Shown one piece after another: positions 1-32,000 of a DNA stretch of 32,000 bases. How positions within the stretch are numbered: position 1 is the stretch's first letter; every line of letters begins with the position of its first letter. A program made the translations under genes and the position numbers. The stretch comes from Archaeoglobus fulgidus DSM 4304 (GTDB lineage: Archaea; Halobacteriota; Archaeoglobi; Archaeoglobales; Archaeoglobaceae). The notes below the pieces were generated by a model that searched no databases, was not told the origin of the DNA, and saw only the letters and a program-made list of their open reading frames with translations. The stretch is taken from positions 120,001 to 152,000 of the forward strand of contig NC_000917.1 in the NCBI RefSeq assembly GCF_000008665.1, in the 5' to 3' direction.

Positions 1-114
1 CCCGCCGAGGAGGGATAGCGAGAAGAAAGTGGTGTGGATGCTGGATTGATGAGTAAAGCGCTTCTAAGCCAAATCCTGCTGCATCCATTTTTAGACATCA
101 AAAAAGTTAAAAAA

Positions 115-588
115 TCACTTATAGATAACCTCAAAGGCAGGCTCTACCCCAATCAAGTCTGCAAGCTTCCCCTTGCACTCCTCAGCCCAAACCGCCTTAA
201 CTTTCATCCCCACTCTGACCTTCTCCGGCTCAGTGTTTATTAAAGGCAGAACCAAAGACGAGGAGGTGCCCTCAAATCTCACCATAGCCAGAATTATCTG
301 CTCTCCCTCCTTCAGAAATCCTGCCTGAACTGCATCAATGCCCGCAATGACAACTTTCCCCTTCTCAAGGGGTGGGGAGACGAGGAAGGCGAGCACCTCT
401 CCATACTGGCTGACCTCAACCTTCTCCGCTGTCTCTGTGAAGCACCTCGCACAGATTTCCCTCGGTGGCACATACACCCTGCCGCATGAAGCGCAGAGGG
501 AGCCTATGATTTTTCTCTCCCTGAAGCTTTTGACGTACTCATCCAGATAGCCCACCGGAGCCTTCCACCTGTAGGCTCCCAGTTCCAC
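115..588 (-). CDS. DUF35-type zinc-ribbon/OB-fold protein (small partner of thiolase-fold enzymes)
   Basis: 157-aa ORF with a rubredoxin-like CASC...CARC pair followed by an OB-like C-terminus. It lies directly downstream of a thiolase-fold gene, the usual DUF35 pairing. Confidence 0.8.
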   Translation of the reverse strand: MELGAYRWKAPVGYLDEYVKSFRERKIIGSLCASCGRVYVPPREICARCFTETAEKVEVSQYGEVLAFLVSPPLEKGKVVIAGIDAVQAGFLKEGEQIILAMVRFEGTSSSLVLPLINTEPEKVRVGMKVKAVWAEECKGKLADLIGVEPAFEVIYK

Positions 589-643
589 TCTCCCTCTACC
601 TGCATGGTTTTTTCGAATTTTTCCTTAATAAGCCCCATTTCCA

Positions 644-1879
644 TCACCTCGGCCTGTCTCCAAGCACCATTACCGTGTTGAACTGCACCTGTCCCCCCCA
701 CGCGTGAGCAACTGCATTTCTCACGTCCTTTGGAACCTGATGCTCCTCAGCCTTCCCCATTATCTGCAGTGCTGCCTCCACAACCCTCTGCATGCCAGAA
801 GAGCCAATGGCGTTTGTTGCGTTAACCCCTCCTGAGGGGCAGATGGGGAAGTCGCCGTCAATTTCTGTTACTCCCTCTTCCACAGCTTTCCATGCGGTGC
901 CATCATCGAAGAAACCAAGTCTCTCGCTGAACATCAGCTCTTGATGGGGGAAGGGGGCGTAAATCTCAGCAACATCTATCTCCTTCCTTGGATCCTTAAT
1001 CCCCGCCCTTTCGTAGGCCTTTCTGGCAGAGAGAATTGCCCCTGTCTGGTCGGAGTAGTCAACAACTGCTGTCCCCTGATAGCTCTCTCCCTGATCAGCC
1101 TCCTCGTCAGCGTAGGCTGCAACACCCTTTACCCACGCCACCTCCTTGATTCCAAGCCTCTTCACCGCATCCTCGCTGGCGTAAATAACGCATGACGCAC
1201 CATCACTTGCAGGGCAGACGTGGCCGAAGCGCATGGGCCATATCAGCATCTCGGTCTTTGCTATGTCTTCAGGAGTGCAGTTGGGCCACTTAAGGTGGGC
1301 GTACTTGTTCTTTGCAGCATTTCTCCTTGCCTTGGCTGCAACCATGTCGAAGTGCTCGATGCTGCATCCTGATCTGGCCATGTAGAAGGCAGCCTGATAG
1401 GCTGATATGCCAGCAGCAGCACCGGCAAGGCCCATAATTGCGAAGCTCCTCATGTCCATGCCAATTTTCATCATGTAGCTTAAATTGGCGAAGGCTACGT
1501 GGAGTAAGCCTGTTGTCGCACCCGGCTCTGCGCTGTCGCTGTGCTTCTCCCAGCTCACAGCCAGAACAACATCGTACATCCCTGAAGCGACCTCGTAGTA
1601 GCCGAGGTGGGCGGTGGAGCCACCAACCGTCCCTCCTGTGGCAACTCTCTGCATCGCTTTACCCCCTGCAGCGATGTAGTCGGCAAACACCAAATCGGGC
1701 TGGCAGATCCCACCAAACCCCTGCATGTTTCCAACAGCGTAAGCCTCAATGTCTTCGGGAGCGATGCTTGCATCTTCTATCGCCGCCCAAACGGCTTCTG
1801 CAACAAGCTCAGCTTGGCTAACATCAGTCCTTCTACCATGCTTCGACTGCCCGCAACCAATAATCGCAACTCTCCTCAT
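644..1879 (-). CDS. thiolase-fold protein, SCP-x/lipid-transfer type, non-canonical active site
   Basis: 411-aa ORF. N-terminus MRRVAIIGCGQSK, central ...SGMYDVVLAVSWEK and C-terminal PSGG...G..G and ...VMVLG blocks are typical of the thiolase fold. Its start overlaps the stop of the upstream paralog by 4 nt. Confidence 0.85.
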   Translation of the reverse strand: MRRVAIIGCGQSKHGRRTDVSQAELVAEAVWAAIEDASIAPEDIEAYAVGNMQGFGGICQPDLVFADYIAAGGKAMQRVATGGTVGGSTAHLGYYEVASGMYDVVLAVSWEKHSDSAEPGATTGLLHVAFANLSYMMKIGMDMRSFAIMGLAGAAAGISAYQAAFYMARSGCSIEHFDMVAAKARRNAAKNKYAHLKWPNCTPEDIAKTEMLIWPMRFGHVCPASDGASCVIYASEDAVKRLGIKEVAWVKGVAAYADEEADQGESYQGTAVVDYSDQTGAILSARKAYERAGIKDPRKEIDVAEIYAPFPHQELMFSERLGFFDDGTAWKAVEEGVTEIDGDFPICPSGGVNATNAIGSSGMQRVVEAALQIMGKAEEHQVPKDVRNAVAHAWGGQVQFNTVMVLGDRPR

Positions 1880-3015
1880 GGCCTATCACCCAGCACAAAA
1901 ACAAGATTCTTCTGAGCACACAACCCCCACTGAGCATGAGCCAAAGCAGTTCTGCAATCTTCGACCTGATTCTCTGCCTCACCCCTGACCTGCCTTGCAG
2001 CCTCAATCAGCCTTATCATTCCCGTTGCGCAAATCGCATCACCAGCCAAAGCTCCACCGCTGGGATTGACGGGCATGTCTCCGTAAACCTCCGTAATTCC
2101 CTCCTCAATCAGAACCTTCCCCATTCCATCTCTGCAGAAACCAAGGGCCTCGTAGGCCATTAGCTCATGGTGGGCAAACCTCTCCGAAATCTCAGCAACA
2201 TCAATCTGCCTGAAGGGCTCTTCAATACCCGCCATTCTGTACGCTTTCTCAGCAGCAAGCCTCAACGACTCAAGCCTTCCCAAGTCTCTGTCCCTCAAGT
2301 ATCTGTCGCAGGAATTGCCAATGCCCTTAATCCAAACTGGTTCATCGCAAAGCTCTTTTGCCACCTCCTCGCTGGCAAGGACAACAGCAGCAGCACCGTC
2401 GCATGGAGGGGCAATCATAAGCTCTGTAAGCGGAGAGGAGTATAGCTTTGATTCCAGCACCTCTTCAACAGTTACATCAGCCATTTTTCTGAAGGCATAG
2501 GGAACCTTTGCAGCATTCCTCAGGTTTTTAACGCAAACCTCTGCCAGATGCCCCTCATCCACCCCACTCCTGCTCATGTAAAGCCTCGCCTGTAAAGCTG
2601 CGAGCGTAATTCCATTCAGCAATTCATTCTGCCTGTCGAACCACGGCTCAAGCATGTACTGCGAAACCTGATGGGGGTTGAAAATCCAGCTGTGAGTGTG
2701 GGAGATAGCTAAAGCAACATCATGAACACCGCTCATTATTCTCTGGGCAGCGTAGAGTGCAGCATACATGCCATCCTCCTCAGCCTTGCTCTCATCCTTC
2801 AGATAGGCCCCGCTGGCCCCAATCAGCATGCAGTTTGAAATCGTTCTCCCATCAAGGAAGTCCGTTGATGCACTTATTACCGTCCCAACATCCTCCCTCT
2901 CAACCCCAGCCCTTCTCATCGCTTCCCTCGTAACCTCAAAAACTGCCTCCTCCCTCGTCTTCTCTGCATCCCACTCCAGCTTGCTTACTGCATAGCCAAT
3001 AATCGCCACCCTCAT
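1876..3015 (-). CDS. thiolase-fold protein, paralog of 644-1879
   Basis: The ORF track gives 1876-3072. I prefer the internal start MRVAIIGYAVSK at 3015, which gives a 4-nt ATGA-type overlap with the upstream DUF35 stop at 3012. The thiolase-fold blocks are SGVHDVALAISHT, NPSGGALAG and LVFVLG. Confidence 0.8.
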   Translation of the reverse strand: MRVAIIGYAVSKLEWDAEKTREEAVFEVTREAMRRAGVEREDVGTVISASTDFLDGRTISNCMLIGASGAYLKDESKAEEDGMYAALYAAQRIMSGVHDVALAISHTHSWIFNPHQVSQYMLEPWFDRQNELLNGITLAALQARLYMSRSGVDEGHLAEVCVKNLRNAAKVPYAFRKMADVTVEEVLESKLYSSPLTELMIAPPCDGAAAVVLASEEVAKELCDEPVWIKGIGNSCDRYLRDRDLGRLESLRLAAEKAYRMAGIEEPFRQIDVAEISERFAHHELMAYEALGFCRDGMGKVLIEEGITEVYGDMPVNPSGGALAGDAICATGMIRLIEAARQVRGEAENQVEDCRTALAHAQWGLCAQKNLVFVLGDRP

Positions 3016-3458
3016 TCTATCACCCTGAAGCCAATAAGGTCTGAGGGCTTCCCCTCGGTCTTCTCCGCCCACACAGGCTCAACCTTGGAGCCGAGCTTCA
3101 CATCTCCCTCAACTCTTGCAAAAATTGTGGAGCTGGCTCCATCAAGCTTTATGGCGGCAAGAACCTCGGGCTTTTCCAGCCATATGTAGCCTCCCTTCCC
3201 GTCAAGCTTGAAGTTAACCTCCGTAAAGCTCTCCACCACCCCTCTGCCACTTAGCTCAACCAAGCAACTCTCACCCAGTTTTGAGTAGCACTGCGGGCAA
3301 ATCTGCCTCGGCGGGACGACAGTGTAGCTGCACTTTTCGCACTTCGCTGCCATTATCTTCTTCTCCTCAAAAGAACGGTAGAATCTCTCCATCAGCTTTC
3401 CAACACTCCATCTGAACCTCGCCACAAAGGGCAGACCAGAGTACCTGTCAACGCCCAT
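3012..3458 (-). CDS. DUF35-type zinc-ribbon/OB-fold protein
   Basis: CEKCSYTVVPPRQICPQC zinc ribbon plus an OB-like C-terminus. I prefer ATG 3458 (MGVDRYSG) over the TTG at 3479 because an AT-rich TATA-like box (3483-3500) lies about 30 nt upstream of it. Confidence 0.8.
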   Translation of the reverse strand: MGVDRYSGLPFVARFRWSVGKLMERFYRSFEEKKIMAAKCEKCSYTVVPPRQICPQCYSKLGESCLVELSGRGVVESFTEVNFKLDGKGGYIWLEKPEVLAAIKLDGASSTIFARVEGDVKLGSKVEPVWAEKTEGKPSDLIGFRVIE

Positions 3459-3503
3459 GTAACAATTATTAATGAGCAAATATTAAATTTTTAAGGAATT
3501 TAC

Positions 3504-3521
3504 ATGAGCATAAATGCTCAT
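3504..3521. repeat. perfect inverted repeat ATGAGCA-TAAA-TGCTCAT overlapping the stop codon of the 3518-4075 gene; possible terminator hairpin
   Basis: Read directly from the sequence: 7-bp arms and a 4-nt loop. Function not established. Confidence 0.3.
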
Positions 3522-4075
3522 ACTCTGCGGTAGAATTTCAGAGTAAAGCCATTGGTCGAGATGCTTTTAACAACATCCCACTCCCCTTTGTAGTATTTCT
3601 CGTAGATATTGAGGATGTGCATGGCCAGAAACTCGCTCACCTCCCTCCTGCGCATCGTGTGCTCGCAAAAAATCTGAATCCACCCATCTCCCTTTGTAAT
3701 CTCCACATAATCAACCCTGTTGAGAACTTTCCAGCCCCTCTTTACCGTCTCAAGAAACTCCTCAAGCTCTATTTCCGCAAAGGGCTTCTTCAAAAACCAC
3801 TCCACTGCAGTTTCCATCATACTCTCCTTTACAGCCTTCTCAATATCACCACATATCAGATGCATGTACTGGCTTCTCCCACATCCTGTGAAATCCAAAT
3901 CTCTAATAAGTCTTATAAGAAGGATGTCGTCTTCGCTGAGATTCCTGTCTTCTCTGTTGAGCAGTTTCAGGGCTGCCTCGATAACCTCATTGATGCCACC
4001 GTAGTCGGGTTTAAACTTTTCAATGATTCTGAACGCCTCCTCTGAAAGAGTGGTCTGAAGTCGTCTTTTTGGCAT
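3518..4075 (-). CDS. hypothetical protein with N-terminal ribbon-helix-helix-like segment (putative DNA-binding)
   Basis: 185-aa ORF. The N-terminus RRLQTTLSEEAFRIIEKF...INEVIEAALKLL fits the strand-helix-helix pattern of CopG/Arc-type RHH. I could not assign the C-terminal ~130 aa. Confidence 0.5.
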   Translation of the reverse strand: MPKRRLQTTLSEEAFRIIEKFKPDYGGINEVIEAALKLLNREDRNLSEDDILLIRLIRDLDFTGCGRSQYMHLICGDIEKAVKESMMETAVEWFLKKPFAEIELEEFLETVKRGWKVLNRVDYVEITKGDGWIQIFCEHTMRRREVSEFLAMHILNIYEKYYKGEWDVVKSISTNGFTLKFYRRV

Positions 4076-4178
4076 ATTTTTGATTAATTGTTATGTTCAA
4101 TAAATGTTTCGTAAAATTGGGAGAGATGATGTATAGGGTGTTCCTTCAACCCCTACTCAATCTCCTTCTATTAGCTCT

Positions 4179-4643
4179 GTGAAGCGAACAACGAGCTCAT
4201 CCACCTTCCCCTTCAACAGGACAAAACTACACAACCCTAAATCAAAAACAAAACCACCAAAATTCGAAAAATTAATCAAATCTAACCGAATCATCCTTTT
4301 TCAGGTGATTCAAGTGAAACTACCAGTAATTCCTGCCAGAGGAGACGAGAAATTGGAGCTCCTATCTCAAATCGTAAGCAAGCTTGAATCAAGAGAAGCA
4401 AAGAAATTGCTGGCGAGAAATGGAATATCTCCAGTCAATAAAGCCGTAGAGTACCTCAAAGTAATGGCTATGTTCTTCGAACTGGAGATTTCCTATGCTG
4501 TAAGCGAATTGAATAAGCGGTCAGAACTGAGAAAGTTCTTGAGGCTAAGAGAGGAAATAAAACTGAGATCTATCTACAGCTTCATGTCGAAATTTGAGGC
4601 TGAGCAGTTTATAAGCTTAGTTTTCTCCATCCTGGTCCTGTAA
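4179..4643 (+). pseudogene. transposase N-terminal-like fragment, family unassigned
   Basis: The C-terminal 110 aa (EYLKVMAMFFELEISYAVSELN...LRKFLRL...SIYSFMSKF) resemble helical N-terminal regions of IS transposases. The first ~45 aa are low-complexity and probably non-coding. No DDE domain follows in frame. Confidence 0.4.
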
Positions 4644-4739
4644 CAATAACAGCAATCGATAAATCCTCGACCAGAATTTACGATCCGTGAAGTCTGTTAG
4701 AGAGATCGTGAAGGAGCTCAAGGTCTTCGAGAGGAACAA

Positions 4740-5307
4740 GTGCCGCTCGAAGTCAAAATTCTCGGAATAGCACCTACGTCAGACATCTTCTACGAGGAGA
4801 ACGGCCAAGATCCTCTCATCCGGTTTCGCACAACGCCGTGCAGGATAAAGAAGTTTGAGGAGAAACTGCCCATTTCGACAGAGAAAAAGCAAAGAAATCT
4901 CGTTGCAATCGATGAAACTGTCGTTAAAGCTAACGGGAAGCGGTACTACGTCTTTGCGGCCATGGATGTGGAGAGGAACGAACTTATTCTGATGAGGGTC
5001 TACACGGCGAGGAATCACCTGACCGCGAAGTCCTTCGTCAAGGAAGTGCTGAATTACTGCGAGGGTAAGCCGAAATTCGTCGTAGATAAAGCTCCCTGGC
5101 TTAAATCAGCTTTAGAGAGCTTTGGATTGGAATACGAGCACGAAACCTTTCGGGAGGAGAAGCAAGGTTGAAGCGGTGTTTTCTTCTTTGAAGCAGAAGA
5201 TCAAGATCTTTTTCTGCTCTATAACAGCAAAGAATCCCGTGAGGAGCTGGAATCTGTTCTGCAAGCTGTTCATGCTGTACTACAACCATCTGAGGTGGTT
5301 AAGTTGA
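4740..5307 (+). pseudogene. IS6-type DDE transposase, frameshifted
   Basis: The DDE core is readable: AIDETVVKANGKRYYVFAAMDVERNELI ... FVVDKAPWLKSAL ... HETF. The frame then shifts near 5150, and the catalytic-E segment KVEAVFSSLKQKIKIFF...YYNHLR continues in ORF 5122-5307. A helix-turn-helix-like piece (VSHNAVQDK) sits in a third frame around 4800-4850. Confidence 0.75.
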
Positions 5308-5353
5308 CAGGATCATCGCTCAAACCAAAAAGTTGAAATTTTTCAAAACTGCC

Positions 5354-5872
5354 TTACTCCTTAACCCACTCGCTGAGATAAACCTTGAAGGTCTTCCCGA
5401 ACTTCTCCCTCACAATCAGGTCCTTTTCCTCAAGCTTCTTTATAATCATGGACATCTTGGAGTTGGAGAAATCCGTTCTCGCCCTCAGTGAGTCCTGTGT
5501 GATGCCTTCATTCTCTGCAATGATTTTCAAAACCATTGCCTCGTCATCGTTGAGGAGCTTCATCGCAGTTTCGAGCTTGTCTGTGGTAGATCTTTCCTTG
5601 GCTTCAGATATGGTGGCTGTTTGAGCCTCCTGCACAACTTCTGCCTTCTCATCCTGCGTGCTTAAAATGAGGTACGCCGAGAGGAAAATCAGGATTAGAC
5701 CACCCATCCCGAAAATGATAGGCAAAATACCCATGTAGGCTGGTCCCATCATCATGTAGTGGTGCGACATGGGGGAGAAGCTTAAGTAGAGGAACAGCAG
5801 GAAGATTCCGGCTACAAGCAGCACAGCCTCAGAGCTTCTGACCTTCATCAACCTTAAACCTTCCTGAGACAT
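5354..5872 (-). CDS. membrane-tethered winged-helix (MarR/ArsR-like) regulator with Met/His-rich outer loop
   Basis: 172 aa with two predicted TM helices (AVLLVAGIFLLFLYLSF; ILPIIFGMGGLILIFLSAYLIL) bracketing the loop SPMSHHYMMMGPAYMG. A charged linker follows, then the wHTH MVLKIIAENEGITQDSLRARTDFSNSKMSMIIKKLEEKDLIVREKFGKTFKVYL. Confidence 0.7.
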   Translation of the reverse strand: MSQEGLRLMKVRSSEAVLLVAGIFLLFLYLSFSPMSHHYMMMGPAYMGILPIIFGMGGLILIFLSAYLILSTQDEKAEVVQEAQTATISEAKERSTTDKLETAMKLLNDDEAMVLKIIAENEGITQDSLRARTDFSNSKMSMIIKKLEEKDLIVREKFGKTFKVYLSEWVKE

Positions 5873-5999
5873 TTTTAAATTTTCGCTCCTTTGCTTAAAT
5901 CGCCCATTGAATTTACAGGCTGCATGTTTTTTGGGTAAAAAGATGCCAGGATGGTAAACGAAAGGTATAAATGAATCCTTAAGCCCTTTTCTTCTATGA

Positions 6000-6012
6000 T
6001 AACAGTGTTAAT
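6000..6012. promoter_or_regulatory. palindromic operator-like site TAACAGTGTTAAT in the wHTH/methyltransferase divergent promoter
   Basis: The site lies ~28 nt downstream of the TATA-like GTATAAAT (about 5965-5972) and 14 nt upstream of ATG 6026. The same 14-mer TAACAGTGTTAATT recurs at 25846-25859. Confidence 0.55.
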
Positions 6013-6025
6013 TTTGAGGTGTATT

Positions 6026-6781
6026 ATGGTAAAATCAACCACGAGAAAGTCTGCCAAGAGTGACAGAAGAAGATACAACAGGATAGCGAGGTTCTACGAC
6101 CTCTTTGAAACTCCAATGGAGTTAATGAACTTCAGGAAGTGGAGAAAAATGCTCTTCGACCTCATAAAAGCTGAGAAAGGTCTTGTGCTCGAAATTGGTG
6201 CAGGGACTGGCAAGAACATTCCACACTATCCTTCCAACGTTGTGGCGCTGGACATAAGCGAGAAGATGCTTGAAAGAGCGGTGAGAAGGGCTAAAGAGAG
6301 CGGTAAAAAAGTTGATTTTCTTCTGGCAGATGCGGAGAATCTTCCTTTCCGCAGTAACAGCTTTGATGTAGTTTTCACAACCTTCGTTTTCTGCTCCGTA
6401 GATGACCCGGTCAGAGGTTTAAGAGAAGCGTTCAGAGTGCTGAAGAAGGGGGGAAGGGCATACTTTCTGGAGCACATGCTCCCCAAAAGCAGGTTTTTGC
6501 ATCCACTCTTTAACCTCCTCAATCCCATATTCAGGGCATTCGGACCTGAGATTAACAGGAGGACGGACGAAAACATACAAAGGGCAGGATTCCAAATCGT
6601 TAAGGAATACATGCTTTTTGGTAGTGTTTTCAGGTTGATAGTGGCAGAAAAGCCTCTTGATTCAGTAGATGAAGCGTCTGGTTACAGTTTGAAACGTTCT
6701 GAATCATCTGACAGCTCCAATTTTAGACGTTTCATCGGGCAATCCCTATTGCCTTTGAGGTTAACACAGTTATTGAGGTGA
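6026..6781 (+). CDS. class I SAM-dependent methyltransferase (Methyltransf_11/UbiE-like)
   Basis: Motif I is VLEIGAGTGKN, followed by an acidic post-I residue, LLADAENLPF and DVVFTTFVFCSVDDP. I prefer start MVKSTTRK at 6026 over 5996. The C-terminal ~45 aa look non-conserved. Confidence 0.85.
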   Translation: MVKSTTRKSAKSDRRRYNRIARFYDLFETPMELMNFRKWRKMLFDLIKAEKGLVLEIGAGTGKNIPHYPSNVVALDISEKMLERAVRRAKESGKKVDFLLADAENLPFRSNSFDVVFTTFVFCSVDDPVRGLREAFRVLKKGGRAYFLEHMLPKSRFLHPLFNLLNPIFRAFGPEINRRTDENIQRAGFQIVKEYMLFGSVFRLIVAEKPLDSVDEASGYSLKRSESSDSSNFRRFIGQSLLPLRLTQLLR

Positions 6782-6787
6782 TGCGAA

Positions 6788-7087
6788 ATGAACTGGAAGA
6801 AGGTTGGAATAATTGTCGCCCTCGCCATCGCTGCAGGGCTGTATGTTGCGGCAGCGATGCCATGGGGCATGGGATATGGCCCAATGATGGGCTACACCCC
6901 GATGATGGGCTATGGAGGAGGAATGATGGGTGGCATGATGGGTGGCTACGCACCACAGTACGGCCCCTCAGGGCAGGGATATGGCCCTGCGTATAACTAC
7001 ACCGACACTCCACAGCAGCCTCAGGGCTACTACGTGCCTTACGGGTATTACGGAGGTCATGGCTGTCCGATGATGGGCTACTGGTAA
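6788..7087 (+). CDS. membrane-anchored Met/Gly/Tyr-rich small protein
   Basis: 99 aa. GAGGTGAT lies 7 nt upstream of the ATG. After an N-terminal TM/signal segment (VGIIVALAIAAGLYVAAA) comes MGYGPMMGYTPMMGYGGGMMGGMMGGY...GHGCPMMGYW. A paralog lies at 9885-10174 (-). Confidence 0.65.
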   Translation: MNWKKVGIIVALAIAAGLYVAAAMPWGMGYGPMMGYTPMMGYGGGMMGGMMGGYAPQYGPSGQGYGPAYNYTDTPQQPQGYYVPYGYYGGHGCPMMGYW

Positions 7088-7104
7088 GGGCTGGTGGGAG
7101 TAGC

Positions 7105-7566
7105 ATGCGGAAGGTTTTAACCCCTATTTTTTTGATTCTCATTCTAATCCCTGCAATCTCGCAGGGATTCAACCTTCTCTCCCCTCAACCCGCTGGAGTC
7201 AACAAAACAGTTTACATCGAAGCCTTCCAGTTCGGATACAGAGTTGTTGCAATTCAGGAGGGAGACAAGCTTTACTACCCCAGCACTCCATCGCTGAAAC
7301 TCAACGCTGGCGACACTGTAACCTTCCATGTTGTCACAAAGGATGTTACTCACGGCTTCACGATTGACGGCATAACAGACGGCATTGCTGAAGAACTGCT
7401 GGTTATTCCCGGAAGAACGCTGGTTGTGGGGCCGGTAACATTCACCGATGTCGGGAAGTACAGAGTCAGGTGTTCGGCAAATTGCGGTTCTCTGCACCCC
7501 TTCATGAGCATTGATATAATTGTCGAGCCCAAAATTCCATACTACGCCCTTTCCGCTTTGCTCTAA
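7105..7566 (+). CDS. cupredoxin-fold protein with CuA-type ligand set (COX2-like domain), N-terminal signal/anchor
   Basis: 153 aa. DVTHGFTI ... VIPGR ... GKYRVRCSANCGSLHPFM gives H-x39-C-x3-C-x3-H-x2-M. A hydrophobic N-terminus and a C-terminal hydrophobic tail are present. Confidence 0.75.
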   Translation: MRKVLTPIFLILILIPAISQGFNLLSPQPAGVNKTVYIEAFQFGYRVVAIQEGDKLYYPSTPSLKLNAGDTVTFHVVTKDVTHGFTIDGITDGIAEELLVIPGRTLVVGPVTFTDVGKYRVRCSANCGSLHPFMSIDIIVEPKIPYYALSALL

Positions 7567-8975
7567 TGGTAGGCTTTGCAGCACTGCTTTACGATGGGAG
7601 TGGAGGGGGAGAAATCAGGTTTAGGGCAAGACTTCTTAAGCCCAGATGGGTTATTTTCCTACTCACAGCGATAAATCTTTCCGTTTTCCTGCTCATAATT
7701 TTCACAGGTCTTTTCGGCAGTGCTGTTGGCAGTGAGAACTTTTCCATTGCCGTTACGTGGATTCTCTGGTTTGCGTTAGTTGAGTTCATGATTCTGTTCG
7801 CTGCAAGAGTCTGGTGTGCCGTCTGTCCCATTCCTGTCATAGGAGAGTGGCTCAAAAGGAGGAGGATTCTGGGAGTGAGGGAATTTGAAAGCAGCTTCAC
7901 TTTTCCCGCAAGATACAGGAACATGTGGATTCCAGCCATTGGCTTCCTTCTGCTTTCCCTGTTCATTCCGTGGATAGTAACCAAGCCCCTCGTTACAGCT
8001 TTGCTCTTCATTTCCCTAATTGCTGTTGCGACGGCAATGTATCTCATCTATCCTCCAAGATACTTCTGCAGGCACGTCTGTCCGGCAAGCGGATACATCG
8101 GCTATCACTCCAATGCCTCCCTCCTTGCTTTGAGGAGTGAGGACAGGGAGAAGTGCAGGAGATGTGAGAAGTTCTGCCTGAAAGGGAGCGAAGAGGGTTA
8201 CGCCTGCCCGTGGAAGCTATATCCCGGAGGGAACGAGGAGAACACCTACTGCGGGCTATGCCTTGAGTGCCTCAGGACATGCAGATACGACAACCTCAGC
8301 TTCAGGCTCAGGTTGCCCTTCGAAGAGCTTTCAAAGAAGGCAGTAAGAGCTGGTAAGGCTCTGAAGCTCGATGAGGCGGCGATGGGATTCATAAGGTTCG
8401 GTCTGGCTATCTTCTACGAGCTTTTCTTCTTCGGCAGCCTCTACTGGCTCAAGGACTTCGGCAACATGGGCAATCCCTATGGAGTGAACTTGGAGAACGC
8501 TTATCTACTCCTTCCATCCTTCTTCGGGATTGTCAAGTGGCTTATATGGGCTGGAATCGTGGTCGGGACAATCGCAGCCTTCGCTGGGCTTTACTACATC
8601 TTCAGCTGGATTGGTGCGAGAATTGCCAAAGTTGACACCAAGCAGCTTTTCGTGGCCCTCAGCTACTCCTTGGCCCCTTACGGTCTCCTTGTGTGGGCTG
8701 GTTTTGCAGTTGGGCTGCTCGCCTACTTCCACATCTATCCATTCAGCGCCTTCCTCGACCCCTTCGGGGTGGAGAAGAATGCCTTTCCAGTGGCGAACGT
8801 CAAGCTCATAATACAGATTCAGGCTCTCTTCATTGCTGCAGGACTTGCTTCTGCAATTGTTGCAACTAAGAGGGTAGCCAAGAGGTTGACAGATAAATTT
8901 GAGGCCCTCACAGCGGTTTACAGCGTTCCTCACTTAATTGCAGCCCTCACGCTGATAAAAATCATAGCGGGGTGA
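7566..8975 (+). CDS. polytopic membrane iron-sulfur protein, NapH/NosR/MauN-type architecture
   Basis: 469 aa. Membrane-proximal motifs WCAVCPIP and FCRHVCPASGY (CxxCP / CxxxCP), plus CRRCEKFC...ACPW and CGLCLECLRTC Cys clusters. There are about 4 TM helices before the clusters and about 5-6 after. The start overlaps the upstream stop (TAATG). Confidence 0.7.
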   Translation: MVGFAALLYDGSGGGEIRFRARLLKPRWVIFLLTAINLSVFLLIIFTGLFGSAVGSENFSIAVTWILWFALVEFMILFAARVWCAVCPIPVIGEWLKRRRILGVREFESSFTFPARYRNMWIPAIGFLLLSLFIPWIVTKPLVTALLFISLIAVATAMYLIYPPRYFCRHVCPASGYIGYHSNASLLALRSEDREKCRRCEKFCLKGSEEGYACPWKLYPGGNEENTYCGLCLECLRTCRYDNLSFRLRLPFEELSKKAVRAGKALKLDEAAMGFIRFGLAIFYELFFFGSLYWLKDFGNMGNPYGVNLENAYLLLPSFFGIVKWLIWAGIVVGTIAAFAGLYYIFSWIGARIAKVDTKQLFVALSYSLAPYGLLVWAGFAVGLLAYFHIYPFSAFLDPFGVEKNAFPVANVKLIIQIQALFIAAGLASAIVATKRVAKRLTDKFEALTAVYSVPHLIAALTLIKIIAG

Positions 8976-8979
8976 GATT

Positions 8980-9360
8980 ATGAAGAAGGAGATTGCTGCA
9001 TTGCTTTTCGTAATCCTGATTTCCGCAATACCTGCATACCTGACCTACGACTACATTGAGTCCAGAAAGGAGAAAAATAACCCGGAGATTGTCATTGAAG
9101 CCCACATCACCGAGTCGGGTGGATTCAAACCCAACTACATTGTCGTTCCCAAAAGCAGCAAGGTAAAGCTCGTGTTTAAAGCTGCCGATGTGACCCACGG
9201 CATATTCATCCCGTCTCTCGGCATCAACGAGCTGATTCCTGCGGGCAAGGAGGTGGTGGTGGAGTTCTACGCCGAGAAAGAGGGGGTTTATCCCTTCATG
9301 TGCTCCGTTTACTGCAGTCCCTATCACAGGTTCATGCGGGGTATCATAGTTGTTGTTTAA
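8980..9360 (+). CDS. cupredoxin-fold protein with canonical CuA spacing (COX2 C-terminal-domain-like), N-terminal TM anchor
   Basis: 126 aa. DVTHGIFIPSLGINELIPAGK...GVYPFMCSVYCSPYHRFM gives H-x34-C-x3-C-x3-H-x2-M. GGGGTGAG lies upstream of the ATG, and the gene starts 4 nt after the upstream stop. Confidence 0.8.
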   Translation: MKKEIAALLFVILISAIPAYLTYDYIESRKEKNNPEIVIEAHITESGGFKPNYIVVPKSSKVKLVFKAADVTHGIFIPSLGINELIPAGKEVVVEFYAEKEGVYPFMCSVYCSPYHRFMRGIIVVV

Positions 9361-9385
9361 TAAGGAGTGCAGAAACATAGTCGAA

Positions 9386-9885
9386 TTAGTTCGGATTACT
9401 TTTCTGACTGCTCCCTTTTCTCAAATTTTTTAAGCAAAGCAGCGTTCGCGCTCCGTGCACCAGCTTTCCTCCGTATTCGCCGGTTATAGCAAAGAATACC
9501 AGAGCCATTGCAAGGGCAGCAAGAGAGTAATCTGTCAGGGAGTGCAGCACAACATATACAACCACGAAAACGTAACCTACGATGCCCGTGATCACCTTTC
9601 TCTGAATTATTGGAACTTTCCTCATATCGTAGCGGTACTTCCAGTCTATAAGCCCTGTAAGCATCGTGAGAGGTGTAACAATTGCAACGAACGACATCAT
9701 CGCCATGCAGCGACATCTACACACGCTGGCAGAATTATGTGGGATACTGGAATGTAGCTCATAAATCTGTCTGACCTGGCAACTAAGGCTAAGGCGAAAG
9801 ATGCCGGTGTTATGCCGTTTGTGAAATGGGTAAGAATTGGATGCAAATTCCTCAGCGTTACAAATCTTACGAGAAGCGGTATCAT
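9386..9885 (-). pseudogene. DUF2231-like membrane protein, apparent frameshift near 9700-9720
   Basis: The N-terminal piece (9885-9697) carries NLHPILTHFTNGITPASFALALVA. The C-terminal piece (9724-9386, other frame) carries ...ITGEYGGKLVHGA. Together they make one ~165-aa 4-TM protein. The family assignment is from memory of the HP..vHfP and GG.LV motifs. Confidence 0.6.
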
Positions 9886-10174
9886 CAGCCGAGTTCCTTC
9901 AGATAGGCTATGATATCGTTCAAGTCCTCATCGCTCATCTGCCACCTTGGCATGCACCAGTCGAGGGTTTCGTTATCATGCTCCCCCCATTTGAACTGGA
10001 CTCAGCAGGACCCTGACAGCAGCCCGGTGGGTAGTAGCGCTCATCACTGTAGCCCATCATTCCGCCACCGTAGCCCATCATGGGCATGTAGCCGTAGGGA
10101 GTCAGGAAGTTCAGCAGGAAAATCACTACCGCTACAATGGCGATTATCACTACAATCAGTTCGGACTTTTCCAT
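9885..10174 (-). pseudogene. Met/Gly/Tyr-rich membrane-anchored protein (paralog of 6788-7087) with a frame change at a homopolymer
   Basis: ORF 10174-9935 encodes a TM segment followed by YGYMPMMGYGGGMMGY. After the G6 run (C6 on + strand, 9983-9988) the -1 frame reads EHDNETLDWCMPRWQMSDEDLNDIIAYLKELG. That frame ends in a TGATG stop/start overlap with the DUF2231 start at 9885. Confidence 0.55.
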
Positions 10175-10212
10175 ATGATTTATTGTAAAGAATTGTTAAA
10201 ATTTTTCTAAAG

Positions 10213-10862
10213 CTATTGCAGCAGCCTCACCAGAGCCATAACCTGATGCAATCCAAAAATCGCCGTTGGAATTGCCGCACAAACTGCTGCCTGCTTTAAT
10301 TCAACATTGCGAGCGTTTTTAAGGGCGAAGGTCCAGATTAAGAAGCTCCAAGCAGTAACGGCGAGGTTCAGGAAGATGGCAGAATAAACGTAGCTGTCGG
10401 GGAAGTGGCTTACAAGTGATTTGACAAGAATTTCCGGATTTGCCGACAGCTCCTGCAGGTCAATTGTAGGGATTGTTGCTTCCTCAACATACTTCAGAGA
10501 CACCGGGATAGTTACAGCAGAGCCAAGCAAAGAGGGCATAAAGCCGTAGCCTGCGAACTCAAAGGTTCTTCTGAGCTCTCCTCTGCCATCAAAAAATGCT
10601 GAAAGACCGTGCATGACTGCAGCGATTATCAGCCACGCAGCAAAGAAACCGAGAAAGGTTGAAACAAGCTGTATGTACGCTCCCGCTATGAAGAAGGATT
10701 TAAGGCTTTCCGGAAGGGCTTGGGAGAGCTTCAGCATAAGCCTGTACTGGTAGAGGGCTGCAAGAAGCGAAATTCGAGAACGATCAATGCTGGTTTTTTA
10801 AGGTTGGTGTTTTGGCTGAGCATCAACCGGAAGAATTCGTCGGGGTTTGTTATTAGCTTCAT
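10213..10862 (-). pseudogene. Yip1-domain-like membrane protein, apparent frameshift near 10740-10780
   Basis: The 174-aa ORF (10737-10213) has 4-5 TM helices. An upstream 43-codon ORF from ATG 10862 (MKLITNPDEFFRLMLSQNTNLKKPALIVLE...) reads like the family N-terminus but lies in another frame. Confidence 0.55.
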
Positions 10863-11005
10863 GCTTGCACGGGACGGCATCGATTTTATAATATTTTGCT
10901 ATTTGCTACTAATGAGTAAAGATTAAATATAGCAAGTGTCAATGATTTTGTGAAGCATGTCGAGTTAGTTGGATGGAGGCTGCGAGAGGGTGGGATGAAG
11001 AAGTG

Positions 11006-11230
11006 ATGAAGTGGCTTGCAGTGGCGATTTGTTTGGCGATGGTTGGGATGGCTGTGATGCCAGCGTTTCAGCCACTAAACTTGGCTTTTGAGCTGTACTA
11101 CGGCCATCACGAATCGCTTCCGATTACGGCTGCCTCAGCAGCGTATGAGGGTATCGTTATCACAGCTACTTTGGCTGCCGCAGCAGCAACTGCGGAATTG
11201 GTGCACCTGTTGTTGCAGCAGTTCTTATAA
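11006..11230 (+). CDS. small hypothetical protein with signal-peptide-like N-terminus
   Basis: MKWLAVAICLAMVGMAVMPAFQP... preceded by GGTGGGATGAAG. I recognised no family, so coding status is uncertain. Confidence 0.3.
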   Translation: MKWLAVAICLAMVGMAVMPAFQPLNLAFELYYGHHESLPITAASAAYEGIVITATLAAAAATAELVHLLLQQFL

Positions 11231-11258
11231 TGTCAAGTCCTATAGCGATAGAATAGCC

Positions 11259-11629
11259 ATGAAACCGTTAGAAAAAGCTCTGTTCATAATCGGGGCTGGA
11301 GCACTGTCAAATTACATGTATTCAATTTTTTGTCATCCAAATACAGTGTCGATCCCGCATTCACAGTTTCAACGATGGTCTTTGCTTACGTGTTAGTCTC
11401 CGGGTTCATGTTGGTATTGGGGATAAAATACGGAAGAACGAAAATATATTCTGTTTGGAAAGCCGGATTGATAATCTTAGCGGGGTTTGCTGTAATATTC
11501 GCAGCCGCTTGGATAGCCTTCACCGGAACGTCTGCTAGTCAGGAAAGGATAGGGCTAGCTAAGAGTTTATCGGTAGTGATGGGTCTGATTGCTGGAGTTT
11601 TGTCAGTTTATGTCCTATCCAAAAGCTGA
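11259..11629 (+). pseudogene. small polytopic membrane protein, possibly frameshifted at a T6 run (11326-11331)
   Basis: ATG 11259 gives MKPLEKALFIIGAGALSNYMYSIF. The hydrophobic reading then continues in the frame of ORF 11330-11629 (SSKYSVDPAFTVSTMVFAYVLVSGFMLVLG...). Alternatively the gene is simply 11330-11629 with a TTG start. Confidence 0.4.
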
Positions 11630-11632
11630 AAG

Positions 11633-12042
11633 TTTTGTTTTTTCGGCAATAATTTTTTCAACTTTCTTTTTGCTTGGGTACTATTTTGCGATTTCGTTTA
11701 TACTGCAAAAATATCCAGTGTAGATCATTTCACTCAAATATTTTTTAATAATGTCGAAGTTTGCCTGATTCGCATCATGGGTGGGGCAACACTTGGTGTC
11801 CCGACTTTCATACTTCTGGCTCTGAATGGCTTTACAGTTGGTCATCAACTTGGCTGTATGAATATAGGTTTAATTGAAAAGTTAAGTATACAATACCCCA
11901 TGGCATTCTCGAAATCCCTGCCATCATCATAGCTGGAGCAGCAGGATTCAAAATTCCGTATGAAATTGCAGCATGGGTTGAAGCCAATGTCACGCTGAAG
12001 ATGGCGAAATTGATGCTGAAGGGTGTTAAATATGAAAGGTAA
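11633..12042 (+). pseudogene. SpoIIM/DUF95-like membrane protein remnant (no start codon, internal frameshift)
   Basis: Frame 1 reads ...HFTQIFFNNVEVCLIRIMGGATLGVPTFILLALNGFTVGHQLG and stops at 11932. Frame 2 reads IPHGILEIPAIIIAGAAGFKIPYEIA and stops at 12042. The NN..v, NG..G and PHGi.EipA blocks match the family as I remember it. Confidence 0.55.
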
Positions 12043-12155
12043 TTGGTAGCTGGAACAGATATGCCAAAGAGCCATCTAAAAGAAAGATTGTCAGATAATA
12101 AATCCCAGCATGTTATCTTAGCAACCTCATCGAATTTATAACGGAATCAGCGTGA

Positions 12156-12487
12156 CGCCAATGTCCGCAAACACAGCCTCCCACATCGTCGCCATTCCTA
12201 TCAGAAAAAGACAAGAAGGTAGGAAAGCAGGATTTACCAAAACAAAATATTCCTGAAAAGCAGGCAGAGGCGAATTCGGACAGAAATGGAACGCTTGAAC
12301 TTCTCGAAAACCTGCTTGATGAGGATGAGCTGACAGTTATGAAAATATTGCTGGAGAACAACGGCATAACTACCCATTGCACTTCAGAACAGGCTTCTCC
12401 CAGTCAAAGATATCTATGATATGCAAAACCTACAGGATACATCTGAGCGACTGGCTGAAAGGTTTGGCGGGAAAAGTGGACTCCTGA
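12156..12487 (+). pseudogene. decayed paralog of the membrane-tethered wHTH regulator (5354-5872)
   Basis: LLDEDELTVMKILLENNGITT aligns with LLNDDEAMVLKIIAENEGITQ. After a frame change, RTGFSQSKISMI aligns with RTDFSNSKMSMI and YRIHLSDWLK with FKVYLSEWVK. About 15 codons of the recognition helix/wing and the whole TM region are missing. Confidence 0.65.
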
Positions 12488-12539
12488 ATCCTTCAAGCTT
12501 TCAGGTTTTAGGGAGAATAGTTATATCTTAAAATACTTT

Positions 12540-12857
12540 ATGTTAATTATGAACGGATACATGCACCCCTACGCCTTTCCCTTCTTTGGAATGCTAATAT
12601 GGTGGATTCCGTGGCTGATTCTGGCCTATCTCGTGTATCAGGATGCAGAGAAAAGGGGAATGAACGGGCTGCTGTGGTTCATCCTCGTCATAATTCCGAT
12701 GCTCGGGATTCTTTTTCTGATTATATACATCGTTTTGAGGGAGAGCAAACCTGCGAGAGAGAAAACCCCCCTCGAAATCCTCAAGGAGAGGTATGCGAGG
12801 GGAGAGATAAGCGAGGAGGAGTACAGGAGGATGAAGGAGGAGTTGGAGGGGGGTTGA
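12540..12857 (+). CDS. small membrane protein with C-terminal SHOCT domain
   Basis: 105 aa with two TM helices around YQDAEKRGMNGLLWF. The C-terminus PLEILKERYARGEISEEEYRRMKEEL is the classic SHOCT pattern. The gene ends 3 nt before copB. Confidence 0.8.
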   Translation: MLIMNGYMHPYAFPFFGMLIWWIPWLILAYLVYQDAEKRGMNGLLWFILVIIPMLGILFLIIYIVLRESKPAREKTPLEILKERYARGEISEEEYRRMKEELEGG

Positions 12858-12860
12858 GGG

Positions 12861-14933
12861 ATGCATGAACATGATAGTCATGGAGAGGCTGCGCACTCGA
12901 ACTCTGAAGACATGCAGATGATCCACCAGCACCACGAGCACCACGGGCATGAAGAAGAGCACTCAGCCCACCACGAAAAGATGAAACATTCTGCAGATCA
13001 CGGAGACCACCACCGAATGATGATGGAGGACTTCAAGAAGCGATTCTACGTTTCTACACTGCTAACAATCCCAATATTAATCCTCTCACCTGCAATCCAG
13101 ACCTTTCTCGGATTCAGAGTTGAGTTTGCAGGGTCTCTATACATCCTCTTCCTGCTCTCATCTGCAGTTTACTTTTACGGCGGTTACCCCTTCCTTAAGG
13201 GTATCTTTGACGAATTGAGGCGAAGACAGCCGGGGATGATGACTTTAATTGCCGTAGCGATAAGCGTCGCCTACTTCTACAGCTCCGCAGTCGTTTTTGG
13301 GTTGAAAGGCAAGTTCTTCTTCTGGGAGCTGGCTACGCTGATAGACATCATGCTCCTCGGCCACTATATCGAAATGCGCTCCGTTCTTGGAGCATCAAGG
13401 GCACTGGAGGAGCTTGTTAAGATTATGCCCTCTGAAGCCCACCTTCTGAAGGATGGAGAAATCGTTGAGGTTAAGGTTGAAAACCTGAAGCCCGGCGATA
13501 AAGTGCTGGTAAAGCCCGGAGAAAAGATTCCCGTTGATGGTATTGTTGTTGAGGGCGAGAGCTTTGTAAACGAGGCGATGCTAACAGGAGAATCAAAGCC
13601 GGTCGCCAAAAAGCCCGGTGACACAGTTATAGGCGGAGCGATAAATGGCGAGGGGTCGCTTGTAGTTGAGGTTGAGAAGACAGGAAAGGACACCTACCTG
13701 AATCAGGTCATCGAGCTTGTAAGGCAGGCTCAGGAGAGCAAGAGCAGAACACAGGATTTGGCGAACAGGGCAGCTTTACTCCTTACAGTCATCGCTTTAA
13801 CTGTGGGAAGTGTTACGCTCGCTATATGGCTTGCCTACATTGCAGATTTCGCCTTTGCGATTGAAAGGGCTGTGACGGTCATGGTTATAACCTGCCCCCA
13901 CGCTCTTGGGCTGGCAATTCCCTTGGTCGTTGCGGTTTCAACATCCCTTGCAGCAAAATCCGGGTTGCTAATAAGGGACAGGCAGGCCTTCGAGAGGGCG
14001 AAGGATTTGCAGGCTGTAATCTTCGACAAAACCGGCACTCTCACTGAAGGAAGATTTGGTGTTACTGATATTGTGGGGTTCAATCACAGCGAAGATGAGC
14101 TTCTCCAAATCGCCGCATCCCTCGAAGCGAGGTCTGAGCATCCCATTGCCGCTGCAATTGTTGAGGAGGCTGAGAAGAGGGGGTTTGGGCTAACAGAGGT
14201 GGAAGAATTCAGGGCGATTCCGGGAAAGGGTGTTGAGGGCATCGTTAACGGCAGGAGGTATATGGTTGTCAGTCCGGGATACATACGAGAGTTGGGTATT
14301 AAGACGGATGAGAGTGTTGAGAAGTTGAAGCAGCAGGGCAAAACGGTCGTCTTTATCCTGAAAAACGGAGAAGTTTCAGGAGTAATAGCTCTGGCAGACA
14401 GAATAAGGCCCGAATCGAGGGAAGCTATATCAAAGCTCAAGGCAATTGGGATAAAGTGCATGATGCTCACTGGCGATAACAGGTTCGTTGCGAAGTGGGT
14501 TGCTGAGGAGCTTGGACTGGATGACTACTTTGCCGAAGTTCTGCCCCATGAGAAGGCTGAGAAGGTTAAGGAGGTTCAGCAGAAGTACGTCACAGCGATG
14601 GTTGGTGACGGGGTCAACGACGCTCCAGCTTTAGCTCAGGCAGACGTTGGGATAGCAATCGGAGCGGGAACCGACGTTGCCGTTGAGACTGCGGACATCG
14701 TTCTGGTTAGGAACGACCCAAGAGATGTTGCTGCAATCGTTGAGCTATCAAGAAAAACCTACTCGAAGATGAAGCAGAATCTGCTTTGGGCCACTGGCTA
14801 CAACGCCTTCGCCATCCCCTTGGCCGCAGGAGTGCTTTACTCAGCCGGAATCCTGCTGAGTCCCGCTGTCGGAGCGATACTCATGAGCCTCAGCACCGTG
14901 ATTGTGGCCATTAATGCCAGATTGCTGCGGTAG
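12861..14933 (+). CDS. copB: P1B-type copper-transporting ATPase, CopB type with His-rich N-terminal metal-binding region
   Basis: 690 aa. His-rich N-terminus (HEHDSHGEAAH...HQHHEHHGHEEEHSAHHEKMKHSADHGDHH), TM CPH motif (ITCPHALGLA), phosphorylation site DKTGTLT, TGES actuator motif and GDGVNDAP hinge. Confidence 0.95.
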   Translation: MHEHDSHGEAAHSNSEDMQMIHQHHEHHGHEEEHSAHHEKMKHSADHGDHHRMMMEDFKKRFYVSTLLTIPILILSPAIQTFLGFRVEFAGSLYILFLLSSAVYFYGGYPFLKGIFDELRRRQPGMMTLIAVAISVAYFYSSAVVFGLKGKFFFWELATLIDIMLLGHYIEMRSVLGASRALEELVKIMPSEAHLLKDGEIVEVKVENLKPGDKVLVKPGEKIPVDGIVVEGESFVNEAMLTGESKPVAKKPGDTVIGGAINGEGSLVVEVEKTGKDTYLNQVIELVRQAQESKSRTQDLANRAALLLTVIALTVGSVTLAIWLAYIADFAFAIERAVTVMVITCPHALGLAIPLVVAVSTSLAAKSGLLIRDRQAFERAKDLQAVIFDKTGTLTEGRFGVTDIVGFNHSEDELLQIAASLEARSEHPIAAAIVEEAEKRGFGLTEVEEFRAIPGKGVEGIVNGRRYMVVSPGYIRELGIKTDESVEKLKQQGKTVVFILKNGEVSGVIALADRIRPESREAISKLKAIGIKCMMLTGDNRFVAKWVAEELGLDDYFAEVLPHEKAEKVKEVQQKYVTAMVGDGVNDAPALAQADVGIAIGAGTDVAVETADIVLVRNDPRDVAAIVELSRKTYSKMKQNLLWATGYNAFAIPLAAGVLYSAGILLSPAVGAILMSLSTVIVAINARLLR

Positions 14934-14934
14934 C

Positions 14935-15078
14935 ATGCACGACCACAGGGCGAGGGTTCTCATACTTCTTCTCTCAGTCTTGGCGTTTTACTTCTTCTTC
15001 GTATCCACGAAATACGGGGTCAGAAGCGGTTTTGAGGTAACCCTGCTTACCTGTTGTCCCCCGTTCTCTGCACACTGA
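14935..15078 (+). CDS. 47-aa single-TM peptide with a C-terminal CC motif, tightly coupled to copB (speculative)
   Basis: The ATG lies 1 nt after the copB TAG. It encodes MHDHRARVLILLLSVLAFYFFFVSTKYGVRSGFEVTLLTCCPPFSAH, which is below the ORF-track size cutoff. A competing antisense ORF exists at 14988-15143. Confidence 0.3.
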   Translation: MHDHRARVLILLLSVLAFYFFFVSTKYGVRSGFEVTLLTCCPPFSAH

Positions 15079-15308
15079 TAGCAGATGCGGAGTTCCTGCT
15101 TGACTTCCCCATCAGGTTGCTTTTCAAAGTCAGAATGCTTCATTCGGAGATTATTGTTTGGATTACGGCAATCTCCGCGAATTTCTACTTTCTACAAACT
15201 GCTGAGGAACTGTATGGCAAAACCTTCATCCTCATTGTTTTCCATTACATCCTCACCCAGCCAAATCCCTCAAAACCCCTTTCTGCTAAAAATAAATAAA
15301 TTGAGCTT

Positions 15309-15917
15309 TCACTCCCCAACCGTCACACTTCCGTACCACGGAACCCAATTGCCCCATCCTGCAACGTGGCCGAAGGCTGCGTTCATGCCGGTGTAGAAGG
15401 CCATTATCCCGGCCACAACGAGGATTAATATGGCCAGAACACCCAGAACCCTGCCAATTCTCTGGATGGCAAGCGTCGGTGAAAGCAGAGCCGCAAGTCC
15501 TGTGAGGAAGAACATAAGCCCCGCCTCAAGCGGCTCTCTCGTCATCCCGTAGTTCCAGATTACGAAAGCATAGACGATTGTTGGCAGGCCAAGCGGAGCT
15601 ATTGCTCCAGCAGCTCTGATGTCAAGGCCCTTGAACAGAACAACCCCAACAACAAGGCTTGCAATGCCGAACAGTGCGAAAGAGTCTATGAGAACTATGT
15701 TGTTTGAGCCCGGCAGAGGCCAGGTCATCATCCCCCATAGACCGGCGACGAGGGCGTAAATCCCTACACCAATGAAGTACGCTCCCATTCCCCTGTTGCA
15801 GTCATCGTTCCTCTTCCCCCTCACCACATTCATATACACCGCGCACGCTGCAGCAAAGAGTGTTACGCCCAGCAGCATCAGCCACAGGTCGAGCGGGTCC
15901 ATAAACAGCAAGGCCAT
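15309..15917 (-). CDS. polytopic membrane protein (DUF981-like from memory)
   Basis: 202 aa with about 6 TM helices and a MTWPLPGSNNIVLID loop. Function unknown. Confidence 0.7.
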   Translation of the reverse strand: MALLFMDPLDLWLMLLGVTLFAAACAVYMNVVRGKRNDDCNRGMGAYFIGVGIYALVAGLWGMMTWPLPGSNNIVLIDSFALFGIASLVVGVVLFKGLDIRAAGAIAPLGLPTIVYAFVIWNYGMTREPLEAGLMFFLTGLAALLSPTLAIQRIGRVLGVLAILILVVAGIMAFYTGMNAAFGHVAGWGNWVPWYGSVTVGE

Positions 15918-15931
15918 CCCATCACCACCCC

Positions 15932-15955
15932 AAACACTGTTACCTAACAGTGTTT
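15932..15955. promoter_or_regulatory. perfect 11-2-11 inverted repeat AAACACTGTTA-CC-TAACAGTGTTT (two adjacent AACA-N-TGTT palindromes) in a core promoter
   Basis: Read directly. It sits between the TATA-like ATATAAA (minus-strand sense, ~15953-15962) and the start codon at 15917. Confidence 0.6.
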
Positions 15956-16051
15956 ATATTTAACATTATAAGCATTATGCATTTTTGATTGCATTTTCAA
16001 AACCGATTTTAGGCCAACCAAAAACTTTTTAAATTTAGGCTATCCTAAACA

Positions 16052-16064
16052 TAACGGTGTTAAA
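16052..16064. promoter_or_regulatory. operator-like site TAACGGTGTTAAA just upstream of the FTR1 start
   Basis: The site lies ~20 nt downstream of the TATA-like CTTTTTAAATTT (16025-16036) and 2 nt before ATG 16066. Its core AACGGTGTT is a one-base variant of AACAGTGTT. Confidence 0.5.
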
Positions 16065-16065
16065 A

Positions 16066-16890
16066 ATGATGGGGCAGATGGTCATAACGCTGAGGGAAGG
16101 GTTTGAGGCTGCACTGCTTGTGGCAGTACTCGTCGCCTACCTCAAGAGGAGCGGAAGGACTGAGGAAGTCAGATTCGCCTACTACGGCACAATTGCGGCA
16201 ATAGCTGCAGGATTTGCGATAGCTACTGCGGTGATAGTTGCCTACGGTGGCCTGCATGGGGAGCAGAAGGAGCTTTTCGAGGGCTTTGCCTCCTACTTGG
16301 CAGTTGGAGTCCTCACATACATGATTCTCTGGATGGCAGGGAAAGACGTCAGGGGAGAGGTTGAGAGAAGGGCAGAGGCCAAATTCAAGTGGGGGATAGC
16401 ATTGATAGCCTTCGTTTTCGTTGTGAGGGAAGTGATAGAGACTGTTCTGTTTCTAACGCCCTTCGCCATCGCAGAATTCACTACTACCGTCATTGGGGCT
16501 TCAGCTGGTGCAGCGGTTGCAATAACGCTTGCAGTGCTGATACTGAGGTTTGAATACAGGATGAGCCTCAGGAGGTTCTTCTATGCAACAAGCGTTCTGC
16601 TGGCTTTCATCGCAGCTGGACTGCTTGGATACGGCACCCACGAGTTCGTGGAGGTTCTTGAAGAAGAGGGATTTGAGCACCCGCTCTTCGAGAAAGCCTA
16701 CAGCCTTGGAATTGACGAGTCGAACCCTCTGCACCACAAGGGGCTGATTGGAGGCATTTTGGCGGTGATGTTCGGCTACTCTGCAAGCATGGAGTGGGTC
16801 AGGCTGATTTTGCAGCTCGGATACCTTGCAGCAATGCTCGGACTAATCCACAGATCTTACGGCAGGGTTACTGAAAGGGCTGAAGTTTGA
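16066..16890 (+). CDS. FTR1/EfeU-family high-affinity iron permease
   Basis: Two REXXE motifs in TM helices (REGFEAALLV and REVIETVLFL) and about 7 TM helices. The start could be GTG 16057 or ATG 16066/16069. Confidence 0.85.
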   Translation: MMGQMVITLREGFEAALLVAVLVAYLKRSGRTEEVRFAYYGTIAAIAAGFAIATAVIVAYGGLHGEQKELFEGFASYLAVGVLTYMILWMAGKDVRGEVERRAEAKFKWGIALIAFVFVVREVIETVLFLTPFAIAEFTTTVIGASAGAAVAITLAVLILRFEYRMSLRRFFYATSVLLAFIAAGLLGYGTHEFVEVLEEEGFEHPLFEKAYSLGIDESNPLHHKGLIGGILAVMFGYSASMEWVRLILQLGYLAAMLGLIHRSYGRVTERAEV

Positions 16891-16952
16891 TTTTTTTCAT
16901 ATTCGAAGATTTTAGGGAAAAGGTAGATGTTGATTGCTGACTAAGTTGGACC

Positions 16953-17375
16953 ATGCAGGAGGTAAAGCAGTGGCCGGTTAAGATCATGCTCGTCCACCCC
17001 AAGGCACCCTTCCTGAAGGGGGAGAAGATAGTCATCGCTGCCGATTGTGCCGTGCTGGTTAACAGAGACATCAGGGACAGGTTTGAGAGCGATGCGGTCA
17101 TCATAGGCTGTCCCATGCTCGAAGACCCCAGAAGGATGTTCGAGAGAATCAAGATGATTGTAGCGGAGAGCGATGCAAAGCTTGAGGTTTACACCATGGA
17201 GGTTCCATGCTGCCACGCACTCCATTTGATGGTTGAGAAGGCGAAGGAGGAGCACGGAAAGCAGACTGAGTCTGAGAAATACATTGTGAGGGTGAGCGGT
17301 GCTGTCGAGCCCTACTCGAAGAAAATTGATGAGAGCATGATTGAGGCTGAGAGGAGAGCCCACAGGGGACACTGA
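16953..17375 (+). CDS. conserved Cys-containing protein usually found fused to 2x[4Fe-4S] ferredoxin domains
   Basis: 140 aa. The blocks QWPVKIMLVHPKAPFL, IAADCAVL, IIGCPMLEDP and MEVPCCHAL match, from memory, the C-terminal part of a family annotated as 4Fe-4S binding proteins. Here the domain is a separate ORF. Confidence 0.5.
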   Translation: MQEVKQWPVKIMLVHPKAPFLKGEKIVIAADCAVLVNRDIRDRFESDAVIIGCPMLEDPRRMFERIKMIVAESDAKLEVYTMEVPCCHALHLMVEKAKEEHGKQTESEKYIVRVSGAVEPYSKKIDESMIEAERRAHRGH

Positions 17376-17388
17376 GGGGGACGCTGAA

Positions 17389-17676
17389 ATGAAACGGATG
17401 ATTATAGCCATAGACGAGGAGAAGTGCATTGGCTGCGGGAGATGCGTCAACTCCTGCCCCACGGGTGCGCTTGTGCTCAACAACGAGAAGGTAAAGCTGA
17501 AGGATGAAAGGCTCTGCGATGGATACGGCTCGTGCATTGCCGTCTGCCCTTCGGGAGCCCTTTACATCGAAGTTAGGGAAGCAGAGCCCTTCGACTGGGG
17601 ATTGCTGGACAAAATAAGCTTCGAGGACTTTCTGGAAAAGCTTGCCAAGCACTACAGACCTGAAGCTTTGAAATGA
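17389..17676 (+). CDS. 2x[4Fe-4S]-type ferredoxin-domain protein
   Basis: I prefer start MKRMIIAIDEEK at 17389. The clusters are CIGCGRCVNSCP and CDGYGSCIAVCP. Confidence 0.7.
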   Translation: MKRMIIAIDEEKCIGCGRCVNSCPTGALVLNNEKVKLKDERLCDGYGSCIAVCPSGALYIEVREAEPFDWGLLDKISFEDFLEKLAKHYRPEALK

Positions 17677-17689
17677 TTTTTCGTTTTTT

Positions 17690-17702
17690 TTACGGTGTTA
17701 AT
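17690..17702. promoter_or_regulatory. weaker variant of the palindromic site (TTACGGTGTTAAT) upstream of the TATA box of the molybdoenzyme operon
   Basis: The site lies ~10 nt upstream of the TATA-like CTTATATTTTAT (about 17713-17724), and the start codon is at 17776. This position differs from that of the other sites. Confidence 0.35.
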
Positions 17703-17775
17703 TTCCAAAACCCTTATATTTTATCAAGTAGTAAACATTGTTAGCCAGAAAGGTTCTGGCAAGAGGAGGTGGAAA

Positions 17776-18318
17776 ATGGAGAACGGCGACAGATACGTTT
17801 ACGTTGTGGATGTTTCGAAGTGCTACGGCTGCCTTTCCTGCGTTGCTGCATGTGCCGCTGAAAACAACGTTCCCGTCGGCTACTTCCGCACGTGGGTTGA
17901 GAGATATGCAATGAACGGAAGGGTAGCCTTCGTGCCAAAGATATGTAACCACTGTGATAATCCATCTTGCGTCCACGCCTGTCCAGTCAATGCCACCTAC
18001 AAAACCGAGGAAGGCTTGGTTCTGATTGACGACGAGATTTGTATTGGGTGTGGTGCGTGCATACAGGCTTGCCCCTATGGAGCGAGGTTCAGAAACCCCG
18101 TTAAGGGCACGGCTGACAAATGCACCCTCTGCAACCACAGAATTCCAGAAAGGCTCCCGGCCTGCGTCGAGTCGTGCCCAACCTCTGCGAGGGTTTACGG
18201 CAAAATGAGCGATAAGGCGGTGAAGGAAATACTCTCCAAGAAAAACGCTGTGGTGCTTAAGGCTTACACGGGCAACGAGCCCCATACCTATTACGTAAGC
18301 CTTACGGGGGTGGAGTAA
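17776..18318 (+). CDS. molybdopterin oxidoreductase 4x[4Fe-4S] electron-transfer subunit (TtrB/PsrB/NrfC type)
   Basis: I prefer start MENGDRYVYVVD at 17776, with GGAGGTGG upstream. Four Cys groups: CYGCLSCVAAC, CNHCDNPSCVHACP, CIGCGACIQACP, CTLCNHR...CVESCP. Confidence 0.9.
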   Translation: MENGDRYVYVVDVSKCYGCLSCVAACAAENNVPVGYFRTWVERYAMNGRVAFVPKICNHCDNPSCVHACPVNATYKTEEGLVLIDDEICIGCGACIQACPYGARFRNPVKGTADKCTLCNHRIPERLPACVESCPTSARVYGKMSDKAVKEILSKKNAVVLKAYTGNEPHTYYVSLTGVE

Positions 18319-19404
18319 ATGCTGTGGAGCTATCCCGAAGGTTTTGCCTACTTCAACGAGTTTGCCCAGAGCATAATCTGGGAGCCAGTAGCCTTCTCCT
18401 ACGCACTGCTTATTTCTGGGGCCGATTTGCTTTTGCTCGCCGCATTAGCTCTTCTCTCAGGCTACCTCAGAAGGGCAATACCCATGTTCCTCATTCTGGG
18501 GCTCTCCTTTTTCTCCGTCATTCTTCTCGGCCCGCTCGCCGATTTGGCGTTACCTCACAGGGCTACGGAGATACTGACGAGGCCTCATCTGGCATCGACG
18601 GAAATGCATCCGGGCATTTCTGTAATGGCTCTATACGGAGGGTTGCTCTGGCCGCTGACCTTCATAGTTGCGTTAATCTTCGCGCTGCTTTACTTCAGCT
18701 ACCCCATGCACAAGAAGGGCGGAACCTTCAGCTTCCTCTCTTTCGGAGTCAAAAGTGAGGAGAGCTACGAAAGGCTGAAGCCGGCGATGAAGGTTTTAGC
18801 TGCAATCCTCGTTCCGCTCTCTGCCCTCTGGACGATATATCCCGGAATGCTGTTCTTCTCTCAGACGTGGATTTACGCCTGGAAGAACTGGGGGCTGATG
18901 CTGCCAATGTTCTTCGGCGAAACCTTCATTACAGCAACAGGAACAGCTCTCATTCTCTACTACCTCGAAAGGATGGAGGACGAAAGAATAAGGTATCCCC
19001 TGCTGCAAATTCACGGAGCTGCAGCCATAGCTCTGGCTGGAGTGCTAATTCTCCAGATGTTCATCTGGGGAATGTGGGGCAACCCGAATTTTGCTGCTGT
19101 AGTACCAATGATGCAGGCTGCTGCGGTAATTTTCCTGCTGACCTTCATCCTGACTCTGGTTTCTGCGAAGTATGAAGCGATAACACCTATCGTTCCGGTG
19201 CTGGCTCTCTTCGGCGTTGTGGTGAACAAGTGGAATCTGATAATCAATGGACAGCTAATTTCAAGGGCTGGAATGGGAGTTTTAGAGCCGGAGCTGGCAC
19301 CGAACTGGCTTGCTGAGGCAGTCTCACCCATAGCATTGGCAATACTTCTGCTGGTGATTTTAAGCTACATATTTCCAATGGAGGTGGAGGAAGATGCAGC
19401 TTAG
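18319..19404 (+). CDS. NrfD/PsrC/TtrC-type integral membrane quinol-interacting subunit
   Basis: 361 aa with about 8-9 TM helices. The ATG immediately follows the upstream TAA, and the gene sits between the FeS and catalytic subunits. Confidence 0.8.
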   Translation: MLWSYPEGFAYFNEFAQSIIWEPVAFSYALLISGADLLLLAALALLSGYLRRAIPMFLILGLSFFSVILLGPLADLALPHRATEILTRPHLASTEMHPGISVMALYGGLLWPLTFIVALIFALLYFSYPMHKKGGTFSFLSFGVKSEESYERLKPAMKVLAAILVPLSALWTIYPGMLFFSQTWIYAWKNWGLMLPMFFGETFITATGTALILYYLERMEDERIRYPLLQIHGAAAIALAGVLILQMFIWGMWGNPNFAAVVPMMQAAAVIFLLTFILTLVSAKYEAITPIVPVLALFGVVVNKWNLIINGQLISRAGMGVLEPELAPNWLAEAVSPIALAILLLVILSYIFPMEVEEDAA

Positions 19405-22400
19405 CAGGAGGGATTTTATTAAGGGTCTCGTGGCTGTTGGCTCGGCATCAGTTTTCCTCGCAGGTTACTCGGAAACAGTTGACAGGCTGGTTAAGCCGAG
19501 ATACACAGAGGTGAAGCCGGACTCCGTTGGCAGGATTGTGCACTCAGCCTGCCTCGGGTGCAATGTAAGGTGCGGCATAAGGGTGAACGTCGTCCAGAGA
19601 GGAGGGATGGAGGTAGTTGAGAGGATTTCGGGCAATCCCTATCACGTTTACAACCGATACGTTTCGAAGGAAAAGCAGAGCAGAAGATACGAGCCTCTGC
19701 CCTACAACACACCAATCACTGAGGGGCTGAAGTATTCGGGAACTCTCTGTGCGAGAGGGGAGGATGGAATACACTACCTCTACGACCCCTACAGGATTAT
19801 TGTCCCGCTGAAAAGGGCAGGACCGAGAGGGAGCGGAAAGTTCAAGCCAATTACCTGGGAGCAGCTGATAAACGAGGTTGTAAACGGAGGAGTTATTGAG
19901 GAAACGGGAGAGAGGCTGCCGGGATTGAAGGAACTCTTTGCATACGGAATTCTCAGCGAAGCCGGATTCGACGCCAATGCCGTTTTGAGCGAGATGAAGA
20001 AGGACGTCGATGCAATCATGGAGATTGCCAAGGACGATACGAAGAGCTACGGCGAATTGACGGAGGCTATAAACAACTTCAAGGCAAAGTGGAGTGCAAA
20101 GCTCGGCGAAAAGGGCTTGAAGCTTGAGGATATTCTCATCGACCCCGATAGGCCCGATTTAGGAACAAAAGCCAACCAGCTCGTTTACATGAGGGGAAGG
20201 GGACAGGGTCATGCGGACTACTTCTACCAGCGGTGGACCTATGCTTTCGGCAGCGTGAACTGGCTGAGGCACACCTCGTCATGCCAGCTCGGCTACTACG
20301 CGGGAAACAAGATATGGTCAGGCTACCACGATGTGCAGGCTGACCCGATTGGGGCAAAGCTCCTCCTAATGGTGGGAGCCCAGATGGGCAGGCTGCATCC
20401 CGGCGCTACGGGGCAGGGATTGATAGTTGAGAGGGCTGCAGAGGGGGAGCTAAAGGTTTACTACGTCAATCCAACTGCTCCAAGAACAACAGCAAACGGA
20501 AACATAGTCTGGGTTCCGATAAGGCCCGGCACGGATGCTGCATTCGCCATGGCTCTGCTTAGAGTCATGTTCGAGAGGGGTTACTACGACGCAGAATTTC
20601 TCTCATACGCAAACACTGATGCTGCAAGGAAAGCTGGCTACCCCTTAAACACGAACGCATCGTGGCTCGTGATTTGGGAAGGTGATAGAAAGGGAGAGTT
20701 TCTGAAGGGAGAGGACATAGGGCTTGGCAGCGACAATCCGGTTGTTTACGCCGGAAGCTTCGTAACGAACGACAGCGTCGAAAAGGCGGAGATATTCTTC
20801 GACGGCTATGTGGAAACGAAGGAAGGGAAGAGGAGAGTCAAATCAGCCCTTCAGATTCTGAAAGAGGAGTGCTTCAGCAGGAGCGTGGAAGAGTGGTGCG
20901 AGATTTGCGGAGTTGATGTGGCTGTAATATACGAGATTGCTGAGGAAATCAGGAAAGCCATGCCCAACTGCGGAACCATAGTTCACAGAGGAGCTGGCAT
21001 GCACACCAACGGAGAATACAACGTCTGGGCTCTGAGATGTATCGACATGCTCATCGGAAACATTCACAGGAAGGGCGGGCTCATGACGAGAGCTTCACAC
21101 ACGAACTACAACAAAGAGCTCTACTACGTTGACAAATCAAAGTTTGGAGAGCCTGTGAGGTGGGGGCCGCCAATAGACAGGCATAAAGTTGCCTACGAGG
21201 ACAGCCTCGAATACTGGATGAAGAAGAAGAGGGGTGAGAACCCCTATCCAGCCAAGCGCCCGTGGTATCCGCTAACGCCAGAAGAGAGCTATACAGAAAT
21301 GTTCGCCGGAATTGCGGAGGAGTATCCCTACCCAATCAAGGCCCTTATTATGTACTACGCCAACCCCGTTCTTTCGGCTAACTTCGGAGTTAAGTTCATA
21401 GAGGTGCTGAAGGACACATCAAAGCTCCCGCTCTTCATAGCCATAACCACATCGATAAACGAGACATTCCTCTATGCAGACTACATCGTTCCTGACACCA
21501 TGTATCTCGAAACCGGCACCATGGGAATCAACTACCTCTACGCAACCAGTGCGAGTGTTACGCTGGCGGAATACTGGAGAAGTCCGGCAGTAATGCCCAT
21601 GACTCAGCTCGTAGGCACCTGTCCCAACGGACATCCCAAATACGCTTCAATGTGGGAGTTCCTCATTGACATTGCGCTCAAGCTGAAGATGCCCGGTTAC
21701 GGCAAGGGGGCTGTGAAGGGAGTGGGAGCTTACGACGGGCAGAAGTTTGATCTTTACTGTGCGTGGGAGTACATAATGTACGTTTTCGCCAACGCAGCGA
21801 TGGATGCTAAGAAGCGCGGATTGATTCCTGAGACGGTTAGCGACGAAGAAGTGGACTTTGTCGAGAAGAACTACCCGATTGCGAGGTTCAAGGATATAGT
21901 GCCCAACGAGTGGAGGTATGTCGCCTACGGGCTGGCGAGGGGTGGAGTATTCACGAGGTACGAGGACTCCTTCGACGAGAGGGGGTATTCGAAGAGGAAG
22001 CCGTGGACAGATACCGTGTACTTCTGGAGCGAAAAGCTTGCTAAGGCCAGAAACAGCGTCACCGGAGAGAAGTTCTACGGTGGACCGAAATATCTACCTC
22101 CAGCCACCTACGCACCGCTTGGAACCGAGAGGAGATTCTACGGAACTCCGCTCAGGGAAATTTATCCTGAATCGCAGTATCCCTTCCTCGTCGTGCCGCC
22201 GGGAAGTCCGCTTTTCACCAAACACAGGAGCATGTTCTACTACTGGCTGAAACAGGTGATGCCGGAGAACTTTGCCGTGATTAACCCCGAAGATGCGGAG
22301 AAGCTTGGAATTGAGAGCGGAGATGTCATAAAGATAGTAACTCCCACAGGAGAGCTTGAAGTCGTTGCAGCTGTGGAGCCGACGGTTGTAAAGGGAACAA

Positions 22401-22798
22401 TCGCGATACCTGTGGGAATGGGAAGGTGGGCTGATTCGGCTGTTAAAAAGCCAGCTTACTTCAGGCTGAACGACGGAAGCGTTGCAGCTCTCGTTTCAGA
22501 GCTACCTGATGGAGCTTCTCTCCCCTCGGATGCCGTGAATCCTGTAAAGCAGCTTGACGAGACGAAGAAAAGAATCCTCTTCACGAAGTCCGACAGGAGA
22601 TACTACGACGACCTTGGGATAGACAGCTGGAGGTTCAGCGGAGTTACGCCCAATGTCGTGGCCTGCGTTGACACGTCTCTCGACAACTGGCCACTGCTCA
22701 GCTGGATAGGCGCAGCCCAAGTTTACTTCTTCATTCCGGCAAAGGTCGAGAAGACGGGCAAAAGGAAGAAGTTCGAAATGCCGAACGTGTGGTGGTAG
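19394..22798 (+). CDS. molybdopterin (bis-MGD) oxidoreductase catalytic subunit with Tat signal, TtrA/PsrA-like
   Basis: 1134 aa. Twin-arginine signal MQLSRRDFIKGLVAVGSASVFLAG, N-terminal FeS motif CLGCNVRC...LCARG, and a C-terminal beta-barrel-like block INPEDAEKLGIESGDVIKIVTPTGELEVVA. It overlaps the upstream gene by 11 nt. Confidence 0.9.
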   Translation: MQLSRRDFIKGLVAVGSASVFLAGYSETVDRLVKPRYTEVKPDSVGRIVHSACLGCNVRCGIRVNVVQRGGMEVVERISGNPYHVYNRYVSKEKQSRRYEPLPYNTPITEGLKYSGTLCARGEDGIHYLYDPYRIIVPLKRAGPRGSGKFKPITWEQLINEVVNGGVIEETGERLPGLKELFAYGILSEAGFDANAVLSEMKKDVDAIMEIAKDDTKSYGELTEAINNFKAKWSAKLGEKGLKLEDILIDPDRPDLGTKANQLVYMRGRGQGHADYFYQRWTYAFGSVNWLRHTSSCQLGYYAGNKIWSGYHDVQADPIGAKLLLMVGAQMGRLHPGATGQGLIVERAAEGELKVYYVNPTAPRTTANGNIVWVPIRPGTDAAFAMALLRVMFERGYYDAEFLSYANTDAARKAGYPLNTNASWLVIWEGDRKGEFLKGEDIGLGSDNPVVYAGSFVTNDSVEKAEIFFDGYVETKEGKRRVKSALQILKEECFSRSVEEWCEICGVDVAVIYEIAEEIRKAMPNCGTIVHRGAGMHTNGEYNVWALRCIDMLIGNIHRKGGLMTRASHTNYNKELYYVDKSKFGEPVRWGPPIDRHKVAYEDSLEYWMKKKRGENPYPAKRPWYPLTPEESYTEMFAGIAEEYPYPIKALIMYYANPVLSANFGVKFIEVLKDTSKLPLFIAITTSINETFLYADYIVPDTMYLETGTMGINYLYATSASVTLAEYWRSPAVMPMTQLVGTCPNGHPKYASMWEFLIDIALKLKMPGYGKGAVKGVGAYDGQKFDLYCAWEYIMYVFANAAMDAKKRGLIPETVSDEEVDFVEKNYPIARFKDIVPNEWRYVAYGLARGGVFTRYEDSFDERGYSKRKPWTDTVYFWSEKLAKARNSVTGEKFYGGPKYLPPATYAPLGTERRFYGTPLREIYPESQYPFLVVPPGSPLFTKHRSMFYYWLKQVMPENFAVINPEDAEKLGIESGDVIKIVTPTGELEVVAAVEPTVVKGTIAIPVGMGRWADSAVKKPAYFRLNDGSVAALVSELPDGASLPSDAVNPVKQLDETKKRILFTKSDRRYYDDLGIDSWRFSGVTPNVVACVDTSLDNWPLLSWIGAAQVYFFIPAKVEKTGKRKKFEMPNVWW

Positions 22799-22801
22799 CA
22801 G

Positions 22802-23332
22802 TTGCTTGTGACCATAGGGAGGGCAAAGGTTTACGCAACGCTTTCAAAAATTTTTTACCACCTTTTTTACGATGAGGCAATCCCCAAAGACTGCAGAGAA
22901 ATTATCGAAAAATTCGGCGAAATTGATTTTAATCTGCGTTCTGTGCTCGTTAGGGAGTTGAGGGGCTCTGTTCTTATAAAGGACATGCCTCAATCTCTTG
23001 CTGAAGTTTACGAGAGCGTAATGAAAGACTTCTACGAAAGATACGGCTTTCAGGCTTCAGAGTTGCATGCTGACCATATAGCTGTGGAGCTTGCCTTCAT
23101 GTCGAAGCTGGTTGAGAGGGAGATTAGCTTGGCGCAGCAGATGAAGGAGGAGGAGCTTTACAAAATCAGGGCAGCCCAGCACAGGTTTATAAAGGCTCAC
23201 CTCCAGCCCCTCGTCAAAAATCTCCCCTCTGCACCTCTCCTCAACTTCGTGAGGGATTTCGTCAGAGAGGATGCGAAGTACCTCTACAGCAGCCTCGTAG
23301 GTGAGAAAAATGAGGGAGCTGACAACAATTGA
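22802..23332 (+). CDS. TorD/DmsD-family redox-enzyme maturation chaperone
   Basis: 176 aa with a TTG start. RAKVYATLSKIFY and ADHIAVELAFMSKL match the family signature (DH...ELeFm). Confidence 0.75.
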   Translation: MLVTIGRAKVYATLSKIFYHLFYDEAIPKDCREIIEKFGEIDFNLRSVLVRELRGSVLIKDMPQSLAEVYESVMKDFYERYGFQASELHADHIAVELAFMSKLVEREISLAQQMKEEELYKIRAAQHRFIKAHLQPLVKNLPSAPLLNFVRDFVREDAKYLYSSLVGEKNEGADNN

Positions 23333-24503
23333 CGAAACCTGGAAGCTGATGGACGAGCTGAGGCAGAGATTTTACTTCAAGCGTGAGAGCGAGGAGGTTA
23401 GAGTGGAGGATGCTCTGGACAGGGAGCTGGCGGAGGATGTGTTCGCTGCCAAGGACATGCCGCCCTTCGACATCGCAACGATGGATGGCTATGCCTTGAA
23501 GCTTGAGGATGGTGTCAGGGAGTACAGAATAGTGGGAGAGGTTTACGCTGGAGAGGTTGAGGATAGATTCGTCAACAGAGGGGAGTGCGTTTACATCACC
23601 ACCGGGGCGAAGATGCCCGTCAATGCTGACACGGTTGTCAAGGTGGAGATTGCCGAGGTTGATGGCAGCAAGATGAGGATAAGGGAGAAAGTCAACAGGG
23701 GAAAGTATGTGCTGAAGAAGGGGAGTGAGGTGAAGAAGGGGGATTTGATTCTGCCGGCAAAAACCAGAATAGGCCCGCAGGAGATTGCTGCTTTAATCAG
23801 CGCTGGAGTTGAGAGGGTCAGGGTTTTCAGGAGGCTGAGGGCTGCGGTGTTCTCGAACGGGGATGAGATAAAGAAGGGGATAATTGCGGACTCCAACTCG
23901 GCAATGATTTCCGCCTTTTTGCGGAAGTTGGGCTGCGAGGTTCACTTTCTTGGTGTGGCTGGGGATGATGCGGAAGAAGTAAGGGAGATGGTTGAGAAGG
24001 GTGTGAGAGATTACGATGCTGTTCTTACAAGCGGCGGAGTTAGCGTTGGGGAGAAGGACTACGTGGTTAAGGCTCTGAAGGAGATGGGAGAGGTTCTGAT
24101 TTACAAGGTGAGGCAGAGGCCGGGAAAGCCGATGGTTGTGGCTGTTGTAAATGAAAAGCCCGTTTTTGCCTTGCCCGGAAAGCCTGCTGGCTGCTTTACA
24201 GCCATGCTGTCTCTGAGAAGGTTTTTCGCAGGGGATAAGCCCTTCCCGAAGGTTAGGGCAAGGATTGCGGGAGATGTAAAGCTCCCCACGAAGGGGTTCA
24301 GCTACTTCCTGTTTGTGAAGCTGAGGGACGGTTATGCAATTCCAGCGGGATTCAGGCACTCTCACGTTTCCATCATTCCGTATGAGAAGTATGAGGTGAG
24401 TCTGGTTTCAGCGATGGCGAGAAGTGCAGTTTCAGATGGGTTCGTTGTGACTGACAGGGATTTGAGGGCTGGAGAGGAGGTTGAGGTTTGTTTGTATGAT
24501 TGA
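23310..24503 (+). CDS. moeA: molybdopterin molybdenumtransferase MoeA
   Basis: PPFDIATMDGYAL, ITTGAKMP, SGGVSVGEKDY and PGKPAG are diagnostic MoeA blocks. I prefer ATG 23310, with GGTGA upstream, over GTG 23301. Confidence 0.9.
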   Translation: MRELTTIDETWKLMDELRQRFYFKRESEEVRVEDALDRELAEDVFAAKDMPPFDIATMDGYALKLEDGVREYRIVGEVYAGEVEDRFVNRGECVYITTGAKMPVNADTVVKVEIAEVDGSKMRIREKVNRGKYVLKKGSEVKKGDLILPAKTRIGPQEIAALISAGVERVRVFRRLRAAVFSNGDEIKKGIIADSNSAMISAFLRKLGCEVHFLGVAGDDAEEVREMVEKGVRDYDAVLTSGGVSVGEKDYVVKALKEMGEVLIYKVRQRPGKPMVVAVVNEKPVFALPGKPAGCFTAMLSLRRFFAGDKPFPKVRARIAGDVKLPTKGFSYFLFVKLRDGYAIPAGFRHSHVSIIPYEKYEVSLVSAMARSAVSDGFVVTDRDLRAGEEVEVCLYD

Positions 24504-24578
24504 GGATGTTTCCGTTAACCTTAGATTAAAAGCGGTAGAAATTTAAAAAGTAATGAAAAAACAAAAGTGGTGGTTAAA

Positions 24579-24743
24579 ATGACCAGCGAGAGAAAGAGAA
24601 AAAAGAGAATATACAATCCAGTTACCGGAAAGTATTATGCTGTAAGACAAAGGACTATCAGTTCAGGAAAAGCAGGGCAGATAAAGAGGTTGTGGAAACC
24701 ATCAAAAAAGAGAGAAAAGAAATCGATATGGGATTTACTGTAA
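24579..24743 (+). CDS. 54-aa Lys/Arg-rich protein, putative antitoxin partner of the PIN gene
   Basis: MTSERKRKKRIYNPVTGKYYAVRQRTISSGKAGQIKRLWKPSKKREKKSIWDLL. Its stop lies 1 nt before the PIN start. It is below the ORF-track cutoff. Confidence 0.5.
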   Translation: MTSERKRKKRIYNPVTGKYYAVRQRTISSGKAGQIKRLWKPSKKREKKSIWDLL

Positions 24744-24744
24744 T

Positions 24745-25202
24745 ATGAGAATTTTTCTTGATGCTAACGTTATAGCCGACTGGATACTGCTTAAGAACAA
24801 GAATCAGGACGCCAGCGATCCGCTACTTACGGAGCGATACAGGCATATGGCAGAATCTTTCAAGCTTGTCGAGGAAATTCTTAAATTGAAAGAAAAAGTT
24901 TCAGGAACATCACAGATGGCAATAGCAGAGGTTTTTGGTGTCATATATGACGATGCTATTAACATGAAGCTTTTCAGAGAGGCTGTCCCTGCTTCTTCAT
25001 GGTACTGGTTTTCGATAAGGGAGAGAAAAGCTCTTTCTGAGGACTCACAACAGCTGTTTTTAATGGAACCACACACTTCGCCACAAGGGATTTGAGATTG
25101 GTGGAGCTGGTAAAGAAAATCGATAAAGTAAAACTGAAAGTCCAGAATCCAAAATATGTACTGGACTATCTTAAAAGTTGGAATAGACGCAGGAGGAGAT
25201 AA
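24745..25202 (+). pseudogene. PIN-domain (VapC-like) nuclease, apparent frameshift near 25045-25065
   Basis: The N-terminus MRIFLDANVIADW is the first acidic PIN motif. After ...SEDSQQL the family-like C-terminus (THFATRDLRLVELVKKIDK...) continues in the -1 frame to TAA 25200-25202. A T5 run sits at the junction. Confidence 0.6.
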
Positions 25203-25252
25203 TTAACTCGTTTACGGAAAATTTTAAACACTCTCCATCCAAGATCCAAACC

Positions 25253-25804
25253 ATGAATATTTCCCCATCCCCGCTCACAGACACGGGAAAAGCCCTTCTG
25301 CGGTTAAACCTAATCGCAATTGCCCTCCTCTGGCTTTATCCACTGCTGACTTACAGCCAACTCCCTGAGACCGTCCCAACCCACTTTGGAGCTGGCGGCG
25401 AGCCAGACAGGTTTGGAAGCAGAGAGGAGCTTCTAATCCTGCCAGCAGTATTCAGCATTGCTCCAGCAATCATCCTGATCATCACGAAGCTCAGATTCAC
25501 CCTCATCAACCGCTACCCTCAATTCATAAATCTCCCCGCCTTCTACATGAACATAGGCAAAATCCGGGAAGAGAGGAGAAGTTACTGGGTCAACAGGTAC
25601 TTCGAACCCGTCCTTCTTTTATCCCTGATTCTCTCGGCAGGTTTTCTCGGGATGGAGTACGCCATCTTTCATGCAACCCTGAGCGGAGAACTGCCACTCC
25701 TTTTTTACATTATCCTGATTTTCGTTATAGCAGCACCTCTGTTCATCTTCTTCTTGTACCTCAGCATGATTTCCGCCCAGATGAGCAGGGAAATTGGCGA
25801 ATAA
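25253..25804 (+). CDS. DUF1648-type membrane protein
   Basis: 183 aa. LPETVPTHFGAGGEPDRFGSREE follows the first TM helix, and there are 4 TM helices in total. Confidence 0.75.
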   Translation: MNISPSPLTDTGKALLRLNLIAIALLWLYPLLTYSQLPETVPTHFGAGGEPDRFGSREELLILPAVFSIAPAIILIITKLRFTLINRYPQFINLPAFYMNIGKIREERRSYWVNRYFEPVLLLSLILSAGFLGMEYAIFHATLSGELPLLFYIILIFVIAAPLFIFFLYLSMISAQMSREIGE

Positions 25805-25813
25805 TTTATAAAT

Positions 25814-25859
25814 TTAACAGAGTTAAGGCAAAAGATTTATTAACTTAACAGTGTTAATT
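25814..25859. promoter_or_regulatory. two palindromic sites (TTAACAGAGTTAA at 25814-25826; TTAACAGTGTTAATT at 25845-25859) in the promoter of the sulfite-reductase-like gene
   Basis: Read directly. The centres are 31 bp apart, the sites are interleaved with AT-rich TATA-like boxes (25802-25815; 25831-25844), and the ATG is at 25865. Confidence 0.55.
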
Positions 25860-25864
25860 AACCT

Positions 25865-27175
25865 ATGGCAATTGAAGTCGAGCTTCACAAACTGCGGGAA
25901 TGGATGTGGAAATACTCCCTCGGCAGAGATGGGGGCAATAATTCTGATCACTTTCTTCGTATAAAAATTCCGGGCGGGATAATTTCACCGGATCGGCTGA
26001 GAGGTGTTGCTGAGCTATCAGATAAATATGGGAGAGGTTATGCTGAGATTACGACGAGGCAGGACATACAGCTTCACTGGATCGAGGCTGAGGATGCTCT
26101 GGAAATCTTCGCTGAGATGGAAAAGCTTGGCTTCACAACAGACCTGTGCAGTCAGGCTTTTGCCGAAACATGCCACGGTGATGTGAGAAACGCCGTCTGC
26201 TGCCCTCTGTCTGGGAAAAAGGGATACGATGCTTACTGGCTTGTTAGGGAGATTACGGATTTCTTCTCAGGCAACCCGGATTACGTCAGCCTTCCGCACA
26301 AGTTCAAGATTGGCATCTCTACTTGCGAGAGCAACTGCATAAGGGAGGAGGCGCAGGACTTGGCAATGCAGTGGAACGGCGAGGGGTTTGTACCGCTTGT
26401 TGGGGGAGGACTGGGGGCTTCGAAGCCCGGAGTCAGGAAGGCAAAGAGCTTGAGAATCGTTGTTTACGAGGAGGATGCCTTCGATTTTATAAGGACGGTC
26501 ATAGACATCTACAAAGACTTCAGAGCTGAGAGAAAAGCAGAGGCAAGGTTCAAGAACTTTTTTGAGACTGCTGGATGCGAGTGGCTGAGAAGAGAAATTG
26601 AGCTCAGAATGGGTGTTAAATTCGATTTAGCTGATGATTTCAACTGCAATCCGCCATCAGAGCACACTGAGGGCTTGCAGGATGATGGCAGCAACTACTA
26701 CACCCTTCCTGTGTTCGCAGGTATCCTCGACTCGGAAAGGCTGAGCTTCATTGCTGAGGTTGCTGAGGAGTTTGATGGAGGAATCAGGCTCACACCATGG
26801 CAGAACGTTGTTTTCACCGATATTGACGACTTGAAGGCTTTGAAAGAGAGGCTTTCCGAGCAGTTTGACCTCAGTGCTCCAAGAATGCACATCGCCTGTG
26901 CATCGAACTTCTGCGGTAAGACGCTGGTGCACGCAAAGGACGTTCTCAGGCACATTCCAGCGAGCGATAGATTTGTGGGGGTGAGCGGATGCAGCAACGC
27001 CTGTGCCTGCCATCCTCTTGCTGAAATCGGACTTTGTGGGAAGGTTAAAGCAGGAAAGCAGCTCTACGACGTCTTCATTCACGGCTGGAAGGAGGCGGAG
27101 AACCTGAGCGTTGAGGAGGCGGTTGAGCTCATTAAAAAACATCTTGGTGATGGATATGGAGCTAAAGCTGATTGA
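25865..27175 (+). CDS. nitrite/sulfite reductase-family siroheme-[4Fe-4S] hemoprotein (small monomeric type)
   Basis: 436 aa with a two-repeat NIR_SIR organisation. Blocks seen: ITTRQDIQLHW, STCESNC (CxxxC), IRLTPWQNVVF, ACASNFCGK, VSGCSNACACHP. Confidence 0.85.
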   Translation: MAIEVELHKLREWMWKYSLGRDGGNNSDHFLRIKIPGGIISPDRLRGVAELSDKYGRGYAEITTRQDIQLHWIEAEDALEIFAEMEKLGFTTDLCSQAFAETCHGDVRNAVCCPLSGKKGYDAYWLVREITDFFSGNPDYVSLPHKFKIGISTCESNCIREEAQDLAMQWNGEGFVPLVGGGLGASKPGVRKAKSLRIVVYEEDAFDFIRTVIDIYKDFRAERKAEARFKNFFETAGCEWLRREIELRMGVKFDLADDFNCNPPSEHTEGLQDDGSNYYTLPVFAGILDSERLSFIAEVAEEFDGGIRLTPWQNVVFTDIDDLKALKERLSEQFDLSAPRMHIACASNFCGKTLVHAKDVLRHIPASDRFVGVSGCSNACACHPLAEIGLCGKVKAGKQLYDVFIHGWKEAENLSVEEAVELIKKHLGDGYGAKAD

Positions 27176-27389
27176 AAGAGGAGATTTTCACGAGCTGGAC
27201 TGCAGGAACATGGTCTGCCCGTATCCAGTGATTATAACCAAGCTTGCAATGCAGAAGGTTGACAGGCTTGAGGTTTTGACGAACAATCCTCCATCTGTGA
27301 GGGACATTGAGAAGATTGCAGAAAAAGAGGGCTGGAGAGTGGAAAAGAGGAGGGATGGAGAGGTCTGGAGAATCAGGATTTGGCGGTGA
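27150..27389 (+). CDS. TusA/SirA-like sulfur-carrier protein
   Basis: I prefer start MDMELKLI at 27150, which overlaps the upstream gene by 26 nt. LDCRNMVCPYPVIITKLAM contains the conserved CP.P cysteine motif. Confidence 0.8.
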   Translation: MDMELKLIERGDFHELDCRNMVCPYPVIITKLAMQKVDRLEVLTNNPPSVRDIEKIAEKEGWRVEKRRDGEVWRIRIWR

Positions 27390-27497
27390 TCTTTTGAGGT
27401 CAATGGGTCTGTCCAGTATGGTGGTAGGCAGGGCACAGCTTCATTATACCTAAGTAATTAGATTCGCTGGAATCCGCACATAGAACTAAAATCTTCA

Positions 27498-27508
27498 TTT
27501 TTTAAAAA
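27498..27508. terminator. T6/A5 tract between convergent genes; candidate bidirectional oligo-T terminator
   Basis: CATTTTTTAAAAAT lies 14 nt beyond the ferredoxin stop (minus strand reads T5) and ~110 nt beyond the TusA stop. Archaeal terminators are typically oligo-T. Confidence 0.3.
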
Positions 27509-27521
27509 TAAATTTGAAAAA

Positions 27522-27704
27522 TCAATCCTCAAGTGAAATCGCCGAAGCGGGACAGCTCTCCATAGCCTCCTCGCAGCATTCAGCGCTGTCACAGCTACCG
27601 ATAACCTCGCTTATGCCCTCATCGTTAAGCCTGAAAACCTCAGGGCATATTTCCTCACACGTCCCGCAACCAATGCAGAGGTCTCTGTCCACAACGGCTT
27701 TCAT
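27522..27704 (-). CDS. small single-cluster ferredoxin
   Basis: 60 aa with CIGCGTCEEICP ... CP, the pattern of the Thermotoga/Pyrococcus type. There is a 4-nt overlap with the flavodiiron gene upstream. Confidence 0.85.
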   Translation of the reverse strand: MKAVVDRDLCIGCGTCEEICPEVFRLNDEGISEVIGSCDSAECCEEAMESCPASAISLED

Positions 27705-28830
27705 ACCTTCACCACCCCTGCAATTTTCTCAGCCAGCTTTCTTACCTTCTCAAGGTCTGAATCCGATGGCTTTGCCCTAACTTCAACAACCCCGAGAACT
27801 TCGAGGTTCAGAGAAGAAACTATCTCCTCAATCTGCTTCACAGCCCCTCCACCCCAGCCGAAAGAGCTCAGAACTGCTGCGTATCTGGCTGGTGGTCTCA
27901 GAGCCTTTACGAGGTTTGCAGCGAAGAGGGCGAGGGGGTGCATTCCTCCCAGCACAGTTGGAGTGCCGAGCACAATAGCTCTTGAGTCAACCAAGTCCTT
28001 CGCAATCTCGCCAATGTCCGCACTCGCTAAATTGTGAACGGCAACCTTCAAACCCTCCTTCATCAGCAGCTCAGTAAGCAGATTCACCATCCTCTCCGTC
28101 GAGCCCCACATGGTGGCGTAAACCACAAGCACCTTTTCCTCAGTTTCCCCTGCAGTCCATTTCTCGTATGCTGACAGGATTTTCTCGAGGTTTCTGTAAA
28201 TCGGCCCGTGGCTTGGGGCTATCATGTTTATTTTCAGGCCTTTTATTTTCTCCAGAGCCTTCTTTCCCATACTGCGGAAGGGCATCATTATCTCACCGAA
28301 GTATCTCTGGGCGTAGTAGAGAATCTCAGGCACCTCGTCATCGTAGAAGCCGTAAGCTGTGTGACAGCCAAAGAAATCACAGGGGAAGAGTATTCCATCC
28401 TCCACGAGATAGGTGAACATCGTTTCAGGCCAGTGAAGCCACGGAGCGTGGATGAAGCGGAGAGTTTTTTCGCCGAGGCTTATCTCCTCCCCATCCTCAA
28501 CAACCCTCACCCTGCTTTCAGGAACATCGTAGTAGAACTTCGCCATCTCAGCCCCCTTCTTCGTGGTCACCAGCAAAGCGTCGCTGCTTTCCATGATAAA
28601 GGGTATCGCCCCGGCGTGGTCGGGTTCGGCGTGGTTCATAACAACGTAATCAATTCTGTCAGCATACCTCTCAACGTTCCGCCTGAGCACGTCCTCAAAC
28701 CCCGGATTCACTCATCAACAATCAGGTAGCTGTTGTAGCTCGTTCCCTGCGGGAGGGGAATGAGCGAGTCAAAAATTCTGCGATTCCAGTCCTTCGCACC
28801 AACCCAGTAAACTTTTTCAGCAATCTCCAC
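27701..28830 (-). pseudogene. fprA: flavodiiron protein (metallo-beta-lactamase-like + flavodoxin domains) interrupted by a frame-breaking deletion
   Basis: ORF 28711-27701 has the diiron motif NHAEPDHAG, HAPWLHWPE and the flavodoxin part VVYATMWGSTE...FGWGGG. The family N-terminus [40 protein letters not shown] lies in another frame (GTG 28830 to TGA 28708). Confidence 0.8.
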
Positions 28831-28834
28831 ACTC

Positions 28835-29113
28835 TCACCCCCTTATTTTGTCAACAATCTTTCCAGCATCTGTAACAACCCACCTCTCTCCAACTCTCTC
28901 TATGCAGAAACCGGCTTCAAGGACTTTGAGGTGATAATCAAGCTGCTTTTTGCTCAGTGAAAGGGTCTGCATGATTTCCTCCTCACTTCTGCCTTTATCG
29001 AGCATTCTAAGAATTTTCCTCCTGACGGGATTGGTAACAGCGTAGTTATACCTTTTGTGATACTCATCAGCCTTTTCGAGGCTATCAGCCTTAATCCACT
29101 CCTCCAAGGACAT
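28835..29113 (-). CDS. ArsR-like winged-helix transcription regulator
   Basis: 92 aa. [48 protein letters not shown] is an HTH plus wing. Confidence 0.75.
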
Positions 29114-29117
29114 AATC

Positions 29118-29579
29118 TCACCCCCTCAACTCTCTCAGCTTCCTCAGCATCTCTTCAAACTCCTCATCGCTCAGCTTTTTCAGCATCTTAGCCCTGCCAA
29201 GAGTGATTGTTTTTGCAAGAGTTTTCCTCAATACGGGATTTCGCAGAGGTGTGAAGCCGTAGGATGCGAGGATTTCTGTAGCCTCAGGATACCTCTCGAT
29301 GAGCCTTCCAACATTGGTGTTTTCATCAATCCTGAACTCCTCCTCCTCATCAGCCTTAAATTCAGCCCTTTTTGTGACTTTAAGCAGAATGAACCTGTCA
29401 CCCTTCTCAGCACTGCACTCTGCGTATTCGGAAAGGTGTGTGGTGATTGCCTCAACATCAGCATCCGAATCGAGCACGAACTGCACCTGCTCCCCAACCT
29501 CTACATTCTCAATCGCCTCAACAATTCCTCCGAGGGCTTCGGGCAGGGAAAGCCCCCTCAAATCAGATATTGCTACCAT
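29118..29579 (-). CDS. two-domain protein: TusA-like fold lacking the Cys + DUF1858 (ScdA/RIC N-terminal-like) domain
   Basis: 153 aa. DLRGLSLPEALGGIVEAIENVEVGEQVQFVLDSD has the TusA pattern with LP replacing CP. The C-terminus TNVGRLIERYPEATEILASYGF...TLAKTITLGRAKM matches DUF1858 as I remember it. Confidence 0.6.
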   Translation of the reverse strand: MVAISDLRGLSLPEALGGIVEAIENVEVGEQVQFVLDSDADVEAITTHLSEYAECSAEKGDRFILLKVTKRAEFKADEEEEFRIDENTNVGRLIERYPEATEILASYGFTPLRNPVLRKTLAKTITLGRAKMLKKLSDEEFEEMLRKLRELRG

Positions 29580-29595
29580 AACACTAATTCATCAT

Positions 29596-29614
29596 GAAAC
29601 TACAAATCAGTTTC
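29596..29614. repeat. inverted repeat GAAACT-N7-AGTTTC in the divergent promoter region
   Basis: Read directly. It lies between start codons 29579 (-) and 29663 (+). This is a candidate operator, with no proof of function. Confidence 0.3.
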
Positions 29615-29662
29615 CACTAAAATCTTCGGTGAAGCTTTGCGGGAAAATGGTAAAATAGTATC

Positions 29663-30967
29663 ATGTTAAATTCCATCATGGAAGACAAGAAGGAGTTGCT
29701 GAAAAGCCTTCTCAGGCAGATTCATGAAGGTAGGGATGTTTCAGAGCTGAAGGAGCAGTTTAAAGATGTGCTTGCCAGCATTTCACCCCTCGAAATCCCG
29801 CTTATTGAGCAGGAGCTCGTTAAGGAGGGTATTTCGACGAGGGAGATAGCGAAGATGTGTGACATACATGTTGAGCTCTTCAGGGAGAGCGTTGAGGGGG
29901 CTTTCAGCGTTGAAGATATTCCTGAAGGGCATCCGCTCCACACCCTCTTCATGGAAAACAGGGAGATAGTGAAGGATGCGGAAATGCTCGCGTTGCTTGC
30001 AAACACGCTGGAGAGGGAGATGAAGGGAGAAATTCTGGAGGAGATGGAAAGCGTTGTGGCAGAACTCATAAAGGTTGGCCACACTCACTACAACAGAGAG
30101 GAGATGCTCATTTTCCCCTACATCGAGAGGAGGGGGATTACTGCCATTCCAAACGTGTTGTGGTTCAAGCATGATGAGATAAGGGCTGCCCTGAGGGTTT
30201 TGCACAGACTTCTTACCACAGACACGGGAGAGAGGTGGGAGGAGCACATCAAAAGAGTTGTGGAGAAAGCGAGGGAGGTTTCATCGGCAATGCTGGATAT
30301 GGTTTTCAGGGAGAACAACATCTTCTACCCAACGCTAAAAGTTCTGCTCAGCGAGGGAGAGTGGAGGGCAATAAGGGAGCAGGAAGAGATAATAGGTTAC
30401 TACAAGCTCAAGCCAGCAGAATGGAAGAGCGATGCCAAGCCCGTGCATCCTTACGAGATAGACACTACCATAACCGCAGAGCAGCTTATCAGCCTGCCAG
30501 AAGAGGTGCAAAACTTGCTGAAGGGACAGCTCTTGAAGCCCGACAGTTATGAGGTAGTGAGGGAGGATGACTTAAGGCTTGATGAGGGATATCTCTCTCA
30601 GAGAGAAATTAACGCCATTTTCAAAGCTCTGCCCTTTGACATAACCTTCGTTGACAGCAATGACAGGGTCAGGTTTTTCTCAGGGAGCGACAGGATATTC
30701 GCAAGAACACCTTCCGTCATCGGGAGGAGAGTTCATTTATGCCACCCGCCGAGGAGCGTGCACATTGTTGATAAAATACTGAAGGCCTTCAGAAACGGGG
30801 AGAGGGATTTTGCTGAGTTCTGGATAAACATGGGTGGGAGAATTATACACATAAGATACTTCGCCGTGAGGGATGAGGGGGAGTACCTTGGCACGGTGGA
30901 GGTTGTTCAGGATGTGACGGAGATAAAAAGGCTTGAGGGCGAGAAGAGGCTGCTGGGGTGGAAGTAG
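29663..30967 (+). CDS. DUF438 / hemerythrin-like / PAS-type three-part sensor-like protein
   Basis: 434 aa. DUF438-like N-terminus (ELKEQFKDVLASISPLEIPLIEQELVKEGIS), a central hemerythrin-like His/Glu helices region (HTHYNREEMLIFPY...WFKHDEIR), and a C-terminal PAS-like ITFVDSNDRVRFFS...GRRVHLCHPP...VQDVTEIKRLE. Confidence 0.7.
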   Translation: MLNSIMEDKKELLKSLLRQIHEGRDVSELKEQFKDVLASISPLEIPLIEQELVKEGISTREIAKMCDIHVELFRESVEGAFSVEDIPEGHPLHTLFMENREIVKDAEMLALLANTLEREMKGEILEEMESVVAELIKVGHTHYNREEMLIFPYIERRGITAIPNVLWFKHDEIRAALRVLHRLLTTDTGERWEEHIKRVVEKAREVSSAMLDMVFRENNIFYPTLKVLLSEGEWRAIREQEEIIGYYKLKPAEWKSDAKPVHPYEIDTTITAEQLISLPEEVQNLLKGQLLKPDSYEVVREDDLRLDEGYLSQREINAIFKALPFDITFVDSNDRVRFFSGSDRIFARTPSVIGRRVHLCHPPRSVHIVDKILKAFRNGERDFAEFWINMGGRIIHIRYFAVRDEGEYLGTVEVVQDVTEIKRLEGEKRLLGWK

Positions 30968-30970
30968 AAG

Positions 30971-31527
30971 ATGAAAGAAAGAGTTCCTCCCGGTCAGAGG
31001 GTTTTTGACAAACTCCCGGTGCTGCAATACAGGGGCATCCCGCACATCGACATTGAGGAGTGGAGATTTAGGGTTTACGGGCTGGTTTCAAGGGAGCTTA
31101 CCTTTACCTACGAGGAGATGCTCGAACTCCCGCAGAAGGAGTTTAGGTGTGATGTTCACTGCGTAACGGGCTGGAGCAAGCTCGACTCCGTTTGGGAAGG
31201 TTTTGAAGCCTCTGAGATTATAAAGCTTTCAAAGCCCCTTGAAAACGCCCGATACGTGATGGTTCATTCAGCAGACGGCTACACAACCAACCTCTCCATA
31301 GAGGACTTCTCGAAGGGATTTTTCGCCATCAAAATGGATGGAAAGCCCTTATCTCTCGAGCACGGCTACCGCTCCGCTTGGTTGTGCCACACCTCTACTT
31401 CTGGAAGAGCGCCAAGTGGGTTACGGCAGTGGAGTTTATGGCGGAAGAGAGGCTGGGATTCTGGGAGAGCAGGGGTTACCATATCAGGGGTGACCCGTGG
31501 AAGGAGGAGAGGTACAGCAGGACCTAA
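30971..31527 (+). pseudogene. small sulfite-oxidase-family molybdopterin-binding domain protein (YedY/MsrP-like), single-base frameshift
   Basis: The N-terminal 133 aa include the Mo-ligand context DVHCVTGWS. After LEHGY the family C-terminus [49 protein letters not shown] is in the +1 frame and ends at TAA 31525-31527. Confidence 0.75.
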
Positions 31528-31572
31528 AATCTTAGGGAGAATCCTTATCCCCCCAAGTCTTAACTCACCTCC

Positions 31573-32000
31573 ATGAGGCTTTTGCCAAAAATGGGGGGCG
31601 TGATAAGCATCTGGTTAACCTCAACGCTCCTGGCGATGAAATACCTCACACCTCTTAATTTAGCAATAGCGCTGCTTTCCCTGCTGTCAGTAAACCCGCT
31701 CATGTATATGAAGAAAGATTTTTCACTCGTTTTTCCAATTCTCCTTTCAGCGTTGGCAGCATACATCCTCTACCTTAACCCCACTACCATCTACTTCCTC
31801 CTCGCTTACTCGATCCTCTTCATAGCGCTCAAATTCGTGAATGAGTGGAGAATTGAGACGAAAATCGGTGCCTTCGCTCTCACCTTCCCCTTTCCGATGA
31901 TGGCCTTGGCTTACGGGGCGGGCCTGATGGAAATATTGGCACCATTAACCCTCTTGTTCTCTCTAACAGCCTTCAACCTTTTTCTTGCTGACTCAAGAAT
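31573..32000 (+). CDS. polytopic membrane protein, 3' end beyond the window
   Basis: Open from ATG 31573 to the window edge (MRLLPKMGGVISIWLTSTLLAMKYL...), with consecutive hydrophobic helices. It is absent from the ORF track, most likely because it has no stop in the window. Confidence 0.55.
   Translation, partial: MRLLPKMGGVISIWLTSTLLAMKYLTPLNLAIALLSLLSVNPLMYMKKDFSLVFPILLSALAAYILYLNPTTIYFLLAYSILFIALKFVNEWRIETKIGAFALTFPFPMMALAYGAGLMEILAPLTLLFSLTAFNLFLADSR

Follow-up and report, generated by a model that had tools for sequence, protein, structure and literature searches.

NosR/NirI and PceC (RdhC) are membrane proteins in which an N-terminal extracytoplasmic redox domain, an FMN-binding head, is combined with CX3CP-type transmembrane (TM) helices and a cytoplasmic two-cluster ferredoxin-like domain; NosR probably feeds an enzyme that contains CuA. 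The quinol-dehydrogenase-type ferredoxins NapH, NosH, and MauN have 4 TM helices, and NapH and NosH are paired with NapG and NosG, respectively. CcoG (FixG/RdxA), a membrane polyferredoxin of the Fer4_5 superfamily, is genetically linked to a P1B copper ATPase, to cuproprotein maturation, and to cbb3 oxidase biogenesis. The CuA domains of oxidase subunit II (T. thermophilus ba3 and caa3) and NosZ are cupredoxin folds with a complete H, C, C, H, M pattern; S. pneumoniae CupA and the CopA N-terminal domain are cupredoxin-like Cu(I) chaperones, membrane-anchored and part of a copper-efflux context, and CupA has neither of the two His ligands and does not form a redox centre. The NosR/PceC-type family is modular and serves different periplasmic reductases, and NapH-like proteins are an established modular apparatus for extracytosolic electron transfer (PMC8238504).

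The first-pass annotation presented the A. fulgidus cluster analysed here (AF0140-AF0145) as undescribed, but AF0141-AF0144 have been discussed in silico as a "nitrate-reductase-like complex" (Hocking et al., 2015; PMC4543118), and the nar operon of Methanoperedens, which is highly expressed, contains the same trio of HCO-II, 9-TM NapH-like, and HCO-II proteins (Arshad et al., 2015; PMC4683180). On CO plus sulfate, AF0141-AF0145 were co-induced 5- to 19-fold (14.1-fold for AF0141, 19.4-fold for AF0144, and 6.5-fold for AF0145), along with the cytochrome c gene AF0190; AF0140 was not reported as co-induced, and CopB is not among the induced genes given (PMC4543118). Neither paper noticed the gene fusion, the frameshift, or the copper-gene context described below, and neither tested function. 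A CuA-headed polyferredoxin would be a little-studied transmembrane electron route, here without an attached oxidase and in an anaerobic archaeon.

Gene structure of the locus

The window (the whole 32,000-nucleotide stretch of A. fulgidus DSM 4304 DNA that was analysed) contains the following features:

5354-5872, minus strand: winged-helix (wHTH) ORF, divergent from the operon
5996/6026-6781, plus strand: methyltransferase ORF AF0140
6788-7087, plus strand: AF0141, Met/Gly/Tyr-rich 99-aa peptide
7105-7566, plus strand: cupredoxin 1 ORF (AF0142)
7566-8975, plus strand: polytopic Cys-rich ORF (AF0143)
7105-8975, plus strand: AF0142 and AF0143 read as a single gene, split by a 1-nt deletion at 7554/7555
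8980-9360, plus strand: cupredoxin 2 ORF, AF0144
9386-9724, minus strand: AF0145, 112-aa membrane ORF with 3 TM helices, convergent
9935-10174, minus strand: Met-rich 79-aa ORF
9888-10174, minus strand: decayed Met-rich cytochrome c gene (the 79-aa ORF plus an out-of-frame C-terminal remnant)
12540-12857, plus strand: SHOCT-domain membrane protein (SHOCT match)
12861-14933, plus strand: CopB, His-rich P1B-type ATPase (E1-E2_ATPase and Hydrolase matches)

All of the ORFs and strands originally annotated are present, the junctions measure 6, 17, -1, and 4 nt as given, and CopB, placed about 3 kb further on, begins 2.7 kb downstream. The five packed genes of that description are in fact four, with one of them frameshifted. 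The -1 junction had been taken as a boundary between two genes, but one G that is present in A. fulgidus DSM 8774 and in 12 metagenome contigs is missing from the window at 7554/7555 (TCCGC instead of TCCGGC); that strain and these contigs all encode a single 623-aa protein. The cupredoxin and the polytopic protein are likewise fused in 27 of 27 aligned archaeal relatives, including all Archaeoglobi relatives. To judge by these alignments, the -1 junction is a frameshift inside one native gene. The strain comparison yielded nine single-base indels and ten substitutions across 13.9 kb, which suggests sequencing errors in one assembly. Fragments of insertion sequences lie directly upstream of the cluster.

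Cupredoxins and the 623-aa fusion protein

A scan of all six reading frames finds the motif C-X3-C-X3-H-X2-M at exactly two places in the window, 7471 and 9301 (0.037 occurrences expected by chance, the mean of 300 shuffles), and each copy is preceded upstream by the His of a DVTHG sequence. Both cupredoxins thus carry the full H...CX3CX3HX2M ligand set, as first proposed, and both match the COX2 and Cupredoxin_1 families of Pfam, while scoring below the CoxB and NosZ equivalog cut-offs. The ligand residues are H83, C123, C127, H131, and M134 in cupredoxin 1, whose nearest counterpart is the ba3 CuA domain of T. thermophilus (profile E 1e-16; Foldseek E 1.8e-5), and H73, C108, C112, H116, and M119 in AF0144. 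AF0144 is signal-anchored, matches Cupredoxin_1 (4e-13) and COX2 (4.6e-11), and aligns with the ba3 CuA domain ligand for ligand (E 1.8e-9); its score to S. pneumoniae CupA is weaker (E 2.8e-7). The motif is retained in the downstream cupredoxin of archaeal and bacterial loci, the bacterial version being fused to cytochrome c like caa3 subunit II.

The fusion starts with a Sec signal, after which come the CuA-signature cupredoxin, 5 TM helices in which the CxxCP and Cx3CP motifs lie, a ferredoxin-like domain with two clusters, and a conserved, family-specific 5-TM C-terminal domain. The polytopic part matches Fer4_5 and NapH/MauN profiles (Pfam/NCBIfam), and the NapH/MauN match (40 bits, cut-off 213) spans both CX(2-3)CP motifs and both Cys clusters; the best families, TIGR02163 and NF007013, score 37-41 bits against cut-offs of 213-234. 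The overall architecture originally described holds up: a CuA-signature cupredoxin outside the cytoplasm, an FeS membrane protein of NapH-like type, and another CuA cupredoxin. Of the two 4Fe-4S-type Cys clusters that had been claimed, the first departs from a canonical CxxCxxC and reads C-x2-[C/H]-x3-4-C...CP throughout the family. An alignment of 28 homologues shows 60-odd invariant residues, Cys and Pro among them, and the A. fulgidus copy keeps these and all of the ligands. Among the fused homologues, one subgroup no longer has Cys1, His, and Met of the CuA site; the family thus does not strictly require CuA. Positive-inside topology and an AF2 model (pLDDT 78, pTM 0.78) predict that the cupredoxin head lies outside and the FeS domain in the cytoplasm. 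A Foldseek search of the fusion against the PDB matched the cupredoxin domain alone, leaving the membrane part without structural precedent.

The fusion shares the domain order of NosR/NirI and PceC, but its head is a CuA cupredoxin (FMN_bind finds no match in it), it has the extra C-terminal domain, and its gene is always followed by one for a second, free CuA cupredoxin. Compared with NapH, NosH, and MauN, it has 10 TM helices rather than 4, and cupredoxins take the place of a NapG-like periplasmic ferredoxin, which is absent here. CcoG, whose action is on the cytoplasmic side, contains no cupredoxin, and TIGR02745 (CcoG) and FixG_C do not match the A. fulgidus polytopic protein. Unlike the CuA domains of oxidases and NosZ, the cupredoxins of the window have no subunit I or NosZ propeller partner in it, and one is fused to a polyferredoxin. 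The Methanoperedens trio is, by its published description (PMC4683180), the same set, with five extra C-terminal helices on the NapH-like protein and two subunit-II-like flanking genes, but its genes are separate and lie in a NarGHJ-Orf7 operon, whereas in A. fulgidus the first two are fused and no Mo enzyme is adjacent.

Synteny and flanking genes

The family comprises 625 clusters at E<1e-30. Archaeoglobi, Chloroflexota, and 60 dereplicated metagenome clusters all keep the order cupredoxin, polyferredoxin, cupredoxin. The neighbourhood conservation that had been put forward as a check is strong, and the surrounding genes are clade-specific. One clade occurs in operons for type II Mo enzymes (Nar-like, of the DMSO-reductase family) with alpha, beta, chaperone, and heme-b gamma subunits; the enzyme genes adjoin the module at nine dereplicated loci (upstream in 8, downstream in L057), and four short contigs resemble the same operon. 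A bacterial clade occurs with PCYCGC, YHS, Cu-ATPase, and Cus genes, and the Archaeoglobi clade, which is separate from the Nar-linked one, with regulators, Sco1, and P1B ATPases. In about 17 Archaeoglobi-type loci, no type II enzyme lies next to the module. Neither heme-copper oxidase subunit I nor NosZ was found among the large ORFs of the window, as had been stated, and 919 kb of flanks from 80 related loci contain no subunit I signature motif and no NosZ-like ORF; for Ferroglobus, a nosZ neighbour of the module has been reported (PMC4543118). The label "orphan" for these CuA domains thus fits the Archaeoglobi-type clade, but not the sister clade, which is hard-wired to type II enzymes.

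The proposed link to copper genes is borne out in the relatives. P1B ATPases lie within 10 kb of the module at 4 Archaeoglobi-type and at least 5 bacterial loci (L025, L027, L028/L021, L014, L048, L050, L054, L067, and L069), Sco1 is in the operon at five (L011, L034, L058, L064, and L095), and YHS, HMA, PCYCGC, CusCBA, DsbD, and a CupA-like cupredoxin occur nearby. Three SHOCT genes adjoin the module in L008, and the SHOCT protein and CopB of the window represent a copper-export neighbourhood that recurs beside it. Other members are fusions of Sco/AhpC, cupredoxin, and polyferredoxin or of two cupredoxins and polyferredoxin, have cytochrome c or c554 replacing a cupredoxin, or carry a GltD-like NAD(P)H-flavoprotein (Fer4_20 plus Pyr_redox_2) inserted at the cytoplasmic FeS domain. 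The attachment of NAD(P)H-flavoprotein modules and of cytochromes c speaks for a role in exporting electrons.

The divergent regulator is membrane-tethered, as annotated: two TM segments surround a His/Met-rich outer loop, SPMSHHYMMMGPAYMG, ahead of a C-terminal MarR/DUF7343 wHTH (DUF7343 2.9e-10; MarR_2 4.5e-7). The loop is identical in the orthologue of Archaeoglobus sp. UBA230 (L002:5605-6087), and regulators hold the same position in relatives (TrmB in L011; HTH_5/TrmB with DUF7521 in L021/L022; a 668-aa membrane protein with a wHTH in L008). The AF0140 ORF opens at 5996 and probably starts at ATG 6026, after GAGGTG and a TATAAAT box at 5966. From its profile matches (Methyltransf_11, 1.4e-26; TIGR01934, 96.7 bits, under the 158 cut-off), it is a UbiE/MenG-like class I SAM methyltransferase. 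Both L002 (65% identity) and L008 (51%) have an orthologue close to the module, and a true MenG/UbiE (213 bits) is directly 3' of it in the Nar-type locus L060.

AF0141, a candidate Cu(I)-binding peptide, has an N-terminal anchor, 13% Met, PMMGY repeats, and the C terminus GHGCPMMGYW; it has no family match in Pfam or NCBIfam, an orthologue in UBA230, and an 84-aa homologue in L026. What had been read as a second Met-rich paralogue is instead the stump of a Met-rich cytochrome c. UBA230 holds an intact 181-aa version (CVNCH; Cytochrome_CBB3/Cytochrom_C match), and tblastn of this protein against the window gave 76% at residues 52-72, 82% at residues 149-181, and nothing between; the C-terminal 33 residues persist out of frame at 9986-9888, and some 76 codons, the heme motif among them, are deleted. 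The gene is truncated in both A. fulgidus strains. A 41-nt inverted DNA match (85%) connects it with the Met-rich region of AF0141. AF0145, annotated as DUF2231, has no Pfam or NCBIfam match at E<=1, even with two adjacent ORFs joined, and it is not conserved in relatives, being absent from the same position in UBA230.

Proposed electron transfer and alternative readings

We favour, at a probability of about 0.6, the reading that the product of the locus is a transmembrane electron conduit without heme, a member of the NapH/NosR/PceC (NapH-like polyferredoxin) superfamily in which a CuA-type cupredoxin head replaces the usual flavinylated FMN domain. Its native core would be two proteins, the 623-aa fusion and the second signal-anchored cupredoxin. 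The most probable entry point for electrons is the cytoplasmic side, with ferredoxin- or NAD(P)H-derived Fe-S, the menaquinone pool, or both as the donor; their exit would be by way of CuA(1) and then CuA(2), towards an acceptor outside the cytoplasm. The chain ending in CuA envisaged in the first-pass annotation is kept, with quinol as one possible donor; the fusions favour a cytoplasmic NAD(P)H/FeS donor at least as strongly. No acceptor gene adjoins the module in the Archaeoglobi-type clade; in A. fulgidus the role could fall to the periplasmic Nar-type/(per)chlorate reductase AF0174-0176, to c-type cytochromes (AF0189/0190), or to copper ions. Expression and maturation may be tied to copper, given the His/Met loop of the membrane wHTH, the anchored Met-rich peptides, Sco1 in relatives, and the nearby P1B copper ATPase. 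Against a conduit, no cofactor evidently bridges the ~30-40 Å membrane span, because the Cys motifs and clusters are all predicted on the cytoplasmic side. The same problem stands for NapH and NosR. The A. fulgidus copy also shows decay (the frameshift in the window strain, and the truncated cytochrome c in both strains), and the expression data, from CO plus sulfate, are silent on copper.

The module might instead be the (mena)quinol dehydrogenase or anchor of AF0174-0176, a periplasm-facing Nar-type enzyme (PMC6299022, PMC8322695) encoded about 30 genes away. The Nar-linked loci and the Methanoperedens operon favour this, and in F. placidus the locus tags of the AF0176 orthologue (Ferp_0124) and the reported module (Ferp_0128) suggest adjacency. 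We nevertheless consider it rather unlikely, as the Nar-linked modules form their own clade, none of the roughly 17 Archaeoglobi-type loci has the enzyme alongside, A. sulfaticallidus reportedly carries the module but does not appear in the list of genomes that contain an AF0176 homologue, and induction on CO plus sulfate came without (per)chlorate. Doubtful, too, is an oxygen-independent copper redox defence, in which electrons would go to extracytoplasmic copper (turning Cu(II) into Cu(I), or Cu(I) into something insoluble) or to copper-damaged thiols, and Met-rich peptides would recruit Cu(I) alongside the efflux ATPase. It would account for the P1B ATPases and other copper genes near the module, the regulator loop, and the Met-rich peptides of the cluster, and the polyferredoxin CcoG is reportedly a cupric reductase (Marckmann et al., 2019); Met-rich domains recruit Cu(I) in CueO (PMC11494321). 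The same neighbours would be equally expected if they only supplied copper to CuA sites, however, and the CcoG profile does not match. Oxidation of Cu(I) by menaquinone would be uphill, making Cu(I) would add toxicity, and, as the Nar-linked clade demonstrates, ordinary respiration is a role that the module can fill.

That the cupredoxins are CupA-like copper chaperones or sinks rather than electron carriers, with a separate role for the FeS protein, is very unlikely. AF0144 does resemble CupA, the context is one of copper efflux, and a C..CxMxM CupA-like cupredoxin lies beside a Cu-ATPase in L014/L015, but the two His ligands and the CX3CX3HX2M spacing that mark true CuA are all in place and conserved, ba3 CuA scores better, the domains are predicted to lie outside the cell, and the covalent fusion to a polyferredoxin and the replacement by cytochrome c in relatives argue for a redox function. 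It is highly improbable that the genes are the degenerating leftover of an earlier nos or oxidase cluster, transcribed but functionless in A. fulgidus. The frameshift, the deleted heme domain, and the upstream IS fragments would fit such decay, as would the frameshifted AF0189/0190 and the nosZ neighbour in Ferroglobus (both Hocking et al.; PMC4543118). The fused gene is intact in DSM 8774 and the 12 environmental contigs, however, and the indel count suggests sequencing errors in one assembly; the ligands and invariant residues are kept, synteny is wide with no NosZ-like ORF or subunit I motif in the 919 kb of flanks, and the genes are strongly and specifically induced.

Gene structure, neighbors, and expression of the locus

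Every ORF that the first-pass annotation had placed in this locus was recovered at the same coordinates, and the junctions of 6, 17, -1, and 4 nt between the operon genes were reproduced. The features are:

5354-5872 (-): winged-helix regulator
6026-6781 (+): AF0140, methyltransferase
6788-7087 (+): AF0141, Met-rich peptide
7105-7566 (+): AF0142, cupredoxin 1
7566-8975 (+): AF0143, polytopic 469-aa FeS protein
8980-9360 (+): AF0144, cupredoxin 2
9386-9724 (-): AF0145
9935-10174 (-): Met-rich 79-aa ORF
12861-14933 (+): CopB

The -1 junction had been taken for a gene boundary but instead reflects a 1-nt deletion, and cupredoxin 1 and the polytopic protein make up one 623-aa protein. The nearest database protein is 623 aa long, equal to cupredoxin 1 joined to the polytopic protein; the unbroken fused gene is found on 13 contigs, and all of the archaeal homologues that were aligned (27/27) have the fused form. 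The top protein match to the window was 100% identical, and 13.9 kb could be aligned to A. fulgidus DSM 8774 (L017) at 99.86% identity. A base-by-base comparison revealed that one G is missing in the window at 7554/7555 (TCCGC vs TCCGGC in DSM 8774). Over window positions 1108-14974, the two sequences differ by 10 substitutions and 9 single-base indels (4739, 4771, 4778, 7554, 10740, 10774, 11060, 11118, and 11189, several of them in or near ORFs), a ratio of 9:10 that suggests sequencing errors in one of the two assemblies. The missing G is no less likely to be a sequencing error than a genuine mutation. We rejected a true -1 overlapping gene pair and a programmed frameshift in favor of a 1-nt deletion or sequencing error, and the annotation of AF0142/AF0143 is corrected to one gene.

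The module had been put forward as undescribed, but its genes are AF0140-AF0145, which already appear in Hocking et al. (2015), and the same trio appears in Arshad et al. (2015). Few transcripts are induced on CO plus sulfate; they include AF0141-AF0145 (AF0141 14-fold, AF0142 8.6-fold, AF0143 5-fold, AF0144 19-fold, and AF0145 6.5-fold), and the cytochrome c gene AF0190 (4-fold) and noxC (3.3-fold) are also induced under this condition (Hocking et al., 2015; PMC4543118). The highly expressed nar operon of Methanoperedens encodes HCO II, a 9-TM NapH-like protein that has five extra transmembrane helices, and HCO II (Arshad et al., 2015; PMC4683180). In both papers, the fusion and the copper context went unnoticed and the function was left uncharacterized. 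A literature search on PCYCGC and on polyferredoxin, cupredoxin, and copper resistance in combination found no description of the module.

Family searches identified the gene divergent from the operon as encoding a MarR/DUF7343-type winged helix after two hydrophobic segments, and the leading operon gene as encoding a UbiE/MenG-like methyltransferase. AF0145 had been assigned to DUF2231, but 9386-9724 gave no Pfam or NCBIfam match at E≤1, even with neighboring ORFs joined. The 79-aa ORF, previously regarded as a second Met-rich peptide paralogue, is what remains of the N-terminal part of a Met-rich cytochrome c, and its annotation is corrected to a decayed cytochrome c. This cytochrome is whole in Archaeoglobus sp. 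UBA230 (181 aa, CVNCH, Cytochrome_CBB3/Cytochrom_C); in the window, its final 33 residues remain at 82% identity in another frame (9986-9888), and ~76 codons, the heme motif among them, have been deleted. Also in UBA230 (L002:6173-8866), a thioredoxin-like gene, CcmF, and CcmH lie between the regulator and the methyltransferase in the same operon, a position that is empty of them in A. fulgidus; with CcmF and CcmH inside the operon, the module is linked to cytochrome c maturation.

The Met-rich regions of AF0141 (6890-6930) and of the decayed cytochrome c gene (10053-10093) match each other in inverted orientation over 41 nt (85%), which shows DNA-level paralogy or, possibly, gene conversion. 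Directly upstream of the regulator start, at 5884-5899, is a 16-nt element, CGCTCCTTTGCTTAAA, with an inverted copy (94%) at 9429-9444 within the 3′ end of AF0145; it may serve as an operator, but chance is the probable explanation. Just upstream of the regulator lies a fragmentary IS element (4179-5171, with a DDE_Tnp_IS240 domain in 4740-5171 and the adjoining 154-aa ORF), and three of the DSM 8774 indels fall in this region.

The CuA-signature cupredoxins and the polyferredoxin

Both small cupredoxins matched Pfam COX2 and Cupredoxin_1; with COX2 (PF00116; cut-off 22 bits), cupredoxin 2 scored 43.1 bits and cupredoxin 1 scored 22.7 bits. Both contain a His...Cys-X3-Cys-X3-His-X2-Met ligand set. 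The claim of two CuA signatures was borne out: when the 32 kb are translated in all six frames, C-X3-C-X3-H-X2-M appears exactly twice, with one copy per cupredoxin, compared with a chance expectation of 0.037 (mean of 300 shuffles). When cupredoxin 2 was aligned by phmmer with the Thermus thermophilus ba3 CuA domain, the ligands matched one for one, and this domain also gave the best Foldseek matches to the AF2 model of the 623-aa protein (pLDDT 78; E 1.8e-5, TMt 0.66). The cupredoxins scored 44.2 and 49.5 bits against CoxB (TIGR02866), below its cut-off of 147.7, and matches to the NosZ models were limited to the C-terminal approximately 80-100 residues, at 29-47 bits (cut-off 625). A search with cupredoxin 2 by itself recovered only 3 close relatives, and a search seeded with an alignment gave nearly the same set as the initial one.

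The CuA-type ligands are kept in archaeal and bacterial homologues, with the exception of a subgroup of five fused Archaeoglobaceae proteins (P0014, P0026, P0027, P0031, and P0033). In this subgroup, RCxxxCGxLHPFM is changed to KDPVxCDALNPF[D/E]Y (columns ~170-185 of alignment A1): the CuA ligands are replaced, one Cys is retained, and acidic residues are gained, and the same scaffold could hold another metal site.

The cupredoxins are unlikely to be CupA-like copper chaperones. Cupredoxin 2 matches CupA at E 2.8e-7, but the His ligands and the CuA spacing are conserved and the cupredoxin domain is joined to a redox protein. The CupA-type Cys...Cys-x-Met-x-Met arrangement without His is absent from AF0144, which has His, Cys, Cys, His, and Met, and a true C...CQMGM cupredoxin in a related locus (L014) is a separate gene.

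The 469-aa polytopic protein gave a Fer4_5 match and a weak NapH/MauN match. We derived the layout of the 623-aa protein from an AlphaFold model (pLDDT 78, pTM 0.78), hydropathy, and charge distribution. From the N terminus, a Sec-type signal and an extracellular cupredoxin precede TM1, and a basic loop in the cytoplasm then leads into TM2-TM3, at whose end lies C238-x2-C241-P. Another basic loop connects to TM4-TM5, with C322-x3-C326-P at the end, and a ~85-residue cytoplasmic domain with ten Cys and five further helices complete the protein. The positive-inside rule places the cupredoxin outside and the FeS clusters inside, and both Cys motifs are predicted to lie at the cytoplasmic face. 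Two CX3CP-type membrane motifs and two cytoplasmic Cys clusters, the combination that marks NapH/MauN, are present. Across 28 homologues, C238, C241-P, C322, C326-P, C351, [C/H]354, C358, C368-P, C383, C386, C389, and C393 are invariant or nearly so, and the C-terminal membrane domain has an invariant set of D423, E424, Y438, W479, P525, W531, D552, and P553. The first cluster motif in these proteins is C-x2-[C/H]-x3-4-C...CP, and Cys or His at its second place would be compatible with a ligand role.

Scores against the NapH/MauN models TIGR02163 (40.1-40.6 bits vs 213) and NF007013 (36.9-37.8 bits vs 234) were below cut-off, and neither the window nor the neighborhoods examined contained a NapG-like periplasmic ferredoxin, NapAB, MauM, or NosG partner. 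There was no match to a NosR/NirI/PceC-style FMN_bind head, the N-terminal domain being a cupredoxin, and the window proteins and 28 homologues gave no match at E≤1 to CcoG/FixG (TIGR02745, FixG_C Ig-like domain). A Foldseek search of the PDB found no solved structure like the membrane part; the cupredoxin alone matched. Judged by sequence, the polyferredoxin is a distant member of the NapH superfamily and not a NapH. Whereas NosR and PceC carry FMN-binding heads, the A. fulgidus fusion carries a cupredoxin head. NapH-like proteins have been described as a modular extracytosolic electron-transfer apparatus in which the known heads are FMN binding, as in NosR and PceC, and cupredoxins go unmentioned there (PMC8238504).

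Distribution, fusions, and genomic contexts

At E<1e-30, a profile of the polyferredoxin part retrieved 625 representative clusters, and relaxing the threshold to E<1e-10 raised this to 1532; a single-protein contig scan found only 7 close relatives. Neighborhoods were obtained from exact-protein look-ups and a metagenome scan, which returned 278 relatives; 80 loci were kept, forming 60 clusters at 90% identity. The family comprises several hundred sequence clusters from anaerobic Archaea and Bacteria, in three genomic contexts (Nar-like molybdoenzymes, copper-efflux islands, and stand-alone regulated operons), and the module is wider in spread and context than Hocking et al. (2015) and Arshad et al. 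(2015) suggest. Conserved synteny, which the proposal of a module implied, was found: most loci spanning both flanks have the order cupredoxin, polyferredoxin, cupredoxin, with the first cupredoxin and the polyferredoxin fused or adjacent depending on the locus.

A neighbor-joining tree of the polyferredoxin domain resolved context-specific clades. In the Archaeoglobi-type clade, which holds the window, the proteins are always fused; upstream are an HTH regulator and often a ~135-aa cytosolic protein, and downstream is a CuA cupredoxin followed by either Sco1 or a 154-aa Met-rich protein and, in many cases, by a third cupredoxin. Genes for cytochrome c maturation or for cytochromes c are found in the vicinity. 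A P1B ATPase is encoded <10 kb from the module in the window, L025, L027, and L028/L021. Members of a second clade (L047, L057, L060, L061, L064, L066, L068, L074, and L086) adjoin the alpha, beta, chaperone, and heme-b gamma subunits of a type II DMSO-reductase-family enzyme, which is also the Methanoperedens arrangement, and a true MenG/UbiE sometimes comes after the module. The third clade is bacterial (Chloroflexota among others) and has PCYCGC, a CuA cupredoxin, the polyferredoxin, and a CuA-cytochrome c fusion, surrounded by YHS, HMA, a CupA-like cupredoxin, Cu-ATPases, CusCBA, DsbD, and two-component systems. In further clades, pairs of a sensor kinase and a sigma-54 activator precede the module.

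Representatives also include fusions of Sco/AhpC, cupredoxin, and polyferredoxin, and of two cupredoxins and polyferredoxin; in some, the cupredoxin is replaced by a monoheme cytochrome c or cytochrome c554 domain. In P0119, P0123, P0140, and P0147, the site of the cytoplasmic ferredoxin-like domain carries an inserted NAD(P)H flavoprotein of the GltD-like Fer4_20 plus Pyr_redox_2 type, and some of these four also have N-terminal AhpC/Sco-like and cupredoxin domains; from their domain order, they look like one-polypeptide NAD(P)H-to-outside electron exporters. This set of fusions argues that the outer head is an exchangeable one-electron carrier, that the inner domain communicates with a cytoplasmic reductant, and that electrons flow outward, and the pattern fits the view of NapH-like proteins in PMC8238504.

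As the first-pass annotation had noted, there is no heme-copper oxidase subunit I or NosZ among the other large ORFs of the window. No ORF in the 919 kb flanking the 80 related loci carries the subunit I signature (HPEVY/WxHH[MLF]), and there was no recurrent oxidase among 64 large neighbors. Beyond the polyferredoxin fusions and two overlapping ORFs in L065 that form an ambiguous pair (945 aa, CuA motif at residue 750), the 80 loci contain no NosZ-like ORF (>420 aa, C-terminal CuA motif). A CtaG-polyferredoxin fusion, P0252, adjoins a bc1-type cluster and was set aside as only a distant relative.

Electron route and candidate acceptors

The locus encodes a fused CuA-signature cupredoxin-polyferredoxin and a free CuA-signature cupredoxin, with conserved ligands and operon structure, and the module has copper-chaperone and copper-export neighbors. 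We favor, with a probability of about 0.6, the interpretation that it is a NapH/NosR-type transmembrane electron conduit with a CuA-signature head. What the first-pass annotation had observed was largely right, and its interpretation as a copper-linked electron-transfer module was right in part. Electrons from ferredoxin, NAD(P)H, or menaquinol would pass to the Fe-S centers, then to CuA(1) and CuA(2), and from CuA(2) to cytochrome c or a terminal enzyme. For heme-free crossing of the bilayer, the obvious candidates would be a bound quinone or a cluster on the four motif cysteines. Extracytoplasmic Cu(I) would be sensed by the regulator through its His/Met loop and bound by AF0141. To our knowledge, textbook accounts restrict CuA to cytochrome oxidase and N2O reductase; a CuA-signature domain as the outer end of a NapH/NosR-type polyferredoxin would be a third home for it. 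The module may offer a tractable system for studying heme-free transmembrane electron transfer by NapH/NosR-type proteins, with a fused, spectroscopically visible CuA as a built-in reporter.

An attractive acceptor is AF0174-0176, the periplasm-facing Nar-type/(per)chlorate reductase of A. fulgidus; the module would then be a candidate for the donor still missing for the periplasmic Nar/Pcr enzymes of archaea, those of nitrate-dependent methane oxidizers among them. The Nar-linked clade and the Methanoperedens arrangement point this way, as does Ferroglobus, in which the module is reported next to nosZ (Ferp_0128) and the AF0176 orthologue is Ferp_0124; the closeness of these locus tags suggests that the module adjoins the orthologue. 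However, the Archaeoglobi-type clade is separate and was never beside a type II enzyme in the loci studied, A. sulfaticallidus reportedly has the module but is unlisted for an AF0176 homologue, and induction was seen without (per)chlorate. Alternatively, the c-type cytochromes AF0189/0190, which are co-induced with the module, may accept the electrons and lead them elsewhere.

The acceptor may also be copper itself or copper-damaged targets, as the copper-gene context suggests, but that context is equally explained by a need to metallate CuA outside the cell. An extension of this idea is that CuA-headed polyferredoxins form a widespread, oxygen-independent copper-redox defense, in which a cytoplasmic reductant, acting through Fe-S and two CuA centers, shifts the redox state of extracytoplasmic copper caught by Met-rich peptides. 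We consider this improbable; if true, such an anaerobic defense would be the anaerobe counterpart of CueO/PcoA and a third biological role for CuA. Intact alleles, conservation, and induction make it unlikely that the A. fulgidus locus is a dead remnant.

A tetrathionate-reductase-like cluster, AF0157-0160, occupies 17695-24503 and encodes a 4Fe-4S dicluster subunit, a membrane protein of 361 aa that matched no family, a TtrA-like molybdopterin subunit of 1134 aa that scored under the TtrA cut-off (463 bits), a NarJ-like chaperone, and MoeA. Its TtrA-like Mo enzyme (19394-22798) is an unlikely partner of the module: it does not belong to type II and comes with FeS and membrane subunits of its own.

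Straight after CopB, 15309-16890 encodes a DUF981 membrane protein and the FTR1-type iron permease AF0154, which is induced 7.5-fold on CO plus thiosulfate (Hocking et al., 2015; PMC4543118). A small SHOCT-domain membrane protein is encoded directly upstream of CopB (12540-12857), and in L008 (5423-6337) three such proteins are encoded in tandem, adjoining a cytochrome c gene, next to the module. A Yip1-domain membrane protein is encoded within a few genes of the module both in the window (10213-10737) and in a bacterial PCYCGC-type locus (L023:12963-13739), which may be either coincidence or linkage. The window also contains genes of a redox or oxygen-stress style, encoding a sulfite/nitrite-reductase-like protein (25865-27175), a flavodiiron-type ODP-lactamase plus flavodoxin protein (27701-28711, minus strand), and a DUF438-hemerythrin-PAS protein (29663-30967).

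Follow-up and report, generated by a model that had tools for sequence, protein, structure and literature searches.

We propose that a 13-bp palindrome, wTAAC-R-N-Y-GTTAw, found in several promoters of a 32,000-nucleotide stretch of Archaeoglobus fulgidus DSM 4304 DNA (the window), serves as the operator of a dimeric repressor with a conserved sulfur, Fe-S and iron regulon, and that a small cysteine-containing HTH protein is the most likely regulator. We regard this proposal as likely. An earlier sequence-only reading of the window had suggested a shared transcription-factor operator and regulon with sites at repressor positions, and the enrichment of the motif, its promoter geometry and its retention at orthologous promoters support that suggestion. 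As judged from these lines of sequence evidence, the motif is a real and evolutionarily conserved repressor-type candidate binding site in Archaeoglobus and other archaea.

Enrichment and consensus of the motif

The window spans roughly AF0140 to AF0170 and contains 4.9 kb of intergenic DNA (41% GC) in about 31 intergenic regions. The sequence-only reading had counted five copies of the core AACRGTGTT, and we obtained the same number, 5 matches compared to 0.32 expected; none of 100 shuffles reached 5. Allowing up to 2 mismatches, the 13-mer TTAACANTGTTAA had 8 matches in the whole window (0.8 expected) and 7 in intergenic DNA, compared to 0.4 expected from composition-matched resampling and a shuffle maximum of 4. 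Scanning the window with a position weight matrix (PWM) yielded 9 sites of 12.0 to 21.1 bits, while everything else scored 9.1 bits or less. The motif was scarce in coding DNA and was carried by only 5 of the ~31 intergenic regions, so within the window the objection that it might be equally common in coding DNA or in most promoters did not hold.

The core had been described as AACA-N-TGTT. The palindrome with AAC and GTT arms was retained in the refined motif, but the central triplet is only R-N-Y and the conserved core is TAAC-N3-GTTA. AAC/GTT was kept in 75-76 of 76 half-sites, and the centre column was C or G in 60 of 76 half-site orientations, with R and Y on either side. The analysis yielded a 39-site matrix of the motif. 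We further analyzed 182 kb of distant loci, none of which had been used for the PWM. TAAC-N3-GTTA ranked first there among the 256 palindromes of the 4-N3-4 form (26 observed, 4.5 expected, z = 10), and the enrichment of TAAC...GTTA was limited to spacing 3, other spacings giving 1-4 counts each. Most foreign sites were detected by the PWM trained on the window and therefore carry an ascertainment bias, which the 182-kb palindrome test partly offsets. Distant bacterial homologs, recovered by a metagenome scan with an alignment of aSir (the sulfite-reductase-like protein described below), served as the negative control; the palindrome was not enriched in 785 kb of these bacterial-like aSir loci (rank 141st, 3 compared to 4.9 expected). 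A few archaeal-like contigs among the metagenome aSir matches bore the motif.

Sites and target genes in the window

All six site strings quoted in the sequence-only reading were found where it had placed them, and its list lacked two sites, S7 (17732-17744) and the weaker S2 (6761-6773). Its statement that the listed sites are all intergenic was correct only after two start codons were revised: the methyltransferase gene starts at ATG 6027 (RBS GAGGTG) instead of 5996, and the ttrB-like gene at ATG 17776 (RBS GGAGGTG) instead of GTG 17695.

The strongest site, S9 (TTAACAGTGTTAA, 25845..25857), is a perfect consensus of 21.1 bits that adjoins the TATA-like TTTATTAA (25836-25843) on its 3' side, 7 nt ahead of the aSir ATG (25865), a TATA-site-ATG layout that is identical in two other lineages (L012 and L101). 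S8 (TTAACAGAGTTAA, 25814..25826, 16.1 bits) lies directly 3' of TTTATAAAT (25805-25813) and 31 bp upstream of S9, centre to centre; pairs of sites also precede aSir in L101, L017 and L098. The downstream aSir-TusA operon (25865..27389, plus strand; Pfam NIR_SIR/NIR_SIR_ferr and TusA) consists of aSir (25865-27175), a small sulfite/nitrite-reductase-like hemoprotein by Pfam, and TusA (27150-27389). Orthologs were found within sulfate-assimilation operons containing Sat, APS/PAPS reductase, DsrE and PALP in L017, L098 and L020.

The gene for an FTR1-family iron permease (16066..16890, plus strand; Pfam FTR1 3.4e-79) is AF0154-like, the AF0154 annotation being taken from the supplement of PMC4543118. 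S5 (ATAACGGTGTTAA, 16051..16063, 15.7 bits) is downstream of the TATA box at 16026-16033 and ends 2 nt ahead of the FTR1 ATG (16066); L007, L008, L012 and L015 have the same site in an identical place ahead of FTR1. Between this TATA box and S5 lies a separate 6-4-6 palindrome, TTTAGGCTATCCTAAA (16034..16049), kept in L007, L008 and L012. From its sequence, this palindrome is probably the operator of a different iron repressor, presumably of the DtxR/IdeR type, and not part of the TAAC-N3-GTTA motif.

Two abutting sites, S3 (CAAACACTGTTAC, 15931-15943, 14.9 bits) and S4 (CTAACAGTGTTTA, 15944-15956, 17.0 bits), are located between the TATA region and the RBS/ATG (15917, minus strand) of a gene for a DUF981 membrane protein (15309..15917, minus strand; Pfam DUF981 1.2e-56). 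Both are kept in L007 (95% identity) and missing in L008 (60% identity). S1 (ATAACAGTGTTAA, 5999..6011, 17.6 bits) lies between a TATA box (5966-5972) and the RBS/ATG (6027) of a UbiE-type methyltransferase gene, and an analogue was found in one other lineage only, ahead of the DUF411...methyltransferase cluster of L015. This gene opens a copper-associated, AF0140-0144-like operon (6027..9360, plus strand; assigned from Pfam, translation and PMC4543118) that also encodes a Met/Gly/Tyr-rich small protein, a COX2-like protein, a NapH-like polyferredoxin and a cupredoxin. The weak site S2 (TTAACACAGTTAT, 6761..6773, 12.0 bits, outside the training set) falls within the final 20 nt of the methyltransferase ORF, and the Met-rich ORF begins 15 nt further on (ATG 6788); the function of S2 is uncertain.

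The ttrBCA-like operon (17776..24503, plus strand) encodes, by Pfam, an Fe-S subunit, a membrane subunit, an 1134-aa catalytic subunit, a NarJ-like chaperone and MoeA. Its catalytic system is a molybdopterin oxidoreductase by Pfam, and AF0157-AF0159 were termed tetrathionate-reductase-like in PMC8322695. S6 (TTTACGGTGTTAA, 17689..17701, 13.5 bits) is just upstream of the ttrB-like TATA box (17714-17723), and S7 (TAAACATTGTTAG, 17732..17744, 13.3 bits), 43 bp from S6, is between that box and the RBS/ATG (17776).

Conservation at orthologous promoters

The motif was kept at orthologous promoters in distant species. The FTR1 promoter site was present in five lineages (the window, L007, L008, L012 and L015), and the aSir promoter site in about ten (the window, L012, L015, L017, L018/L098, L020, L021, L022, L101 and L103), with protein identity down to 34%. 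Four lineages (L099, L012, L101 and L017) had a site at the promoter of a TusA-(DsrE)-IscS-NifU (IscU) operon. The motif was also found at PALP-ThiS-ThiF (L007 and L103), rhodanese, ThiI, DUF169 and TauE loci. The sequence-only reading had assigned the sites to Cu, Fe, Mo and S redox chemistry; this theme was replaced, as the genes with conserved sites are predicted to serve the assimilation and trafficking of sulfur, the assembly of Fe-S clusters and the uptake of iron. The DUF981 and ttrBCA-like genes seem to have joined the targets as lineage-specific additions.

At the FTR1, aSir and TusA-operon promoters of several species, the site was 1-8 bp after the TATA box and 2-15 nt before the start codon, or it abutted BRE/TATA. 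The TATA-site-ATG layout also applies to the methyltransferase and DUF981 promoters, start sites having been inferred in all of these cases, and sites upstream of TATA were present at 17689 and 25814 in the window, at 9957 in L015 and at 9933 in L017. We propose that a dimeric repressor would occupy the operator wTAAC-R-N-Y-GTTAw, whose half-sites are ~7-8 bp apart, on or beside the TATA box or the transcription start, and so block recruitment of TBP/TFB or of RNA polymerase.

The candidate regulator

The candidate, O30053 (AAB91048), is a 112-aa HTH protein of A. fulgidus DSM 4304, probably AF_0184, whose gene is outside the window. The HTH gene is the fifth of a TusA-DsrE-IscS-NifU-HTH cluster in L012, L099 and L101, where the motif immediately precedes the TusA ATG; L100 has a rearranged copy without TusA. 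As the last gene of a motif-bearing TusA-DsrE-IscS-IscU operon, the HTH gene would, from its position, be autoregulated. In A. fulgidus this operon is predicted to run from AF0188 to AF0184, and a 63-aa Cys-rich ORF overlaps the gene for O30053. More distant HTH homologs (38-45% identity) were found amid genes for ThiI, ThiF, ThiS, PALP, aSir, Aminotran_5, Mrp/ApbC, FeoAB and SufBD, and the motif was in the HTH gene's own or divergent promoter in L103, L104, L105 and L106. In total, 7 of 8 HTH loci from different lineages carried the motif at the HTH gene's own promoter or operon or at a divergent promoter (chance probability ~5e-14 under a random model of 41% GC). The exception was A. sulfaticallidus (L102), which has the HTH gene and no motif within 8 kb on either side. 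The linkage is frequent and not universal, since in 4 of the 5 loci fetched via aSir (L015, L017, L098 and L020) no HTH gene was found within 10 kb.

The O30053 family comprises 546 cluster representatives at E <= 1e-10. Matches were weak and limited to generic HTH models, HTH_3 and HTH_1 among them. Neither a curated Pfam or NCBIfam family nor a sequence or fold relative in the PDB was recovered, the best Foldseek match to the PDB having E = 0.31. Three cysteines, C5 and C93-x2-C96, are conserved among 46 representatives: C93 and C96 do not vary, and at least 90% keep C5. The literature search yielded nothing relevant for the motif strings, TTAAC-N3-GTTAA notations, AF0184-0188, O30053, WP_010877696 or AAB91048.

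The regulator would most likely be a small HTH protein, 100 to 140 aa long, encoded outside the window. We infer that C5, C93 and C96 might bind an Fe-S cluster or sense sulfide/persulfide. A short supply of sulfur or Fe-S would then relieve repression, following the logic of bacterial IscR and SufR. Taken further, the O30053 family might be an unrecognised and widespread archaeal Fe-S or sulfide/persulfide sensor that acts through TAAC-N3-GTTA as a master repressor, with sulfur assimilation, the pathways of sulfur carriers, the minimal IscS-IscU system (MIS) and iron uptake under its control, and so a non-homologous analogue of IscR/SufR; we offer this fuller proposal tentatively, with somewhat more doubt than confidence.

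Alternative explanations

We evaluated the possibility that the palindrome is not a regulator site at all. That it might be a generic archaeal promoter element, a 5' UTR RNA hairpin, what is left of a repeat or mobile element, or a chance product of A+T-rich intergenic DNA has already been largely refuted, and we give it hardly any credence. The motif is A+T-rich, as is intergenic DNA of 41% GC, and palindromes can fold; however, the excess of 7 sites over 0.4 persisted after composition-matched resampling, and most of the ~31 intergenic regions lack the motif. The flanks of the sites are unrelated, no longer repeat family or mobile element covers them, and no Rfam match at gathering score was obtained over the sites or anywhere else in the window. 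At the high growth temperatures of Archaeoglobus, a hairpin made of 5 A/U-rich base pairs and a 3-nt loop is implausible, and sites upstream of TATA would fall outside the transcripts. The strict spacing of 3 and the association of the motif with the same families of genes in different lineages point to recognition by a protein. Such a protein could be chiefly an activator, or a dual regulator such as the known example of IscR, that recruits TBP/TFB from sites upstream of or abutting BRE/TATA. Several sites are in fact immediately upstream of TATA (17689, 25814, L015 9957 and L017 9933), but wherever an upstream site is present a second site usually covers the transcription start. Most of the best-conserved sites follow TATA and precede the start codon in genes that seem to be leaderless or to have short leaders, as at FTR1, at aSir in the window and in L012 and L101, and at the TusA operon in four species; a protein bound there would occlude polymerase. 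Activation as the main mode, or dual regulation, is in our judgment improbable.

It is also conceivable that the operator serves the same sulfur/Fe-S regulon and is bound by a different factor, of the Lrp/AsnC type, the DUF7343 wHTH or the ArsR-like protein, the Cys-HTH gene being merely co-regulated. Archaeal Lrp-type proteins recognise 13-bp 5-3-5 palindromes of the form abcde-N3-edcba with an A/T-rich WWW centre. The 5-3-5 layout of the motif fits this form, but its R-N-Y centre with C/G preferred in the middle does not, and we rejected an Lrp/AsnC (FFRP) operator on the C/G centre (60/76 half-site orientations). In two lineages, the window and L015, the DUF7343 gene adjoins a copper-related cluster that bears a site, and the ArsR-like gene is kept near the cluster in L012; yet both are absent from the motif-bearing L017, L098, L020, L103, L104, L105 and L106, and within the window the promoters of these two genes lack a site. 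The sequence-only reading had proposed regulators encoded in the window, and we found none that tracks the motif across lineages: the wHTH (5354-5872, DUF7343) is a membrane protein with two TM segments and a loop rich in Met and His, and is probably copper-related, the 'RHH' at 3518 had no family match, and the ArsR-like gene (28835-29113) belongs to a flavodiiron/DUF1858/hemerythrin module without a site. A Cys-HTH gene without a nearby motif in L102 favors a different factor, against which stands the motif at the promoter or operon of the Cys-HTH gene itself in 7 of 8 lineages. We consider a different factor unlikely and retain the Cys-HTH protein as the candidate repressor.

Comparison with known regulators

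The search for archaeal sulfur or Fe-S regulators in the literature returned only bacterial systems, and a 2026 review of Fe-S biogenesis describes bacterial Fe-S-sensing regulators only, naming none for archaeal MIS/SMS (PMC13066941). IscR, an Rrf2-family protein of E. coli and other bacteria, is encoded within the cysteine-desulfurase/scaffold operon that it controls and is autoregulated via a palindromic operator overlapping the promoter; the candidate HTH protein shares the former by position and would, by the same token, share the latter. Its three conserved cysteines are candidate cluster ligands, the IscR cluster being ligated by three Cys plus a His, and its putative regulon, like that of IscR, ties Fe-S assembly to other Fe/S functions. 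It differs from IscR in having no Rrf2 match and no sequence or fold kinship, in being encoded last rather than first in the operon, and in its 13-bp TAAC-N3-GTTA motif at an archaeal TATA/TFB promoter, compared to the ~25-bp type 1/type 2 motifs of IscR. SufR of cyanobacteria and actinobacteria, an Fe-S sensor with Cys ligation, acts as repressor and autoregulator of an operon for Fe-S assembly, properties that the candidate may share if its proposed sensing is correct. The SufR operator, CAAC-N6-GTTG, consists of AAC/GTT-type inverted repeats, with N6 in place of the N3 found here; SufR is a larger, bacterial protein of another family (DeoR/ArsR type) with a regulon limited to suf.

SurR of Thermococcales is archaeal, couples sulfur availability to transcription via a CxxC redox switch and binds a short GTT/AAC motif overlapping promoters. 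However, the order of its half-sites is the inverse (GTT-N3-AAC, extended GTTn3AACn5GTT, compared to AAC-N3-GTT with TA flanks), which ruled out a SurR regulon; it is also an ArsR-type protein of ~230 aa with two wHTH domains that bears no relation to the 112-aa HTH protein, and its targets are genes for hydrogenase and S0 reduction rather than for sulfur assimilation or Fe-S assembly. A. fulgidus MDR1 binds between TATA and the start site and blocks polymerase recruitment. Placement of the motif is similar, and a DtxR-like box adjoins the TAAC-N3-GTTA site at FTR1, but MDR1/DtxR-IdeR regulators belong to another protein family, sense metal ions directly and use a TTAGG...CCTAA-type operator. 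This sequence is absent from the motif, and a DtxR/IdeR iron box would account only for the TTTAGGCTATCCTAAA box, at FTR1 only. CysB, CymR and McbR likewise bring the genes for sulfate reduction, sulfite reductase and cysteine synthesis together in a single regulon, yet they belong to unrelated families (LysR, Rrf2 and TetR) and have bacterial promoters, other effectors and other motifs. The HSR1/Phr heat-shock operator is CTAAC-N5-GTTAG, and we rejected it because spacing 5 gave 2 matches compared to 26 at spacing 3. Half-site order, spacing or the composition of the centre also led us to reject resemblances to Fur-type 7-1-7 and CopY boxes.

Composition of the putative regulon

The putative regulon would be common to Archaeoglobaceae and several other archaeal lineages. 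Its predicted core would comprise aSir-TusA for sulfur assimilation, joined in some species by Sat, APS/PAPS reductase and TauE; TusA, DsrE, ThiS/ThiF/JAB/PALP, ThiI and rhodanese for sulfur-carrier chemistry; a minimal IscS-IscU operon for Fe-S assembly; and FTR1 for iron uptake. A. fulgidus would have added DUF981, the tetrathionate-reductase-like Mo enzyme and the copper-associated operon. A concrete operator sequence, a conserved list of targets and an easily expressed 112-aa candidate make the control of archaeal sulfur assimilation and Fe-S cluster biogenesis directly testable. The regulon would also place poorly understood genes in one physiological module, namely DUF981, AF_0155, DUF169, the small aSir-TusA pairs and the DsrE/TusA genes beside IscSU.

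Published transcript data for A. fulgidus cultures place AF0154-AF0157 at ~0.2 of the average level (PMC4543118), which fits a repressed state. The CO transcriptome in the same report has AF0141-45 up with CO plus sulfate and AF0154-58 up with CO plus thiosulfate, and this one transcriptome has no entry for aSir, DUF981 or the TusA operon. The window targets therefore do not move together under CO conditions; additional regulators, such as one acting at the DtxR-like box of FTR1, could be the reason. The distribution of sites suggests that FTR1 (under dual control with the DtxR-like box), the tetrathionate-reductase-like enzyme and the copper genes are wired to sulfur/Fe-S status in A. fulgidus.

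Palindromic sites in the window

The sequence-only reading had proposed a recurring AACA-N-TGTT palindrome in promoters of metal and redox genes. All strings that it quoted proved to be correctly placed, and its count of five for the core AACRGTGTT was reproduced (0.32 expected in the window; 0 of 100 shuffles reached five). Allowing ≤2 mismatches to the 13-mer TTAACANTGTTAA, we found eight matches in the whole window against 0.8 expected, seven of them within 4.9 kb of intergenic DNA (41% GC), for which composition-matched resampling gave 0.4. A weight matrix scored nine window sites at 12.0–21.1 bits versus ≤9.1 bits for the rest of the window. Two sites had been overlooked by eye, one at 17732-17744, between the ttrB-like TATA box and the RBS/ATG, and a weaker one at 6761-6773. 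The assertion that all sites are intergenic held for every strong site, once the start codons at two promoters were moved to ATG 6027 and ATG 17776, both with a strong RBS. No Rfam family lay over the sites, and no longer repeat family covering them was found.

The window encodes a 690-aa CopB-type ATPase, DUF981, FTR1, an AF_0155-family protein, a ferredoxin, a ttrBCA-like molybdoenzyme, a NarJ-like protein, MoeA, DUF1648, a small sulfite-reductase-like hemoprotein (aSir) with TusA, and a flavodiiron/ArsR/DUF1858/hemerythrin module; its left part carries an operon of methyltransferase, Met-rich protein, COX2-like, NapH-like and cupredoxin genes. The gene order is Archaeoglobus fulgidus-like, and the published tags AF0142-0144, AF0154 (FTR1) and AF0157-0159 agree with this layout (PMC4543118, PMC8322695). 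All strong sites fall within core-promoter territory. In the methyltransferase operon promoter, the TATA box (5966-5972) is followed by the site at 5999-6011 and the RBS, while two abutting sites (15931-15956) lie between the DUF981 TATA region and the RBS. The FTR1 TATA box (16026-16033) precedes a separate palindrome, TTTAGGCTATCCTAAA, and the site at 16051-16063, with the ATG 2 nt on. The ttrB-like promoter reads site (17689-17701), TATA box (17714-17723), site (17732-17744) and RBS, and the aSir promoter reads TATA box (25805-25813), site (25814-25826), TATA box (25836-25843) and site (25845-25857), with the ATG 7 nt on.

An IS240-type DDE transposase fragment of 143 aa (4740-5171, + strand), just left of a wHTH gene, is a hint of past rearrangement in the AF0140-0176 ‘redox island’. 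A PIN-domain-like (VapC-type) ORF (24745-25095, + strand) is flanked by MoeA and DUF1648; since a 54-aa ORF lies immediately 5’ of its homolog in L099 (A. fulgidus DSM 8774), the two may form a toxin-antitoxin pair that was inserted into the cluster.

Conservation of the motif and its targets

Comparison loci from other genomes and metagenomes (L-numbers) were fetched via DUF981, via aSir homologs and later via the candidate regulator. The site right before the FTR1 start codon was kept in L007, L008, L012 and L015; in L015 the remaining promoter had diverged. aSir-TusA was preceded by a site, often paired, in L012, L015, L017 (Geoglobus ahangari-like), L018/L098, L020, L021, L022, L101 and L103, down to 34% protein identity. 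Sites also preceded TusA-(DsrE)-IscS-NifU operons (L099, L012, L101, L017), DsrE-TusA-SQR-like and PALP-ThiS-ThiF (L007), ThiF/ThiS, DUF169 and PALP (L103), rhodanese and Aminotran_5-DUF169-ThiI (L017), PAPS reductase (L020) and a cysteine-desulfurase-like/ThiF pair (L104). Upstream alignments showed a layout common to different species, with the site 1-8 bp after the TATA box and a few nt before the start codon, or alternatively abutting the BRE/TATA.

The consensus of 39 compiled sites was wTAAC-R-N-Y-GTTAw, with AAC/GTT in 75-76 of 76 half-sites and a variable centre; the AACA-N-TGTT palindrome is thus a real motif but a local version of the general form, TAAC-N3-GTTA. As the window had supplied the training set of the matrix that picked up most foreign sites, we applied an unbiased palindrome test to 182 kb of loci outside that set. 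TAAC-N3-GTTA was the most enriched of 256 4-N3-4 palindromes (26 versus 4.5 expected, z = 10), and the half-sites were enriched at spacing 3 only (26, versus 1-4 at other spacings from 0 to 8). Across bacterial-like aSir loci totalling 785 kb the motif was not enriched (rank 141; 3 observed versus 4.9 expected). Judged from sequence, the operator and its regulon are almost certainly real.

The predicted conserved targets are sulfate/sulfite assimilation, sulfur-carrier/persulfide-relay proteins, a minimal IscS-IscU system and iron uptake; aSir operons in L017, L098 and L020 include ATP sulfurylase, APS/PAPS-reductase-like, DsrE and PALP enzyme genes. The DUF981 sites are absent from L008, only L015 has an equivalent of the site at the methyltransferase/copper cluster, and the ttrBCA-like operon is missing in other Archaeoglobi (PMC8322695). 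We regard these three targets as probable lineage-specific recruits, with a plausible tie via sulfur supply (tetrathionate/polysulfide reduction) and copper-thiolate or Fe-S damage. In metagenome strains L004 and L006 (3826-4161; window counterpart 16891-18018) the FTR1 protein is identical, and AF_0155 is missing together with the ferredoxin, the 5’ part of ttrB and hence both ttrB sites; a 99-aa ttrB remnant immediately follows FTR1.

A candidate regulator

The DNA-binding proteins encoded in the window, put forward earlier as regulators, had to be set aside, as none tracks the motif. Motif tests likewise failed for SurR, HSR1/Phr, Lrp and, for TAAC-N3-GTTA, DtxR. Last in the TusA-DsrE-IscS-NifU operon of L012, which has a site at its promoter, are an HTH gene (111 aa, unannotated) and, overlapping it, a Cys-rich ORF of 66 aa. 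HTH homologs occupy the same position in L099, L100 and L101, and in L099, L012 and L101 the motif and the TusA ATG are 2-4 nt apart, the motif coming first. A. fulgidus DSM 4304 encodes the same Cys-HTH protein (AAB91048/O30053), not within the window; by accession arithmetic it is probably AF_0184, ~14 genes past the window end. A profile search gave 2002 matches in a broad archaeal family (546 representatives at 50% clustering, E ≤ 1e-10). Distant members lie among sulfur/Fe-S genes with the motif at their own or the divergent promoter: beside PALP-ThiS, ThiI, ThiF-JAB and aSir-TusA in L103, Aminotran_5 and ThiF in L104, ThiI in L105, and Mrp/ApbC-like, FeoAB, DtxR and SufBD in L106, where a perfect TTAACACCGTTAA occupies the 69-bp divergent region. 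The linkage held in 7 of 8 lineages (chance ~5e-14 in a 41% GC random model), A. sulfaticallidus (L102) being the sole counter-example. Together these features make the Cys-HTH protein the probable regulator of the regulon.

The protein gave weak generic HTH matches only, matched no curated Pfam or NCBIfam family, and neither sequence nor Foldseek searches (best Foldseek E = 0.31) turned up a relative in the PDB. AF2 models six helices with good confidence (pLDDT 89). C93 and C96 occur in every one of 46 representatives, C5 in ≥90%; longer members have an extra C-x2-H...C-x2-C tail. This C-terminal extension occurs in other archaea in place of the small Cys-rich ORF (63-66 aa, CxxC...CCxxH...CxxxC; L012:5072-5272, − strand; L099:10329-10520, + strand) that overlaps the short Archaeoglobus HTH gene at its 3’ end and may be a split sensor module. 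In DSM 8774 (L099 7778-12384, compared with window 25865-32000) the TusA-DsrE-IscS-NifU-HTH operon adjoins TusA-aSir convergently, a strain-level rearrangement putting the regulator beside its targets; in the window this place is taken by the flavodiiron-ArsR-DUF1858/DUF438-hemerythrin-PAS module.

Proposed mechanism

Motif statistics, promoter placement, cross-species conservation and gene linkage are established. We propose that a Cys-HTH dimer would bind TAAC-N3-GTTA, occluding TBP/TFB or RNAP, and would autoregulate its own operon. Its cysteines might sense Fe-S cluster occupancy or sulfide/persulfide, a sensing chemistry that we offer only tentatively, and limiting sulfur or Fe-S supply would then derepress the regulon. 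Steady-state AF0154-0157 transcripts are low, ~0.2 of average (PMC4543118), a level compatible with largely repressed genes in cultures that produce sulfide. In a single transcriptome the window targets responded incoherently; FTR1 rose with iron ABC transporters under CO+thiosulfate but other members did not. Dual control through a separate DtxR-like box would explain this difference. The 6-4-6 palindrome TTTAGGCTATCCTAAA (16034-16049) is flanked by the FTR1 TATA box and the TAAC-N3-GTTA site and is kept in L007, L008 and L012. It resembles iron boxes of the DtxR/IdeR (MDR1) type, and its position beside the TAAC-N3-GTTA site suggests control by iron plus sulfur/Fe-S status. DtxR-family genes adjoin the candidate regulator in L100 and L106.

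Functionally, the candidate resembles IscR and SufR in being encoded with assembly genes, in its apparent autoregulation and in its putative Cys ligands, and CysB and CymR in a predicted role in coordinating sulfur assimilation, but it belongs to none of these families. Neither the motif nor the Cys-HTH protein came up in our literature search, and no archaeal regulator is named in a 2026 review on Fe-S biogenesis (PMC13066941). We rate the system as a putative repressor-operator regulon on an uncharacterised regulator family.

Other modules in the window

The module at 27701-30967 (flavodiiron protein, 92-aa ArsR-like HTH_20 and DUF1858, divergent from DUF438/hemerythrin/PAS_10, with a sulfite-oxidase-like Mo domain after it) is conserved in L012. 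It contains no TAAC-N3-GTTA site and probably forms an independent unit for O2/NO stress, under a regulator of its own. The MarR/DUF7343-type wHTH protein (5354-5872, − strand) is encoded divergently from the copper-associated operon; it has two transmembrane helices at its N-terminus and a loop rich in Met and His, MSHHYMMMGPAYMG. A homolog (L015:296-832) lies beside Cu genes (DUF411, SHOCT, CopB-type ATPase), and the protein may be a membrane-anchored copper sensor. A 99-aa Met/Gly/Tyr-rich secreted or membrane protein (6788-7087, + strand) has PMMGY repeats and a C-terminal HGCPMMGYW. A 41-nt stretch at 10053-10093, 85% complementary to part of its gene in inverted orientation, suggests a second Met-rich paralog on the minus strand, and a comparable PMM-repeat protein is encoded at L015:1048-1659.
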